Shown: piece by piece, positions 1 to 64,000 of the stretch
How positions within the stretch are numbered: position 1 is the first letter of the stretch
How the letters are laid out: every line of letters starts with the position of its first letter
Assembly: GCA_038205745.1 (NCBI GenBank)
Contig: JBBRBM010000001.1
Location: 35,516 to 99,515, forward strand
DNA from: Verrucomicrobiota bacterium
GTDB taxonomy: Bacteria > Verrucomicrobiota > Verrucomicrobiia > Limisphaerales > SIBH01
DNA length: 64,000 nt
Direction of reading: 5' to 3'
Position numbers and translations under genes: made by a program
The notes under the pieces: model-generated
Told to the model about the DNA's origin: nothing
The model's database searches: none
What the model saw: only the letters and a program-made list of their open reading frames with translations

Positions 1-1095
1 AGTGCGCAGCTCCCGCACGTTTCCCGGCCACGGATATTTCATCAGCGCGTCCATGGCGTCGGGTGCGATCCCGTCCACCTTTTTCGCGTTCTCCGCGGCG
101 AACTCTTTGGCAAAGCTCTGCGCGAGCAACGGCACATCGTCCATGCGTTCACGGAGCGGCGGCAGATGAATCTCCAGGACACGCAAACGAAAGAACAAAT
201 CCTCCCGGAACGTCCCTTCCTTCACGAGTTGCGCGAGGTTCTTGTTGGTGGCTGCGATCAATCGCACGTCAGCACTCAGAGTCTTGTTCGAGCCAACTCG
301 TTCAAATGTTCGCTCACCCAAAAACCGCAGCAGCTTCACCTGCGTGGTCGGATCGATCTCGCCAATTTCATCCAGGAACAGCGTTCCGCCCTGCGCTTGT
401 TCGAATCGTCCCACGCGCCGTTCGTGCGCACCGGTGAAGGCGCCCCGCTCGTGCCCGAAGAGTTCGCTCTCCAGCAGCGTCGGGGACAGCGCGGCGCAGT
501 GAATCGTCACCATGAGTGCGCTCTTGCGCGGACTAAGTTGATGAATTGCCTTGGCGATCAACTCCTTGCCCGTGCCGCTTTCGCCAGAGATCAAGACCGT
601 CGTGCGCGCAGGCGCAACGGCGCGCACGAGCTCGAACACTTCCTCCATCCCCCGCGTGTTGCCGATGATGTTCTCCACGCCGAACCGCGTATCGAGCCGT
701 TGTTTCAGCGTAACGTTTTCGGTCTCCAACTTCTGCTGGCGCATGGCGCGTTGGATGCGCATCTCCAGCTCGTCGATCTGCAGTCGTCCCTTGGCGATGT
801 AATCATCCGCGCCGCTTTTCATCGCTTCGACGGCGAGTTCCTCCGAGCCGTAGGCGGTCATGAGGATACAGATGGGCGCATGGGGCAACGCTTTGGCGCG
901 CTTGATGAGATTCATCCCGTCCTCGTTGGGCAGGCGGAAGTCGGTGAGGAGCACGTCGAACTTTTCCTCTTCGAGCAATACGAGCGCGCCCGCCGCGTCC
1001 TCGGCAGTGTAGACGTCGTAACGATCCTCCAGCGCCGCGCGTAAACCTTCGCGCGACGTTTTCTCGTCATCCACAATGAGCAACATGGGGTTCAT
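1..1095 (-). CDS. sigma-54-dependent Fis-family response regulator (NtrC-like); its C-terminus runs off the window start
   Basis: It is missing from the ORF track because it has no stop in the window. Reverse translation from the ATG at 1095 gives MNPMLLIVDDEKTSREGL (receiver), then VLISGESGTGKE (Walker A) and GHERGAFTGA (sigma54-contact loop). The + ORF 166..1044 is its antisense shadow. Confidence 0.9.
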   Translation of the reverse strand, partial: MNPMLLIVDDEKTSREGLRAALEDRYDVYTAEDAAGALVLLEEEKFDVLLTDFRLPNEDGMNLIKRAKALPHAPICILMTAYGSEELAVEAMKSGADDYIAKGRLQIDELEMRIQRAMRQQKLETENVTLKQRLDTRFGVENIIGNTRGMEEVFELVRAVAPARTTVLISGESGTGKELIAKAIHQLSPRKSALMVTIHCAALSPTLLESELFGHERGAFTGAHERRVGRFEQAQGGTLFLDEIGEIDPTTQVKLLRFLGERTFERVGSNKTLSADVRLIAATNKNLAQLVKEGTFREDLFFRLRVLEIHLPPLRERMDDVPLLAQSFAKEFAAENAKKVDGIAPDAMDALMKYPWPGNVRELRT

Positions 1096-1321
1096 GAGCT
1101 GGCGCGGGTGAAGGTGTGAAGTTCCGCAATCGTTGTCGAGAGCGTGTTCACAAAGCACCCGCCCGCAAACCTTCCGCGGTATCCCAGCACGCTTGAAATT
1201 GGAATCGCGAACGCAATGGCGTCACGGAAAAGGTTCAGTGGCGCACGGCGCGAAAAAGCTCGAAACCGTCTCGCCCTGAAACGCGGAGATCAGGATTACA
1301 GGCTACGATTGAGAATACGAA

Positions 1322-3355
1322 TCAGTTGGATGACTGCGGCAAAAACAGCTTCACCACCCCGTGATGCGACACATCAGACGACGGAATCTCCAGCTTGCCG
1401 TGGTGGGTCTCCAGAATCTTGCGCGTCACCGTGAGCCCCAGCCCCAGCCCGACCGTGCGCGTGGTGAAGAATGGCGCGGGAACTTTCTGCGCCATCTCCG
1501 CCGTGAAGCCCTCTCCGTTATCATGCACTTCCACTTCCGCAAGACGACGGCCTTTGCCATTGAAACCTTGGTCGATCTTCACCTTCACCGAGATCTTCGC
1601 GTTCTTCGGATTGGCCTGGAACGCATTGAGAAAGATTTCGAGGAACGCATGCTTGAGCGCCCCACGATCCCCCGTGACCACCGGCGGCGCCGAGGCGGAA
1701 TCGAACTTGAGCAATGCCGACTTCACCTGCTGATGCGCCTGCGCTTCGCGGAAAGCTTCCTCCACCAACGGCCCCAGCGGGAAAGATTCCTCCCCCGCCA
1801 CCGTATCGCGCGCGAGGAAACGCATCTGGTTTACCAAACGGTTAATTCGCTTCACGCCATCCGCCAGCGCTTCCTCCAGCGAGCCGCGGAAATCGGGATC
1901 AAGGAATTGATCCGCGATCAACTGCTGGTGCGTCGAAATCGGAACGAGCGCATTGCCGATCTCATGCGCCAGCCGATCCGCCATGGACTTGATGAGCCGC
2001 AGATTGTTGGTCTCGACTTCGAGCGTATGGAGTTGCTCGTCCTGCGTGTGATCCTCCACCACCATCAGCGCCGAATCCGGCAGCGCGCCCGGCCGCGTTT
2101 GCAAGGGAACGATCGAGATTTGGTAAATCGAATGTTTCGTATCGGCGGGCTGAAAACGAAATGGCGCCAGTGCCGCGCCGGACTTCAACACCTGATAAAC
2201 CTTGCTCCCGAGCACGACCGGCAGATCGCTGAACTGCAGCTCGACCGAGCGCTTCGATCCCACGAGAAACTTCCGCGCCGTGTCATTGCAGTGAAGGATG
2301 TTCAGGTCCCGGCCGACCACGATGCAGCCGCTGTTAAGCTGGCGCAGGATGCCGGTGAGCATGTTCTGGTTCGCCACGAGCTGGTCGTGAAACCAGACGT
2401 TCCGGATCGCGAGTCCCATCTCTTCCAAAAGATGAAAGATGATCTCGAGCTCTTCGCGTGAAAGCGGCTCGCCGGTGATGCGCCCATCGAGGGCCATCAG
2501 GCCGACCAATGTCTGCCGATCAAGAATCGGGACGACCACCTGCGTGTTCAGCACCGCGAACTCGCGCGTGATTTCTGAATCGTTCTGCGCCTCGGCGCTG
2601 TCACGCCAGAGAATCCGTCCGTGACGGAAAATATGCGCGCCAATGCCGGTTTCCAGCGACATCTCCATCTGGTCCACCACGCTGTTGGACAGTCCGATCG
2701 CGTAGGCCGAGCGGAGAAAACGTCCGCCGCCCATCGACGGCGCGTTGCCGATCGCGAGTTCCGGCTGGCGCAGAAAAATCGCGGCGCGCCCGACGCCGGT
2801 AATCTCACGAAGCTGGAGGAGAAATTGTTTCAGCAACATCTCGGTGCTGAGCGAGTTCGCGAGCAGGCTCGAAAACTCGCGCCATTTTTGAAGTGAACGC
2901 AACGTCGCTTCGTTGGCGGCACGCGTCGCCACCTCGGGCATCGCAATGGGCGCCAGGCGCACGGGCAAATTGGACGTCGCCGGAGCGGGAGCGGCCTGAG
3001 CGGAGTGCGGCTGGTCGAGAACCGCTTCGAGCATGCGCGCCCGCACCGGCTTGCGCAGCACGTGTTTAACGCCGGCAAGGTATGCCTCTTCCTCGAGCGA
3101 CCACTTTGCTTCATCGCAGAACACGATGATCGGCGCATTCGGCACACGACGGCGAATGCGTTCGAAGACCCACATGCCGGCCGTGTCAACCACCGGAGCA
3201 TCAATGATGCACGCGTTGAGCAGCGCGTGTTCCAACAAAGGTTCTGCTTCAGTCACATCAATGCGATGGACCACCCGGAAGCGCTCTGGATCGAGCGCCG
3301 CACGGATCGAATCGGCCAGCTCAGGATGGTGAGCAAGGACCAAAATGGTTTTCAT
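1322..3355 (-). CDS. sensor histidine kinase: degenerate receiver, GAF, PAS, HisKA, HATPase
   Basis: 677-aa ORF. N-terminus MKTILVLAHHPELA is receiver-like. HisKA H-box is LAHEIGNALVPI. The ATPase has VHDNGEGF and GLGLGLTVTRKILETHHGKLEI. Confidence 0.9.
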   Translation of the reverse strand: MKTILVLAHHPELADSIRAALDPERFRVVHRIDVTEAEPLLEHALLNACIIDAPVVDTAGMWVFERIRRRVPNAPIIVFCDEAKWSLEEEAYLAGVKHVLRKPVRARMLEAVLDQPHSAQAAPAPATSNLPVRLAPIAMPEVATRAANEATLRSLQKWREFSSLLANSLSTEMLLKQFLLQLREITGVGRAAIFLRQPELAIGNAPSMGGGRFLRSAYAIGLSNSVVDQMEMSLETGIGAHIFRHGRILWRDSAEAQNDSEITREFAVLNTQVVVPILDRQTLVGLMALDGRITGEPLSREELEIIFHLLEEMGLAIRNVWFHDQLVANQNMLTGILRQLNSGCIVVGRDLNILHCNDTARKFLVGSKRSVELQFSDLPVVLGSKVYQVLKSGAALAPFRFQPADTKHSIYQISIVPLQTRPGALPDSALMVVEDHTQDEQLHTLEVETNNLRLIKSMADRLAHEIGNALVPISTHQQLIADQFLDPDFRGSLEEALADGVKRINRLVNQMRFLARDTVAGEESFPLGPLVEEAFREAQAHQQVKSALLKFDSASAPPVVTGDRGALKHAFLEIFLNAFQANPKNAKISVKVKIDQGFNGKGRRLAEVEVHDNGEGFTAEMAQKVPAPFFTTRTVGLGLGLTVTRKILETHHGKLEIPSSDVSHHGVVKLFLPQSSN

Positions 3356-3594
3356 GTCAGAGGTTTCAATGAGTCAGACTTCACGCACATCCGCTGGCTC
3401 GCGGAGAGTAAGGCGTGATTGAGGTTGGGTAGCAATCCATTTGCTTCAGCCACCAAAATTTCCTGTGCGTCGATCACCAGAAGTGCCACGGCGACAGTTG
3501 TAACGGGCCTTAAGCTGGTGGAACAATCCGCACGCGTACGAAGTGGCCAGTCGGGGAAAGGACGAAGAAAATCCCCGCGGATGGCGCACTTCAT
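3352..3594 (-). CDS. hypothetical 80-aa protein, overlap-coupled to both neighbouring genes
   Basis: Its ATG (3592-3594) overlaps the TGA of the upstream gene (3591-3593). Its TGA (3352-3354) overlaps the ATG of the downstream gene (3353-3355). The frame stays open across the whole 235-nt gap. I recognised no motif, and GC3 is only moderate. Confidence 0.35.
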   Translation of the reverse strand: MKCAIRGDFLRPFPDWPLRTRADCSTSLRPVTTVAVALLVIDAQEILVAEANGLLPNLNHALLSASQRMCVKSDSLKPLT

Positions 3595-4844
3595 CGCGCG
3601 GAGAGAAGCTTCTCCCAAAGCGCGTCCGTCTGACTGATCTTCTTGAACAGCTCGGTGCCCTGCGGAGAAACCGCGACGCGGTTCGGTGTGATGGGCAGCT
3701 CAATACTGAACTCGGTCCCCTGCCCCGGCGCGCTATGGGCCTCGAGCTTTCCGCCGTGGTAGTGAACGATGAAATAACACGCCATGAGGTTGATCCCATG
3801 CTCGGTCGGACTGTCGCTGCGCGCATTGAACGGATCGAAAATCGTGTCGAGAATTTCCTGAGAGAGTCCAGGGCCGTTATCTCGCACAGTAACAATAATG
3901 TGTTCAGGTTTGTCCAATGGGGTATGCGCCGAGATCGAGATCCGGCTTCCGGCCGGAAGGCTGACAATTTCATCTTTCAAGAGAAGCTCGAACATCCGCG
4001 TGAATTTCGCCTTGTCGACGGTCAACGTCGGGAGCAGATCGGGCAGCGCCAATTCCACGGTGATGTTCTTCGCCGCCAGCGCATCACGCATCCGCGCCAT
4101 GGTTTCATTCGCCACGTCGCTGAGTTGGACTTGATCGGTGAAGCCCAGTGAGGGCGTCTCGGCAATCACCCACAGTTCCTTCAACAAATTATCGATCTTC
4201 ACCACGTATTGATCCGCAGTTTGCTGATACTCGGTCCAGAACTCCGGCGCTTTCGATTTCTCCGGGTCGATGCCTTCTTCGCGAAGCTGCTGCGGCACCA
4301 GCTCGATGAAAGTTTTCACCGGCACGAGCGAGTTGCGAATGTGATGGCTCAACCCCGCAGCCATGAAGCCGAGGCTCACGACACGGTCCGAGATCATCAT
4401 GTTGTGCAGCACATCCATCTTTTCGCGCAGCAACTGATCGCGCTCGCGCTGCACGGCGAAGAGCTGGAGCGCGTGCTTGAGCGTGCTCTCCAGGAGCGGC
4501 GGATCCCACGGCTTCGTGACGAAATGGAAAATGGCTCCGGTGTTCACCGCGTCGATCATCGCCTGCATGTCCGAGTAGGCGGTGACGAGAATGCGCAGCA
4601 CGTTCGGGCGGAGCTGCCGCGCCTTGTCGAGCAGCCACACGCCATGTTCGCCCGGCATGCGCTGGTCCGTCATCAACACGCCGATATCATCCGCGTGTTG
4701 CTCGAACAGTTTCAAACCTTCCACGGCCGTCTTCGCGGTGAGGATTCTGAATTGCTCGTTGAAGGCGCGATCGAAGCTCTTGAGCGAACGCTCTTCGTCG
4801 TCGACGTAGAGAACGTAATAGCGGCGTAAACCTTGGGTGGACAT
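3591..4844 (-). CDS. receiver domain fused to a HisKA-HATPase kinase-like output (PhcR-like architecture)
   Basis: 417 aa. The receiver has YVLYVDDEERSL, LMTDQRMPG and FHFVTKPWDP. The H-box is GLSHHIRNSLVPVKTF. The ATPase has VRDNGPGLS and GQGTEFSIELP. Confidence 0.9.
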   Translation of the reverse strand: MSTQGLRRYYVLYVDDEERSLKSFDRAFNEQFRILTAKTAVEGLKLFEQHADDIGVLMTDQRMPGEHGVWLLDKARQLRPNVLRILVTAYSDMQAMIDAVNTGAIFHFVTKPWDPPLLESTLKHALQLFAVQRERDQLLREKMDVLHNMMISDRVVSLGFMAAGLSHHIRNSLVPVKTFIELVPQQLREEGIDPEKSKAPEFWTEYQQTADQYVVKIDNLLKELWVIAETPSLGFTDQVQLSDVANETMARMRDALAAKNITVELALPDLLPTLTVDKAKFTRMFELLLKDEIVSLPAGSRISISAHTPLDKPEHIIVTVRDNGPGLSQEILDTIFDPFNARSDSPTEHGINLMACYFIVHYHGGKLEAHSAPGQGTEFSIELPITPNRVAVSPQGTELFKKISQTDALWEKLLSAR

Positions 4845-4846
4845 GG

Positions 4847-6235
4847 TCAGGCGGCGATGGATTCGGCGGCGACCGCCGGCAACGAAACGGTGAACTCACA
4901 AAACTTCCCGCGCTCGCTGCGCACAGAAATCTTGCCGTGGCAATCCGACACGATCCGGTAGCAAATGCTCAGGCCCATGCCCATGCCTTTGCCGACGTCG
5001 CGTGTCGTGAAAAACGGATCAAAAATCTTCGCGAGGTTTTGCTCCTCAATGCCTTCGCCATTGTCGCGCACGGCGATGATCGCGCTGCCGTCCTCGATGC
5101 GTCCGGAGATCACGATCTTCGGCGGCTCATCCGATGCGGGCCGATCCTTCAATGCATCGAGCGCATTCTGGATGAGGTTCACGAACACTTGCATCAGCTT
5201 GTTGCGGTTCGCGCGGCACGCGACGTTCGACGGCACCTGTTGCTCGATCACGACTTTGTCCTTCCACTCATTGCTGAGGAATCGAAGCGAGGTGCTCACC
5301 ACTTCAGCGAGGGACACATCGTCGATCTGTGCTGCGTCGGGATGCGTGAATGAGCGCAGGTCCGAAACAATATTCTTCACGCGCTGCAAACCATCGTTGA
5401 TGTCCTGCAATACTTCGCTGAAGTCGGACGGCTTCTCCCGCGCCAGCCGCTCGCCCTGCTGGCGCAGCGTGTAGAGCGCGGTCGTGGCGAAGTTCAGCGG
5501 ATTGTTGATCTCGTGGATGATGCCGGCACTGAGGCGCCCGAGCGACACGATCTTCTCCGTCTGGATGAGTTGCAGCTCCGTTTCCTTCAACTGGCGCAAT
5601 GTTTCTTCAAGCACGCGATTCTGATGCGCAAGCGCCTCACGGTTTTTATCGAGCTGATAGCGCGATGCGAATTCACTGAAGCGCAGCCGGCTGTGAAAAT
5701 AAGTGCCTGTGACGATGACAATGCCCGGGGCGATGAGGAACGCGAGATTGTTGCTGAACCAACTGTGAAAATCGACTGGCGTGCGTAGCGTGCATGCAAT
5801 CAGGTAACTCAACAGCACGATGAGCACGCCTGCGACGCTCTGCCAAAAAGTCCAGTCCAGCACCACCGCCAGCACCATCAGAACAAGCGTTAGCCCAGCG
5901 TAGTACGGTGAGTTGGGAGGATCTTTCACCGTATAAATCATCCAGGAGATGCAAATGGTCGGCAGCGACAATAAGACCAGCCCTTGAAGACGGAAAAATT
6001 TTCGACTGAGACGAGTACCCAACAGCGGATAAAGCGCGGCCATCATCAGGGAGCACGCGATCCGTAGTTTCAGGAAAAACACCACGTGCTCCTCGTAAAC
6101 CAAGCGGTCCAGCACGGTGAACATTGGCACCAGCACGATGCCGATGATGCAACCCCAGCGGGTCTTGCTGATCGTCAGCGCGCGCTCGTGCTCCCGATGC
6201 TCCTCCGCAATTTCTCTGGAAGTAACTTCTCTCAT
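4847..6235 (-). CDS. polytopic-membrane sensor histidine kinase (PhcS-like position)
   Basis: I trimmed the start to the ATG at 6235, which overlaps the stop of the upstream gene (ATGA at 6232-6235). It has about 6 hydrophobic segments. The H-box is [13 protein letters not shown]. The ATPase has [11 protein letters not shown] and [17 protein letters not shown]. Confidence 0.88.
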
Positions 6236-7626
6236 GCCGGTCGGCGCGATTCCAGGAAGAGGTTCACCGCCGTTGGCTCGGCAATCACCGCATTCTCGGC
6301 GGCGGGATCGTCTGGCACGAAGCGCCACAAGCGGGCGCTGTCGCGATAGATCAAATGCCAGTCGAGCACGAACTCGATGAAATTCCGGAAGGGCTTCGCG
6401 TCGTGCATGTTCGCGACGCACACCAGCCCGCCGGGCTCGATCATGTTGTAGAAAACCTGCACGAGCGCCTTGCAGGTGGCGTCGGCGAGATAGTCGTAGA
6501 GGCCGGCGCAGTAAACGAAGTCGTACGTCTCCTTCGTCACCACAGCCGCCGCCGGACGTTTCACCGCGCTGCGCAACAAGGTGTGGACGGACATGTGCCG
6601 CGTCTCAAGCGTCGCCATAGGTGCGAACTGCCGGCGAGTTTCCTCAAACTGTTCGCGCGCATACTTCAACGTCTCCTCATTGAAGTCCACGAACGTGAAG
6701 TCCGCATGATTGCCCAGCGCGCTCTCGCGCAGAAAATATTGCACCTCGCGTCCGGGACCGCAGCCCACGTTCAGGATGCGCGCGCGCCGGCCCGAGCGCA
6801 CCACGCGCGCCACTTCGTTGATCAGCTTCTGCTTGAGATGCGCGATGCGCAGCCGCACCGACTCTGCGGGCCACTGGCTCACGAGCAGCGCGTGCATCGC
6901 CTTGGCAAACAGCGTGTCCCCCTCCGGCGCGTTGCGATGGATCATGTCCATCATCTCGTAATCTCCGGCGTAGCCGAGCGGTTTGTAGAACGTGCGGTAG
7001 CCAAACGGCGTGCAAAGGAAGTATGGGCCCCATTCCCGCCACGTGAAATTGTGGTGCGCCTCGCGCAGTTCAGGCTCGATACGATACGCGATCTCCTCGA
7101 ACCGTTCGTGCAGCGCATTGAATGAATTAATCACGCGCGGCGCGAGATCCTCGATGAAGCGTTGCTCCTCCTGATCCGCCGTGCCGTTGTTGTTCGCACG
7201 CAACGTGAGTTGCACGTAATCGAGCCAGCGCTGTACCTGGGAAAGCAGGATCGTCACATCAGTCACCACGATCTTGAACTCGGGAAGGATGCGATAGCCG
7301 GTCAGCCACCTTTTCTGAAATTCCGCAAATGACACCGCACCTTCCGAGAGCATGGCTGTGTTCACGCCACGTTCATCAAGCAGCGCCCGGCACGTAATGT
7401 GATTGCCGTGGTTCACCATGCTGGAGACCGTCGCCTTGCCTTCGTAAAGCGTCTGCTCGCGCAGCTTCAGGCTGAACTGGGGAAGCACTTCGGACATGCG
7501 CAGCGAATCATCCGGGGCGTAAAGGTCAAACACCGCTTCGAAACGGCCAAGCTTGACGAGGTGACCCTCGAACTCCTCGCCGCGGCTGGTCGCAAAACGA
7601 AGCGACGCTTCAATTTCTTCTTTCAT
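6232..7626 (-). CDS. large class I SAM-dependent methyltransferase with a non-catalytic N-terminal region of about 250 aa (PhcB-like)
   Basis: Motif I is ARILNVGCGPGREV. The post-I region reads DFVYCAGLYDYLADATCKALV...IEPGGLVCVANM. I chose the ATG at 7626 (MKEEIEASL). An alternative GTG lies at 7656. Confidence 0.85.
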   Translation of the reverse strand: MKEEIEASLRFATSRGEEFEGHLVKLGRFEAVFDLYAPDDSLRMSEVLPQFSLKLREQTLYEGKATVSSMVNHGNHITCRALLDERGVNTAMLSEGAVSFAEFQKRWLTGYRILPEFKIVVTDVTILLSQVQRWLDYVQLTLRANNNGTADQEEQRFIEDLAPRVINSFNALHERFEEIAYRIEPELREAHHNFTWREWGPYFLCTPFGYRTFYKPLGYAGDYEMMDMIHRNAPEGDTLFAKAMHALLVSQWPAESVRLRIAHLKQKLINEVARVVRSGRRARILNVGCGPGREVQYFLRESALGNHADFTFVDFNEETLKYAREQFEETRRQFAPMATLETRHMSVHTLLRSAVKRPAAAVVTKETYDFVYCAGLYDYLADATCKALVQVFYNMIEPGGLVCVANMHDAKPFRNFIEFVLDWHLIYRDSARLWRFVPDDPAAENAVIAEPTAVNLFLESRRPA

Positions 7627-7793
7627 CGGAAACCAGGTGAACTGCGTCGGGCCCACCGCAAGCAGTTTTACATTGTCCGGCCATATTCATCCGGGTAATA
7701 GCTTTATCGTCCGCTTAGCGTGCAAGTAAAGTCCTGAGGGTTCGGGTGCGGTGTGCCCACACTCCAGGACGGTGTGTACGTGACGGCGGATCG

Positions 7794-8852
7794 ATGACGA
7801 CATCAACCAACGCGACCGAAACGCGCACGAGTGAACTGGAGGAAAACTTCAGTGCCGCCCTGATGGATTGCGCGCCTGTGGGAGTCATCACCGTGGACGC
7901 CACACGCCACGTCATCGCGATCAACGCCAAGGCGGAACAAATCCTCAAACTGAGTGCGGCGGAAATCATCGGGCTCGATTTTTCACGGCTGCCAGAACCG
8001 CTCGTGGACCTGGTCGACGAAGCGTTGGTCACGGGCCATTCGTCCGAGCCACATCCCCTTGGCGCCACCCACATTTCGAGACTATCCGGGCTAGCCACAA
8101 TCGCGCGCGCTTCAGATGGCCTCCTGAGTTCCGTGCTGATCGAGTTCCAGGAACTCACCACCGCGCAGGCCATTTCCGCAAACCTCGAACACCTCGACCG
8201 CCTCGCCGGCCTTGGCGTCGTGACCGCGGGGGTGGCTCACGAAATCAAAAATGCCCTCGTCGCCGTGCGGACCTTCTTCGACCTCGCCGGCCTTGGCGAA
8301 ACTGACGTCGAGTTGCGCAATGTGGCCGCCGGAGAGATTCAGCGCATCGAGAAGACCGTGCGCCAGCTCCTGCGTGGCGCGAAACGCGAGCAGTTCCGGC
8401 TCGCGCCATTGAGCGTTCACGCGCTGGTGCAGGACGCCGTCAATCTCTTGCGGCACGAATTGCAGACGCGCGAGATTCAACTCACCACGTCTTTTCACGC
8501 ACCCGTCGACCGCGTGAACGGGGACGAGCGTCAGCTCCGGCACGCGCTCGTGAACGTGCTGCTCAATGCCGTCGAAGCCATCGGTTCATCCGGGCATCTC
8601 ACGATCACCAGCGAAGTGGTGGACGCCTGGGAGCGGCAACACCTGCGCGTCAGCATCAAGGACAGTGGACCGGGAATCTCGATCGAGACTCAGGGGAAAC
8701 TCTTCAATCCATTCTTCACCACGAAGTCCGACGGCACTGGCCTCGGCCTGCCGATCAGCCAGCGCATCTTCCAGGCGCACAACGGCACGATCACTGTGGA
8801 AAGCCAGCCCGGCGTGGGCGCGACGTTTCACATGTTCCTGCCGCTGCTGTAG
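7794..8852 (+). CDS. PAS-domain sensor histidine kinase (NtrB-like, soluble)
   Basis: H-box is AGVAHEIKNALVAVRTF. The ATPase has IKDSGPGISIE and FFTTKSDGTGLGLPISQ. I chose the ATG at 7794. The track starts at a GTG at 7746. Confidence 0.88.
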   Translation: MTTSTNATETRTSELEENFSAALMDCAPVGVITVDATRHVIAINAKAEQILKLSAAEIIGLDFSRLPEPLVDLVDEALVTGHSSEPHPLGATHISRLSGLATIARASDGLLSSVLIEFQELTTAQAISANLEHLDRLAGLGVVTAGVAHEIKNALVAVRTFFDLAGLGETDVELRNVAAGEIQRIEKTVRQLLRGAKREQFRLAPLSVHALVQDAVNLLRHELQTREIQLTTSFHAPVDRVNGDERQLRHALVNVLLNAVEAIGSSGHLTITSEVVDAWERQHLRVSIKDSGPGISIETQGKLFNPFFTTKSDGTGLGLPISQRIFQAHNGTITVESQPGVGATFHMFLPLL

Positions 8853-8871
8853 AAACAAATCCCGAACGGAA

Positions 8872-8948
8872 GTCTCGCGAAGACCGCGAAGCAGACGAAG
8901 AAAAACCAGCTCACCATTCCCTCGCCGCCTTCGCGCTCGTCGCGAGAC
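8872..8948. repeat. palindromic intergenic element, family A (GTCTCGCGAAG...CGCGAAGG type), copy 1
   Basis: Left arm is gtctcgcgaagaccgcgaag. Right arm is cttcgcgctcgtcgcgagac. It lies between convergent genes. Related copies sit at 10754-10827 and 55496-55593. Confidence 0.8.
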
Positions 8949-8957
8949 ATCTCTCCC

Positions 8958-9788
8958 TCACGCCACCGGCACTTCAACAAACTTCCGCTCGATCTTCCCG
9001 TCCTTCGCCGTGCAGACGAAGTAACCCTTCTCCGTCGTCTTGTCGTGGTTGCCCTTGCTGATCGAGCAACACTTGTTCGTGACGAAGACGGTCCCGCGTA
9101 TCTTACCTTCCGTAAACGCGTGCCAGTGCCCGTTGAACACCTGCGCCAGGTTGAACTCCGTGAACGGCGCCAGCAACTCATCTGCATTCAATGGGCGATG
9201 CGGTGCCGTGGGCCCGAGTGGAAAATGCGTGAATAGAATCGTCGGCTGCTTTGCGTTCAGCTTCGGCGCGTTCTCCTTCACCCACGCCATCGTGTGCGGT
9301 TGGATGATCGTCTTGGTGGCCTTCTTGCCCTCGGTAGTATCGAGCGCGATCACGCGCCAGCCGCGATGCTCGAAGCTGTAATTCAAACCTTTCGGCAACA
9401 CCCCGTCGTAGCCGGAACGATCCGTCTGCGTGATGTAATCGTGGTTCCCCGGCACCGCGTGCCAGGGCATCCGGAAGGAATTCAAAACCTCCTTCATCCC
9501 GCCAAGTTCCTTCTTCGATCCGTTCTCCGAAAGATCGCCGACGAACAAACACAGCTCCGGCTTTTCCGGCAGCGCCAACACGCTCGCCTTCACTCGCGCG
9601 TAAAACTCCGGGCACTTCGGCGTGAAGAAATGCGCATCATTGATCACCACAAAACTGAATCCGCTTTCCCCTAGCCCGCCGTCCGCGAACCGCGCGCAAC
9701 CCGGCGCCAATCCCGCCGCCAGCAGCGCCCCCGCACTCAATTTCAGAAAGTCACGGCGCGACGTCTTGGGAGTGGTGTGAATATTCAT
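8958..9788 (-). CDS. Tat-exported calcineurin-like metallophosphoesterase
   Basis: The twin-arginine leader is TSRRDFLKLSAGALLAAGLA. Phosphoesterase motifs are FVVINDAHF, FVGDLSENG, VPGNHD and NGHWH. Confidence 0.85.
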   Translation of the reverse strand: MNIHTTPKTSRRDFLKLSAGALLAAGLAPGCARFADGGLGESGFSFVVINDAHFFTPKCPEFYARVKASVLALPEKPELCLFVGDLSENGSKKELGGMKEVLNSFRMPWHAVPGNHDYITQTDRSGYDGVLPKGLNYSFEHRGWRVIALDTTEGKKATKTIIQPHTMAWVKENAPKLNAKQPTILFTHFPLGPTAPHRPLNADELLAPFTEFNLAQVFNGHWHAFTEGKIRGTVFVTNKCCSISKGNHDKTTEKGYFVCTAKDGKIERKFVEVPVA

Positions 9789-9928
9789 GGCAAAGTCAGA
9801 CGTTGCGCCCGCGCCGCTGCTTCAAGTGGTTTAGCCACCGAGTCACAGCGGCAATGAGAACAATTCCACCTCAATCCCTCCGCCGTGAATTGCTTTTACC
9901 CTCTTCGACGCGAATGCTTTCCGCCGGC

Positions 9929-10504
9929 ATGAATTGGCTCGCGCACCTCGTCCTCTCCGAACCCGACCCTGAGTTCCGTCTCGGCAATCTCCTGCCAGAC
10001 TTTCTCGCGCCGCGCGAACTCCATGCCCTGCCCGCCTCCTTCCAACGCGGCATTGCCTGCCATCGCGTCATCGATGCCTTCACCGATTCCCATCCTGTCG
10101 TGCGACGCAGCATTCGCCGATTGCGCCGCGAGCACCAACGCTACGGCGGCATCATCATCGACCTCGCCTACGACCATTTCCTCGCGTGCCGATGGAACGA
10201 CTTCGCGGCGGGATCGCTCCAACAATTCGCGCGCGAATTCTACGCGCAGATCGATTTCCACCGCACCGTGCTCCCCGCGGAAGTCCTCATGGCCCTCGAC
10301 CGGATGCGCGCGGAAGATTGGCTCTGCTCCTACCGCGAAGTGGCCGGGCTCAGCCAGACCTTGCGTCGCGTGGGCCATCGATTCCGCCGTCCCGTGGACC
10401 TCTCCCAAGCCATGCGCGAGATCGAACTTCACCGCGCCGATTTCGACGAAGACTTCCTTGAATTCTTTCCCGAACTGCGAAGCCGCGTTGCAGAAACACC
10501 GTGA
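9929..10504 (+). CDS. acpH: acyl carrier protein phosphodiesterase (AcpH family)
   Basis: From the internal ATG at 9929 the protein opens MNWLAHLVLSEPDPEFRLGNLLPDF. This is the characteristic AcpH N-terminus, and about 191 aa is the typical length. Confidence 0.75.
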   Translation: MNWLAHLVLSEPDPEFRLGNLLPDFLAPRELHALPASFQRGIACHRVIDAFTDSHPVVRRSIRRLRREHQRYGGIIIDLAYDHFLACRWNDFAAGSLQQFAREFYAQIDFHRTVLPAEVLMALDRMRAEDWLCSYREVAGLSQTLRRVGHRFRRPVDLSQAMREIELHRADFDEDFLEFFPELRSRVAETP

Positions 10505-10529
10505 GCACCTGCATGACGTAGTCATGCCA

Positions 10530-10686
10530 CGAAGGTAGCCGTGGACTTCAGTCCACGGTTCACGACGACGGCGGAGATGCGTCGCGTAGCGACGCCTGAT
10601 GGTGCGGTGGAGTTTTCAACCGCCGCTACGCGACGAGAACGCGCGGACGACGCGAGTCCGTGGGCTGAAGCCCACGGCTACCTTCG
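10530..10686. repeat. composite array of short GC-rich hairpins bounded by a 29-nt inverted repeat
   Basis: The outer arms are cgaaggtagccgtggacttcagtccacgg (10530-10558) and ccgtgggctgaagcccacggctaccttcg (10658-10686). Internal stems include ccgtggac/gtccacgg, gcgtcgc/gcgacgc and ccgtgggc/gcccacgg. A 7-bp stem, gcatgac-gta-gtcatgc, at 10511-10527 directly follows the acpH stop. Confidence 0.75.
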
Positions 10687-10753
10687 TCGGAGTCGCTACG
10701 CGACCGGGGGAAGCCGTCTCGCATTGCTTTTGTCAAAGCGGGCGGGAAGCGGA

Positions 10754-10827
10754 GTCTCGCGAATGCCGCGAAGGAAACAAAGGTTCCAACATCCACTCCT
10801 TCGCCTCCTTCGTGTTCTTCGCGAGAC
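10754..10827. repeat. palindromic intergenic element, family A, copy 2
   Basis: gtctcgcgaatgccgcgaagg ... ccttcgtgttcttcgcgagac. It is flanked by an imperfect direct repeat, caaagcgg(g/tg)cggga, at about 10734-10750 and about 10853-10868. Confidence 0.8.
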
Positions 10828-10842
10828 ACTCCTCCGGCAAGT

Positions 10843-11352
10843 TTGTTTTTGCCAAAGCGGTGCGGGAGTGATTTCGTCGGTCCCCTGAACCCGGTTCCGC
10901 CAATTCCCAAAGATCTCGCACAGTGGATAGAGTTTCTACGTTACTTCGACGCGCTGCTGCTCACGATTCCGCTAGGTGAGGAGCCGGAGATTCTTTCGTT
11001 TCCGGGTGAACCATGGAAGGAACTTGCGGAGTGGCGTGCAGTCGCGTCGGAAGCTGACGGGCGTGCAGTCGCTGCCATAGAGCATCTTCTCGATGCCGGC
11101 GCTTGGCCTAAATCAAAGCGGCAAGACACTTTTTGGTTTCGGGTAGAGCACAGGATTAAGAGTGCTCATGACGTGTGTACGATTCTGGCGACGCGAATCA
11201 GGTTTTCCGGCGAGGAAACCGTGGTGGCAGCAATTCCTCAAGCAACGATACCGGCGAAGCTAACGGTTGAATGGCTTCTCCTCAGTCTTTGGAACCGCGC
11301 GCCATGGTTACGAGATCGCTTCGAACCAAATCCATGGTCTCAGTATCCGTAA
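10843..11352 (+). CDS. hypothetical Trp-rich protein (orphan, start uncertain)
   Basis: The 169-codon ORF has no in-frame ATG (TTG at 10843). It is visibly lower in GC than its neighbours and uses ATA, CTA, AGG and TTA codons. I recognised no motif. Confidence 0.35.
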   Translation: MFLPKRCGSDFVGPLNPVPPIPKDLAQWIEFLRYFDALLLTIPLGEEPEILSFPGEPWKELAEWRAVASEADGRAVAAIEHLLDAGAWPKSKRQDTFWFRVEHRIKSAHDVCTILATRIRFSGEETVVAAIPQATIPAKLTVEWLLLSLWNRAPWLRDRFEPNPWSQYP

Positions 11353-11451
11353 TAATTGACCTTAACCCACAAGACGTTCCATGCACCGCACGTCGCCGCT
11401 TCGCGTTTGAAATAGTTTCCATCCTGCTCCCGCGTGTTTAACGTCGCACGC

Positions 11452-12879
11452 ATGAACCAGCGCGAGATGCATTCACCGCAGAGTCCCACAACACACAGAT
11501 TGAAATGCCTCTCGGTGTTCTCCGTGGCTCTGTGGTTCATCACTTCGCCCCTCTTCGCCGCCATCGGCACGTTCAACATCCGCGACTTCGGCGCGGTGGG
11601 TGATGGCGCCACTTCCGACTCCAGGGCGATCAACGCCGCGGTGGAGGCTTGCAGCAAGGCGGGCGGCGGGCAGGTGCTCTTCCCGCCGGGACGTTATCTC
11701 TCCGGCACGGTGCATCTGCGCAGTCACGTGGCGCTCTTCCTCGAAGCGGGCGCGCGGCTCGTCGGCACCACGAACCTCGCGGATTATCAGTTCCCCGCGC
11801 AGTTGCCGAACATGCCGGAGGCCAAGTGGGGCAAGTGGCATCGTGCGCTGTTGCTCGGCGAGAGCGTGACGAATGTGCAGATCAGCGGGCCGGGAATCAT
11901 CGACGGCAACAAGGTGTTCGATCCCACGGGCGAGGAGCGCAAGCGCGGCCCGCACACGGTGCTGTGGGTGAACTCGCGCGGGTTCGTCATCCGCGACGTG
12001 ACGATCGTGGACTCGGCGAATTATGCGATCCTCTTCCAGGCCAGCGATGACGTGGACATCCGCCGCGTGAAGATCGTGGGCGGCTGGGACGGCGTGCATT
12101 TCCGCGGCGCGCCCGACAAGTGGTGCCACAACGTGAACATCATCGATTGCGAGTTTTACACGGGCGACGACTCGATCGCGGGGCGGTATTGGGACAACTG
12201 CGTGATTGCGAATTGTGTGATCAATTCGTCGTGCAACGGCATCCGCGTCATCGGCCCCATCACGCGCACGATTGTGAACAATTGTTTGTTCTACGGCCCC
12301 GGCCAGCAGCCGCATCGCACCGGCGGGCGCACGAATATGTTGAGCGGCATCATCATTCAACCCGGCGGCTGGGACGCGACGCGAGGGTCGGTGGATGACG
12401 TGTTGCTCGCGAACAACACGATGCACAACGTGACGTCGCCGGTGACGATTTGGAACAAGCCGGGCAACACGTACGGCCGCGTGACGATCGATGGCTTGCG
12501 CGCCACGCAAGTCTATCGCGCCGCGATGTCGGTGGAGAGCTACGCCGACGAACCGATCACGAACGTGGTGTTCCGAAACGTAAGCGTGGAATACACCGGC
12601 GGCGGCACGGCGAACATGGCGACGAACCGCGTGCGCGGCCCCGGCGTGGACGCGCGGGCGTTGCCGAGTTGGGGATTCTTCGCGCGCAACGTGGAGAACA
12701 TCCGCTTCGAAAACGTGCGCTTCAGCTTGAGCAAGGACGATGCGCGGCCCGTGGTGATCGCCGAGAACGTGAAGCAGTTCACGGTGGATGAGTTTCATTT
12801 CCCACGCGTCGATGGAGTGAATAACGCCATCGTGACGTCGAACGCGACGGTGCGAACGATCGAGTCCGGTTGGAAGTAG
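11452..12879 (+). CDS. secreted glycoside hydrolase family 28-like (polygalacturonase / right-handed beta-helix)
   Basis: It has a signal peptide (LSVFSVALWFITSPLFAA) followed by FNIRDFGAVGDGATSDSRAINAAVEACSKAGGGQVLFPPGRY. Repeated beta-helix turns include NCVINSSCNGIRV. Confidence 0.85.
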   Translation: MNQREMHSPQSPTTHRLKCLSVFSVALWFITSPLFAAIGTFNIRDFGAVGDGATSDSRAINAAVEACSKAGGGQVLFPPGRYLSGTVHLRSHVALFLEAGARLVGTTNLADYQFPAQLPNMPEAKWGKWHRALLLGESVTNVQISGPGIIDGNKVFDPTGEERKRGPHTVLWVNSRGFVIRDVTIVDSANYAILFQASDDVDIRRVKIVGGWDGVHFRGAPDKWCHNVNIIDCEFYTGDDSIAGRYWDNCVIANCVINSSCNGIRVIGPITRTIVNNCLFYGPGQQPHRTGGRTNMLSGIIIQPGGWDATRGSVDDVLLANNTMHNVTSPVTIWNKPGNTYGRVTIDGLRATQVYRAAMSVESYADEPITNVVFRNVSVEYTGGGTANMATNRVRGPGVDARALPSWGFFARNVENIRFENVRFSLSKDDARPVVIAENVKQFTVDEFHFPRVDGVNNAIVTSNATVRTIESGWK

Positions 12880-12983
12880 TGGGGCAGCCGTCCCGGCTGC
12901 CAACCGTCCTCTGGCCGTCCTCGCTGGAGAAACCACCAGGCCGGAGGCCCAGTGGACGCTGGCAGCCGGGACGGCTGCCCCAC
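12879..12983. repeat. perfect 24-bp inverted repeat with a 57-nt spacer
   Basis: gtggggcagccgtcccggctgcca at 12879-12902 is the exact reverse complement of 12960-12983. The spacer contains a further stem, cctctggcc/ggccggagg. The element starts at the last base of the GH28 stop codon. Confidence 0.9.
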
Positions 12984-12997
12984 TATTATCGCGTGCG

Positions 12998-13534
12998 ATG
13001 TTGAAAGTGTTGGATCCCTGTTTGCGCGCTTGTCGCAGAGTCGGTGTCGCACCCACGCGCTGGCTGCTCACGGTGAACATCGCGCGGCAGTCGATGAGTT
13101 TGTTTGAGCGTGACGGCGACTGTTATGAGCTTCGCAAGAGCTATCGCGTTTCCACTTCGCGCTTCGGCATCGGCTCGCAGGCGGACTCCAACTGCACACC
13201 GCTCGGCCTTCATCGCGTGGCAAAAAAAATCGGCGGCGGCTGGCCGGTCGGCGCCGTGTTCAAGTCGCGTGAACTGAAAGGCTATACGTGGAAAGGCTTC
13301 CCCCGAGCGTCGATCACACATCGCATTTTCTGGCTTGAGGGAATGGAGCCGGGGCGCAATCGCGGCGGCGATGTGGACACGTTTGCTCGCTACGTTTACA
13401 TCCACGGCACGGGCGATGAACCGACGATCGGGAAGCCGGCGTCGCATGGGTGCATTCATCTCGCGGCGAAAGATCTGTTACCGCTCTACGATTTGCTTCT
13501 GGAGAAAACGCTGGTGTGGATCAGCGAGCGATAG
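12998..13534 (+). CDS. L,D-transpeptidase (YkuD-fold) family protein
   Basis: The catalytic motif is [22 protein letters not shown]. No obvious signal peptide is visible. Confidence 0.8.
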
Positions 13535-15920
13535 AGGCCGGCTCGGGAATTCTCGCCAGTGGCACGGCCACCCAGAATGTGGAGCCTTTGCCGAGTTCGC
13601 TCGTGAAGCCAATGTCGCCGCGCAGTTGCTCGACGAGGCGCTTCGCGGTCGCGAGTCCAAGACCCAGTCCATCATGTTTGCGCGCGTGCGAGCCGTCGGC
13701 CTGCGTGAAAGCGTTGAAGAGTTTCGATTGCGCATCCGCGTTGATGCCCACGCCCGTGTCGCGCACGGTGAACCGCAGCGTCACGCCGTGTTCATCTTCG
13801 ATCGTCACGTCGGCCGACAATCGGATCTCGCCGTGCTCGGTGAATTTGACCGCGTTCCTGACGAGATTGCCCAATGCATCGCGCAGCGTGTTCGCGTCGC
13901 CAAACAAATGTGCCGGCACATTGCCGCCCACATCCGCGACGCATTGAATCAGCTTGTCACCGATCTGTTCCTTCGCCTGTTGGGCGAGCAAATCCACCAA
14001 CATACGCGGAGCAAAGCTCTCGCTGTTGTCGAGGCGCTTGTTGATCTTCGAGAAATCCAGAATGCGGTTGATGTGCTCCAGCAGCAGATCGGCGCTGGTG
14101 CGAATCGTCTCCGCGCTTTCCTGCTGGTCGGGAGTCATCTCGGTCGTGAGCAGATAATCGGTCATGCCGATCACGCCATTCATCGGTGTGCGCAGCTCGT
14201 GGCTGATCTTGGCGAGAAATTCCGTCTTCGCGACGTTGGCTTCTTCCGCGCGTTCCTTCGCGACGGTCAGCGCCTCGTTTTGCGACTGGAGCATGGCGCT
14301 TTGTTTTTGGAGACGCTCGTTGGCCTGGCACAGTTCGTTGTAAAGCCGGGCCTTGGCCAGGGCGAGGGCCGCGCGCGTGGCGAGAGCATCGAGAAAATCC
14401 AGGTCATCCGGCGTGAAGTACCTAGGTTGTTCGGTCTCCAACGCGAAGAGCACGCCCGCGACGCGATCGCCATCAATCAACGGATGCCCCGCGTAAGCAG
14501 AAACAAAATCAACGTCCTGCGCCATGCCGAAAGGGTCGTCGTGGCCCACGTTTGAAGAGACGAATGTGTCGCGGTTCTCGGCGATCCATTCCGCCACGCG
14601 CGCCAGATGAATTGTCGGATCAAAACCAATCTCACGCGCGCGCGCCGTCAATGACGAGGCAGCGAGTTCCCAATGGCCATCCTCCAGCACGAGAACCACC
14701 GAACCTCCGCGCGCCGGCAGTTCTTCCACCGCGGCCTTCACCACCAGCTCAAGGATCTGCGCCACCTCGATCGTCTCGCCACCACTGAGCGAAATCCCCG
14801 CGAGCGCGAGCTGCCGTTTGTATTGATGTTCCAGCCGGTCCTGCTCGGCCTCGGCCGCCGCCGCAGCGCGCCGCCGTTCAGTGATGTCGCGGAAGGCCGT
14901 GACCATTACCTCGCGTCCGCAGTAAGGGATTTTTTTACTAAACAATTCGAGGTGGACTTCCGATTTATCAGACCGGCGCGCGACCGCTTCGAACGGACGA
15001 AAATTTCCCAGGAGAATGCTTTCCTCGATCACGCCGCGTGACGAGCGCGTGAACCAGTCCAGCAGATTTTTTTCCGGCAGGTCAGTGACCTGGCACTGGA
15101 GCAAAGCGGCCAGCGCCTTGTTGCCTTCGATCACCACGCCCTTGTCGTGGAGGGCGATGCCTTCGAACGTGGCTTCGTACCAGCGGCGAAAGCGCTCCTC
15201 CTCCTGTGCGGTTTGCTTGGAGTCGCGCTCGGCAAGTTCGACGCTGACGCCGCGCAACATCTGTTTGATCGAACGGACCTGCATCCGCTGAAACACCACG
15301 GCGAGCGCGCAGGAGGTGAGCAACAACGCGCCCGCCTGATACCAGCTCACGGTGAGTCCGGCGACATTGGCGACGCCGATCCAGCCGCCAACCGCGACGG
15401 CAAAGACGAGGAACAGAGTGCGAATGCAAAAGAACAGCAGGCTCGCGCAGAGAACCGCGAACATCACCGCCGTGGTGCGTTGGGGATCCAGCCCGAGCGC
15501 GAACATGCCCAGCCCATTCATCACCATCAGCACGGCCACGAACGCACCGATGGGATGCGCCCACCGGAGGGAGATGCGCGGCAGCAGCACCCGCAGCACG
15601 ATAAAGAAAAGCGCAGTGGCGATTGCCAGCACGAACGCCGAGAGGCGGCTCCATGGCACCTCGCGGAACATCGAGAGCGGCGATTGAAAATCCCACGCAC
15701 CAGGATTGAGCACGTGGGTCGAGCCGAGCAGGATGTGCAGGAAAGCAAATCCCAGAAGCAGCACGAGAAGCCGATCGCGCGCGAGCACCTCGAGCGACGG
15801 CGCAGGAAGCCACTCCGCGGTGATTCCCCGCAGAGGATGCGCTTCAGGCTTCGAGACAGCGTTCACAAAATGGTTGCCTCGGCGCTCGATGCGCCGGGAG
15901 TCGAGAGTCCCGCCACACAT
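13521..15920 (-). CDS. membrane sensor histidine kinase (multi-TM, PAS, GAF, HisKA, HATPase)
   Basis: 799 aa. The H-box is [19 protein letters not shown]. The ATPase has [11 protein letters not shown] and [15 protein letters not shown]. The N-terminal third is hydrophobic. Confidence 0.9.
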
Positions 15921-15941
15921 TCGAGTGCCGCGCCCGCCGCA

Positions 15942-17249
15942 TTAGATAATCAAGTCGGCTGGGGCCGTGGCAGGCGTCTTGGGTTCAGAGAAGGTCACCA
16001 GACCGGGCGGACGCAAACGCTCGACACGCGCGCGGAGCGCAAACGTCAGCGCCTTCACCGTCAGCTCGATGAACAGGAACGGCTTGGCGATCAGGTCGCT
16101 CGCCCCGCGCAAAGTGGACTGGGCCCGCGCCTGAAAATCCGCCGTGCTCGTCACGAACACCACCGGCGTCGATCGGTTCGGTCCTTTCTGGCGCAGCTTT
16201 TCGCAAAGCGCGAAGCCGTCCATGCCGGGCATGTGAACGTCGAGAAACACCAGGTCAAATTTCGTGCTGGCGGTCTGCCTCAATGCCTCGTCCGGCGTCT
16301 CAACGGCAGCCGCCTTGAGGAACGCCTTTTCCAACGCATAAAGAATCGCGCGTCGCGACAGAATTTCGTCGTCGACCACGAGGATGTTGATGGGCGGATT
16401 ATCCGCAATGTCCGCCGGCAAATGGGGCTGTGTGATGTCGCGCAGACAATCCAGGGCGTTCGCCGTCGTGCGCAGTGTCGAGGGCGAGATCGTCTTCGGC
16501 TTGTCGAGCAATTCCTTCACCAGCGCTTCCGTCGCCGAGCCGAGTTTCGCGACAGCAGCCACGCCGGCCAGATTCGCATTCGTCGAATAAGTGCGCAGCT
16601 TGCGATAGAGATGCTCAATGTGACCGAGCCGGACCGATTCGTCAGTGGCCTTGGTGATTTCCTGCAGCGATTTGCGCATCTCACCGACCGAAACGCCGGT
16701 GGTGCTCAAGAAACTTTTCAGCAGTTCGGCCTGGAATGCCTTGTCGTCGTTCTGGTTCAGGGTAGGCGTCACCTTGCCCGTATTGGATGCAGGCGCGAGA
16801 GCCGTCGAGAACTGTGCATTGGCATCGGGTTTCGCCGATGCAGCGGGCGCTTTGCCTTCGGCGACGTTGTGTTGAATGAAGGTTCCCGAGAAAATCGCAT
16901 TCAACACATCGATCACCTGGCGCGGGGTGACGGTGGACTTGTTATAGACCCCCGTGGCGCCGGCCGAAAACGACTCGTGAATCATGTTCGCCACGTAGGC
17001 GTTCGTGAACACAAGAATCGGCATCTTCTCAAATTCGCGCACCGCGCGAATTTTCTTCAGCAGATCGACACCGTTCATTTTGGGCAGCATCAGATCGAGC
17101 AAAATCGCGTCGGGCTTGAGATCGTAGATCCGGTAATAGCCCGTCTGGCCATCGGCCGAGACTTCCACTTTGAAGCCTTCCTTCTCGAGGCGGCTTTTGT
17201 AGATGTGCGCCACGATCGGGTCGTCTTCGATGATTAATATCTTCTTCAT
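15942..17249 (-). CDS. dual-receiver protein with a central HPt-like helical segment
   Basis: I trimmed the start to MKKILIIEDDPIV (ATG at 17249). REC1 has LLDLMLPKMNG. REC2 has ILVVDDEILS and FLDVHMPGMDG. The middle reads HLYRKLRTYSTNANLAGVAAVAKLGSATEAL. Confidence 0.85.
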   Translation of the reverse strand: MKKILIIEDDPIVAHIYKSRLEKEGFKVEVSADGQTGYYRIYDLKPDAILLDLMLPKMNGVDLLKKIRAVREFEKMPILVFTNAYVANMIHESFSAGATGVYNKSTVTPRQVIDVLNAIFSGTFIQHNVAEGKAPAASAKPDANAQFSTALAPASNTGKVTPTLNQNDDKAFQAELLKSFLSTTGVSVGEMRKSLQEITKATDESVRLGHIEHLYRKLRTYSTNANLAGVAAVAKLGSATEALVKELLDKPKTISPSTLRTTANALDCLRDITQPHLPADIADNPPINILVVDDEILSRRAILYALEKAFLKAAAVETPDEALRQTASTKFDLVFLDVHMPGMDGFALCEKLRQKGPNRSTPVVFVTSTADFQARAQSTLRGASDLIAKPFLFIELTVKALTFALRARVERLRPPGLVTFSEPKTPATAPADLII

Positions 17250-17257
17250 TCTACACC

Positions 17258-19699
17258 TTACGAGAGCGGCAAATTGTGACGCGAGTTTAAGAGGAAATCC
17301 TTGACCACCGTGAAATTCTGGCACAGCGCGTCAAAGACTCCCGAGGCTGTTTGCAGTGCGCCCGCGCGTCCGATTTGCTCCAACTGCCGGAACAAAGCTT
17401 CCATGCCGACAATCCCGCAGACGCCGCTCGCTCCGGCGGAACTGTGCGCAAATTTCACCACCGAGGACGCATCTCCGCGCTGCAACGCGCTGGCGAGATG
17501 CTCGAGTTGCTCGTGCGTTTGCGAGAGATAGAGGTCCGTGATCTCGATGAGACTGGCCAAGGAGCCGCCGGCGAATTCCGTCAGGCGATCCAGATCCACA
17601 AGCGGTGCGTCGGGATTCGACAACGCCGCAGGGGTGGCGGCCTTCGGTTGCGGTGCTGGCATCGGTGGCGAAACCGGCTGCACTCGCGCGGTGCCGAATT
17701 TCTCGATCATTGATTGCAGCGCTTCGGGCCGCACAGGTTTTGAAACGTACTCATCCATACCTGCCCCCAGACAACGTTCACGATCGCCCACCATTGCGTT
17801 TGCGGTCATGGCTATGACGACAACCGGCCTGCCGCCGTGCTGCTGTTCGGCGGCGCGAATACGGCGCGTCGTTTCCAGGCCGTCCATTCCCGGCATCTGA
17901 ATGTCCATGAACACGACATCGTATTTCCCGCGCTCGATCGCCGTGAGCGCCTCATGACCGCTGCTCGAGATGTCGGCGGCGTAGCCCATCTGCTGCAAGA
18001 GACGGCTGGCGACTTTTTGATTAATGACGTTGTCGTCCGTCACAAGAATCTTCAGCGGAATCCGTGTCGCCATGCCCGCATCAAGCTTTGAAACACTCGA
18101 AGCCCTTCGTTCGGGCTGCGCCGCAGCGACCTTGGGAGTCGTGGACCGCATCAGCGCCTCGCGCAACAGCGTCGCCTTCATGGGCACGGTGACCATGTTC
18201 ATCGACTCGGCAGAATTCGAGCCCAGCGGCACCATCTGGAGAACTCGCGCCGCTCGCGTCGCCGGATGTGTCGCGAAAAGATGTCCCGCTTTGGCGTGCA
18301 TCGTCGAATGGACGAGCACGAAATCGAACGCCGTGCTGTGCTGGGTCGGCTCGAAAGTTTGCGCCACCGCCACTTCCAATCCCCACGCCTGCGCGGTTCG
18401 TTGGAGAATGCCACCGACCGTCTTGCTCTGGTGCAACACGAGCAATCGCTTGCCCGCCATGGACGCATCAACAACGCACGCGGGCGATGCTTCGCGCACG
18501 CGCAATGGCACGATGAAATGAAACGTCGATCCTGCGCCCAGGTTGCTCTCCGCCCACATGCGGCCGCCCATCAAATCCACCAGCCCTTTGCTGATCGCGA
18601 GACCGAGCCCGGTGCCGCCGAACTTGCGCTCGATCGTAATGTCCGCCTGCACGTAAGAGTGGAAAAGCTTGTGAAGCCGATCCGGCGGAATGCCGATGCC
18701 AGTGTCTTGCACCGCAAAGTGAATGTGCTGCGTCGCCGAACCAGAGCCGCCTTGCTCGACGGACGCCGTCACGATCACTTCACCTGCGGTGGTGAACTTC
18801 ACGGCGTTCCCGAGCAGGTTGATGATGACTTGTCGCAGTCGCGAATCGTCGCCGGTCACAGCCACTTGAACCGCCGGATCGATTTCGCACGCAAGGTGAA
18901 GGTTCTTCTCCAGACATTTTGGCGCGAGGAGATCGACTGCCGTCTCGAGGCAATCACGAAGGTTGAACGGCATCATTTCCAGTTCCAGTTTGCCGGACTC
19001 GATCTTCGCCACGTTCAGTATGTCGTTGATGATTGTGAGCAGCGACTCGCCGCTGGCGCGAATCGTCTCCACGTATTCGCGCTGCTCGCTGGTGAGATCT
19101 GTGCGAGAGAGCAAGCCGGTCATCGCGATCACGCCATTCATCGGCGTGCGGATCTCGTGACTCATGTTCGCCACGAACTCGGACTTCGAACGTGCATTCT
19201 CCTCGGCATTCGAGCGCGCCGCCTCGAGTTGAAGCACGCGCAGGAGCAATTCATCATGCGTTCGCTTCGCCCGCACCGCTGCCCGCACGCGCGAGCGCAG
19301 CGCCCCCAGGTCGGACGGCTTGTTCACGTAATCGTGCGCGCCCGCTTCAAACGCCTGCACTTGATACTCCGGCCCGGGCCACCCCGTCAGAACGACCACC
19401 GGAACATTTTGCAGCGCCGTGTCGCGCTTGATGATGCGGAGAAATTCCAGTCCATCGATGCCGGGTAAACCGAGATCCAGCACGATCGTGTCAAAATGTT
19501 CGTCCCGCACCGCGGCCAGCGCCTGCGTGGCATCAGTCTTCACTTGAATAATGAATTCTTCCTCGGCGAGCGCTTCCGAGAGCGCGTCACAAATCCCGAG
19601 GTCATCGTCAATAAGCAGGACACGAAATGGGCGTTCGGGAGGCTTGGCGTCGTGTTTATCGACACCGAGGGCGTGAGTTTGAGGCACAGTGACCGTCAC
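17258..19699 (-). CDS. hybrid sensor histidine kinase (REC, HisKA, HATPase, degenerate REC, REC, HPt)
   Basis: GTG start. REC has [10 protein letters not shown] and [11 protein letters not shown]. The H-box is [16 protein letters not shown]. The second REC has [11 protein letters not shown] and [11 protein letters not shown]. The HPt has [14 protein letters not shown]. Confidence 0.9.
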
Positions 19700-19782
19700 A
19701 CCTGATTAAGTCGGCAGAAAAGCGCGCAGGTTAAGCGGAGTCCTGCGGTTAACGACGAATTCAGCGAGTGGTCCCTATTCCT

Positions 19783-20646
19783 TTATTGGACATTCACCGT
19801 TCGCAATTCCGAACTGCTCCAGCGCTCACCGGCGCGGAGGATGCGGCAGCGTTGGCCGACCGTGGCGCAGGCGGAAACGAATTCGTCCGGCGAGGCGGTG
19901 TTGAACTCGAACATGTCGTAGTGACAGGGAATCGCCACGCGCGCCCCGATGGCTTTGGCGAGTGAAGCGGCTTCGTGCGCGTTCAAGTTCCCGGCCACGC
20001 GGCGCTCAGGGCGATCACCGTTGATGGGCAGCAGCGCGATGTCCGGCTGGAAAAGCGAAATCTTCGCCTCCATGCCTTCGTAATGCAGCGTGTCGCCGGA
20101 GTGGTAAATCTTCAGGTCGCCGCAAGTGACGATGTAACCGAGAAACTTGTGGTGGCCCCATTCATCGCGCTCGAGTTCGGGATGCGCGGCGGGAACGGCT
20201 TCGATTTCGAACACGCCGAGTTGTTTACGTTCGCCGGCGTCCATTCCGCGCGGCGTTTCGAGCATCACGCCGAGCCGGTCGCACACGAAACCGCGGTTCG
20301 CTTCCGGCACCACGAGTTCGATCTTCGGATTCACGCGCAGGAGCGGCATGAGCGTTTCCTTGTCCAGATGATCGGTGTGGTTGTGGCTCGAAGTGACGAC
20401 GTTGATGAAATTCAAGCGCTCCGGCCGCACCACGAGCTCTGTCATGCGCACATGGGGCTTGTCGGTGGCGGCGTATTTGTGCGTGAGGGAGTCGGAGAGA
20501 TACGGATCAAGGAGCAAATGATGGTTCTGCCACTGAACGAGAAAACCGCTTTGCCCGAGCCACCAGAGATGAACGTCACCCGGATAGTCACGCGCGGCGA
20601 GCACGTCGGCGATGAAGTCGTCATCCTGGCGAACCGGTTGAATCAT
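19783..20646 (-). CDS. MBL-fold metallo-hydrolase
   Basis: The metal motif is VVTSSHNHTDHLD. The overall beta-lactamase-fold pattern includes WWLGQSGF and IYHSGDT. Confidence 0.8.
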   Translation of the reverse strand: MIQPVRQDDDFIADVLAARDYPGDVHLWWLGQSGFLVQWQNHHLLLDPYLSDSLTHKYAATDKPHVRMTELVVRPERLNFINVVTSSHNHTDHLDKETLMPLLRVNPKIELVVPEANRGFVCDRLGVMLETPRGMDAGERKQLGVFEIEAVPAAHPELERDEWGHHKFLGYIVTCGDLKIYHSGDTLHYEGMEAKISLFQPDIALLPINGDRPERRVAGNLNAHEAASLAKAIGARVAIPCHYDMFEFNTASPDEFVSACATVGQRCRILRAGERWSSSELRTVNVQ

Positions 20647-20666
20647 ACTTGATCCACGTTACTCGA

Positions 20667-20801
20667 CCCGAACAAGAACCCGAACAAGAAATGAAAACCA
20701 CGGAAGACACGGAACACACGGAAGCAAAAAGGATAACTGCCGAATGGCAATGGTCCGATCTTCAATTCACGTCTTTGCCTCATTCCGTGTCTTCCGTGGT
20801 T
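20667..20801. repeat. tandem 12-mer plus palindromic element, family B (ACCACGGAAGACACGGAA type)
   Basis: cccgaacaagaa occurs twice (20667-20690). The inverted repeat is aaccacggaagacacggaa (20696-20714) against ttccgtgtcttccgtggtt (20783-20801). It lies in a divergent promoter region. Confidence 0.85.
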
Positions 20802-20834
20802 CCCCTACTCATTCGGCTTGTTTATGTTGAAGCA

Positions 20835-21452
20835 ATGCACGAGCGAGCAGTTCAACATCTCTCCCGTGATCGCGTGATGGCGCGGTTGATCGAACGCGTC
20901 GGCCCCTGCCGGCTGCGCGCCGACCGTCAGCGCGAACCCTTCGCCGCGCTCGTTCGTTCCGTCACGTTCCAGCAACTGAATGGCACCGCTGCCGAAACGA
21001 TCTTCAACCGCTTCATCGCACTGTTTCCGAACGGCATTTTTCCCACGCCGCAACAAATTCTCGATGCGCCCGTCGAACGCATGCGCAGCGCCGGGCTCTC
21101 CGGCGCGAAAACCGCCGCGATCAAAGACATCGCTGCCAAGGCTCACGACGGCATCGTGCCAACACGCACCGAAGCCACCCGCTTAAGTGATACGGAATTG
21201 GTCGAGCGCCTCACCGCCATTCGCGGCGTCGGCCCGTGGACCGTGGAGATGCTCTTGATCTTCACGCTCGGGCGGAAGGACGTGTTTCCAGTGACCGACT
21301 TCGGCGTGCGCAAGGGTTTCGCGCTGACTTACGGCTTGGAGGAAATGCCGCACCCGAAGGCGTTGATCGAACTTGGCGAGCCGTGGCGCCCGTTTCGCAG
21401 CATTGCATCCTGGTATTTCTGGCGGGTGGCGGACGGGGCCAAAGGCGCGTAG
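20835..21452 (+). CDS. DNA-3-methyladenine glycosylase II-like HhH-GPD base-excision enzyme (AlkA family)
   Basis: From the ATG at 20835 the protein reads MHERAVQHLSRDRVMARLIERVGPC. The HhH element is LTAIRGVGPWTVEMLLIF and the catalytic-Asp region is VFPVTDFGVRKG. The track's 5' extension only translates the family B repeat. Confidence 0.8.
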   Translation: MHERAVQHLSRDRVMARLIERVGPCRLRADRQREPFAALVRSVTFQQLNGTAAETIFNRFIALFPNGIFPTPQQILDAPVERMRSAGLSGAKTAAIKDIAAKAHDGIVPTRTEATRLSDTELVERLTAIRGVGPWTVEMLLIFTLGRKDVFPVTDFGVRKGFALTYGLEEMPHPKALIELGEPWRPFRSIASWYFWRVADGAKGA

Positions 21453-21564
21453 AGCGTTCGCCAGAACTGCGCGCCAGCCTGCAAATCACACGTCCGGCAA
21501 TGTCCGTTTCCCGTAGCCTTGGTTTGCTTTCGTCACGGAGATTTCACATTGTTAAGAGTCCCAA

Positions 21565-24500
21565 TTGAAGATTCGCGTCTCAACCCACTTGGTGCTGCTG
21601 CTTTGGTTTTTGCTGGCTGCCGCTCGATGCTTTGCCCAGCCGGCCAATGGCGTGTACCGCGAGGTTTACACCAACCTGGCCGGCAGCGCGGTCGTGAACC
21701 TCACGAGTGCATCGGTGTATCCCAACTTTCCCGGCTTCGATGAAGTCATCACGACGGCGTTCGAAGCACCGGTGAATTGGGGCGAGCTTTTCGGCCAGCG
21801 CATGCGCGCGCTTATCACGGCACCGACGACGGGCAGTTACATTTTCTGGGTCGCCAGTGATGACAACGGCGAGTTGTGGTTGAGCACCGACGAGAATTCC
21901 ACCAATCGGCAGTTCATCGCATCGGTGAAGTCGAACACCACCTCGCGCCAATGGACGAAGGAGACCAACCAAATGTCCCTGCCGATCTCGCTCGTGGCCG
22001 GGCAGCGCTACTACATCGAAGCTTTGGCAAAGGAAGGCACCGGCGGCGACGATCTCGCGGTGCGATGGCAGTTGCCGGGTGGCGGATGGGAAACGTCCGA
22101 CACGAATGCGCCGATTCCCGCAACGCGGCTCACACCAGTCGGTCTTCAGCCGCCAACGATCGCGCAACAACCGACCAATGTGTCGGTGGTGGAGAACGAG
22201 TTCGCTACGTTCGCCGTCCGCGCGTTGCGCGTGGCCGGCATTGGTTATCAATGGAAGCGCGGCGGCATCAACATTGCCGGCGCCACCAATGGCAGTTATT
22301 CGGTCGGCCCGCTCGGACTAGGCGACAGTGGGAGCACGTTCAGTTGCGTGGTCACGAATTGGCTCGGGGTGACCAACAGCGACGTCGTGACGCTGACGGT
22401 GATTTCGGACAACACAGCGCCGACGATTTCGTCTGTCGCTAATCTCGGCAACAACCAGTTGATCACGCTGGTGTATTCGGAAGATGTCGAGACGGCGTCC
22501 GCCGCAGACAAAGTAAACTACGCAATCAATCTCGGCGTGGCATTGCTCGGCGCGCAGCCTGGCCCGGACGCCCGCACAATCCTTCTCACCACCACGCCGT
22601 TGGCGCAGAACACGACTTACACCCTCACCGTGAACAACGTGCGTGATCGCGCTTCGACGCCGAACCTGATCGCGCCCAACTCGCAACGCACGTTCACCAT
22701 CACTCCCACGCCGTTGCCCATTTCCATGGTGAAGCCGCAATCGGAACCGATCGGCCCGTCATCACGTCGCGGCGCGCTGGTGATTTCCGAAATGATGTAT
22801 CACCCGGCGGATCGCGCGGATGGGAAGAACGTGGAGTTCATCGAAATTTACAACACGCTCCCGTGGATCGAGGAGATGGGCGGCTACAAGATTTCAGGCG
22901 CGATCGATTACACCTTTCCAACCAACTTCGTCTTGGGCGCGCGCAGCTTTGTGGTAGTGGCAGCAAATCCCGCTGATTTGCAAAGTGCTCACGGCATCGC
23001 GAACGTGCTCGGGCCCTGGAGCGGAACTCTGCAGAACAGCTCCGGCACCTTGCGCCTGCACAACAATCTGGGCGCAACGCTTTTCGAGATGGATTACACC
23101 GGCGACCCGCCCTACCCCGTCGCTGCGGATGGCGCGGGACATTCGCTGGTGCTGGCGCGGCCGAGCTTTGGTGAAAGCGACGCGCGCGCATGGGCGGCGA
23201 GCGATGTCGTGGGCGGAACTCCGGGGACGAATGAAGTCGCCGCCGCGAATTCGTTCGCGAGCATCTTCATCAACGAGTTCCTTGCGCACACCGATCCGCC
23301 CGACGTGGATTACATCGAGCTGTTCAACTACTCGACTTCGGCCGTGAACCTCGTCGGCTGCACGCTCAGCGACGATCCTTCGACCAACAAGTTCATGTTC
23401 CAGATCGGGAGCGTGATTCCGCCAATGGGTTTCATGGTGGTGTATGAAACGAATCTCGGTTTCGCGCTGAGCGCCAGCGGCGAAGATATCTTTCTGCGCA
23501 ATCCGTTCCGCACTCGCATCATCGATGCAGTGCGTTTCGACGCGCAGGAAAACGGTGTGGCGACGGGACGTTTTCCGGACGGCGCGGCAACGTTTTCGCG
23601 TTTGCAGAACAAAACCCCCGGTACGAACAACGCACCCATCCGCCTGCCCACACTCGTGTTCAACGAGGTGATGTATCACCCCATCAGCGACAACGACGAT
23701 GACGAGTTCATCGAGCTCTACAATCCCGGCACCAACGCGCTTGACGTGAGCCAGTGGAGATTGGCCGACGCTGTGAAGTTCACGATGCCGACCGGCATGA
23801 ATATTCCAGCGAAGGGTTATCTCGTCATCGCTCGCAACGCGACGCGGCTGCGCACAATTTATCCGAATCTCACGAGCGCGAATTGTCTCGGCGACTGGCA
23901 GGGTGCCTTGCGCAACGGCGGCGAACGCATTGCGCTCACCACGCCCGACACTGTCGTGAGCACGAACGGCGCGGGCGTCGCGAGCACCAACACAATTCAC
24001 ATCGTGATCGACGAAGTGACGTACCGAGATGGCGGACGTTGGGGCCGCTGGTCGGACGGAGGCGGGAGCAGTCTCGAATTGCGCGATTGGCGGAGCGATC
24101 ACCGGCTGCCGCCGAGTTGGGGCGAGAGCGACGAGACAGCGAAAAGCCAGTGGATCAATATCGAGACGACCACCGCCACGACGAACGGCTACCCGGGCAC
24201 CATCACCAGCGCGTATCAATTGCACATGACGCTGATGGGCGCAGGCGAGTGCTTGCTCGACAACATCGAGGTGATCGGCTCGGGCGGGACGAATCTGGTC
24301 GGCAACTGGACGTTCGAAACCGGCACCGCAGGCTGGACACTTCAAGGGAATCACAACGACACCACGTGGGAGAACGAAGGATACAGCAGCGCGCGTTCAC
24401 TCCATCTGCGTGCCACGGGACGCGGCGACACCGGCGCGAATCGTGTCCGCACAGATTTGCCAGCCGTGCTGGTGCAAGGCGCGCCCGTCACGTTGCGCGC

Positions 24501-27500
24501 GAAGGTGCGCTGGCTGAAAGGCAATCCCAACATCCTCATTCGCCTGCGCGGCAACTGGGCTGAGTTGCCGGGCGTGACCTTGGCGGCGACTCGTCTTGGA
24601 ACTCCCGGCGCGGCCAACACCGTCGCCGTCACCAACGCCGGCCCGGCCATCACCGACGTCGTGCATTGGCCGCTGTTGCCGGCGACAAATCAGCCGGTCA
24701 CCGTGACCGCGCGTGTTCACGATCCGGATGGGCTCGCGATTTTGCTGCTCAAGTATCGCGTTGACCCGAGCACGAATTTCAACTCGGTCGCGATGATGAA
24801 CAACGGCGCAGGATTGTTCAGCGGCGTGATTCCCGGCCAGGGCTCGAATGTCGCCGCGGCGTTTTTCATCCAGGGCGCCGACAGGGTGAACCCGTCACTG
24901 ATCGCGAGCTTCCCGAATGACGCGCCGCAACGCGAATGCGTGATCCTCTGGGGCGACACCACGATTCCAGGGACGCTGCCAACGTATCGCTTCTGGATCA
25001 CGCAAACGAACATCGCGCGCTGGAGCGGCGAAGAGAAGATGAGCAACAAGCCCAAGGACGTGACGTTCATCCACGGAACGAACCGAATCATCTACAACGC
25101 TGGCGCGTGGTTCCATGGCAGCCCGTTTCATTCGCCCGGATACAACTCACCCACGGGTGCGGCTTGTGATTATGACATGGGCTTTCCTTCGGACGACCGG
25201 TTCCTCGGCGAGACGGACATCAACCTCTATCGTCCCGGCAACGGCGGCGGCGATGGCACCGGCCAGTGCGAGACTCACGCGAACTGGTTCGGTTACCAAA
25301 TGGGAGTCGGGTTTCTCTTCCATCGTCCCGTGTTCATGTATGTGAACGGCGCGCGGCGACAGACGATTTTCCATGACGCCCAGCAGCCGAATGGCGACTG
25401 GGCGGCGCAATGGTGGCCGAACGATCCCGATGGTGAGTTGCACAAGATCCAGTTGGGTTTTGAATTCGGCGATCAGGCTTACGGAAGCGGCGAGGCGGGC
25501 TTCAGCACGGTGGGCGCAAACTTCGGGCGATACTTCACGACGGGCGGCGCATTTCACGTGGCGCGCTATCGACAGACGCTGCCGTTGCGCTCGGTGTCCC
25601 CGACCCAGCAGAACGATTACACAAACCTCTACACGTTCGTAAACGCAGTGAACACCACCGCGACCTTGAACACCGAGGCTTACACCGCAGTGCTGACCAA
25701 CGCGACGGATGTGCCGTGGTGGTATCGCGTGGATGTGGTGCAGCATCTCTACGAAAACGGCGACAGCTTTTCCTACGGCGGCGGACAGAACGCGTTCTTG
25801 TACAAGCCGCAACGGGAGCCATGGAAGCTGTTGTTGTGGGACGTGGATTTCGCCTTCGGCCAGGGCACTGGACAGGGAACCAACACGTCGCTCCTGAATA
25901 TTGGCGGCGCTGATCACGGCCCGCGCAACGATCACAACCCGTTCCGCCGCATCTATTGGCAAACGCTCCTCGACGCTGCCAATACGATCCTGCTCTCGAC
26001 TCGATCGAACCCAATCCTCGACGCGCGCTACAACGGATTGCTCGCCGCCGGCGCCGCAGTCGGAAATCCGAACCAGACCAAGAACTTCATCCAGAACAAA
26101 CGCGCCGTGGTGCTGGCGCAGCTCGCCACAGTCGCGTCGCCATTCTCGCTCACGTCAAACAACGGCCAGGATTTCTCGGTCGCGACGAATTACATCACTC
26201 TGTCCGGCACTGCGCCGATCGACGTGCGCGCGATTGAAATCAACGGCATCACTTACTCGCCAATCTGGACTTCGATCACGAACTGGAGCCTGGTGATGGC
26301 GCTCACCTCCGGGACGAACGCGTTGAGCGTCGTCGGCCGCGATGCTTCGGGCAATGTGTTCAGCGGCGCGAGCAACACGATTCGCGTCAACGTCACAATA
26401 CCGGTCGCCCGACCCGAGGATTCAATCGTGATCAACGAGATCATGTACCATCCGCGCGTTGCCGGCGCGGAGTACATCGAGTTGCGCAACCGTTCCACGA
26501 ACACGAGCTTCGATCTCGCCGGCTGGCGTGTGGATGGAATTGATTACACGTTTCCCGCCAGCGCCATCATCCAGCCACGCCAGTTTCTTGTGCTCGCCAA
26601 GGACCGCGTCGCCTACACCAACTCGTACGGTGCGAACGCGCCGGTGTTCGATCTCTTCAGCGGCAATCTTCAGGCGAACGGAGAAACGATCACCCTCATC
26701 AGGCCAGGAGTCGTGGCACCGAACGATGTCGTCATCGACAAGGTTCGTTACGACAACTCAGCACCGTGGCCTGCCGATGCCGATGGGTTTGGAAGCGCGC
26801 TGCAGGTGGTCGATGCGGCGCAGGACAATTCGCGCGTGGGCAACTGGCGCGCAAAGTTCTCGCCCGCCATTTACAGCGATCCCATCTCGACACCCGCGCA
26901 CACGAATGATGGCTGGCGCCAGGTGAAGCTGACGACCACGTTCGGCAGCAACAATCGCCTGATCATTTATTTGGATAATCCTGGCAGCGTGTTGCTCGAC
27001 GATATTTTCCTCGTGACAGGATCGAACGCCGGCGTGGGACAGAACTTCATTCAAAACGGAGAGTTTGAATCACCGCTCGACACGAACATCTGGCAGCTCG
27101 GCACGAACATGAGCGCGAGTTCGATCGTGAGCGACGTGGTTCGTTCGGGCAACGGGGCGCTTCGGATCGTTCAAGACACTCCAGGCAGCGCATCCCTCCT
27201 GGTGCGCGATTTCGTCCAGTTTCTCGCGCCAACGCCAACGAACAGCCAGCTCAGCACTTTGAGCTTCTGGTATTGGGCGACGAACAACACGGCAACCAAC
27301 CTCACCATGCGCATCGTTGGAAGCGGGTTCCTCCTCACGACCAACATCAAGATTTTCATAACCCCGTCGAACTACATCCCGCCGCTGGTCATTACCCAGG
27401 AGGTCGTGACCTTGTCGCCGGGCGCATCGAATTCGTTGGCCACAAATCTGCCGCCGTTCCCGACGCTTTGGATCAACGAGGCACAGGCGGACAACACGAC

Positions 27501-29178
27501 AGGCATTCGTGACAACGCGAACGAACTGGAGCCATGGATCGAACTCTACAACTCGGGAACGAACGCACTCACGCTGGACGCATTGTTCCTCGCGAACAAT
27601 TACACCAACCTCGTGCAGTGGGCGTTCCCAACCGGCGTGGTGATCGGGGCGCAGCAATTCAAACTGGTGTTCTTGGATGGCGAGACGAACCAGACGACGC
27701 CGGCGGAACTGCACGCGCCGTTCCGCCTCACCAGCGACGCAGGATCGGTGGCGATATCACGACTCTTCAACAGCACCACACAGGTCGTCGATTACGTGAA
27801 CTACACAGCCGGACTCGATCACAGCTACGGATCATTTCCCGACGGACAGCCGTTCACGCGCCAGGAATTTTTCTACGTCACACCCGGCGCGACGAACAAT
27901 GGCACGTTGCCGCCGGTGGTCGTGTTCATCAACGAATGGATGGCGGACAATCTCTCCACGCTCGCTGATCCGGCAGACAATCAGTTCGAAGATTGGTTCG
28001 AGATTTACAATCCCGGCAGCAACGTTGTGAGCCTCGCGGGTTATTTCCTGACGGATGAACTGACGAACAAGTTCCAATTTCAAATCCCGCCGGGTTACTC
28101 CATTCCACCTCACGGCCATTTGCTCGTGTGGGCGGACAACGAAGCGAACCAGAACAGCGGCTCGCGTCCCGACCTGCACATGAATTTCAATCTTTCCAAG
28201 ACCGGCGAAGAGATCGGTTTGTTCACGCCGGAAGGCATCCAGATCGATGCCGTGACGTTCGGCGCGCAAACAACGGACGTCAGCAGGGGCCGGTTTCAGG
28301 ATGGGAGCACGTCGTTCTACTCGATGACGAATCCGACGCCGCGCACGACGAATTATTACCCGCTGCCGAACGCCGCGCCCAATCTCGCCGCGCTTCCCGA
28401 CGTCACGATTCTCGAAGGAACTCTGCTCTCGTTCATGGCGATTGCTGTGGACACGAATGTTCCCGCGCAGCAACTCACGTTCTCGCTCGATGCCGCGCCG
28501 ACGAACGTGACGATCGACGCCGTCAGCGGCAATTTCGTCTGGCAAACCGGTGAAAGTGACGGAGGCAATGGCTACCTGATAATGGTGCGCGTCACCGACA
28601 ACGGCACACCGCCATTGAGCGCGACACGCTCGTTCGCAGTGAATGTGATCGAAAGCAACACGCCACCGTCTCTCACGCCGCTCGAAGGCAGAACTACTGA
28701 TGAGGGATCAAACGTGTCCTTCACTGTGGTGGCGACAGATCCCGATGTCCCGGCGCAAAACCTCGCCTTCACTCTCGACGCAAGCGCGCCGCAAGGTTCG
28801 AGCATCGACTCCGCGACGGGCGTGTTCTCCTGGACTCCGACGTTCGCGCAAGCGCCGGGCGTGTACCAAATCACCATCCGTGTTCGCGACGATGGTGCGC
28901 CCGTGATGGAAGATTCCACCGTGGTCACGATCACTGTGAATCAGGCGACGACCGAGCCATTACGTTTTCATTCGATCACGGTGAGCAACGGTCTCGTGCG
29001 ACTGCCGTGGAACTCATTTCCCGGCCGCTCTTACCAACTCGAGTACAAAAGCAGCCTCGACGAAAGCTCATGGACACAACTCGGCACGAACATTGTCGCC
29101 GACACGACGAACATCATTGTGACCGACGCCATCGGCACCAACACGCAACGCATCTACCGCATTGTCCTCCTGCCCTGA
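21565..29178 (+). CDS. giant secreted multidomain protein: PA14-like, Ig-like, six lamin-tail-like modules, CotH kinase-like core, cadherin-like repeats
   Basis: It has a TTG start and signal peptide MKIRVSTHLVLLLWFLLAAARCFA. The PA14-like region has SYIFWVASDDNGELWLS. The Ig-like region has YQWKRGGINIAGATNGSYSV. The lamin-tail modules open at about nt 22780, 23265, 23655, 26425, 27465 and 27925 (for example VISEMMYHP..VEFIEIYN and IVINEIMYHP..AEYIELRN). The CotH-like core spans about 24930-26100 (IIYNAGAWFHGSPFHS ... LLLWDVDFAFG). The cadherin-like repeats span about 28370-28950 (VRVTDNGTPPLS, IRVRDDGAPVMED). Domain borders are approximate. Confidence 0.9.
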   Translation: MKIRVSTHLVLLLWFLLAAARCFAQPANGVYREVYTNLAGSAVVNLTSASVYPNFPGFDEVITTAFEAPVNWGELFGQRMRALITAPTTGSYIFWVASDDNGELWLSTDENSTNRQFIASVKSNTTSRQWTKETNQMSLPISLVAGQRYYIEALAKEGTGGDDLAVRWQLPGGGWETSDTNAPIPATRLTPVGLQPPTIAQQPTNVSVVENEFATFAVRALRVAGIGYQWKRGGINIAGATNGSYSVGPLGLGDSGSTFSCVVTNWLGVTNSDVVTLTVISDNTAPTISSVANLGNNQLITLVYSEDVETASAADKVNYAINLGVALLGAQPGPDARTILLTTTPLAQNTTYTLTVNNVRDRASTPNLIAPNSQRTFTITPTPLPISMVKPQSEPIGPSSRRGALVISEMMYHPADRADGKNVEFIEIYNTLPWIEEMGGYKISGAIDYTFPTNFVLGARSFVVVAANPADLQSAHGIANVLGPWSGTLQNSSGTLRLHNNLGATLFEMDYTGDPPYPVAADGAGHSLVLARPSFGESDARAWAASDVVGGTPGTNEVAAANSFASIFINEFLAHTDPPDVDYIELFNYSTSAVNLVGCTLSDDPSTNKFMFQIGSVIPPMGFMVVYETNLGFALSASGEDIFLRNPFRTRIIDAVRFDAQENGVATGRFPDGAATFSRLQNKTPGTNNAPIRLPTLVFNEVMYHPISDNDDDEFIELYNPGTNALDVSQWRLADAVKFTMPTGMNIPAKGYLVIARNATRLRTIYPNLTSANCLGDWQGALRNGGERIALTTPDTVVSTNGAGVASTNTIHIVIDEVTYRDGGRWGRWSDGGGSSLELRDWRSDHRLPPSWGESDETAKSQWINIETTTATTNGYPGTITSAYQLHMTLMGAGECLLDNIEVIGSGGTNLVGNWTFETGTAGWTLQGNHNDTTWENEGYSSARSLHLRATGRGDTGANRVRTDLPAVLVQGAPVTLRAKVRWLKGNPNILIRLRGNWAELPGVTLAATRLGTPGAANTVAVTNAGPAITDVVHWPLLPATNQPVTVTARVHDPDGLAILLLKYRVDPSTNFNSVAMMNNGAGLFSGVIPGQGSNVAAAFFIQGADRVNPSLIASFPNDAPQRECVILWGDTTIPGTLPTYRFWITQTNIARWSGEEKMSNKPKDVTFIHGTNRIIYNAGAWFHGSPFHSPGYNSPTGAACDYDMGFPSDDRFLGETDINLYRPGNGGGDGTGQCETHANWFGYQMGVGFLFHRPVFMYVNGARRQTIFHDAQQPNGDWAAQWWPNDPDGELHKIQLGFEFGDQAYGSGEAGFSTVGANFGRYFTTGGAFHVARYRQTLPLRSVSPTQQNDYTNLYTFVNAVNTTATLNTEAYTAVLTNATDVPWWYRVDVVQHLYENGDSFSYGGGQNAFLYKPQREPWKLLLWDVDFAFGQGTGQGTNTSLLNIGGADHGPRNDHNPFRRIYWQTLLDAANTILLSTRSNPILDARYNGLLAAGAAVGNPNQTKNFIQNKRAVVLAQLATVASPFSLTSNNGQDFSVATNYITLSGTAPIDVRAIEINGITYSPIWTSITNWSLVMALTSGTNALSVVGRDASGNVFSGASNTIRVNVTIPVARPEDSIVINEIMYHPRVAGAEYIELRNRSTNTSFDLAGWRVDGIDYTFPASAIIQPRQFLVLAKDRVAYTNSYGANAPVFDLFSGNLQANGETITLIRPGVVAPNDVVIDKVRYDNSAPWPADADGFGSALQVVDAAQDNSRVGNWRAKFSPAIYSDPISTPAHTNDGWRQVKLTTTFGSNNRLIIYLDNPGSVLLDDIFLVTGSNAGVGQNFIQNGEFESPLDTNIWQLGTNMSASSIVSDVVRSGNGALRIVQDTPGSASLLVRDFVQFLAPTPTNSQLSTLSFWYWATNNTATNLTMRIVGSGFLLTTNIKIFITPSNYIPPLVITQEVVTLSPGASNSLATNLPPFPTLWINEAQADNTTGIRDNANELEPWIELYNSGTNALTLDALFLANNYTNLVQWAFPTGVVIGAQQFKLVFLDGETNQTTPAELHAPFRLTSDAGSVAISRLFNSTTQVVDYVNYTAGLDHSYGSFPDGQPFTRQEFFYVTPGATNNGTLPPVVVFINEWMADNLSTLADPADNQFEDWFEIYNPGSNVVSLAGYFLTDELTNKFQFQIPPGYSIPPHGHLLVWADNEANQNSGSRPDLHMNFNLSKTGEEIGLFTPEGIQIDAVTFGAQTTDVSRGRFQDGSTSFYSMTNPTPRTTNYYPLPNAAPNLAALPDVTILEGTLLSFMAIAVDTNVPAQQLTFSLDAAPTNVTIDAVSGNFVWQTGESDGGNGYLIMVRVTDNGTPPLSATRSFAVNVIESNTPPSLTPLEGRTTDEGSNVSFTVVATDPDVPAQNLAFTLDASAPQGSSIDSATGVFSWTPTFAQAPGVYQITIRVRDDGAPVMEDSTVVTITVNQATTEPLRFHSITVSNGLVRLPWNSFPGRSYQLEYKSSLDESSWTQLGTNIVADTTNIIVTDAIGTNTQRIYRIVLLP

Positions 29179-29309
29179 TCGCGCAACAACGGCCCCGACG
29201 AGCATTGGCAAGCAAGTTAAGGTCAAGCGACTGGCAGCTTCATTTGTTCCAAAGCGATGTGGTTCGCCGGATCTGCAATCGCATCAGCCTAGAGCACTCA
29301 CCGAATTCT

Positions 29310-29906
29310 TTAAGTGCGTTGCAGATTTGTCAGACGCTCGCGCAATCGCACCTTGGCCCGGTAAATTCGCGATTCCACCGCTTTCTTCGAGCAGCGGAGC
29401 ACCAAGGCAATCTCCTGGTGCGGCATCCGTTCGTATTCGGCGAGGATCAGGGCTGTTCGCAAATCTTCCGGTAATGCGGCGACGGCGGAACGAACGATCT
29501 GAGCTCGTTCGCTTGAGGCAATCGCATCGTCCGGCAACGGTGTCGCATCGGGAATCGTGTCGCCGATGCTGCTGTCCCCTTCGCCGACGGGTTGATCCAA
29601 TGAAACTTGCCGATGACGTGAACGCCATTTCATTCGATCGCGGGCCAGATTCGTCGCGATGGTGTAAAGCCAGGTGAAGAACCGCTGCCGCGGATCGAAC
29701 TTTCCGCGATGCTGGTACACGCGAACAAATGCTTCCTGCGTCAGGTCTGCTGCATCCTCCTCGTTTTGCAAATGGCGGATGAGGTAGTGGAAGAGCGACT
29801 GCTTGTGTCGCTCCATAATTTCGTTCAATGCCGCGTCGTGGCCATCCACAAGACGCTGCATGTCCGCGCGGTCCTGCTGATCAGTCGCTGCGTCGTTCGT
29901 CGCCAT
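29310..29906 (-). CDS. ECF (group IV sigma-70) RNA polymerase sigma factor
   Basis: I trimmed the start to MATNDAATDQQ (ATG at 29906, 1-nt TGATG overlap with the upstream gene). Region 2 is DAADLTQEAFVRVYQH...FFTWLYTIATNLARDRM. Region 4 is LPEDLRTALILAEYERMPHQEIALVLRCSKKAVESRIYRAKVRLRERL. Confidence 0.9.
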   Translation of the reverse strand: MATNDAATDQQDRADMQRLVDGHDAALNEIMERHKQSLFHYLIRHLQNEEDAADLTQEAFVRVYQHRGKFDPRQRFFTWLYTIATNLARDRMKWRSRHRQVSLDQPVGEGDSSIGDTIPDATPLPDDAIASSERAQIVRSAVAALPEDLRTALILAEYERMPHQEIALVLRCSKKAVESRIYRAKVRLRERLTNLQRT

Positions 29907-30418
29907 CAGTGGTGGTGACTCTCTGCTTTCTGCTCGGCAGCCTGCGATTGCGCACTGCCGTGTCGCTGCTCCATTTCGTGCTCGTCCGTGAGGGTCTGTT
30001 GCTGCACCCATTGCAGGTAACGCCTGCCTTGTTCCGGCGGCATCTGGCGGCTCACTTCGAGGAAATGATTGAACATGTTCTTCTGGCATTGCACGCGCAG
30101 GTCGCCCGCTTCCTTGAGCTTTTCTTCCACCGCGCTGGCATCCACGTTCGCGGCGCTGACGAGTTGCTTCAGTTCGGAATTTTTGTGCGCAACCTGCCGG
30201 CAAAGCTCTTCACAACGCGGCATGTAACCCTCGTGCAGCTTCGCGACGCGCTCGAACTCCGCATCACCGAGTTGAAACTCCTTCTTCAACCAAGCCAGTT
30301 CCGGCGCGGGCGCTTCAAGCAATTGCCGCTGCTCACGAGTCTTGCCGTAGTAAAGCGCGCAGTAGGCAGTGACCGCTGCCACCAGGCCGAGCAAAAGAAT
30401 GATCGCACTCCGCTTCAT
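29906..30418 (-). CDS. periplasmic Spy/CpxP/ZraP-like (LTXXQ-type) stress or heavy-metal sensor protein
   Basis: From the ATG at 30418 (ATGA overlap) the protein opens MKRSAIILLLGLVAAVTAYCAL. The rest is helical and rich in Q, E and K, with a C-terminal HHH. The position inside an ECF operon is typical for this family. Confidence 0.6.
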   Translation of the reverse strand: MKRSAIILLLGLVAAVTAYCALYYGKTREQRQLLEAPAPELAWLKKEFQLGDAEFERVAKLHEGYMPRCEELCRQVAHKNSELKQLVSAANVDASAVEEKLKEAGDLRVQCQKNMFNHFLEVSRQMPPEQGRRYLQWVQQQTLTDEHEMEQRHGSAQSQAAEQKAESHHH

Positions 30419-30804
30419 CGATGCGTCCGCTGATACGGATCGATGGACTGCACGTAACGCGAACTGAGTTGTGCCTGAAGTTCGGTGGTCTTCTTTTCTG
30501 CCTGCGTAAATCCAAGGGCCAGTCCCAACAATGTGAGCACACTCATGTAGGCCACGGCCATCGCTGGTTTCGCGAAGATACCTCCGAGCCACGATGAGAT
30601 CGCGTCCCACACCGTCGTTCGCTGTTCAGCGGATTCAATGCGACGCCAGACTTCCTCGTTGAAACGAGGCGGCAACGACGCGGTGACCTTCCACTCACCC
30701 AACGCGCTGCTGACGGGGTCGTTCTCTTCACTGAAATTGTCGTTTTTCATAAACGTGCGGGCGGCGGCTTCTCCCGCCGCCCGTTTGATGTTGTCACTCA
30801 ACAC
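30415..30804 (-). CDS. single-pass membrane protein, putative anti-sigma factor
   Basis: It has LPPRFNEEVWRRIE followed by a TM helix (AMAVAYMSVLTLLGLALGF). Start is the GTG at 30804 or the ATG at 30750. It lies in an operon with the ECF sigma. Confidence 0.6.
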   Translation of the reverse strand: MLSDNIKRAAGEAAARTFMKNDNFSEENDPVSSALGEWKVTASLPPRFNEEVWRRIESAEQRTTVWDAISSWLGGIFAKPAMAVAYMSVLTLLGLALGFTQAEKKTTELQAQLSSRYVQSIDPYQRTHR

Positions 30805-30807
30805 CGA

Positions 30808-31104
30808 TTACTTCACCGGCGCGATTTCAAATTGCTGCGAACCGCGGGGCGCATTCTTTCCGGTGTAAACCAGGCTGCGCTGCTCGCTCACGAGATTGGG
30901 GTCATTCGCGCCATTCGTCACCGCGCGGTTGCCGGCGTAAGCGCCCTTGCCGCCACGATATTCAAATGATTGCCGAACGCTGGTGCCTGCGCTGGTCAAC
31001 GCCGGCCGCTTTGCTTCCTGCGCTTTGGGGGAGCCGAGCACGTCCGCACGTGCCGAGACGAGACTGAGTGCCGCGATGATTGCCAGGGTGTAGATGGATT
31101 TCAT
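30808..31104 (-). CDS. small secreted protein ending in FEIAPVK (first gene of the ECF operon)
   Basis: The ATG at 31104 gives MKSIYTLAIIAALSLVSARA (signal peptide). It is 98 aa and its C-terminus is GSQQFEIAPVK. Its stop lies 3 nt upstream of the anti-sigma start. Confidence 0.6.
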   Translation of the reverse strand: MKSIYTLAIIAALSLVSARADVLGSPKAQEAKRPALTSAGTSVRQSFEYRGGKGAYAGNRAVTNGANDPNLVSEQRSLVYTGKNAPRGSQQFEIAPVK

Positions 31105-31593
31105 TTTTTCTTTCGTTGGCCAGTGGCTCATTCCACCGGCGCTACATCTTCCATACGACGCAGGTATGAAAATCCCGCAGAATTTTTTGCAACGGAATGA
31201 ATAGCGCGGAGACAGCGCCTTATTCGAGGACGAGGAAGCCCGACTTCGCATCCACTGTGACGCGTTCAAAACGGGAAAGGATTCCGTTGCCGAGCAGGCC
31301 GCGCTCACCGGCGAAGATTTCGTTCGCGTGCAGCATGGTTGGAACATCCGCGAGATATTTGCCGCCGACGGAGACCTCAGTCATGGCGGACGCAGTGAAT
31401 TCTGTGAGCGCGACGGAAACCGTGGCCGTATCTGCCCGGGGAACTCCGCGAAGCGTACTGCCCCATGGCCAAAGCGAGCTGGCTCCAAAAAACGGGCGAG
31501 CTGGAAAAATCCCTACATGGGAAAAGAGATGCTTCGTTGCAGACGTTTCAAAGCCTGATGCTGATTTCAAAACAAAAAAGAAAGGTCCATTAC

Positions 31594-31972
31594 ATGAAAG
31601 CTACAACATTCATCACCATCGCAACCGCTTTCGCGGCGGCGACTCTATTCGCCCAGAACACACCCGTGCCGGCGAGTCCCCGGGCGCGAACAGTTTCCAG
31701 AGCTCTCACGCGCGTCCCAGCCCAGTTCCGCGGACGCCTCCCATCGCGCACTCGCGAAGATCACGGAGAACACAGCCTTCGCCACCAGCCCACGGGTTCG
31801 GGAAGAGTTCCCGGCGCTGAACAGATCAGCCGCGACAGCAAGTGCCAGCACACGACCAGTCATCGCCAATCGCGCTTTCGCCGCGAGTCCTCGCGCGAAA
31901 GAGGAATTCCCGTGGCTCGCGAGAGAAAGCCTTCCGACGACGCCCGCATTTGAGATTGCACCAGTGAAGTAA
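31594..31972 (+). pseudogene. frame-disrupted small secreted protein with SPRxxE(E/Q)FPxL repeats, ending in FEIAPVK
   Basis: The signal peptide MKATTFITIATAFAAATLFA is in the frame of 31594. After the C4G3 run at 31678-31684 the conserved reading continues in the +1 frame: REQFPELSR...SPRVREEFPALNR...SPRAKEEFPWLAR...TPAFEIAPVK*, with the stop at 31970-31972. Confidence 0.55.
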
Positions 31973-31982
31973 GCCGCCAGTC

Positions 31983-32010
31983 ATGCGAATGCCGAGGTCG
32001 GCATTCGCAT
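31983..32010 (+). terminator. stem-loop terminator candidate
   Basis: atgcgaatgccg-aggt-cggcattcgcat is a perfect 12-bp stem. It lies 11 nt after the stop at 31972 and is followed by tctcatggttttc. Confidence 0.5.
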
Positions 32011-32230
32011 TCTCATGGTTTTCGGCGGCATCCTCTTCGTCCGTCGTTTACAAACTTCATCCGTTCGGCGCCGCTGACGAACCACGTGTTGTAAACGGAC
32101 TCGGGACCGGACTTGTAGCGGGCTACAAACTCAGAGAGTGACGGTGTGTCCATGCGTGGAGGCACGATGGCGCTGCGGAGCGGCTAGAGCAATCACCAGA
32201 GCCGCCCCGCCGAGGGGATTTCCGGCCGGA

Positions 32231-32497
32231 CTATTTCTTCTCGGCGGCCTCGATCTTCTTCACGAACTTGGCCGGTTCCTTGTTGAAATCCTTGAGGCAC
32301 GATTTGCAGCAGAGCTTCACTTCGCGGCCTTCATGCGTGAACACGTAAGGAGATCCCATCCCACCCAGCTTTTCATCCGACACGACGCACGTTTTGAGCG
32401 GATACGGTTTGGCTTTTGCCTGTTCAGCTCCGCCGGCAACTCCGGCGAGACCGAGCACGCCAGCAACAAGTGACACCGCAAATATCTTCACATTCAT
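32231..32497 (-). CDS. small secreted YHS/TRASH-like putative metal-binding protein
   Basis: The ATG at 32497 gives MNVKIFAVSLVAGVLGLAGVAGG (signal peptide). It then reads YPLKTCVVSDEKL...EGREVKLCCKSCLKDFNKEP. Confidence 0.6.
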   Translation of the reverse strand: MNVKIFAVSLVAGVLGLAGVAGGAEQAKAKPYPLKTCVVSDEKLGGMGSPYVFTHEGREVKLCCKSCLKDFNKEPAKFVKKIEAAEKK

Positions 32498-32681
32498 GGT
32501 CGGTATACGATTCAACATGCCGAATCCCTCGGACTTTTTCAGGTTGGTTCCATTTTTGTTCCACGTAGTTCGCGCAGCGGTTGCGGCGGCCACGCGCTGC
32601 CATGTCTGGCCTTCATTCCACCAACGCGAACGGCGGGGTGCGACGTCCGCCGTTTCTTGATCCCAGTTGAACTGCCGTGAA

Positions 32682-33008
32682 TCAGCTATTGCAGCCGCCG
32701 CACGTGTGAACTGCGCTTTCAACTTTGGCTTTGCCGTGGCCGGTTGTGACCCACTTGCTGACGCAGGATGCGCACGCATGACGCTTGATGGTCGAAACGG
32801 TCGCCGTCGAGCCTTTGAACGCCGGAGCCGTCATGGTCACGAATTCAGATTTGCAATTCGCGCATTTCATCGCGGCTGGTGCGGCTGCTTCCGTGCGAAC
32901 GCCAGGTGAGTTGAACAAGCCCGAGGCGCCCCCCTTGGTGACGACGTCCGCGCGGGCAGCGGTTGCGGCGAAGAGGGCGGCGATGGCGAGTGTGATGATC
33001 GGTTTCAT
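32682..33008 (-). CDS. small secreted Cys-rich protein (three CxxC motifs)
   Basis: The ATG at 33008 gives MKPIITLAIAALFAATAARA. Motifs are KCANCKSEF, HACASCVSKW and HTCGGCNS. Confidence 0.55.
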   Translation of the reverse strand: MKPIITLAIAALFAATAARADVVTKGGASGLFNSPGVRTEAAAPAAMKCANCKSEFVTMTAPAFKGSTATVSTIKRHACASCVSKWVTTGHGKAKVESAVHTCGGCNS

Positions 33009-33164
33009 ATTCGTTTGCTTTCTCATTTCAGTGAATGTTTTTCACCGTTCTGAACTCCTTACGCCGGCCCTCGAAGAACCACTCGACCCTCCTTTGCTCG
33101 GAACTTCGCTTTTCCTGTCAGCCGATCGGAGCCCGGGAAATGATCTTCGATCACGCCACACGCG

Positions 33165-33758
33165 CTACAGTTTCGCCGCCTTCAACCTGAGCGCATTGGC
33201 AACGACCGACACGGAGCTGAAGCTCATCGCTGCACTGGCGATGATTGGACTAGGCAGGAGGCCAAACACTGGGAACAAAACACCCGCGGCGATCGGCACG
33301 CCGAGCGCGTTGTAGATGAACGCGAAGAAAAGGTTTTGACGGATATTGCGCATCACAGCGCGGCTGAGACGGATGGATTTTACAATGCCGCGGAGATCAC
33401 CTTTCACGAGTGTGATGCCGGCACTTTCAATCGCCACATCGGTTCCGGTGCCCATCGCGATGCCGACATCGGCTGCTGCCAAGGCCGGCGCGTCGTTGAT
33501 GCCGTCACCCGCCATGGCAACGACATGGCCTTCGCCGCGCAACTGCTGAACGCGTGCGTGTTTGTCTTTCGGTTCGACACCCGCTTGCACTTCATCAATG
33601 CCCAGGCGGGCCGCCACTGCTCGCGCGGTGAGTTCATTGTCGCCAGTCAGCATGATCACGCGCAGGCCAAGTTCATGCAGTTCCTTCACCGCATTGAGCG
33701 TGGTGGATTTGATCGGATCAGCGGCGGCGATGAGGTGCTTGGCTAACGTGCTGTCGAT
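33165..33758 (-). pseudogene. C-terminal fragment (about 195 codons) of a heavy-metal (CopA-type) P1B-ATPase
   Basis: The reading [41 protein letters not shown]...[32 protein letters not shown]...[12 protein letters not shown] matches only the hinge and last two TM helices of these roughly 750-aa pumps. Homology stops at about 33758. Confidence 0.8.
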
Positions 33759-33772
33759 GCAACCAGTTGCGC

Positions 33773-34153
33773 GATGATGAAAGCGCGCGGGCTTGGTTCT
33801 ATCGAATCCTGCGTCGCACCATCATTGACTTGTATCGTCGTCGCCACGTGGAGCAACGCGCGCTGGCAAAGATGGCACCGGAAGAACCGGACGCAGCCGA
33901 GATCAACGTGATTGGCCGCTGTCTGGATCGGTTGATTCTCAACCTCAAATCCGACTACGAGAAAATCATTCGCGCCGTGGACATCGAACAAAGATCGATA
34001 GCAGCCGTGACGAATGAACTTCAGATCTCCACGAACAATGTGAACGTCCGGCTGCACCGAGCCAGGCAGCAACTCCGCGCGCGGCTGGAGGAAACCTGCA
34101 AACTTTGCGCCAGGCATGGTTGCCTCGACTGCTCGTGTGATTCGAGCGGCTAA
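33773..34153 (+). pseudogene. 5'-truncated ECF sigma factor with a Cys-rich C-terminal tail (CorE-like type)
   Basis: The reading begins mid-region 2 ([20 protein letters not shown]). Region 4 is IIRAVDIEQRSIAAVTNELQISTNNVNVRLHRARQQLRARL. The tail is CKLCARHGCLDCSC. Regions 2.1-2.2 are absent, and the only in-frame start is a TTG at 33767. Confidence 0.7.
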
Positions 34154-34421
34154 GAAACAAAAAACACCGAAATCTATTGATCCGGCGCTGAGTTCCGGAG
34201 GGGAGGTGTCAACGCCGCCATGCGACTCGTCATGTTATTTTTCAGATGCGGTCGCTTTCTTCACGCGACTGAACGCCTCATTGCTCCCGCAGGGCTGCAA
34301 ACCGGGTGGACGTTTAGGCTTTCGCCAGCGCAGGCGACTTCCGCACAATGTTCCATCAATTGCCAGCTTTCGAACAAGCGCCGGCAACGCAATCCACGGT
34401 ATCGAGAATATGAGCGGTGAG

Positions 34422-34652
34422 TTAAGTCGGGCGCGGTTGCTGCACCAGCGCCGCCTGCTGCGTGATGAGCAGCGACTGCACGTCTTCGATGTGCGCCATT
34501 TCAGGAATCGCGCGACGCTTGGCGATGTCCCGATAGCGTTTGAACTCGGTGAGGCGTTTCCCGAGATGCGTGATCTCGAGATGCCCTTCGTCCAGTTTCC
34601 AGATTTGTCCTTTTGCCAGCAACGGTGGCCGGCTGTTCCGTCTCAGTTTCAT
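34422..34652 (-). CDS. hypothetical small protein
   Basis: The ATG at 34652 gives MKLRRNSRPPLLAKGQIWKLDEGHLEITHLGKRL.... It is co-directional with the upstream sugar genes. I recognised no motif. Confidence 0.35.
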   Translation of the reverse strand: MKLRRNSRPPLLAKGQIWKLDEGHLEITHLGKRLTEFKRYRDIAKRRAIPEMAHIEDVQSLLITQQAALVQQPRPT

Positions 34653-34789
34653 AAAAAAGCCTTTCGCTCTCACCCCCCGACCGAGAAATTGAAATCCTCC
34701 GTAACGGCGCCAGTCTAGCGTGATTCATCAAAGGCGCAACTGCGCCGAGGCAGAATTTTAGACCCGCACACCGCCGCAGCCATGTCACT

Positions 34790-35236
34790 TTAAGTCTGCC
34801 GGCATCCGATGGTGAGCAGCACGTTGGCCCACAGCGCCTGATCCGCCGTCTGGATTGTCAGGACGTGATCGGCGGACTCGACGGCCTTGTAGAAATCCCA
34901 CTTCAGGATGGGCTCGATCTTCAGTTTCAGCCGCGCCTCTTTGACGATCTGGCGATACTCGTTCCACGCGGGTGGCTCGCCGGCTTTCGCGTACGGATCG
35001 TCAGCGGGAATGCCCATCGTGTTCACGGCATCAATCGGCACCGCACTCAAGATCGCGCGCAACACTTGCGAACACGTGACGATGCCCGGCGACAAGTTCA
35101 GGCAAACGAGCTCGGCGTTCGGCCCCTTCTTCGTCGAGGCGGGATAATTTCCGTCAGCAATCAGCACCTTCGCGTGATGACCGGCGCGGCCGAGCACTTC
35201 GTTGATCTTGGGGTGAATGAGTTCGTGTTTGAGCAT
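34790..35236 (-). CDS. RbsD/FucU family sugar mutarotase/pyranase
   Basis: The ATG at 35236 gives MLKHELIHPKINEVLGRAGHHAKVLIADGNYP. This is the typical RbsD/FucU N-terminus, and about 148 aa is the typical length. Confidence 0.75.
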   Translation of the reverse strand: MLKHELIHPKINEVLGRAGHHAKVLIADGNYPASTKKGPNAELVCLNLSPGIVTCSQVLRAILSAVPIDAVNTMGIPADDPYAKAGEPPAWNEYRQIVKEARLKLKIEPILKWDFYKAVESADHVLTIQTADQALWANVLLTIGCRQT

Positions 35237-35241
35237 GAGAA

Positions 35242-36060
35242 TCACTTTGGAAAAAGGCTCTGAAAACTCTCGATCGATTTGCGCGCCGCCGTTTTCGCGT
35301 CTGGCAACGGCAACACTTCCGCAGATACGAAACCTTGGTAGCCGATGTCGCGCAGTGCTGCAGCGATCGGCTTCACATCGAGATGGCCGAAGCCGATCGC
35401 GAGGCGGTTTGTGTCCGCGAAATGGACGTGGCCCACTTTGTCGCCGGCCCACCGCAGCGCCGCCGCGATGTCGCGCTCCTCGATGTTCATGTGAAACAAG
35501 TCGCAGAGCAGCTTCACGTTTGGCGTGCGCAATGTTTTCAGGAAGGCCAGCGCGGGCTCGACGCTGTTGAAAAGATTCGTCTCGTAGCGATTCAGGAATT
35601 CGTAGAGCACCGGCACGTGGAACTTCGTCGCGCGTTCACCGAGTTCGTTCAGCGCATCGCCAAGCCATTGCAGCGCCTGCTCGCGCGTGACGCCGTCGCC
35701 CCAGCGGCCTTGCATGGAGCCGAGAATGACCGGCGCATCGAACTGTCCCGCCACGTCGATCAATTGCGAGACGTAATCAACGGCCCGCCGCCGAACGCCC
35801 GCGTCAGGATCAGTGAGTCGCAGCTTGTGCTTCACCCACCCGGCTCCGCTGCCGAAACCAGCCACGCTCAAACGATGTTTCGCCAGCAGTGATTTCACTT
35901 CCGCCACATTCACCGCCGCTGGCTCCTGGAAAAAAAGTTCCACTGCATCGAATCCCAGTTCCGCCGCTCCGGCGCATCCGGCAGCGAGGTCGTCCCAAAA
36001 AACGAAAGGTCCGCCGCGCATCTCCGGCACGAGCGAGATAGTGACTGCGGATCGAATCAT
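35242..36060 (-). CDS. sugar phosphate isomerase/epimerase (xylose isomerase-like TIM barrel)
   Basis: 272 aa. Family-typical segments are FDAVELFF, CDLFHMNIEE, GHVHFADTNR and SAEVLP. Confidence 0.75.
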   Translation of the reverse strand: MIRSAVTISLVPEMRGGPFVFWDDLAAGCAGAAELGFDAVELFFQEPAAVNVAEVKSLLAKHRLSVAGFGSGAGWVKHKLRLTDPDAGVRRRAVDYVSQLIDVAGQFDAPVILGSMQGRWGDGVTREQALQWLGDALNELGERATKFHVPVLYEFLNRYETNLFNSVEPALAFLKTLRTPNVKLLCDLFHMNIEERDIAAALRWAGDKVGHVHFADTNRLAIGFGHLDVKPIAAALRDIGYQGFVSAEVLPLPDAKTAARKSIESFQSLFPK

Positions 36061-36094
36061 CGTTGGGCGCAGGCTAGAGACGCGCGCGCGACAG

Positions 36095-37339
36095 TCAAGT
36101 GGAGGCGTCGGATGGATTCATAACTTCGCGCGCGGGTGCGTTCACGTTTGGCAGCGTGAAGAAAAACTGCGCACCGTTACCCGGCTCGCTCTCGACCCAC
36201 ACCCTGCCCCCGTGCGACTGGACAATGTGCTTCACGATCGAGAGGCCGAGTCCGGTTCCACCCGTCTCGCGAGAGCGCGCGCGATCGACGCGATAGAACC
36301 GCTCGAAGATTCGTTCCCTGGCTTCCGCCGGAATTCCGGGGCCGTCATCCGCGACGCAAAGCTCCACCTGTTCTTCCCCCGCGCGGGCACGCACGACCAC
36401 GCGGCCGTTGGCCTTTCCATACTTGATCGCGTTGTCGAGCAGGTTCACGAGCACTTGCTCGAGACGGTCGGGATCGGCGCGGCCATCGAGCTCGTCGGGA
36501 ATCTGGTTCTCGATCGTAACGCCCCGCTCGGTCGCGCGCTTTTGCAAGTCGGACAATAGATGGTCCACAAATGCGTGCAATTCAATGGGGCGCAACTGCA
36601 ACGTGATCTGGCCGGACTCGAGGCGCGAGATGGTCAAAAGGTCTTCGATCAGATTCGTCAGCCGATTCGAGTGCCGCTCGATCGTGCGCAGAAATTTAAT
36701 CGTCAGTTCCGGATCATCCTTCGCTCCGCCATCAAGCAGCGTCTCGACGTAACCTTTGATCAGGGAAAGCGGGGTGCGCAGCTCGTGACTGACGTTGGCG
36801 ACAAATTCACGCCGGGTGTTCTCCAGTTGTCGAATGCGGGTGAGATCGTGAAATACCAGGATCGCTCCCTGCGCCCTGCCGTCGCGGTCATACACAGTCG
36901 CGGCGTTCACCTCGAACCAGTGCGGCGGATTGGTCGGCACTTCCACTTCGATGCTCAACACGCTGCGTTCGCTCGCGAGCCGTTGAAGCAATAGCGCCAG
37001 CTCAGGCCGATGAAACGCTTCAAGCAGGGTGCGCCCCCGCACGTCCACGCTGAGTTCAAATTGTTCTTCGAGGGAGCGATTGATGAGTTGGATTCTGCCC
37101 GCGGCATCGAGCAGCGCGACGCCTTCCACCATGCTGTTGAAGAGAGTCTGCCGTTCGGCCCGCGCCTGGTCACCGGTCGCGCTCTGAACTGCCACGAGGG
37201 AATCCTTCTCGCGGCGAAGCACGTCGAGCCGCGACTCCAACTCACGCCGCCGGCGCGTCGAAGCGATCAGCGCCCAACCCAGCGCCAGTGCGAGCGTGAT
37301 GGAAACCGCGATCCACATGGGTCTGCGTGCCGCCAGCAT
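36095..37339 (-). CDS. phoR: phosphate regulon sensor histidine kinase PhoR
   Basis: It has an N-terminal TM, a PAS domain, the H-box FVANVSHELRTPLSLIKGYVETL, and the ATPase segments VADDGPGIPAE and GTGLGLSIVKHIV. It lies next to phoB and the pst genes. Confidence 0.88.
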   Translation of the reverse strand: MLAARRPMWIAVSITLALALGWALIASTRRRRELESRLDVLRREKDSLVAVQSATGDQARAERQTLFNSMVEGVALLDAAGRIQLINRSLEEQFELSVDVRGRTLLEAFHRPELALLLQRLASERSVLSIEVEVPTNPPHWFEVNAATVYDRDGRAQGAILVFHDLTRIRQLENTRREFVANVSHELRTPLSLIKGYVETLLDGGAKDDPELTIKFLRTIERHSNRLTNLIEDLLTISRLESGQITLQLRPIELHAFVDHLLSDLQKRATERGVTIENQIPDELDGRADPDRLEQVLVNLLDNAIKYGKANGRVVVRARAGEEQVELCVADDGPGIPAEARERIFERFYRVDRARSRETGGTGLGLSIVKHIVQSHGGRVWVESEPGNGAQFFFTLPNVNAPAREVMNPSDAST

Positions 37340-37376
37340 CCTGCTGGCACGCGCCGGCTAGACGCCGGCGGCACGT

Positions 37377-38060
37377 TCATTTATCGACGAAGCGGTATCC
37401 GACTCCGCGCACCGTGTCGAGATAACGCGCGGCGCTGCCGAGCTTGTCGCGTAATCGGCGCATGTGCGTGTCGACGGTGCGTGTGTCGATGAGGCTGTCG
37501 TATTCCCACACGTCGCGCAGCAAGGCATCACGGGATTGCACCCGTCCGCGACGCTCCATCAGCACCGTCAGCAGCTTGAACTCCGTCGCGGTGAGTTGAA
37601 TGGACTTTCCATCCACCAGCACTTCATGTCGTGGAATGTCGATGACGAGATCGCCGAGGTTGATTTGGTCCTGATGCGGCTCTGTTGGCGTGCGCCGACG
37701 CAGCAACGCCTTCACACGCAACACCAACTCGCGCGGGCTAAATGGCTTGGTGAGATAATCATCGGCGCCCAACTCCAACCCGAGCACGCGATCGATTTCC
37801 GCGGCCTTCGCCGTGAGCATGATGATCGGGATTGCCGCCGTGGCTGGCTCACGGCGCAACGTCTTGCAAACTTCGAGCCCGTCCACTTCCGGCAACATCA
37901 CATCGAGCACCACGAGTGCAGGTTGCGTGGAGCGGGCTTTCTTGATCGCCTCCGCTCCGTCGTCGGCGGTCACGACATCGTAGCCTGCGCCCTTGAGGTT
38001 GAATTGAATCAGATCGAGCGCATCCGGCTCGTCATCCACTACGAGGATTTTTTCTTTCAT
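37377..38060 (-). CDS. phoB: phosphate regulon response regulator PhoB (OmpR family)
   Basis: MKEKILVVDDEPD, LDVMLPEVDG, a winged-helix C-terminus (LTATEFKLLTVLMER...VDTHMRRLRDKL...VRGVGYRF), and the operon context. Confidence 0.9.
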   Translation of the reverse strand: MKEKILVVDDEPDALDLIQFNLKGAGYDVVTADDGAEAIKKARSTQPALVVLDVMLPEVDGLEVCKTLRREPATAAIPIIMLTAKAAEIDRVLGLELGADDYLTKPFSPRELVLRVKALLRRRTPTEPHQDQINLGDLVIDIPRHEVLVDGKSIQLTATEFKLLTVLMERRGRVQSRDALLRDVWEYDSLIDTRTVDTHMRRLRDKLGSAARYLDTVRGVGYRFVDK

Positions 38061-38108
38061 GTGTGCGCGTTGATGGCGCTGAGCGATTGATAGCAGGTGC
38101 GAGTCAAA

Positions 38109-38912
38109 TCATCCATAGCGGCCTTCAATGTATTCCGCCGTCCTGGGATTCTTCGGGCTGAGGAACAAGCCTGTCGTTGCGCCATGCTCCACAAGCTCAC
38201 CCATCAGCATGAAGATGCATTCGTCGCTGGCACGCCGCGCCTGCGCCATGTTGTGCGTCACGATCACGATCGTGTAACGGCCCTTGAGTTCGAACATCAA
38301 TTCCTCAATCGCGCGCGTGCCTTCCACATCGAGCGCGGAACACGGCTCGTCCATGAGAATGATTTCCGGCTTTAATGGCAGCAACCGTGCGATGCATAGC
38401 TTCTGTTGCTGTTCGAGTTGCAGGCCGGTGGCTTTCGTCTGAAGGCGATCCTTCAGGTCTTTCCACAGTCCCACTTCGCCCAATGCTTTCTCCACCGCAT
38501 CGTCGAAGTCTGATCTCTTCAACTCACCGTCGTTATGGATGCGCAGGCCGAACACGACGTTCTCATACACCGAAATGGGCAGCGGGTTTGGGCGTTGAAA
38601 AACCATGCCAACGGATTTGCGCAGCTCGATCAGCGAGATGTCCTCGTCGTAGATGTTTTTCCCGTGCAGCTTGATCTCTCCCTTGGTGCTGACGTAGCCG
38701 TAGCGTTCGTTCACCCGGTTGAAGCAACGAAGCAGTGTGGTTTTGCCGCATCCGGACGGGCCGATGAGCGAGGTGATAATGCTCGCCTTGATGTTGACCG
38801 TGACGTTGATGAGCGCCTGGAACTTGGCGTACCAAAGGCAGAGGTCATTCGTGGTGATGCCGTAATTGACACCCACTTCTGCGGGCATGGAAGTATAGCT
38901 CGTCAGGCTCAT
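38109..38912 (-). CDS. pstB: phosphate ABC transporter ATP-binding protein PstB (canonical copy)
   Basis: The ATG at 38912 overlaps the upstream stop (ATGA). Walker A is GPSGCGKTT, the Q-loop is VGMVFQRPNP, the signature is LSLEQQQKL-type LQLEQQQKLCIAR, Walker B is ILMDEPCSALD, and the H-loop is IVTHNMAQA. Confidence 0.9.
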   Translation of the reverse strand: MSLTSYTSMPAEVGVNYGITTNDLCLWYAKFQALINVTVNIKASIITSLIGPSGCGKTTLLRCFNRVNERYGYVSTKGEIKLHGKNIYDEDISLIELRKSVGMVFQRPNPLPISVYENVVFGLRIHNDGELKRSDFDDAVEKALGEVGLWKDLKDRLQTKATGLQLEQQQKLCIARLLPLKPEIILMDEPCSALDVEGTRAIEELMFELKGRYTIVIVTHNMAQARRASDECIFMLMGELVEHGATTGLFLSPKNPRTAEYIEGRYG

Positions 38913-39706
38913 CCGAAAATTCCGTTCACGTAGTCGTAAGTGCGCCGGTCTTTCGGCGTGTCGCTGAACATGGCGTCCGTACTGTCGAGTTCCACCAGTT
39001 CGCCATTCCACAGGAACATCGTACGGGCGGCGAGCCGGCGGGCCTGTTGCACCAGATTGGTCACGAGAATGATCGTCATCTCCTTCTTCAATTCCTTCAG
39101 CACATCCTCGATCCGCATCGTCGTGACCGGGTCAATCGCGATGCTGAATTCATCGAGGCAAAGAATCTCCGGCTGGTGGGAAAGTGCCCGCGCGATTGTG
39201 AGCCGCTGCTGCTGGCCGCCGCTCAGCTTGGTTCCGAGCGAATCAAGTCGGTCTTTGACCTCGTCCCAAAGTGCCGCCTGGCGCAGGCATTTCTCGACGA
39301 GCTCGTCGAGGTCACTCTTGGCGCGCATCCCGGCCGCGCGGGGAGCAAATGCCACATTGTCGTAAATGCTGAGCGGCAGTCCGACCGGCAACGGTGCCAC
39401 CATTCCGATCCTGCGGCGCAACTCGTAAACGCTCCGCACGCGCTTCACATCTTCGCCATCCACTTTGATCGTGCCGGTGACTTTCGTGTTCGGCGTGAAT
39501 TCAATCGTGCGATTGATGCAGCGGAGCATCGACGTCTTGCCGGATTGCGCCGGGCCGATGACGCCAAGAATCTCGTTCTCGTAAATGTCGAACGAGATGC
39601 CGTGGATGGCCTCCTTCGAGCCGTATCTCAAGCGCAGGTCGTGAACCTCCACTTTCTTCGTGGCAGTGACGGCGGCGGGCTTCGGAATGAACGGTGCTGT
39701 TACCAT
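38909..39706 (-). CDS. PstB paralogue with degenerate Q-loop and H-loop
   Basis: ATG at 39706. Walker A is GPAQSGKTS, the signature is LSGGQQQRL and Walker B is ILCLDEF. The Q-loop position reads IGMVAPLP (no Gln) and the H-loop reads ILVTNLVQQA (Asn in place of His). Confidence 0.85.
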   Translation of the reverse strand: MVTAPFIPKPAAVTATKKVEVHDLRLRYGSKEAIHGISFDIYENEILGVIGPAQSGKTSMLRCINRTIEFTPNTKVTGTIKVDGEDVKRVRSVYELRRRIGMVAPLPVGLPLSIYDNVAFAPRAAGMRAKSDLDELVEKCLRQAALWDEVKDRLDSLGTKLSGGQQQRLTIARALSHQPEILCLDEFSIAIDPVTTMRIEDVLKELKKEMTIILVTNLVQQARRLAARTMFLWNGELVELDSTDAMFSDTPKDRRTYDYVNGIFG

Positions 39707-40626
39707 TTTTTTCGTGAACGAAGGTAGGCGCGAACACCGATAGCCGTGGCGTTCACGACAAGCACGGCACCGAGCAGGACGGTGGCGATCGCATACGGCA
39801 GCGAATGCGCGGCGTTGCTCGCCTGTGTGGCGATGTAATAAAGGTGCATCGACAGCGCCATGCATTGATCAGTGATCGGGTTGTAGAGAAATAGCCCTGT
39901 GCTTTCGACGGCCTTGAACGTGGCGACGCCAGTCAGCATCACCGGCGCAGTTTCGCCGGCGGTGCGGCTCACTTGCAGGATCACGCCTGTCAGGATGCCG
40001 CTGATGGAGTTGGGCAGCACAATGCGCCGGATCGTCTGCCATCGTGTCGCCCCGACATTCCAGCACGCTTCGCGGAACGTGATCGGCACGGCGGATAGCG
40101 CTTCCTTCGTCGAGGCGATGATCACGGGAAGTGTCATGATCGAGAGCGTGAGCGAGGCGGCCAGAATGCTCTTGCCCATGTGCGCCGCGTAAACAAAAGC
40201 GCCCAGCCCGAACAACCCGTGAACGATGCTGGGCACGCCGGCGAGATTGACCACCGCGAGATTCACAATGCGCGTGAACCAGTTGTCCTTCGCGTATTCA
40301 TTCAAGTAAACTGCGGAGAGCACGCCGATCGGCGCGCTGACACAGAGGGAAATCGCGACGATGTAGATCGTGCCCACCAGCGCCGACCAAATGCCGCCGC
40401 GAATGCCGCCAAGGCGTGGATTGGTGGTCAGGAATTCCCAGTTCAAAGAAGGCGCGCCTTGTACGACGACGTAGCTGACGATCAGGATCAGCGGGATGAC
40501 CATCGTGGCCGCCATGAAACCAAAGAAACATTTCGCCATGATCTCGCGGCGCTGCTTCTTGCGGACAAAGGGTGTCTCGACAAAGATCGCGCCGCGCTCG
40601 TTCGCCGGTTGAGGGGTGCTGGCCAT
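39700..40626 (-). CDS. pstA: phosphate ABC transporter permease PstA
   Basis: 308 aa with about 6 TM segments. The EAA-like loop is STKEALSAVPITFREACWNVGATRWQTIRRIVLP. Operon position supports the call. Confidence 0.88.
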   Translation of the reverse strand: MASTPQPANERGAIFVETPFVRKKQRREIMAKCFFGFMAATMVIPLILIVSYVVVQGAPSLNWEFLTTNPRLGGIRGGIWSALVGTIYIVAISLCVSAPIGVLSAVYLNEYAKDNWFTRIVNLAVVNLAGVPSIVHGLFGLGAFVYAAHMGKSILAASLTLSIMTLPVIIASTKEALSAVPITFREACWNVGATRWQTIRRIVLPNSISGILTGVILQVSRTAGETAPVMLTGVATFKAVESTGLFLYNPITDQCMALSMHLYYIATQASNAAHSLPYAIATVLLGAVLVVNATAIGVRAYLRSRKKW

Positions 40627-40628
40627 GG

Positions 40629-41609
40629 CTATTTCTTCCTGATGCCCTTCACGATGAGGTCCGCCGAAAGGTTCACGACAAAGGTGATGCTGAAAAGCAG
40701 GATGCCGATCAGGAACAGCACCTGATAATGGTCCGAGCCTTTGCTCGTCTCGCCCAGTTCCGCGGCGATGGTGGCGGTCAATGTGCGGACTGGATCGAAC
40801 ACGCTGTGTGGAATGCGCACGCTGTGGCCGGTGGCCATGAGCACCGCCATCGTTTCACCGATCGCGCGGCCCACACCCAGCAACACGGCGGCGAGCAAGC
40901 CGTTCTTCGCGGCCGGCAGCAGCACGCGATAAACGATCTGCCATTTCGTCGCACCCAGCGCGAGCGCTGCTTCACGATACGTGTCCGGCACCGCCTTAAA
41001 GGCGTCCTCGCCGATGCTCACCATGATCGGCACGCTCATGAGTGCGAGAAGGATCGCGCCATTGAACATGTTCACACCGAGCGGCACGTGGAACGTGTTG
41101 ATGATGATCGGCGACATCACGGTGAGCCCGATGAATCCCCACACCACAGACGGGATCGCGGCGAGCAGTTCGATGGTGACCTTGAGCGTCTCCTTCACCT
41201 TGCCGGTGCAGAACTCGGACACGAACACGGCGGCACCCAGGCCGAAGGGCACCGCGATCACCATCGCCAGTGCGGTGACACTCAATGTGCCGACGATCAA
41301 CGCGCCGACGCCGTACTTGGCCTGCGTCTGCGAGGTTGGAAACCATTCCGTGGAAAACAGGAACTCGCGGAAATTGAGCTTGGCCAAGAATGGCGCCCCC
41401 TCACGAAACACGAAGAAAAAAATGCCGAAGACAAAGATGATCGCACTGAAGCCGCAGATATAGATCAGGGTCTCGATGACGCGCTCACCAAATATCTCGG
41501 CCTTCCCGCGTTTCTGTTTGGCGCGGTTCTGCGCGGCGGTTGCCGGCGGCGGCGCCGGCGCGGAACCCGACGCGGGCGTAATCGGCTTTTCCATGGCCAC
41601 GGCTGGCAT
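40629..41609 (-). CDS. pstC: phosphate ABC transporter permease PstC
   Basis: 326 aa and polytopic. The EAA loop is GEDAFKAVPDTYREAALALGATKWQIVYRVLLP. It lies directly after pstS. Confidence 0.88.
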   Translation of the reverse strand: MPAVAMEKPITPASGSAPAPPPATAAQNRAKQKRGKAEIFGERVIETLIYICGFSAIIFVFGIFFFVFREGAPFLAKLNFREFLFSTEWFPTSQTQAKYGVGALIVGTLSVTALAMVIAVPFGLGAAVFVSEFCTGKVKETLKVTIELLAAIPSVVWGFIGLTVMSPIIINTFHVPLGVNMFNGAILLALMSVPIMVSIGEDAFKAVPDTYREAALALGATKWQIVYRVLLPAAKNGLLAAVLLGVGRAIGETMAVLMATGHSVRIPHSVFDPVRTLTATIAAELGETSKGSDHYQVLFLIGILLFSITFVVNLSADLIVKGIRKK

Positions 41610-41640
41610 TCAACAATTCCTCAGTCGACAGCGCCGATGC

Positions 41641-42546
41641 CTACTTGTTCTTGGGCAACGGAACGTAGCCGGTCTCAGCCACGATTTTTTGTCCTGCATC
41701 GGAGATGATCCAATCGAGGTACTTCTTGATGTGTGGTGCGGGTTCGCCACTTGTGTACATGTACATAGGGCGTGCGATCGGGTAACTCTTGTCGAGCGTC
41801 GTGGCGATGGTCGGCTCAACTCCCTTTTCACCTTTTTTCTTCGCAACCTTGAGATGCTTGACCGCCGACGTGGCGTAGCCCATGCCCGAATAACCAATTG
41901 CATTCGGGGTTTTCGCGATGAGATCCACCACGTCCTTCGAGCCGTTCATGTCCACGGTGCCATTGCGCATCTCGTTCTTCTTCCCCACGATCGCCTCGCG
42001 GAAATAATGATACGTGCCGGAGTTGTTCTGGCGGCTGACGAGAATGATTTCATCGCCTTTCGCGCCGGGGATATTGCTCACACCCAGTTCGGACCACTTC
42101 GAGAGCTTGCCGTCTTTCATGTAGAGCTGCTGGAGTTCCTCCATCGAGATTTCCGTCATCGGGTTGTCCTTATGCACAAACACCGAGAGCGCGTCATAGC
42201 CGACCATATATTCCTTGGGCTCGGTGCCGGGATGCTTGGCTTTGAAGTCGGCAATTTCCTTCTCCTCAAAAATGCGTGAGCAGTTCGCGATCTGGCAGGC
42301 TCCATTGATGAGCGCGGCCACGCCCTGCCCGGAACCGCCGCCGTTCACTTCCACGGAAACGCTCGGGTCAATCTTGGAGTAGGTGTCCGCCCAGGCAATG
42401 GCGAGGTTCACCATGGTGTCTGAGCCGACGTTCGCGACCGCTGTCTTCTTGCCGCCGCTTGCGCCGTCGCCTCCTTTGTTGCCGCAGCCCGTGAGCGCGA
42501 CCACAACAGCGAGTGTGAGTGTTGAGAAGATGAGTTTTCTTTTCAT
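41641..42546 (-). CDS. pstS: phosphate-binding lipoprotein PstS
   Basis: The lipobox is LAVVVALTGCGN. PBP-fold motifs are VGSDTMVNLAIAW, NGGGSGQG and SRQNNSGTY. Its ATG overlaps the phoU-fusion stop (ATGA at 42543-42546). Confidence 0.88.
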   Translation of the reverse strand: MKRKLIFSTLTLAVVVALTGCGNKGGDGASGGKKTAVANVGSDTMVNLAIAWADTYSKIDPSVSVEVNGGGSGQGVAALINGACQIANCSRIFEEKEIADFKAKHPGTEPKEYMVGYDALSVFVHKDNPMTEISMEELQQLYMKDGKLSKWSELGVSNIPGAKGDEIILVSRQNNSGTYHYFREAIVGKKNEMRNGTVDMNGSKDVVDLIAKTPNAIGYSGMGYATSAVKHLKVAKKKGEKGVEPTIATTLDKSYPIARPMYMYTSGEPAPHIKKYLDWIISDAGQKIVAETGYVPLPKNK

Positions 42547-43655
42547 GATTTGGATTGTTGGTTATCGCCGACGAATGCCTGCACGAGTTCCCTGACGTGC
42601 ATGCTCAAGAACTGAAACGCCTCCTCGTAGGCTGCGCGCACTTCGGCCAGCGAGCCGGGCCGCGTCGACGGATCGGAAACGTTCCAATCGAGCCCGACCG
42701 TTTTCGTGGGGGCGGGCGGGAAAACCTTCTTCGCGTCCTTCGAAAGCGCGATGATCACATGGTAGTGATCGAGATGCGGAATGCGGTCGAGGCCCTTTGC
42801 GGTATGGCGCGAAATGTCGAAGCCCTTCTCATTCAGGAACTCCACGGTGCGCCAATCAACGGTTCGCGCCACAAGGCCAGCGCTGCTGAATACAAAGTTC
42901 GTGGTATCGAGCGACTCCGCGACCGCCTCCGCCATCTGGCTCAGGCACGAATTCGTGTCATCGACAAATAACACCCGGAAAACCTCGGCGCCCTTGTGTT
43001 TGATGTTCTCGCCCGTGCAGACGTAAAGCACCTCCTCGCAAATGTTCTTCGCCTGATCCGCCACGCGTTCGAAGCGGCGCGAAATGGTCATCAGCGGCGT
43101 CAACGCTTCGAGCGGAATTTTGTTCTCCTCACGCAGTCGCACCAGGTCGGCGTCGATCGCCCGGCGGAGCAGATCGGTCTTTTCCTCCATCTCCATGGCG
43201 GCGCGGGCGAGTTCCGGGCTTTGCTCGATGAAGGCCTCGATCGCGTTGCGGAACATGGTCACCGAGGTGTTTGCGAGCTGGACGAAATTGTCGGTGGGCG
43301 GCTGCGAGAGAGTGTTCAGCTTCAACACCTGCCGTGCGATGCTCTCGGCGTAATCGCCAATGCGTTCGAGCTCGAGATTGATTTTGATCGTGGAGTAAAC
43401 AAACCGGAGGTTCCCGGCCACGGGCTGCTGCCGCACGAGGAATTCCAGGCAGAGTCGATCGAGTTCCTTTTCCTTCTCGTCGATGTATTGGTCCCGGAGG
43501 ATGACCGAGTAAGCGATGGTAAGATTGCGATCGACGAAAGCTTTCAGCGCGTCATTCAGCGCGCGTTCCGCCAACTGCGACATCTCGAGAACTTTGGAGC
43601 GGATGAGCTGCAAGTCATGCTCGAGACGCTCTTCAAAATGTGAGGTTGCTTTCAA
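42543..43655 (-). CDS. phoU: PhoU (two PhoU repeats) fused to a degenerate LMW-PTP/ArsC-like domain
   Basis: TTG start. The PhoU repeats each carry an ERIGDYAESIA / ERVADQAKNICE motif. The C-terminal 145 aa or so read VLFVDDTNSCLSQMAEA ... LDWNVSDP. This is the LMW-PTP/ArsC fold signature, but the CX5R loop has changed from C-T-G-N-S-C-R to D-D-T-N-S-C-L. Confidence 0.85.
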   Translation of the reverse strand: MKATSHFEERLEHDLQLIRSKVLEMSQLAERALNDALKAFVDRNLTIAYSVILRDQYIDEKEKELDRLCLEFLVRQQPVAGNLRFVYSTIKINLELERIGDYAESIARQVLKLNTLSQPPTDNFVQLANTSVTMFRNAIEAFIEQSPELARAAMEMEEKTDLLRRAIDADLVRLREENKIPLEALTPLMTISRRFERVADQAKNICEEVLYVCTGENIKHKGAEVFRVLFVDDTNSCLSQMAEAVAESLDTTNFVFSSAGLVARTVDWRTVEFLNEKGFDISRHTAKGLDRIPHLDHYHVIIALSKDAKKVFPPAPTKTVGLDWNVSDPSTRPGSLAEVRAAYEEAFQFLSMHVRELVQAFVGDNQQSKS

Positions 43656-43658
43656 CGT

Positions 43659-43683
43659 TCACACAAATAGGGCGCATGTGTGA
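43659..43683. promoter_or_regulatory. palindrome TCACACA-N11-TGTGTGA immediately upstream of the phoU-pst operon start
   Basis: The 7-bp perfect arms lie at 43659-43665 and 43677-43683, 4-30 nt upstream of the TTG start at 43655. It is a candidate operator. It does not match the E. coli Pho-box direct-repeat form. Confidence 0.3.
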
Positions 43684-43725
43684 CGCGCAAAGGGCGAAGT
43701 TGTTACGATCTTGCGACAATGTCCG

Positions 43726-44235
43726 TTAAACGTGTCCGCGATTTTCATCCACCGGCGCTGTCGGCACCATCGGCTTTGCCGAAAGATTCAGTTCGAGGAT
43801 ACGCCGCCGCATGGCCTCAACCCGGCGAATCAACGTCTGCGTGATCCGCTTCATCAACGTGTATCCGAGCTGGGGATCCTCCTCGCACCGGACCATCAGC
43901 AATGCGCCATCAAGCACGATCGCATGAGAGGGTTCGATCGCGCGCGCTTGAAAGTGCCAGCAAAATGGAGCGAAAAGCCACGACCAGCCTAGAACCTCGC
44001 CCGCGCCGACTGTATCCACAACGACTTCACGGCCGTACTCGCGGCTATGCACTTCAATGTTCACCTTGCCGGAGGTGAGCAGGTACGCGTTAAACGCCGG
44101 CTCGCGCTCGCGCAGAATGATTTGGCCCGGTTGGAAATCCACTTCCTTCGCCTCGGCGCAAATGGCGCCGAGGTGATTCTCGCGCAGTCCCGAGAGGAAG
44201 GGGTGGCTTCGGACCTCACGCTCAATGTTTTTCAC
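43726..44235 (-). CDS. cyclic nucleotide-binding domain protein (no recognisable DNA-binding domain)
   Basis: The cNMP-binding fold has FLSGLRENHLGAICAEAKEVDFQPGQIILREREPAFNAYLLTSGKVNI and GAGEVLGWSWL. The start is uncertain; I chose the GTG at 44235 (VKNIEREV), because the track's longer ORF runs into the divergent usp promoter. Confidence 0.7.
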   Translation of the reverse strand: MKNIEREVRSHPFLSGLRENHLGAICAEAKEVDFQPGQIILREREPAFNAYLLTSGKVNIEVHSREYGREVVVDTVGAGEVLGWSWLFAPFCWHFQARAIEPSHAIVLDGALLMVRCEEDPQLGYTLMKRITQTLIRRVEAMRRRILELNLSAKPMVPTAPVDENRGHV

Positions 44236-44403
44236 AGTGGCCTCGCTTTCTCCGAAAGCAACGTCGCGCTCGCGCCGGACAATACTCCACGAATATTGGC
44301 GAAGAATCACCGTGGATTGGCAATGGAGGTTCAGCAATTTGCAACTGACGTGTAGTGCGTGCGCGGCGCTCGGCCAATTTGGAGTAGAGCCGGACCAAAT
44401 TGA

Positions 44404-44925
44404 ATGAAAACGAACCTGACCAATGCCGTAAAGGCGCGGCGTAACTCCCGCCCGACAACGCAATCCCGTTCGAAAACTTCACCCATATCAGGGCGCGTGG
44501 AGAACATCCTTGTGCCGACGGATTTCTCCGCGGCATCGCTGAAGGCAGTGAGCTTCGCAAAGGATCTGGCGCAGCAATTCGGCGCTCGCGTGTCCCTGTT
44601 GTATGTGATCGAACCCATCGTGCTGCCTGACGCCGCAGCGTTGTGTGCCTTGCCGGACGAACAGCTCGCCGCACGCATGCGCAAGCGCTTGAGCGAACTC
44701 GCACAAGGGTACGAAGTGAAGGAATTCACTTTCGACCGTATCATCGTGCGGAAGGGAACGCCCTTCCACGAAATCGCGCTCGCCGCCGCCGCCACGAAGG
44801 CAGACATGATCGTGATCGCAACGCATGGCTACACGGGCTTGAAACACGTCTTGCTGGGCAGCACGGCCGAGCGAGTCGTTCGCCATGCGCGCTGCCCGGT
44901 GTTGGTGGTGCCGGCGCGCGAATAA
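44404..44925 (+). CDS. universal stress protein (UspA family)
   Basis: ILVPTDFSAASLKAVSFA, MIVIATHGYTGLKHVLLGSTAERVVRHARCPVLVV. Confidence 0.85.
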   Translation: MKTNLTNAVKARRNSRPTTQSRSKTSPISGRVENILVPTDFSAASLKAVSFAKDLAQQFGARVSLLYVIEPIVLPDAAALCALPDEQLAARMRKRLSELAQGYEVKEFTFDRIIVRKGTPFHEIALAAAATKADMIVIATHGYTGLKHVLLGSTAERVVRHARCPVLVVPARE

Positions 44926-45050
44926 CGACCGACTTCACCAATTCAGGCTGAAACCCTGCGCTCTGATCTCAGGGCAAAATCAGCGTTTGCGCTCGCTTCT
45001 GGCGTGTGTTGTATTCTCGCGAAGCCGAGGCAACATCCGGCAAAATAATT

Positions 45051-45473
45051 ATGCAAACAGCTACTGAAAATCCCGTCGTCGAGAAAACGCGCGAACTTTG
45101 CCAGACCATTCTTTCACAGCCGGAGTTCCAGGGCGTCCTCCGCGACGTCGAAAGTTTCATGAACGACGGCGATGCGAAGGCGCACTACGAAAAGCTCTCC
45201 GAGAAGGGCGAATATCTGCACCACAAGCAACATCAAGGTGTGACACTCAGCACGGAGGAGATAGACGAATACGAGAAGCTGCGCACCTCGTTCCTCGCGA
45301 ACCCGGTCGCACGCAATTTCCTGAGCGCCCAAGAGAAGGTGCAGGAAGTGCAGCAGACCGTGGGGCAATACGTGTCGAAGACGCTCGAACTCGGGCGCGT
45401 TCCAACGGAACAGGATTTTGAGAGCGAGGGCGGCGGATGTGGCTCCGGCTGCGGCTGCGGTCACGGACACTGA
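45051..45473 (+). CDS. YlbF/YmcA-family protein with a C-terminal GGGCGSGCGCGHGH tail
   Basis: The ATG at 45051 gives MQTATENPVVEKTRELCQTILSQPEFQ. Family-typical segments include LANPVARNFLSAQEKVQEVQQTV. The tail is Cys/His-rich. Confidence 0.65.
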   Translation: MQTATENPVVEKTRELCQTILSQPEFQGVLRDVESFMNDGDAKAHYEKLSEKGEYLHHKQHQGVTLSTEEIDEYEKLRTSFLANPVARNFLSAQEKVQEVQQTVGQYVSKTLELGRVPTEQDFESEGGGCGSGCGCGHGH

Positions 45474-45477
45474 GGCG

Positions 45478-47001
45478 CTACTTCGTGCCGCGACGCAGTT
45501 CGACTGAGGTTGCGGCGCTGACATTTCCAAATTGATCAATCGCCCGAAGCGTGAATGCTTCGGGCGTTGTTTTTTGGGCGAGCGAAGTAGTTGTGCGTGG
45601 CAGCACGTCGTTACGCCATCCGTCTGCGACTTTCGTCTGCACGAGCCAGAACCGCACAGCAGTGTCATTCGTCGTGGTCCAGGTGAACCGCGCACCCTCT
45701 CGCACGATGTTCGCCGTCAGCGTCGCTTTCGCGGGCCGGCTGCGTTCCGGCAATGCGGGAGGCAGAGCAACCTTGCCGTAGCTCGTTCGCGCCAGTTCAT
45801 CCGCCACGCCGCCGCTGGTCCGCATCAACGCGCTCATGTTCCAGTGGATGTGTCCCGATGCACCCGGCTGCTGTCGCGCGATGCGCACCTGTTCGACGAT
45901 CTCCCGCGCGGGCCAGCCTTTGCCCCCGACACCCGTGGTATTGATTCCGGGGATGATCAATCGATGCTTCGGATTATTTTCCGTCCACCACTTCAGGAGC
46001 ACAGGGAAACTTTGGGCCGGCGGTTCGATGCGCCAGTAAAGCTGCGGCGCGATGTAATCCATCCAGCCGCTCGTGAGCCAAAGCCGCGCGTCGGCGTAGA
46101 TCGATTCAAACTGGTCGAAGCCTTTGATCTGCTCTGGAAAACCGGGCCGATAAATGCCGAACGGACTGATGCCCACTTTGATCCACGGCTTGGCGACTTT
46201 TACCTGGCGATACATCCGATCGAGGAAGCGGTTCACATTATCGCGGCGCCAGTCGTCTTTGCCCAGCTTGCCGCCGCTCTTCACGTAAGCGCTCCAACTC
46301 GGCGTGTCGGGAAACGGAATCAATTTTCCCGAGGCGTCCTTCTCGCGATACGGATAGAAGTAATCGTCGATGTGCAACCCATCCACGTCGTAACGCTTCA
46401 CAATGTCGAGGATCACGCGCATCGAGTGGTCGTGAACCTCCGCAAGCCCGGGATCGAGCCACATCGACTTGCCGTAATTCTTCGCGAGGCTCGGACGCGT
46501 CTTGCTGATGTGGTCGGAAGAAATCAGCGAGAACGCCGTGCTGTGCCGCGCGCGAAATGGATTCACCCACGCGTGCAACTCCAACCCGCGCTTGTGCGCC
46601 TCGTTCACCGCGAACTCGAGCGGATCCCAAAAAGGACTCGGCGCCCGGCCCATCGCACCCGTGAGAAATTCCGACCACGGCTCGATCTTCGAGACGTAAA
46701 GCGCATCGCACGCCGGGCGGACCTGGAGAAGAATGGCGTTCAACTTCAATTGCTCGGCGCGATCCAGAATCGCGAGCAATTCAGATTTCTGTTCCGTCGT
46801 GGTGAGACCCGGCTTCGACGGCCAGTCAATGTTGTGGACGCTGGCGACCCAAGCTCCGCGAAATTCCCGCGTTGGTTCCGGCGCCGCGACGCTCGATGGC
46901 ACGTAGTTGACAGCGGCGCGCACAACATTTACCGCGAGCCACAACCACAGCAGGGAACGCATCACGGGATGAATTGACGGGGAATTGTCACGCTTGTTCA
47001 A
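45478..47001 (-). CDS. secreted glycoside hydrolase-like family 10 (GHL10/DUF187, YngK-like) protein
   Basis: It has a signal peptide and then EFRGAWVASVHNIDWPSKPGL...LNAILLQVRPACDALY...HAWVNPF, which is characteristic of GHL10. Confidence 0.75.
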   Translation of the reverse strand: MNKRDNSPSIHPVMRSLLWLWLAVNVVRAAVNYVPSSVAAPEPTREFRGAWVASVHNIDWPSKPGLTTTEQKSELLAILDRAEQLKLNAILLQVRPACDALYVSKIEPWSEFLTGAMGRAPSPFWDPLEFAVNEAHKRGLELHAWVNPFRARHSTAFSLISSDHISKTRPSLAKNYGKSMWLDPGLAEVHDHSMRVILDIVKRYDVDGLHIDDYFYPYREKDASGKLIPFPDTPSWSAYVKSGGKLGKDDWRRDNVNRFLDRMYRQVKVAKPWIKVGISPFGIYRPGFPEQIKGFDQFESIYADARLWLTSGWMDYIAPQLYWRIEPPAQSFPVLLKWWTENNPKHRLIIPGINTTGVGGKGWPAREIVEQVRIARQQPGASGHIHWNMSALMRTSGGVADELARTSYGKVALPPALPERSRPAKATLTANIVREGARFTWTTTNDTAVRFWLVQTKVADGWRNDVLPRTTTSLAQKTTPEAFTLRAIDQFGNVSAATSVELRRGTK

Positions 47002-47071
47002 GGCGCGATTGCGTAGCGCATCGGTTGATACAGGTCAATGAGCGGCGTGTGGCCGGCGTTATCGTCACCAC

Positions 47072-48043
47072 ATGTTTCCAATTCGATGCGCGTTGCTGTT
47101 CGTGCTGGGCGCGGTAGCAGTGTCGAATGCCGCTCAGTTGAAGTGGCGGCAGAACGAACAGACATCACTCCTCGAACTGAGCTTCAACAACAAGCCCGTG
47201 CTCGCGTGGTCGTTCGCGAGCAATCAGTTCAAGCCCTACATCAAGTCCCTCCACGCGCTCACCGGTGAAAACATCCTGCTTGATGCGCCGGCAGACCATC
47301 TGCATCACCACGGATTGATGTACGCCATCCGCATCAATGGCGTGAATTTCTGGGAAGAGCGCGATCAGCCCGGACACGAAAAGCACATCGAATGGCTGCG
47401 AACGACCGCCAGCACAACGTCATCAGGCGTGTCACAGGCGAGCGCCACCGAGTTGATCCATTGGGTCACGCACACGAACGCTGAGTTGCGCGACACGAAA
47501 CCCGTCGCGTTGCTCATCGAACGCCGCTCGATCGACGTGGCGATCGACGAATCCCAAGGCGAAGTGGCGCTGCGCTGGCGCAGTGATTTTCAAGTGGGCC
47601 GCACGCCCGTGAAGTTGCACGGCTCGGATTACAACGGCCTCGGTCTGCGACTTCCTCCCGCGTGGGACCACAAAGCGCGTCATCAGAACTCGGAGAAACT
47701 CGGCTACTCCAGCGAACAAAAGTGGGACGTCTTGCCCGCGCGCTGGACCGCCGTGTCGCACAACGCCGGAGACCGTGAGATCACGGTCGCGTTGTTCGGC
47801 GGTCCTTCCAACCGCGGCACGCGGATGTTCTTCTCCATGCTGAACCCCTTCGCGTACCTGGCGGTGACGCAAAATCTTTCGACGCAACCGATCGAGTACG
47901 CGCCCGGAGAAAAGTTCCAACTCGATTACGTCCTGCTCGTGTATTCGCGCCCCGTCACCTCCGGGCAGATCGAACAACGCTACGCGAAATGGCTTTCGGA
48001 GAACGTTTCGTCCAGCGCGCCGGCAACCGCACCAACACCTTGA
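47072..48043 (+). CDS. PmoA-like DUF6807 family protein
   Basis: It has a signal peptide and then HLHHHGLMYAIRINGVNFWEE and GSDYNGLGLRLP, the hallmark segments of this family. It is commonly found next to sugar-isomerase-fold genes in PVC genomes. Confidence 0.7.
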   Translation: MFPIRCALLFVLGAVAVSNAAQLKWRQNEQTSLLELSFNNKPVLAWSFASNQFKPYIKSLHALTGENILLDAPADHLHHHGLMYAIRINGVNFWEERDQPGHEKHIEWLRTTASTTSSGVSQASATELIHWVTHTNAELRDTKPVALLIERRSIDVAIDESQGEVALRWRSDFQVGRTPVKLHGSDYNGLGLRLPPAWDHKARHQNSEKLGYSSEQKWDVLPARWTAVSHNAGDREITVALFGGPSNRGTRMFFSMLNPFAYLAVTQNLSTQPIEYAPGEKFQLDYVLLVYSRPVTSGQIEQRYAKWLSENVSSSAPATAPTP

Positions 48044-48046
48044 GCT

Positions 48047-48874
48047 ATGGGAAACATACACTTCGGCATCAATCTTGAGTTCGTCCGTCACGCGGACAAG
48101 TCGTTCGAGTGGGGAGTCGCGAAGGCGGCGGAACTCGGCTACACGCACGTCGAGCCCATGGTGCATTGGGGCCGCGAACTGCTGAGCGAGGCCGGCTACT
48201 TCCACAGCGTCTCAATGCTCGATGATCCGCTGCGCGTGAAACGCGCGTGTGAAAAATCCGGCGTTATACTTTCCGGTCTTTCCGCGCACACACCGCTCAC
48301 AAAACCCGAGATCGGCGTGGAATACCTGAAACAGGCGGTGCGCTTCGCCGCCGAGTGCGGCGCGCCCGTCGTGAACACCGACGAAGGCCCAAAACAACCG
48401 TGGACGACGGCTGATGAGGATTTCGTGCTGATGAAGTACACGATCCAGGAAGCCGCGCTCGTAGCAGAACCGCGCGGCATTCTTCTCGGACTCGAATGTC
48501 ATCAGCAATACAGCCGCACACCCGACGGTCTCGATCGCATCTACTCGCTGGTGAAAAGCCCGAGCGTCGGCATCAACTTCGACACCGGCAACGCCTACCT
48601 CTGCGGCCAGGATCCACTCGCGTGGCTGGAGCGCGTCTTGCCGCGGATGGTTCATCTGCACGCGAAGGATATTTCCGTCGAACACTCGTCTGCTGAGCGC
48701 GGGAAGGTCACGGGCACTCCGGTCGGCTGCGCGTGCGGTGACGGCGTGATCGATTGGGCGAAAGTCATCGCGCTGTGCCGCCGTGCTCCGCGCGACATCG
48801 TGCTGTCAGTCGAGTGCGGCACCATCGAACAAGCCGCGCGGTCGATCCAACACCTGCGATCCTTGGTGCAGTGA
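48047..48874 (+). CDS. sugar phosphate isomerase/epimerase (xylose isomerase-like TIM barrel)
   Basis: 275 aa. Segments include YTHVEPMVHW, LGLECHQQY, GINFDTGNAYL and VHLHAKD. Confidence 0.75.
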   Translation: MGNIHFGINLEFVRHADKSFEWGVAKAAELGYTHVEPMVHWGRELLSEAGYFHSVSMLDDPLRVKRACEKSGVILSGLSAHTPLTKPEIGVEYLKQAVRFAAECGAPVVNTDEGPKQPWTTADEDFVLMKYTIQEAALVAEPRGILLGLECHQQYSRTPDGLDRIYSLVKSPSVGINFDTGNAYLCGQDPLAWLERVLPRMVHLHAKDISVEHSSAERGKVTGTPVGCACGDGVIDWAKVIALCRRAPRDIVLSVECGTIEQAARSIQHLRSLVQ

Positions 48875-49617
48875 AAAATAAACTGCTCAGCATCATCCTC
48901 CTGTTCGCCTTCGCGTCCGTCAGTGCGTGGAGTGCCGAGAAAGCCGGCACGTTCCGCGTGCTGGTCTTCTCCAGGACGCTCATGTTCCGCCACGCATCGA
49001 TCACCAATGGCGTTGCGGCCCTCATGAAGCTCGGTCGCGAGAATCGTTTCGCAGTCGATGCGACTGAGGACTCGACGTTTTTCACGGCGACCAACCTGGC
49101 GCGCTACGGCGTCATCGTGTTCCTCAGCACCAGCGGCGATGTGTTCAACGATGCACAACAGGAATCCTTCAAGCAGTGGATCGAGAACGGCGGCGGATTC
49201 GTGGGCATTCACGCGGCGATCGCCGGCAAGGTCGCGACCGAAGGCACATGGCCTTGGTACACAGAGCTGTGCTGCACCGAGTTCGCGAATCACAAAGCCA
49301 ACGAGCAGGCGACGGTGGTGGTCGAAGATCGCACCCACATTTCCACCTCACACCTGCCCGCGCGCTGGTCCCGCTTTGACGAATGGTACAACTTCACAGC
49401 GACCCCGCGCGCCAGAGTTCACGTGCTCGCATCATTGGATGAAAAATCGTTCCACGGCGGCACCATGGGCGGGGATCATCCCGTTGCATGGTGGCGCGAG
49501 GCTGGCAAAGGCCGCTTCTGGTACACCGCGCTCGGGCACACGGACGCGAGTTACACCGAGCCTGCATTCCTGCAGCACCTGCTGGGCGGGATTCAGTTTG
49601 TGGCGAAGCGGGACTGA
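48871..49617 (+). CDS. secreted ThuA-domain protein
   Basis: The GTG at 48871 overlaps the upstream stop (GTGA). It has signal peptide VKNKLLSIILLFAFASVSAWS, then FRVLVFSRTLMFRHASI, YGVIVFLSTSGD and GGGFVGIHAA. Confidence 0.75.
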   Translation: MKNKLLSIILLFAFASVSAWSAEKAGTFRVLVFSRTLMFRHASITNGVAALMKLGRENRFAVDATEDSTFFTATNLARYGVIVFLSTSGDVFNDAQQESFKQWIENGGGFVGIHAAIAGKVATEGTWPWYTELCCTEFANHKANEQATVVVEDRTHISTSHLPARWSRFDEWYNFTATPRARVHVLASLDEKSFHGGTMGGDHPVAWWREAGKGRFWYTALGHTDASYTEPAFLQHLLGGIQFVAKRD

Positions 49618-49651
49618 AGTCTGCGGCTTCCGCTGTCGGCGCTACGAAGTT

Positions 49652-50740
49652 TCAGAGCTTCTCGATCGCCTGATCCATCGCGGCGTAAAGCGTGTTCATC
49701 GTCGCGTCCGTTTCGTCGCCCATGTTGGAGACGCGGAATGTGGTGCCTTTGATCTTTCCGTAGCCGCCGTCGATGAGAAATCCCTGGTCTTTCACCAGCT
49801 TCTGAAACTTCGCCACGTCGATCGCGCGCCCGCCGGGCTTCGCTCCATTGTTCACGCAGGTGAGGGTGACGGACTCGAATCCTTTTTCCGGGAACAGCGT
49901 GAGGCCGTGCTTCGCAGCCCAAGCGCGCGTGGCTTCGGCGAGTTGCTTGTGACGCGCGAAACGGGCGTCGAGTCCCTCAACGAAGAAATCGTCGAGCTTC
50001 GATGACAGCGCGTAAACGTGCCCGATGCTCGGTGTGCTCGGCGTCATGCTCTGCTCGGCGTTTTTCTGGAACTCCACGAAATCGAAATAGTAGCCGCGGT
50101 CCTTGATCGTCGCCGCTTTCGCCAACGCAGCGGGCGAGCAGGCAAACACCGCGAGGCCGGGCGGCAACGCGAACGCCTTCTGCGTGCCGGCGAGCAGAAC
50201 GTCGATGCCCAGCTCATCAAACTTCAGCGGCATCGCGCTCATCGAGCTCACGGCGTCCACAATAAACATCACACCGGGATACTTTTGCTTGAGCGCGGCA
50301 ATCTCCGCGAGCGGGCTCATCGTGCCGGTGCTGGTTTCGTTGTGAATCAGCGTCAGTGCATCGAACTGGCCGGTGGCGAGCTTCTTGTCGATGGCCTCGG
50401 CGCGGATCGGTGAGCCCCACTCGACTTGCAACGCTTCGGCTTCCTTGCCGCAACGTTTTGAGACGTCGAGCCACTTGTCCGAGAACGCGCCACACATGCA
50501 GTTCAGCACTTTCTTCGACACGAGATTGCGGATGGCGCCTTCCATCACGCCCCATGCCGAGCTGGTGCTCAGGTAAACGAGCTGCCTGGTGCAGAGCAGT
50601 TGCTGAAGCTGCGGTTGCATCTTCGCGTACAGGTCTTTGAAGCCCTGGCCGCGATGGCCGATCATCGGTGAGCGAAAAGCCTGGAATGTTTTATCGCTGA
50701 CTTCGACCGGACCCGGGATATGCAATTTAACGTGCGCCAT
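49652..50740 (-). CDS. class V PLP-dependent aminotransferase (serine/alanine-glyoxylate aminotransferase type)
   Basis: 362 aa. It has LIHNETSTGT and FIVDAVSS, with the PLP-Lys context in LLAGTQKAFALPPG. Confidence 0.8.
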   Translation of the reverse strand: MAHVKLHIPGPVEVSDKTFQAFRSPMIGHRGQGFKDLYAKMQPQLQQLLCTRQLVYLSTSSAWGVMEGAIRNLVSKKVLNCMCGAFSDKWLDVSKRCGKEAEALQVEWGSPIRAEAIDKKLATGQFDALTLIHNETSTGTMSPLAEIAALKQKYPGVMFIVDAVSSMSAMPLKFDELGIDVLLAGTQKAFALPPGLAVFACSPAALAKAATIKDRGYYFDFVEFQKNAEQSMTPSTPSIGHVYALSSKLDDFFVEGLDARFARHKQLAEATRAWAAKHGLTLFPEKGFESVTLTCVNNGAKPGGRAIDVAKFQKLVKDQGFLIDGGYGKIKGTTFRVSNMGDETDATMNTLYAAMDQAIEKL

Positions 50741-50814
50741 AAAGGTGGGTGAAATTTTCAGAAGCGGGCGGTGGACGCAAGCGGAGTTTCGAATTGATGG
50801 AGAAGATGAAGATC

Positions 50815-50887
50815 AAGAAGAAGATTAAGATTACGAGAACGAGAGCCCAATGGCGCAGGTTTCTTAATCGTAATCTTATTCTTAATC
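50815..50887. repeat. AT-rich imperfect inverted repeat (AAGATTACGA core)
   Basis: aagaagaagattaagattacgagaa pairs with ttcttaatcgtaatcttattcttaatc. It lies between the TPR gene stop and the aminotransferase start. Confidence 0.5.
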
Positions 50888-50889
50888 CC

Positions 50890-51420
50890 TCACTCCGCGA
50901 GCTTCGCCCTCGATCCGCGCACGACGGTTTTCACGATGGCGGACTCATCTGCCCTGTCGAAACGCGTGACGATTTGAGTGTAAAACTTCTTCGCCTCATC
51001 GCGGCGACCGGCATCCCAAAGCAAATCAGCGGCGCCCTTCCACGCCTGCAACACCTCCCACTCCTGCGTCGGGTATCGATCGCCGCCCGCCGCGAATTCC
51101 TTCACGGCTGCGTCGATGTTTGTTTGCGAAGCGCGAATGTTGCCCAGGCTGCGCAAGGCTTGAGCGCAGACGTTTGATTGCTCCGGGAAACGCTTCACGA
51201 GATCTGCATAACGAGATGCGGCTTCGTTCTGGAGTCGCAACCGCTCGGTGCCATTGGCAGCGGCGGATGGGGCGTGAAACTCCTTCGTGGTGGAATCGAA
51301 AAGTTCCTTCGCCGTTCTGACCCGCTCCGGCGTGTCCTGCTGGCGCGAATTGCATCCGAGCATCAGCGCGCACGCGAGAGACAGCAGAATCCACCAGCTA
51401 CTTCGTCGCGCTGGTTCCAT
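50890..51420 (-). CDS. TPR-like lipoprotein
   Basis: The lipobox is LLSLACALMLGCNS. The rest is helical repeats (AASRYADLVKRFPEQ, AAVKEFAAGGDRYP, EAKKFYTQIVTRF). Confidence 0.65.
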   Translation of the reverse strand: MEPARRSSWWILLSLACALMLGCNSRQQDTPERVRTAKELFDSTTKEFHAPSAAANGTERLRLQNEAASRYADLVKRFPEQSNVCAQALRSLGNIRASQTNIDAAVKEFAAGGDRYPTQEWEVLQAWKGAADLLWDAGRRDEAKKFYTQIVTRFDRADESAIVKTVVRGSRAKLAE

Positions 51421-52804
51421 GACGAGTGATCACTTCGTAGGTGAACGTCAGCTTTTCGCGCGCGGCGAGCGGCATGACGAACTTCACTTTCGTGGCATCC
51501 ACCTTCTCGTATTTCGCTGCGGTCGTGAGCGACCAATCGCCGGCGAAGTTGCGACGAATGTCGAGCACCACGGGAATATCCTTCGAGTTCTGCACTTCGA
51601 ACTGCCATGTGTCCTTCACCGTCCAGCCTTTCACATCGCCTTGCTGGTCGAACTGAAGATCGGTCTTCTGCCAATCCATCAACGTGGGTTTCACCATCAC
51701 TTCGCGATCGCTGCCGAGCTCCATTTCCACGAACTCGTTCACGGGAATGTATTTCACGCTCGTGCTGCCGACGAAACTGTAGAGCTGATCATCGCTCACG
51801 ATTCGGAACGCCTTCACTGCGCCATCCGGCAGCGGCTCGTTGCCAAGCTGGCTCGGAGTTGAATTCGTGAAACGATAGTAGCGCATCACATTGTCGCCCC
51901 AGCGCTCCTTCTCGAATTTGTAATAGCTCGTGACCGGAACCTTCTCCGCGCGGAATGATGGCAGGCGTTTCGACCAGCGATTCGCAATCGTGTCGCGGCC
52001 TTCAACGGTGTAGAGGAAATACTCGCTCAAGCCTTCCTTCACGATTTGCCTGGCTCCGATGCCGTCAAATTCCATTCCCAGACCTCCAACCGCGCCGCCC
52101 GCCCGCGCACCGCGCGATCGAGTGTACATCTTCTTCCCGAGTTCGGACTTCGACTTCAGCACGTCCGTCATGGCTTTATCCTTCGCCTCATCGCGTCGCG
52201 CGAGCTGCGCAATCTCCTCCACGAGCCGGATCACGCCAACGACAAGCCGCACCTGCGCATTCTCGTAATCCTCGCCGCTGTTGTTGTTCACCCGCACCGC
52301 GCCTGCGAAGTTCATCAACTTCTCATCGCGCGCCGCCTCGGCGACGTAATCCGCCGACCAACTGATGCCGCTGGTGAAGTATTGAATCTCGACCACCACA
52401 TCACCCGCGAACTCGCTGTTGATGCGCCACTCCAACGTGTTCGCCACGCGCGGCGGAAAGCTGACGTCGAGCACCTCGACGGCATCCGCGTGCGTGCGCG
52501 CCTTGAATTCGACGGACGTCGGATCGATCAACGTGTTCGCCCACGAGAACTCAAGCTTGTTCATTCCTTTGCGGAACGTGAGATGCCGCGTCTCCTTCAC
52601 CAGCGTGAGATCGACGGAGTTGTAGATCGTGAGCTGAACGGTATCGCGGTCGGGGAGAGTGACGACGTTGATGCGCGCGTGTGTCGTTGTGGTCAGCAAC
52701 ATCACGGCGAGGGCGGCGAAGTAAGTGAGTGAGTGGGTAAGTCGGTGAGTGAGAGAACGGCGAGTCCCACTCACCGACTCACCCACTTTCCCACTTACTT
52801 TCAT
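51398..52804 (-). CDS. secreted DUF4139/DUF4140-like protein, paralogue 1
   Basis: I chose the ATG at 52804 (MKVSGKVGE); alternative ATGs lie at 52810 and 52816. Family-like segments are INVVTLPDRDTVQLTIYN...LIDPTSVEF and GISWSADYVAE...AGAVRVNNNSGEDYENAQVRLVVG. Confidence 0.75.
   Translation of the reverse strand: MKVSGKVGESVSGTRRSLTHRLTHSLTYFAALAVMLLTTTTHARINVVTLPDRDTVQLTIYNSVDLTLVKETRHLTFRKGMNKLEFSWANTLIDPTSVEFKARTHADAVEVLDVSFPPRVANTLEWRINSEFAGDVVVEIQYFTSGISWSADYVAEAARDEKLMNFAGAVRVNNNSGEDYENAQVRLVVGVIRLVEEIAQLARRDEAKDKAMTDVLKSKSELGKKMYTRSRGARAGGAVGGLGMEFDGIGARQIVKEGLSEYFLYTVEGRDTIANRWSKRLPSFRAEKVPVTSYYKFEKERWGDNVMRYYRFTNSTPSQLGNEPLPDGAVKAFRIVSDDQLYSFVGSTSVKYIPVNEFVEMELGSDREVMVKPTLMDWQKTDLQFDQQGDVKGWTVKDTWQFEVQNSKDIPVVLDIRRNFAGDWSLTTAAKYEKVDATKVKFVMPLAAREKLTFTYEVITRHGTSATK
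52721..52798. repeat. palindromic element, family C (GTGAGT-rich), inside the 5' coding region of paralogue 1
   Basis: gtaagtgagtgagtgggtaagtcggtgagtgagag (52721-52755) pairs with cccactcaccgactcacccactttcccacttac (52766-52798). Confidence 0.85.
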
Positions 52805-52815
52805 TGCCATGTTCA

Positions 52816-54225
52816 TTAGCGCGTCTTGTTTGTCCCGTGCTTCGTCACGACTTCGTAGGTGAACGCCTGCTTCTCGCGCGGCTTCAACGGCACGACGAAC
52901 TTCACCTTGTTCGCGTCCACCTTGTCGTACTTGGCGTTCGTCGTGAGCGTCCAGTCGCCGGAGAAGTTGCGCCGGATGTCGAGCACCACTGGGATGTCCT
53001 TCGAGTTCTGCACCTCGAATTGCCACGTCTGTTTCTCCGTCCAGCCGATGACGTCGCCGAGCGCGTTGAAGCTGATGTCGATCTTCTGCCAGTCCATCAT
53101 CGTCGGTTTCACCGAGACCTCCTGATCATTCCCGAGTTCGAGTTCCACGAACTCGTTCACCGGGATGTATTTCACGCCCGTGCTGCCGACGAAGGCGTAA
53201 AGCAAATCGTCCGTCACGAATCGAAACGCCTTCACAAAACCGTCAGGCAACGGTTCGTTCCCCAGCTTGTTCGCGACCGAGTTGGTGAATTGGTAGTAAC
53301 GAATGACCTGATCGCCGAAGCGTTCCTTCTCGAACTTGTAGTAACTCGTGATCGGAACTTTCTCCGCGCGGAACGACGGCATGCGCTTCGACCAGCCGTT
53401 GGGAATCGTGTCGCGGCCTTCGACCGTGTACATGAAATACTCGGACACACCTTCGCGGATGATTTCCCTGGGTTTCGCACTGGCCGATTTTTCCGCTGAA
53501 TCCATTGCGAAGAACGCTTCATTCAGTCTGCGGGCAGGCGCCGCGGCCGGCGCGGGAGCACTCATTGCCGCAACAGTCGTCGGCATTCCCGGTTTTCCTG
53601 CACGCGCGAGGTTCGCGATGTCTTCGACCAGGCGAATTACGCCAACCACGAGCCGCACCTGCGCGTTTTCGTAATCCTCGCCGCTGTTGTTGTTCACGCG
53701 CACGGCGCCGCTGAAGTCGATCAGCTTCTCGTCCTTGCTCGCTTCCGCGACGTAATCCGCGCTCCACGACAATCCGCTCGTGAAGTAACGAATCTCGACC
53801 ACGACATCGCCGGCGAACTCCGAGTTGATACGCCATTCCAACGTGTTCGTGACACGCGGCGGAAAACTCACGTCGGCCACTTCGACTTCATCCGCATGAC
53901 TCAGTGCGCGGAACTCGACTGAAGTGGGATCGATCAACGTGTTCGCCCACGAGAACTCCAGCTTGTTCAAACCTTTGCGGAATGTGAGATGCCGCGTCTC
54001 CTTCACCAGCGTGAGATCGGCGGAGTTGTAAATCGTGAGCTGCACCGAGTCACGGTCGGGAAGTGTGACAACGTTGATCCGGGCGTGGGTTGTTGTGGCT
54101 AACAGTGCCGTGGCCAATGCCGCGAAGTAAGTGAGTGAGTGAGTAAGCCGGTGAGTGAGAGAAGGGCGCTCCCCACTTTCCCACTCACCCACTTTTCCAC
54201 TCACGGTTCGAAGAAATGATTTCAT
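52816..54225 (-). CDS. secreted DUF4139/DUF4140-like protein, paralogue 2
   Basis: 469 aa, collinear with paralogue 1. Most differences seen by eye fall at third codon positions and in one central low-complexity segment. The family motifs are the same. Confidence 0.75.
   Translation of the reverse strand: MKSFLRTVSGKVGEWESGERPSLTHRLTHSLTYFAALATALLATTTHARINVVTLPDRDSVQLTIYNSADLTLVKETRHLTFRKGLNKLEFSWANTLIDPTSVEFRALSHADEVEVADVSFPPRVTNTLEWRINSEFAGDVVVEIRYFTSGLSWSADYVAEASKDEKLIDFSGAVRVNNNSGEDYENAQVRLVVGVIRLVEDIANLARAGKPGMPTTVAAMSAPAPAAAPARRLNEAFFAMDSAEKSASAKPREIIREGVSEYFMYTVEGRDTIPNGWSKRMPSFRAEKVPITSYYKFEKERFGDQVIRYYQFTNSVANKLGNEPLPDGFVKAFRFVTDDLLYAFVGSTGVKYIPVNEFVELELGNDQEVSVKPTMMDWQKIDISFNALGDVIGWTEKQTWQFEVQNSKDIPVVLDIRRNFSGDWTLTTNAKYDKVDANKVKFVVPLKPREKQAFTYEVVTKHGTNKTR
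54127..54204. repeat. palindromic element, family C, inside the 5' coding region of paralogue 2
   Basis: gtaagtgagtgagtgagtaagccggtgagtgagag (54127-54161) pairs with ccccactttcccactcacccacttttccactcac (54171-54204). Confidence 0.8.
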
Positions 54226-54251
54226 GACAGTAAGAGTTGAAGTGAACGCAC

Positions 54252-55439
54252 TCAGTAACCCTGCGGCTCATTCCCCTGCACGTTCAGTCGATTCAACTCG
54301 AACGTCACCGTCGTCTTCTTATCGCCCGTGCTCTCGGCGGGGAGCGTGAGGTTGTACTCGAACGTGAAAGCGTCCTTCTTCTTGAACTGCGGCGCGTGAC
54401 TGTTCTCGACCATCTTCCAATAGCCCGGCACGTGCTCGATGAGCGTCAGGCTGATGGCCTCTTTTTTGAAATTCTCGATCTCGATCTTGTAAATCTCGTC
54501 CTTGTCCCAGAGCACGTCCTGATTCGCGGTGTTTCGGCGGATGTTCGTGCGCTCGTCCTTGGTGCGGCGCTGCGTCACCTTCACGTCTCGGCTCTGGCCG
54601 ATGTAGAGCTTCATCTCGCGATCGACCGGCGTGAGTTGCGCCCAATCCTCGCCGGTGAACGCCACGCCTTCGCCGACTTGTTCGCCTTCCTTGGCGGGCT
54701 GGTCCTTCGTCTTGATGAAGATGCGAACCTTACCGGGCAGCAACGTGTGCGTGCCAAGCTTGTGCGGCTTGTCGTTCGTAAGAACGTAATTCAGCGGAAT
54801 GCCGATCGTGTTCTTCTGATACTCGGGATCCCACGGGAGCGTCGCCGAATCCCACATCAGCACTTTCTTGACCGGCAACGCCTCGATTCGCTCCGACAAC
54901 ATCTCGAGCACTTCTTCGTGCGCGATCGTCTTCTTGAAGCTGCTGCCGTAGCCAAGCGCGACTTCCGCTTCCGTCAGGTCTTCGCCCGAGTTGTTGTGCA
55001 AGCGGAGGTAGTTGCGCAGCGTCATCGATTGCTCGTTCGGCTCCGCGACGGCGCGATACGTGACCTCGCGCGTGATTCCGCTCAGCAAATACGAAATGCG
55101 CACGCGCTCTTCCTGCGCCGCCGGACTGGCGATTTCCCACACCAGCGCGTTTTCGTTCGGCGGATAACTGGTGTTGAGCACCTTCACGTCGTTTGGATGC
55201 GACAGCGCGCGCACCTGGATGCTCGACGAATCAATGCTCACGCCGCGCCATGAGAAGTCCACCTTGTTCACGCCCTTCTGCAACGTGATCAACCGCTCCT
55301 CCTCCACCAGCGTTTGGTCAGGATGCGAAAGCGACACGACAACGCGCGCACGTTCAGGCAATGCGACCAGTTTCACGCGAGCGTGGGCGGCAGTGCTAAT
55401 GAGCAACGCGGCGACAGCGAAACAAAACAACCGTTTCAT
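54252..55439 (-). CDS. secreted DUF4139/DUF4140-like protein, divergent paralogue 3
   Basis: It has a plain signal peptide, MKRLFCFAVAALLISTAAHA, with no repeat insertion. It then reads VKLVALPERARVVVSL...IDSSSIQVRA and LRLHNNSGEDLTEAEVALG. Confidence 0.7.
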   Translation of the reverse strand: MKRLFCFAVAALLISTAAHARVKLVALPERARVVVSLSHPDQTLVEEERLITLQKGVNKVDFSWRGVSIDSSSIQVRALSHPNDVKVLNTSYPPNENALVWEIASPAAQEERVRISYLLSGITREVTYRAVAEPNEQSMTLRNYLRLHNNSGEDLTEAEVALGYGSSFKKTIAHEEVLEMLSERIEALPVKKVLMWDSATLPWDPEYQKNTIGIPLNYVLTNDKPHKLGTHTLLPGKVRIFIKTKDQPAKEGEQVGEGVAFTGEDWAQLTPVDREMKLYIGQSRDVKVTQRRTKDERTNIRRNTANQDVLWDKDEIYKIEIENFKKEAISLTLIEHVPGYWKMVENSHAPQFKKKDAFTFEYNLTLPAESTGDKKTTVTFELNRLNVQGNEPQGY

Positions 55440-55495
55440 AGTGTGTTGGACGTTGCCGCAGCGAAAATGCTCCGTCGAAAGTTATCTTCGATGAA

Positions 55496-55593
55496 GTGTC
55501 CCGCGAAGAACGCGAAGGGGACGAAGGTGGGAAAGAGAAATGGATGAAGTGACTCCTCCGTCCTTCGCCCCCTTCGCGTCCTTCGCGGGACAC
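55496..55593. repeat. palindromic intergenic element, family A, copy 3
   Basis: gtgtcccgcgaagaacgcgaaggggacgaagg ... ccttcgcccccttcgcgtccttcgcgggacac. The arms are near-perfect. Confidence 0.85.
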
Positions 55594-55603
55594 CCTCCGA
55601 TTT

Positions 55604-56527
55604 CTAGCGAAACTTGAATCCGCCGCGAAAGACCACTTCGCCCACGACCACCACGAAGAAGATGATGCTTACGACGGCGTTGAGCTTGAAGAAAGAGTTC
55701 TGAACCCAATTCAGACTGCGCATGCGCGCGATAAGATGTTCGAGCACCAGGCAGCCGACGATCAGCAGCCAGCCAATAAGGAACGCAATGCGGAACCTGC
55801 AGAGAAAAATCCCGAACAACAACAACACGCCGGACATGACGAGATGCGCAAGAAACGCAGCGCGCAAAGCATTCTGCGGCCCCCACGCCACGACCAGCGA
55901 ATGCAGCCCATGCTTGCGATCGAACTCGTAGTCTTGCAGCGCGTAAATGATGTCGAAGCCGGCCAGCCACAACACCACGCTGACCGCGAGCGTTCCGGCC
56001 TGAGCCCAATCCATGCCGGTCATCCCGAAACCTTTCACCGCGATCCATGCGCCAACGGGCGCGAGCGAGAGCGCGAGCCCGAGGAACACGTGCGTGTAGT
56101 CGGTGAACCTCTTCGTCAGCGAATAAAAGCACACGACCAGCAATGCGACGGGTGACAGATAGAAGCAAAGACGGTTGATGAAGTAGCTGACGACAACCAA
56201 TCCCACGCCGCTCATCACCCAAAGCGTTACCGCACTCGCGAGCGGAATCTTTCCGGCGGGCAAGTGTCGCTGCGCCGTGCGCGGATTCAGCGCGTCGAAC
56301 TTGCGATCGATGATGCGATTGAACGCCATCGCGCATGTGCGCGCGCAAACCATCGCGGCCAGGATTAGCCCAAACGTTTTCCACCCCGGCCAGCCGCGAT
56401 CACACTGCGGACAAGCATCGCTCGGTGCGCGTGCAGCCACAGCCATCGCCGCGAGCGCAAAAGGCAGCGCGAAAATCGTGTGCGAGATTTTTACAAACTC
56501 AGCCCAGTTGCGGAGTGTCTTGAGCAT
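55604..56527 (-). CDS. UbiA-family aromatic prenyltransferase (4-hydroxybenzoate polyprenyltransferase-like)
   Basis: MLKTLRNWAEFVKISHTIFALPFAL. It is polytopic and has the Asp-rich motifs NRIIDRKFD and YALQDYEFD. It is linked to ubiX. Confidence 0.8.
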   Translation of the reverse strand: MLKTLRNWAEFVKISHTIFALPFALAAMAVAARAPSDACPQCDRGWPGWKTFGLILAAMVCARTCAMAFNRIIDRKFDALNPRTAQRHLPAGKIPLASAVTLWVMSGVGLVVVSYFINRLCFYLSPVALLVVCFYSLTKRFTDYTHVFLGLALSLAPVGAWIAVKGFGMTGMDWAQAGTLAVSVVLWLAGFDIIYALQDYEFDRKHGLHSLVVAWGPQNALRAAFLAHLVMSGVLLLFGIFLCRFRIAFLIGWLLIVGCLVLEHLIARMRSLNWVQNSFFKLNAVVSIIFFVVVVGEVVFRGGFKFR

Positions 56528-56739
56528 CAGAGCAGTTTCCGGAATTCGTCTGTCGTGAGTCCGGCCATGCGCGCGATCTGCCCCATGGTGAATGCGTTTA
56601 CCGGATTGTGTCGGGGCACGGTCAGCGTTCGCGCGCCGTCGGACATGATGATGTGTTTTCCTTGCCTGATGATTTGGAAGCCAGCTTTCTCCAATGCACG
56701 AACGGCGATGAGGTGATTAACTCCAGAAATCTTGGGCAT
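56527..56739 (-). CDS. hicA: HicA-family mRNA interferase toxin
   Basis: 70 aa. It has LIAVRALEKAGFQIIRQGKHIIM...LTVPRHNPVNAFTMGQIARMAGL. Its TGA overlaps the ubiA-like ATG by 1 nt (56527). Confidence 0.75.
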   Translation of the reverse strand: MPKISGVNHLIAVRALEKAGFQIIRQGKHIIMSDGARTLTVPRHNPVNAFTMGQIARMAGLTTDEFRKLL

Positions 56740-56743
56740 GCGT

Positions 56744-56956
56744 TCAGATCGTCACGACGTCGCGCTGAATGCGCACCCCGAACGTTCGCTCGATCTCGGG
56801 CTGAGCTTCCTGCCATTCGCGAATCGCGTCCCGGATGTTCGTGAGCGCCTCTTCGCGCGTCATGCCTTGCGAGCAGCAGCCGGGCAGGTCGTCGCACCAG
56901 ACGGCGAAGCCTTCTTCTGATTCCACAAGCGTCACACGATATTGCATGCGAGCCAA
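56744..56956 (-). CDS. hicB: HicB-like (UPF0150) antitoxin, short form without a DNA-binding domain
   Basis: 70 aa. YRVTLVESEEGFAVWCDDLPGCCSQGMTREEALTNIRDAIREW. Confidence 0.75.
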   Translation of the reverse strand: MARMQYRVTLVESEEGFAVWCDDLPGCCSQGMTREEALTNIRDAIREWQEAQPEIERTFGVRIQRDVVTI

Positions 56957-56990
56957 ACTTACGTTTTCACCAAGCCTGTCGCAACGGCAT

Positions 56991-57548
56991 TCATTCCTGC
57001 TCTTCCTGCCAGCGCGGAATCAAATTCTGCGGCAATCCGATGTGATCCATCACGCGCGCCACCACCGTGTCCACGACCTGCTCGATCGTTTTGGGGTTCA
57101 TGTAGAAGAACGGATTCGCTGGCAGGAGTGTCGCCCCGGCGAGGATCAGCAGTTCCATGTTCTTCACTTGAATCAAGCTCAGCGGCATTTCGCGCGGCAC
57201 GATGATGAGCTTCCGCTTTTCCTTCAACATCACGTCGGCCGCGCGCGTGAGAACATCCTCGCTGAAGCCGTGCGCGATGCGGCCCATCGTGCCCATCGTG
57301 CAGGGGATGATCACCATGGCATCGAACGGATTGCTGCCGCTCACGAACGGCACGTTCATGCTTTTGAGTCCGTGCGAGGGGACATTCGGCGGCAGGCGAA
57401 GTCCGCCGGGCAACTCGTCCTTGATCACTTGCTGCGCGTAATTGCTGAGCACGACATGCACCTCGTGCTGCGCGGTGTCGATGTTTTCGAGCAATCGCTG
57501 CGCGTAGATGACGCCGCTGGCTCCGGTGATCGCGATGACAATTCTCAC
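56991..57548 (-). CDS. ubiX: flavin prenyltransferase UbiX
   Basis: MRIVIAITGASGVIYAQRLLE, VVLSNYA, IIPCTMGTMGRIAHG and LIIVPREMPLS. Confidence 0.88.
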   Translation of the reverse strand: MRIVIAITGASGVIYAQRLLENIDTAQHEVHVVLSNYAQQVIKDELPGGLRLPPNVPSHGLKSMNVPFVSGSNPFDAMVIIPCTMGTMGRIAHGFSEDVLTRAADVMLKEKRKLIIVPREMPLSLIQVKNMELLILAGATLLPANPFFYMNPKTIEQVVDTVVARVMDHIGLPQNLIPRWQEEQE

Positions 57549-57566
57549 TTCAGTCCGGCAACTGAA

Positions 57567-58970
57567 TCAGCGCCGGATGCGAAGCGCAACTTCGCCTTTG
57601 TAGTCAGGTGAAGTCAGCGTGAACTCGCCGGACGTTTTCACGCGCTCGGTTTTCAATTTTTTGCCGGTGAAAACGTCAACCCATTCGGCGCGATAATTTC
57701 CGGCAGGCAACGCGACGTTCAGCGAGAGACTTTGCGGCGTCGCATTGGTGCCGCTGAAAAGATACGCGCCATATTGCTTTCCACTTTCCGCCAGCCCGTA
57801 GACATGGGTCTTTGCCGGCACGCCGGCTTTGATCCAACTCGTGTCCGGCTTCATGTGGACGAAATCAAAGCTCTCGATGAACTCGCGAAGGATCGCGAAC
57901 TGGCGGCGCAAATCTGTGTTGCCGCCGCCCGGCTGCTTGGCTGGATAAACGAAATCGCCTTTCTCGTGCCCGGCCACGAACGAATAGTCGAGGTTGTTGT
58001 AGAGCGCCCCGCCCGCCATCATGAACTCCCACGCCTCCATGCGGTAATGCGTATTGTTCGTGCCTTTGAATCCCGTCTCGTTCAGCCCGATGACTTTGTT
58101 CAATGCGTAGTTCTCTGCGACCGCTTTCGGCGGCGACGCGTAGTGGAAATTATAGATCGAAACATTCGGATGCGGGTTCGTGATCTTCTGGCTGCCGTTC
58201 GCGATGTTCATCGAAACGAGATGTTTCTTCGGGAGCGTTTTCTCCGCTTCGACGATCACGTCCACGATGTGATGCTGCCACTCCATCGTGACGCCGCCGA
58301 AGTACGGTTCGTTGCAAACCTCAAAGAAGAGATTGTCGAAGTCGTTCAGTTCCGTGACGAGCTTCCGCGTCATCGCCTCCTGCACCGCGAGCAGTCCGCC
58401 GTGCTTGTCGAGCGTGTGAATGTTGGTGCGCGCGACAGTACCAATGCCGTTCACGTTGTTGAGCGCGTTCTGTGGCGAGAGCTTCCACATCGACTCTTCA
58501 TACATCGGGCAGAACAAATTCATCTCCACGACCACGCCGCGCTTGTTCGCCTGTTTCATGAAATCGCGCAGGCGCTTGAAATAATCCTCGTCCCACTTGG
58601 TGAGATCGAACTTGTTCCCGCCGCCCGCGTAGCCCGGTTGATCGCTGCGCGCCCATGGGCAAATGAACCTGCCGGCGTGCGGCGCCATCGAGTTGCTCGC
58701 GATGTTGAACGCGCCGGTCGGCTCGACGTACGCGCCCGCCCAAATGCGCGTGTGGTTCAACTTCTCCGACTCAAGCGTCTTCAAATACTTCGCGTAGTCG
58801 AAATCGAGATTGATCACCGCGCCGTAATGCTCGCCCGAGGTCACGAGCACCGTCGGTTCGCCGCGCCAGAGGAAGTAATGCGGGTTCTCCGGGTGCAAAC
58901 GAATTGGTTCACGCGCGACGGTCGCAGCAAGAGACATCGCGAGCGCGGCAAAGACGGCGAGCAGTTTCAT
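57567..58970 (-). CDS. secreted glycoside hydrolase, (beta/alpha)8 GH5-like
   Basis: It has a signal peptide, RGVVVEMNLF and FFEVCNEPYFGG (NEP acid/base motif). The family assignment is tentative. Confidence 0.55.
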   Translation of the reverse strand: MKLLAVFAALAMSLAATVAREPIRLHPENPHYFLWRGEPTVLVTSGEHYGAVINLDFDYAKYLKTLESEKLNHTRIWAGAYVEPTGAFNIASNSMAPHAGRFICPWARSDQPGYAGGGNKFDLTKWDEDYFKRLRDFMKQANKRGVVVEMNLFCPMYEESMWKLSPQNALNNVNGIGTVARTNIHTLDKHGGLLAVQEAMTRKLVTELNDFDNLFFEVCNEPYFGGVTMEWQHHIVDVIVEAEKTLPKKHLVSMNIANGSQKITNPHPNVSIYNFHYASPPKAVAENYALNKVIGLNETGFKGTNNTHYRMEAWEFMMAGGALYNNLDYSFVAGHEKGDFVYPAKQPGGGNTDLRRQFAILREFIESFDFVHMKPDTSWIKAGVPAKTHVYGLAESGKQYGAYLFSGTNATPQSLSLNVALPAGNYRAEWVDVFTGKKLKTERVKTSGEFTLTSPDYKGEVALRIRR

Positions 58971-59021
58971 GCGCGCGAGAATGAAGCCGCAGGAAAGTTG
59001 TTCAACGAAATTTAAGGTGGA

Positions 59022-59111
59022 ACTCGTCGCGCTGCGACGAGTCGTGCGCCGTCCAGGCGCACGCGGGAAGCCGCCGCTGCACGCAGCGGAATGGTCGAAG
59101 CGCGACCATTC
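59022..59111. repeat. four consecutive short GC-rich hairpins
   Basis: The stems are actcgtcgc/gcgacgagt, cgtgcgcc/ggcgcacg, ccgctg/cagcgg and gaatggtcg/cgaccattc. The style matches the array at 10530-10686. Confidence 0.75.
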
Positions 59112-59120
59112 CCACCAACA

Positions 59121-60482
59121 TCAATGCGCCGGCTTCAGCGCCAGATCATCCAAGTCCAACCGATACAGCACCTGATTGTAATTGTTTCGGGGCGAGACTT
59201 GCGGCTTATCGGCGAACTCCGCTGTGAACGTTGCCTCGAAGATCAGGATCGGCGAATTCGTGGGCGTGAACTCGGGGTGCAGACGCGGATTGTAGAATGT
59301 GTAGTTCTCGTGCGTGAGCACTTTCACCGCTTTGCCCCATGGGCCGAGCGGCGAATCGGCTTCGGAGTACCAAAGTTCGCCGAGCGCCGATGGCTTGCCG
59401 AACGACTCCATGAACACGGTGACCCAGCGCTTGCGGAAATCGCTCCACATGATGTGGCCGGTGTGCGGCTTCACGGACTTGCCATCGACCGCTGACTCGA
59501 TCGTGCGCTGTGGCTTGAGCGATTCCCACGTCGAAGAATCCTGCCAAGCCTCGTATGTGGCCGGGCAGCGAAACGTTGGGAACGGATTGCCGAGCAGCAA
59601 CCACTCCTTGCCTTGCGCGTCCTTCCAAAAACTGGGATTGCCGTCCGGCAGCAGCGGTTTTGGTTTGCCGCTCGATTTCTCCCAAACAACTTTCAGTCGA
59701 TCGAAACTCGCCTTCACGTCGTTCCATTCGCACAGGCCGAACTCGTAAACTTCCAAGGGACCTTTGATCTTGTTGTAGCCGGATACCAGGTGCGGCTTGC
59801 CCTCTTTATCGAGCAACGTCGTGTAGCCAAAGAGCCACGTCGGACCGCTGCCCGGAATCTTCGCTACAGCGCGCGCGCGACCGTTCGCGTCGGTGAAGTA
59901 ATCGAAGTTCAATTTTACCGGCGGCTCGAACTTCACGAGCGGCTGGATGGAAGTCGTGGCGCTTGATGCGTCGAAGATCCCGAGCGGGTAATGGGCGAGC
60001 GTTGTGTCGCCCCAAGCCCAAAACATCTTGCCGCCATAAACAGCGTTCTGAACCGAGTCACAGCCGAACACGCCGCTCTCTTTCCAATCCAGCTCGCGCC
60101 CAAGCTTTTGGCTCTCGCTGAAAATTCCCGCGCCCGTGATGCGTCCAAGCCGCTTCGCGATGTTCTTGCGATCCACCTCGACCTTCAGCGTCTTGCCCGG
60201 CTGCGGTATCAACCGCACACCGCGATAACCAAAGCCGTCCTTCTTTACTTCGTAGCCGTGGCCGATGACATCGAACCACACTTCGCGGTTCATCAACTCC
60301 GGCGCGTCGCACGCGATCACGCCGTTGTTGTCGCTGACGAAGCGAACACTGTGGGTCGTGCGCAGCTCGACGAGCGGCACAGGCCATCCGCTGCCGCGTT
60401 CGACCACTTCGATTCGGCATGGCTCGCTCGCGAGTGCGATTGTTGCGGCGAAAAGCAGCACGATTGAAATGTTCGTCTTCAT
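59121..60482 (-). CDS. secreted hypothetical protein (about 453 aa)
   Basis: The ATG at 60482 (TGATG overlap) gives [18 protein letters not shown] (signal peptide). I could not assign a family by eye. Confidence 0.6.
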   Translation of the reverse strand: MKTNISIVLLFAATIALASEPCRIEVVERGSGWPVPLVELRTTHSVRFVSDNNGVIACDAPELMNREVWFDVIGHGYEVKKDGFGYRGVRLIPQPGKTLKVEVDRKNIAKRLGRITGAGIFSESQKLGRELDWKESGVFGCDSVQNAVYGGKMFWAWGDTTLAHYPLGIFDASSATTSIQPLVKFEPPVKLNFDYFTDANGRARAVAKIPGSGPTWLFGYTTLLDKEGKPHLVSGYNKIKGPLEVYEFGLCEWNDVKASFDRLKVVWEKSSGKPKPLLPDGNPSFWKDAQGKEWLLLGNPFPTFRCPATYEAWQDSSTWESLKPQRTIESAVDGKSVKPHTGHIMWSDFRKRWVTVFMESFGKPSALGELWYSEADSPLGPWGKAVKVLTHENYTFYNPRLHPEFTPTNSPILIFEATFTAEFADKPQVSPRNNYNQVLYRLDLDDLALKPAH

Positions 60483-61051
60483 CACCACTTAACTTTTGCT
60501 CCCTCGACGCGTCCGTCGAAGAAAAGCGCGTTCTTCCCCAACGACTGTCCCTGCGCAACGTGAAAAGGCTCGGCGTCGCCAGTCAACGGCGTGTTGATCC
60601 TGCCGCCGAACACGATTTCAACGAGACCGAAAGCGACCGGTGACACATCCTGCGGCCGATCGTGGGAAGCGCCATTCAGAAACGCGTTCCATTCGTAGCT
60701 CGTGGTTTCTTTGGCGAAGATCGTCGAGTCGGCCGTGCATTTGAAAATCTCCTTGCTGCCAACGTATTGCGTGAGCACTGACGGAAGCGTGGCCAGGGTC
60801 GTATCAAGACTCGGCAGCCGCGCGCACGTCGGAAGTTTGTTGTCGTGATCCTGCAAGTAAATATCCAGCCCGATGCCAATCTGATGCAGGTTGCTCACGC
60901 ACGAGATGCTCCGAGCGTTGCGCTTCCCCCGGCTCAGCGCGGGCAACAACATCGAGGCGAGAATCGCGATGATTGCGATCACGACCAGGAGTTCAACCAA
61001 CGTGAACGCACGCGGTCTTCGAGGTGAACCTTTCGTGATGCGAGCACTCAT
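60482..61051 (-). CDS. prepilin-type N-terminal cleavage/methylation domain protein (type II secretion pseudopilin-like, DUF1559-like)
   Basis: [25 protein letters not shown], with the C-terminal segment [11 protein letters not shown]. Confidence 0.85.
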
Positions 61052-61581
61052 GGCGCGTTCGTTCCTCCTTGCAGCGCTGTCAGCGTCGTCATGAGTTCAC
61101 GGATGACCGGCTCCGTCGCCGACCGGTAAGCGATGTCCCGCGAGCGATACAACGCAGAAGCGCGCTGAATTCTCGCCCGGCCCTCCTCCGATAGTAGCGC
61201 CGACGCCAGAGCTTCTCGTTCTTGCGCGCTCATTTTGTCGCGGTAGTTAGCAATCCAATCGGCGGTCGCTGCGATGTTGGTCTGGCGCTCGGCCGGCTTC
61301 ATGAAACCGACGAGGCGACGCATGCCTTCGATGTGGTTGGTGTCGAAGAATCCGAGAAAAACTTTCTGACGATTCGCCGGGTCGTCCATCGGCCCGTAAC
61401 GCAGCTCGATAAACCTTTCGAACTGTTTCTGAGCGCCACGCGCTCCGGCGCCTGCTTTGAGGTCCAACGCGATTTCCCTGATGATTGGCGCCCGTGTCTT
61501 CCACGCCCACGCCGCCACAGCCACAACCATCAGCACCACCGTGGCGCTGATCCGCAGGGTGATCTTCCATTTACGCGTCAT
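61048..61581 (-). CDS. membrane-anchored hypothetical protein
   Basis: It has an N-terminal TM ([17 protein letters not shown]) and the rest is helical. Its stop overlaps the pseudopilin start (ATGA). Confidence 0.5.
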
Positions 61582-61652
61582 TGCTCCTTGGTTGTATCGC
61601 GCAGCGGCAACTCTGTGATGTGCCGGAAGTCATGGCGGGATAAGAAACTGCC

Positions 61653-62306
61653 TTACAACAATCCGAGCTCCCGCGCCTTCAACGCCGCCTGCGTGCGGTC
61701 GAGCACGCCGAGTTTACCGAGCACGTTGCTCATGTGATTTTTCACCGTGCCCTCAGCGAGATTGAGCTCGGCGGCGATCTCCTTGTTGCTCATGCCACGC
61801 GCCAAAAATCGCAACACGTCGCGTTCGCGCTCCGACAACGGTTCCAACAACGCGATCACAGGCCTGGGACTGGCGTGTGACAGCCGATTGAATTCCGCGA
61901 GCACTTTCGACGCGATGGACGGCTGGAGAAATGACTCGCCTCGCGCCGCCGCACGAATCGCTTCAACGAGTTTCTCCGACGGAGCGCCCTTCAATAAATA
62001 TCCCACCGCGCCGGCGTGCAGCGCTTCGAACACTTCCTCGTCGTCATCAAACGTCGTGAGCACGATCACCTTCACCGCGGGATCGAGCGCACGAACGCGA
62101 CGGGTCGCTTCGACGCCGCCGAGGACTGGCATCCGAAGGTCCATGAGAATCACCGAAGGTTGCAAAGTCTTCGCACGCTGAATCGCCTCGTTGCCATTCG
62201 CGGCTTCGCCAACAACGGCAAGGTCTGCGTGAACTGAGAGCAGCGTGCGCAGGCCCTCGCGAAAGAGCGCCTGATCGTCCACGAGCAGAATGCGGATCGG
62301 TTTCAT
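61653..62306 (-). CDS. NarL/LuxR-family response regulator
   Basis: IRILLVDDQALFREGL, LMDLRMPVLGG, and the HTH segment LSERERDVLRFLARGMSNKEIAAELNLAEGTVKNHMSNVL. Confidence 0.9.
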   Translation of the reverse strand: MKPIRILLVDDQALFREGLRTLLSVHADLAVVGEAANGNEAIQRAKTLQPSVILMDLRMPVLGGVEATRRVRALDPAVKVIVLTTFDDDEEVFEALHAGAVGYLLKGAPSEKLVEAIRAAARGESFLQPSIASKVLAEFNRLSHASPRPVIALLEPLSERERDVLRFLARGMSNKEIAAELNLAEGTVKNHMSNVLGKLGVLDRTQAALKARELGLL

Positions 62307-63622
62307 CCGGGCACTTCCACTTCGAGCGTAAAACCAGCGCCATGAGCGGTCTGTGTCTTCACAGTTCCGCCGAGCAATTGCGCACGCTCGCGCAAACCGA
62401 GCAGACCAAAGCCGCGCGTCTGGTCGCTATTCTCCGGCGCTCCAGAACCATTGTCGCTCACGATGAGTCGGACTTTGTCTGCGTCGCGAAAGTCCAGCGT
62501 CAGCTTCGCGTGCGAAGCGGCGGCGTGCTTGTGGACGTTCGTGAGTCCTTCCTGTGCGGCGCGATACAACGTCAGTTCGGCAGCGGGAGAAAGTTCACGC
62601 GCCGCTCCAACGGTTTCCATTTCGACATTCATTCCCGAGGCACGGCTGTCTGCGACTATTTGGCCAACGGCTGTCGCCAACGATTTATTTTCAAGGGGCG
62701 GCGCGCGCAAAGCAGCGACGGAGCGGCGAATTTCCCGCAAGCCTTCCTGCGTCAATGATTGTGCCTTGTCCAAGGCGTCACGCGAACGCGCAGCATCAAG
62801 CGAATGAATCGCGCGCGCGGCTTCGATCTGCACATTCACGACCGTGAGGTAGTGACCAAGACTGTCGTGAATCTCCCGAGCGATCCGGTTTCGCTCACGC
62901 GTGGCAGCGAGTTCCTCGGCTTCCACGGCGTACTCGCGCAGCTTGCGATTGGCGGCGCCAAGTTCGTCGGCGAGCACCTGCACCTGGATGCGCGATCGTT
63001 CCGCGCTGACGGCCAGCATCGTGAAAATCAGCGTGAACACGACCGCGAACGAAAACGCCGTCGTCGCACTCAAGACGAATGGGAACCCTTGCTGCATCGC
63101 CACATTTCCGGCGAGCAAAGCCATGCTGATCAAGGCAACCACGGCGATGCCAGATCGCGGGAGCAAAATAACGCTGTGCGCCACAGGTGGAAGCAGCACC
63201 AACCACGCGAGTGCGCCACCGCGAACCTGATTGCTCAAAGTGAAAACGAGACCGGCGAGACTCAACTGTACGACGAAGTAGAAGATGCGCCGCGCGCCAA
63301 CGACATGAGCAACCACGGGAGTTTGCTCATTCAGCAGCGTTCGAATCGGTGCCTGCATTCCGTTCAGCGACCATGCCGTGTATGCGAGTGCTGCGGCAAT
63401 CAGCCCTGCTATTCGAGGTGGTGACCACAATCGAAAGTCAGCGAGAATTGCACCCACGACGCCCGCCGCCACCATCACCGCGACACCGAGTTGGGCATTG
63501 CGGACGACGATTTTCTTGCGCCGCTGGGTTTCAGAATCCGTCGGCACCGCCACGGGCCACACCGTCGCAAGAAAATTTCCTGCGACGCTGGAACTCATCG
63601 GTTCAGCGGAATTTCCGTTCAC
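62303..63622 (-). CDS. membrane sensor histidine kinase (HisKA_3 / NarX-DesK type)
   Basis: It has multiple TM segments, the H-box IAREIHDSLGHYLTVV, and the ATPase segments VSDNGSGAP and GFGLLGLRERAQLLGG. An ATGA overlap joins it to the regulator gene. Confidence 0.88.
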   Translation of the reverse strand: MNGNSAEPMSSSVAGNFLATVWPVAVPTDSETQRRKKIVVRNAQLGVAVMVAAGVVGAILADFRLWSPPRIAGLIAAALAYTAWSLNGMQAPIRTLLNEQTPVVAHVVGARRIFYFVVQLSLAGLVFTLSNQVRGGALAWLVLLPPVAHSVILLPRSGIAVVALISMALLAGNVAMQQGFPFVLSATTAFSFAVVFTLIFTMLAVSAERSRIQVQVLADELGAANRKLREYAVEAEELAATRERNRIAREIHDSLGHYLTVVNVQIEAARAIHSLDAARSRDALDKAQSLTQEGLREIRRSVAALRAPPLENKSLATAVGQIVADSRASGMNVEMETVGAARELSPAAELTLYRAAQEGLTNVHKHAAASHAKLTLDFRDADKVRLIVSDNGSGAPENSDQTRGFGLLGLRERAQLLGGTVKTQTAHGAGFTLEVEVPG

Positions 63623-63711
63623 GACACGAATCGTAACGAGCGATGGGGCGCAACGTCATGTGCCAAAAGTCACGCGCCGCGGGATGATGTTGTTCTGGCC
63701 CGCGAAGCAGC

Positions 63712-64000
63712 TCAGTAATCCTTCGTCTTCTTGTCCATCGCGTCGGATTTGAACTTGCCCTTTGCCTCCGGCTGTTTCATCTGCGGCGGCTCCTGCATTT
63801 CCAAATCCTTCTCCTGCAATTCCGCCTTGGCCTGCTGGGGATTCGGCTTCTGTTGCTTCTGCTGTTGCTGCTCTTTCGCAAGTTGCTGGCGTTCCTCTTC
63901 GGCCATCTGCTGGCGCAGTTCGGCGAGTTTCTTTCCCACCATGTCGAGCTTCTGCTCGGTCTTCTCTGTCGGCTTGAGATCTTCCAAATCCTGCAACGTG
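63712..64000 (-). CDS. low-complexity Q/K/E-rich protein, partial (N-terminus may lie beyond the window end)
   Basis: The ORF is open to the window edge. It reads ...LAKEQQQQKQQKPNPQQAKAELQEKDLEMQEPPQMKQPEAKGKFKSDAMDKKTKDY*. Confidence 0.4.
   Translation of the reverse strand, partial: TLQDLEDLKPTEKTEQKLDMVGKKLAELRQQMAEEERQQLAKEQQQQKQQKPNPQQAKAELQEKDLEMQEPPQMKQPEAKGKFKSDAMDKKTKDY

Follow-up and report, generated by a model that had tools for sequence, protein, structure and literature searches.

A putative Phc-type cell-to-cell signalling module in Verrucomicrobiota

Autoinducer circuits include LuxM/LuxN-LuxU-LuxO of Vibrio and the Lqs/Cqs circuits of Legionella and Vibrio (CqsA-CqsS and LqsA-LqsS-LqsR). 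In the Phc system of Ralstonia, the product of PhcB varies within the genus and may be C14 or C16. PhcB, described as a small-molecule ester synthase (PMC10653808), produces 3-OH MAME or 3-OH PAME, and the signal is sensed by PhcS, PhcR and PhcQ (PMC10653808; PMC13320629). Clusters resembling phcBSRQ occur beyond the plant pathogens, in Paraburkholderia, Janthinobacterium, Pseudoduganella, Telluria, Methylotenera and Gallionellaceae MAGs, and one such locus resides on a conjugative plasmid of P. graminis. The PhcB homologues of these other Burkholderiales are 62-92% identical to one another and their loci all keep PhcQ, while in a group of Paraburkholderia PhcR is cut down to a receiver-only protein of ~134 aa. 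No paper on Phc outside the Burkholderiales was found in the literature.

The locus presented here lies in a 64-kb window, the whole stretch of DNA that was analysed, and on balance its trio of genes is probably a verrucomicrobial version of the Phc signalling module. As in Ralstonia, a PhcB-type three-domain methyltransferase (464 aa in both the window and Ralstonia sp. R-29) is followed by a PhcS-type polytopic kinase (462 versus 447 aa) and by a protein combining a receiver of the PhcR/PhcQ clade with a kinase-like part, in the same gene order and with tight coupling. The verrucomicrobial cassette differs by its host phylum, with identities of 33-36%, and by a single receiver protein that replaces the PhcR and PhcQ pair. 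In the ATPase domain of this protein the N-box Asn and G2 box, both kept by PhcR, are missing, and an extra conserved C-terminal tail follows. The conserved additional partners differ as well: one is a divergent PAS kinase, and part of the family has a REC-GAF-PAS kinase with an atypical receiver. Compared with the phcBSRQ loci of the other Burkholderiales, the cassette represents a far more distant branch. The preliminary description of this DNA had proposed that phcQ and phcA were replaced; indeed, the window has no separate PhcQ gene, and a scan of 29 ORFs found none of LysR type (PhcA-like).

Table 1. Positions of the trio and of its neighbours in the window
Feature	Position	Strand	Evidence and remarks
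NtrC/AtoC-type sigma-54-dependent response regulator	1..1095	-	Pfam, NCBIfam
REC-GAF-PAS_4-HisKA-HATPase_c kinase, 677 aa	1322..3355	-	Pfam
PhcR/PhcQ-family receiver + DHp + degenerate ATPase protein	3591..4844	-	Pfam, hhalign, receiver clade
PhcS-family sensor histidine kinase	4847..6235	-	Pfam, full-length alignment
PhcB-family SAM-dependent methyltransferase	6232..7626	-	Pfam, pairwise and profile comparison; putative signal synthase
Divergent intergenic region between methyltransferase and PAS kinase, 119 nt	7627..7745	.	Sequence read
PAS-HisKA-HATPase_c histidine kinase, 368 aa, soluble, divergent	7746..8852	+	Pfam

The methyltransferase/kinase junction reads ccggcATGAgag, the methyltransferase TGA overlapping the kinase ATG (ATGA, 6232-6235) as originally observed, and 2 nt separate the kinase stop from the receiver-kinase start (...gccTGAccATGtcc), which indicates that the three genes form one operon. 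Junctions of 0-4 nt had been claimed more widely and hold for these first three genes only; 235 nt (3356-3590) lie between the trio and the REC-GAF-PAS kinase, and 226 nt (1096-1321) between this kinase and the NtrC-type activator. On the other side of the trio, the divergent region presumably contains promoters, which we can only infer because a scan of its 119 nt found no sigma-54 or sigma-70 consensus.

The methyltransferase measures 464 aa from its ATG, or 474 aa from an alternative GTG at 7656, and contains both motifs, ILNVGCGPG and DFVYCAGLYDYL. Pfam matches for class I SAM methyltransferases cover residues 263-408, with ~260 non-catalytic residues ahead; ORF and domains agree with the protein of ~465 aa, catalytic in its C-terminal half, that was first described. 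The protein, modelled with AF2 at a pLDDT of 86, comprises a beta-barrel with a PilZ-like fold (~7-83) and a helical domain (~100-277), followed by a Rossmann methyltransferase domain of class I (282-461). Over its whole length, both non-catalytic N-terminal domains included, it can be aligned with the PhcB homologues of Ralstonia, Cupriavidus necator and Paraburkholderia, at 32.6% identity over 466 aa for Ralstonia sp. R-29 (E 6e-78), and the two families match by hhalign over 451 columns (E 6.4e-86). Taken alone, the barrel (1-95) and the helical region (96-260) each match 81/81 Burkholderiales PhcB homologues. Among the 215 positions conserved at >=95% in Burkholderiales PhcB, 105 (49%) are kept, against 33% overall identity. 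By alignment, the methyltransferase is thus a full-length PhcB homologue; a likeness confined to the generic Rossmann fold is rejected, since the N-terminal domains match PhcB on their own. Homologues of this protein had already been labelled phcB, '3-hydroxypalmitic acid methyl ester biosynthesis protein', by JGI's pipeline. The substrate is not deducible from sequence, because identity to PhcB is ~33% and neither a PhcB structure nor its substrate-binding residues are known.

The adjacent kinase (462 aa) begins with ~200 hydrophobic, polytopic residues, in which a crude hydropathy scan places several membrane segments, followed by HisKA and HATPase_c (Pfam); MASE8 is the precomputed annotation of this membrane domain on the orthologues. 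The kinase likewise aligns over its full length with PhcS homologues of Ralstonia, Cupriavidus necator and Paraburkholderia, and is 35.8% identical over 458 aa to one of the genus Ralstonia (E 3e-79). The membrane domain alone retains 33% identity over 190 aa (E 6e-17); its residues 1-210 match the PhcS homologue in 79/81 Burkholderiales loci, and 24 of the 42 invariant positions of the PhcS membrane domain (57%) are kept. A resemblance limited to the kinase core is thereby rejected, and the protein can be classed as a full-length PhcS homologue. When the PhcB, PhcS, PhcR and PhcQ homologues of one Ralstonia species were searched against the 64-kb window, the best matches were exactly the trio.

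The parallel is looser for the third gene. Its product (417 aa) is, as initially reported, a receiver fused to a kinase module (Response_reg and HATPase_c in Pfam). The receiver is intact (D15/D16, D60, T88, K111), bears the subfamily motifs DQRMPG and KPW, and groups with PhcR and PhcQ receivers in a single clade, separate from other receivers in the window. It resembles PhcQ (44%) and PhcR (37%) to a similar degree, and its best NCBIfam match, below cut-off, is the NosR family (receiver of HD-GYP-type c-di-GMP phosphodiesterases; E 2e-36). By hhalign, the protein matches the PhcR family over its full length (E 7.5e-48, 355 columns) and the PhcQ family over receiver and linker only (E 1.4e-44), while its kinase half matches the kinase cores of PhcS better than that of PhcR; the KO-based JGI label for the family is 'probable response regulator PhcQ'. 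The H-box retains its His (SHHIRN). In the N-box, Asp stands in place of Asn; the G2 box has degenerated (EHGINLM), and the protein closes with a conserved tail (...LWEKLL). Motif counts in 119 homologues show that the N-box Asn and G2 box are absent in essentially all of them, and a clean PhcR orthologue is rejected on this ground. Domain and profile evidence assigns the protein a PhcR architecture, a receiver of the PhcR/PhcQ clade and a kinase core that is not specifically PhcR-like. The proposal of a phcB-phcS-phcR-like trio therefore stands for the methyltransferase and for the kinase over its full length, and only in part for the third gene, where the receiver is about as close to PhcQ and the ATPase is degenerate.

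The trio is syntenic, in the same order, in all nine other verrucomicrobial contigs compared (L082-L089 and the P0003 contig; L084 ends inside the kinase gene), the lowest methyltransferase identity among them being 48%, which bears out its expected co-occurrence in related genomes. As the order PhcB-PhcS-PhcR-PhcQ is likewise kept in 75/81 Burkholderiales loci, the arrangement is not due to chance. Directly upstream of the trio, L088 and L089 carry a FadL-type (Toluene_X) outer-membrane channel and an alpha/beta-hydrolase, and L085 a remnant of the channel gene; in L082 and L086 fatty-acid desaturase genes adjoin it. This gene context points to fatty-acid or hydrophobic chemistry.

The regulators around the trio are less constant. 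The divergent PAS kinase is a conserved neighbour in the closer verrucomicrobial clade, with orthologues of 50-53% identity at the corresponding divergent site in L082, L083 and L084, a site occupied by kinases of 352-362 aa in L086 and L087. The REC-GAF-PAS kinase has an orthologue 3' of the trio in L085 (54% identity, 661 aa) and equivalents of 680-704 aa in L088, L089 and the P0003 contig; none was found beside the trio in L082, L083, L086 and L087, and we regard it as a facultative fourth member of the module. Its receiver is atypical by alignment, HH replacing the acidic DD pair while D52 and K104 are kept, and lack of the acidic pair makes a phosphorelay through this kinase doubtful. The NtrC-type activator, whose C-terminus extends beyond the window start, combines REC, Sigma54_activat and an AAA lid; the AtoC and NtrC models score best, below every NCBIfam cut-off, LuxO included. 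No NtrC-type gene adjoins the module in the relatives examined, nor was any DNA-binding output found to be conserved with it there. Being seen only in this window, the activator is not an established output but a possible lineage-specific one. The wiring first suggested for the trio thus recurs in only some relatives for the kinase and is confined to this window for the activator.

Under the Phc reading, the methyltransferase would use SAM to methyl-esterify a fatty-acid-derived carboxylate into a hydrophobic diffusible methyl ester, the substrate being, by analogy with PhcB, a 3-hydroxy fatty acid taken from the pool of acyl-ACP or lipid A precursors. This signal would build up with cell density. 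Within the membrane, the adjacent kinase would detect it through its polytopic (MASE8-type) domain and would then alter the phosphorylation of Asp60 in the receiver-kinase. The latter keeps its phospho-acceptor His next to a degenerate ATP-binding domain and is therefore likelier to relay or remove phosphate, or to serve as a scaffold, than to act as an autonomous kinase. Unlike in Ralstonia, the signal might speculatively leave via the divergent PAS kinase and/or the REC-GAF-PAS kinase towards the NtrC-type activator. Many uncultured Verrucomicrobiota probably use Phc signalling as well, wired differently downstream; the 3-OH fatty-acid methyl ester chemistry we infer from homology and gene context. 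The Lux and Lqs/Cqs circuits share the logic of a lipid-derived autoinducer synthase gene adjoining a polytopic kinase that senses within the membrane, and the Vibrio relay ends on NtrC-type LuxO, which recalls the activator of the window, itself not conserved with the module. Their synthases are unrelated in sequence, being acyl-HSL or PLP-dependent enzymes rather than SAM methyltransferases. With the DSF system (RpfF-RpfC-RpfG) the module would share a fatty-acid-derived diffusible signal, but it has no enoyl-CoA hydratase-type synthase, HD-GYP output or hybrid RpfC-type kinase.

The same synthase-receptor logic could serve another chemistry, with an unsaturated, branched or modified acyl compound or a non-lipid carboxylate as signal. 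In its favour, identity to PhcB is only 33% and some half of the positions invariant in Burkholderiales have changed, desaturase genes stand by the trio in two relatives, and the PhcB-type family is a wide continuum (the N-terminal region occurs in 861 clusters at 50% identity) that gives scope for substrate diversification. We hold it to be rather unlikely, as the three domains show no variation across both phyla, nor do motifs beyond the SAM site (KPLGYAGDY, for example), conservation extends to the membrane-embedded sensor domain, and the FadL-type channels of clade B (L088 and L089) fit long-chain hydrophobic ligands. Still less probable is a private sensor of envelope or lipid metabolism, in which a cell-bound lipid or intermediate would be the target of the methyltransferase and the kinase would monitor that pool or the membrane state. 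The wholly intramembrane sensor domain, a PilZ-like domain that might take intracellular input and the lipid-related neighbours (AcpH in the window, desaturases in relatives) would suit such a role; however, the only characterised members of the gene pair, in Ralstonia and Cupriavidus, form a diffusible or volatile autoinducer system, and translational coupling of a synthase to its sensor is the arrangement classically found for autoinducers.

That the methyltransferase acts on a protein, for instance methylating the kinase or the receiver protein in a CheR-like adaptation, seems very improbable. Its gene is tightly coupled to two-component genes and it does match the Pfam CheR SAM-binding domain, weakly and short of the threshold (E 4e-4; 20 bits, cut-off 27), but this match covers the generic Rossmann region, the enzyme's structural neighbours are small-molecule methyltransferases, as is its homologue PhcB in the literature, and the kinase lacks MCP-like methylation helices. 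That a generic class I methyltransferase came by chance to lie next to ordinary two-component genes could be imagined in so kinase-rich a genome (at least seven kinases in 64 kb). Its probability is negligible given the overlap of the methyltransferase and kinase genes, the synteny across two phyla and the specific match of the non-catalytic domains and of the membrane domain to PhcB and PhcS; full-length alignments, profile matches, domain-alone matches and reciprocal best matches together led to its rejection.

No rRNA, tRNA or Rfam match was obtained within the 64-kb window, and the PVC-type label first given to this genome has its basis in the nearest named homologues, which belong to MAGs of Verrucomicrobiota, Verrucomicrobiia and Limisphaerales. 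The AcpH gene, a lipid-related neighbour, is located at 9803-10504.

Five co-directional minus-strand genes, here named a to e, occupy the first 7.7 kb of the window, and their extents and domains are listed in the table together with other features of the stretch. The ORF and Pfam analysis bore out the genes and domains named in the preliminary description, and both methyltransferase motifs that it cited, ILNVGCGPG and DFVYCAGLYDYL, are present in gene a. The same description had the co-directional genes joined by 0-4 nt junctions. This is correct for a/b, where the junction reads ccggcATGAgag and the stop of gene a therefore overlaps the start of gene b (ATGA), and for b/c (TGAccATG, a 2-nt gap), but not for c/d and d/e, where the gaps are 235 and 226 nt, so that clear translational coupling into one unit is confined to a, b and c (hereafter the trio). 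The intergenic regions of the cassette showed no sigma-54 or sigma-70 consensus. A window-wide scan for the sigma-54 pattern TGGCAC-N5-TTGC with at most one mismatch gave a single match at 34098, far from the cassette and below chance expectation, a TGGCAC near 3486, within the gap 3356-3590, comes without the -12 GC, and the sigma-70 and terminator scans gave background level only.

Features of the cassette and of the rest of the window
Feature	Position	Strand	Length	Domains and remarks
Gene a, methyltransferase	6232-7626	-	464 aa from ATG (474 aa from GTG at 7656)	class I SAM methyltransferase at ~263-408; preceding ~260 residues without Pfam match
Gene b, membrane kinase	4847-6235	-	462 aa	hydrophobic polytopic N-terminal ~200 residues, then HisKA and HATPase_c (Pfam)
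Gene c, receiver-kinase	3591-4844	-	417 aa	Response_reg and HATPase_c (Pfam)
Gene d, REC-GAF-PAS kinase	1322-3355	-	677 aa	REC-GAF-PAS-HisKA-HATPase_c (Pfam)
Gene e, NtrC-type activator	1-1095	-		REC and sigma-54 AAA+ (Pfam); cut by window edge
Divergent PAS kinase	7746-8852	+		soluble; PAS-HisKA-HATPase_c; divergent from gene a, 119 nt away
Metallophosphoesterase	8958-9788	-		calcineurin-like; twin-arginine-like signal (SRRDFLK); adjoins divergent PAS kinase
AcpH	9803-10504	+		acyl-carrier-protein phosphodiesterase (PF04336, E 1e-61); two genes from methyltransferase
Second signalling cluster	13521-19699	-	799, 460 and 813 aa	GAF histidine kinase; double-receiver protein; hybrid kinase (HisKA, HATPase, two receivers, Hpt)
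Giant protein	21565-29178	+	2537 aa	six lamin-tail domains, CotH kinase-like, PA14, cadherin/Rib-like repeats
PAS kinase	36095-37339			with Pst-type operon
Pst-type phosphate transporter operon	~38.9-42.5 kb			PBP, permease, ABC ATPase
PhoU fusion	42543-43655	-		PhoU (two repeats) fused to low-molecular-weight phosphotyrosine phosphatase/ArsC-like domain; ends Pst-type operon

Judged by its alignments, gene a is PhcB-like over its full length, beyond the Rossmann fold. When 5.8 billion proteins were searched with it, scoring of 8,000 candidates gave 3,251 matches; the top 120 of the 3,251 share 47-83% identity with it across their full length, and where an organism is named it is almost always a metagenome-assembled genome (MAG) of Verrucomicrobiota, Verrucomicrobiia or Limisphaerales. 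Many homologues bear the JGI name 'extracellular factor (EF) 3-hydroxypalmitic acid methyl ester biosynthesis protein', the designation used for phcB. By tblastn against plasmids, a full-length homologue (33% over 463 aa, E 3e-79) was found on a Paraburkholderia graminis plasmid, within a methyltransferase-kinase-response regulator-response regulator cluster. With an alignment headed by this protein as query, 80 Burkholderiales loci were listed from the GTDB species genomes, out of at least 595 matching places. The 80 are those closest to the Paraburkholderia query; Cupriavidus necator is among them, as are eight species or MAGs of Ralstonia. Among the matches listed, the order PhcB-PhcS-PhcR-PhcQ is found in 75 of 81 loci.

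The PhcB comparison uses orthologues from non-solanacearum Ralstonia and C. necator as proxies, not R. solanacearum PhcB itself, and gene a shares 32.6% identity with the homologue of Ralstonia sp. R-29 across 466 aa (E 6e-78). Compared as families by hhalign, the two align over 451 columns with an E of 6.4e-86. The PhcB likeness claimed at the outset extends to the N-terminal region in these profile and BLAST comparisons, residues 1-95 (E about 1e-11) and 96-260 (E about 1e-20) each matching all 81 PhcB homologues when taken alone. Of the 215 positions with 95% conservation or more among 80 Burkholderiales homologues, gene a keeps 105 (22/56 in the barrel, 34/84 in the helical and 49/75 in the Rossmann domain), among them the invariant KPLGYAGDY motif, which lies outside the SAM site. 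NCBIfam has no PhcB, PhcS or PhcR model and returned generic methyltransferase and kinase-core matches only, all below cut-off; the PDB sequence search with gene a found no PhcB-like structure, the distant match being confined to the Rossmann region of phosphoethanolamine methyltransferases. Searched against 1.84 billion representatives, the non-catalytic N-terminal 255 residues matched 861 clusters (50% identity) at E<=1e-3, 294 at 1e-10 and 83 at 1e-30. The 861 clusters are a continuum linking the Burkholderiales and verrucomicrobial branches, and this region defines a distinct family.

The AF2 model of gene a (pLDDT 86, pTM 0.80) comprises a six-stranded barrel (residues 7-83), a helical domain (100-277) and a Rossmann domain (282-461). 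With the full model, Foldseek returned generic class I small-molecule methyltransferases only, headed by the uncharacterised 3ocj. The barrel modelled alone (pLDDT 83) matched PilZ-type structures first, namely MrkH, PP4397, YcgR, VCA0042, BcsA and Alg44, at TM 0.6-0.72 and a borderline E of ~1e-3. The N-terminal domain of PhcB-family methyltransferases, in gene a and in the homologues of loci L002-L081, is thus predicted to be a PilZ-like beta-barrel, which might act as a regulatory or substrate-carrier-binding domain; the papers examined make no mention of such a domain. Pfam finds nothing in this region, PilZ included, the RxxxR c-di-GMP motif is absent ahead of strand 1, which begins after only six residues, and the combination of fold, RxxxR and (D/N)xSxxG motifs that marks PilZ c-di-GMP receptors is not found in the barrel. 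As both RxxxR and a Pfam PilZ match are lacking, we do not claim c-di-GMP binding.

Directly downstream of the methyltransferase, gene b is PhcS-like, in agreement with the preliminary description. Its full-length alignment with a Ralstonia-genus PhcS homologue shows 35.8% identity across 458 aa (E 3e-79), and in the reverse search of the window, which has at least seven kinases, that homologue finds gene b as by far the best match, at 241 bits against 93 for the next. Taken alone, its membrane domain (residues 1-210) picks out a single ORF, always the PhcS homologue, in each of 79 among the 81 loci; the match to Ralstonia has 33% identity across 190 aa (E 6e-17). Conserved positions of the PhcS membrane domain are kept in 24 of 42 cases, including the polar or charged D43, R58, Q132, R185 and N206. 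The precomputed Pfam annotation of verrucomicrobial gene b orthologues reads MASE8-HisKA-HATPase_c; with the Pfam copy used here, MASE8 was reported neither in gene b nor in the Ralstonia-genus PhcS homologue, even at E<=1.

The third gene had been described as phcR-like, and this holds only in part: its architecture and full-length profile match speak for PhcR, but a relationship to PhcQ has to be weighed. Against the PhcR profile gene c aligns end to end (hhalign E 7.5e-48, 355 columns), against that of PhcQ over receiver and linker only (E 1.4e-44, 173 columns). Its receiver, in which D15/D16, D60, T88 and K111 are all present, groups in one clade with those of PhcR and PhcQ and separately from the remaining window receivers, and is roughly equidistant from both (44% identity to PhcQ, 37% to PhcR, with 42% between PhcR and PhcQ). 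The kinase half matches PhcS cores more closely than that of PhcR, and the JGI name for the family is 'probable response regulator PhcQ'. The PhcQ homologue itself matches only the gene c receiver in the window, with no separate PhcQ gene, and none of the verrucomicrobial relatives examined has a PhcQ-type gene beside the trio.

The kinase half of gene c departs from canonical HisKA/HATPase_c modules in its N and G2 boxes. The H-box histidine (SHHxRN; SHHIRN in gene c itself) is kept in 118 of 119 homologues and the G1 box (DNGPG) is present in gene c; the N-box carries Asp instead of Asn in 106 of the 119, none of which has a canonical N-box, and the G2 box is EHGIxLM in 119/119 and GxGxG in none. 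The C-terminal tail (...LWEKL) is conserved in 110/119. PhcR has canonical N and G2 boxes in the same alignment. Because of these mixed PhcR and PhcQ signals and degenerate boxes, we assign gene c to the PhcR/PhcQ family, as a receiver fused to a His-containing and probably non-catalytic kinase-like module. In a simple scenario, one ancestral receiver-kinase gene would have been duplicated into PhcR and PhcQ in Burkholderiales. On the Burkholderiales side, a Paraburkholderia group (L001-L012 and L079) has lost the kinase half and kept PhcQ, the PhcR position being held by a receiver-only protein of ~134 aa (at 10745-11149 in L001).

Co-occurrence of the trio in relatives was also confirmed, since it was found in all nine other verrucomicrobial contigs examined, one of which (L084, 5 kb) ends within the kinase gene. 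Six of them (the P0003 contig, L082, L083, L084, L086 and L087; clade A) have a methyltransferase of ~460 aa that is 52-79% identical; those with upstream sequence also have the divergent PAS kinase, 50-53% identical in L082, L083 and L084. Clade B (L085, L088 and L089) has a methyltransferase of ~500 aa with an N-terminal extension and ~48-49% identity. Among relatives, conservation is lower for the methyltransferase (56-58%) than for the kinase (65-72%) or the receiver protein (67-68%). A reading of the module as a horizontal-transfer island was set aside because GC content is flat across the window (0.57-0.62) and the chromosomal context of the module differs among relatives. In L085 the kinase and receiver-kinase are fragmented across frames (10523-13170), as pseudogenes or through indel errors of a long-read assembly. 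L087 is the contig of P0021, a protein labelled 'Candidatus Limnocylindria bacterium' (Chloroflexota) at NCBI; the contig is gene-for-gene syntenic with L082 (chorismate synthase, YajC, SecDF, ABC exporter, PAS kinase, trio) and nearly all other named homologues are verrucomicrobial, so it is probably mis-binned.

Several neighbours are lipid-related, which is circumstantially consistent with a hydrophobic, fatty-acid-derived ligand. The canonical Phc signal is (R)-methyl 3-hydroxymyristate or 3-hydroxypalmitate, and for a signal of that kind here the channel, hydrolase and desaturase genes of relatives are hints from context. Directly upstream of the methyltransferase and in the same direction, L088 (6465-8815) and L089 (6551-8819) carry a FadL-type (Toluene_X) outer-membrane channel and an alpha/beta-hydrolase, which are candidate factors for moving the signal through the outer membrane and for releasing its precursor or turning the signal over; L085 retains a remnant of the channel (8508-8804). 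A fatty-acid desaturase gene lies between kinase and receiver-kinase on the opposite strand in L086 (11783-12907), and desaturase genes lie directly downstream of the trio in L082 (13059-14217). The AcpH gene of the window may be tied to acyl-ACP-derived chemistry or be coincidental, and it does not accompany the module in L083. The arrangement of metallophosphoesterase and PAS kinase recurs in L083 and L084.

In the known system, PhcB forms 3-OH MAME or 3-OH PAME, and PhcS senses it with PhcR and PhcQ and controls PhcA (PMC10653808; PMC13320629). By analogy, the gene a enzyme would methyl-esterify a fatty-acid-type carboxylate, and the product would diffuse and be sensed in the membrane by the adjacent gene b kinase. 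This kinase would set the phosphorylation of D60 in the third protein, which could relay, drain or scaffold phosphate signalling through its His-containing domain. We lean towards a cassette that works like Phc at the level of synthase and sensor, making a diffusible methyl-ester signal, with a different wiring downstream. Canonical Phc (phcBSRQ/phcA) includes PhcQ and a PhcA-type gene, whereas the cassette of the window lacks PhcQ, and a Pfam scan of 29 of the window's ORFs brought up no LysR-type (PhcA-like) domain. The cassette differs further by its divergent third component and extra conserved partners. In Ralstonia too, phcA is unlinked to the phc operon.

The preliminary description had wired the trio to the REC-GAF-PAS kinase and the NtrC-type activator, of which only the former recurs beside the module, in some of the relatives examined. 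The fourth gene is kept in the P0003 contig (the closest relative with a long contig, 79%) and downstream in all three clade B contigs (54% over 661 aa in L085), and is absent from L082, L083, L086 and L087. Among the contigs examined, the present window alone has the NtrC-type gene together with the module. The receiver of the fourth gene is atypical, HH replacing the acidic DD pair while D52 and K104 are kept.

Verrucomicrobiota are abundant, mostly uncultured bacteria of soil and freshwater. To our knowledge, no quorum sensing of Phc type has been described in them; the full-text search found no paper on Phc-type modules outside Burkholderiales, and only incidental co-mentions of phcB together with Verrucomicrobia, although JGI data already machine-label these families phcB and PhcQ. 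The literature searched treats Phc signalling as particular to Cupriavidus and to the Ralstonia solanacearum complex, whose bacterial-wilt virulence has it as master switch. This picture is widened by a synthase-sensor pair that is conserved over its full length and syntenic in many verrucomicrobial metagenome contigs, and by a PhcB-specific N-terminal region that spans about 860 clusters (50% identity), with a different downstream wiring in Verrucomicrobiota. More tentatively, and with somewhat less than even confidence, we propose that Verrucomicrobiota widely carry an ancient Phc-type module that would both make and sense a volatile fatty-acid methyl ester, and whose relay would differ from the Ralstonia one in having a His-containing pseudo-kinase and a partner PAS kinase and lacking PhcA.

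Were the function confirmed, fatty-acid methyl esters would be a broad class of bacterial signal instead of a niche one, and Verrucomicrobiota would gain a first candidate autoinducer system. Cross-talk with a major crop pathogen of the soil, or interference with its signals, would also become a possibility. Given chemical overlap of the signals with 3-OH PAME or 3-OH MAME, carriers could eavesdrop on or disturb Ralstonia and Cupriavidus signalling in soil and rhizosphere. The predicted PilZ-like barrel and the degenerate kinase domain of the third protein would bear on the regulation of the pathway and may be of interest for Ralstonia too.

Elsewhere, the window holds the second signalling cluster, the phosphate transport genes and the giant protein entered in the table, and no tRNA, rRNA or Rfam family was matched in its 64 kb. 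Long antisense ORFs on the plus strand (e.g. 1361-2461 and 166-1044) overlap real genes, as is usual at ~59% GC.
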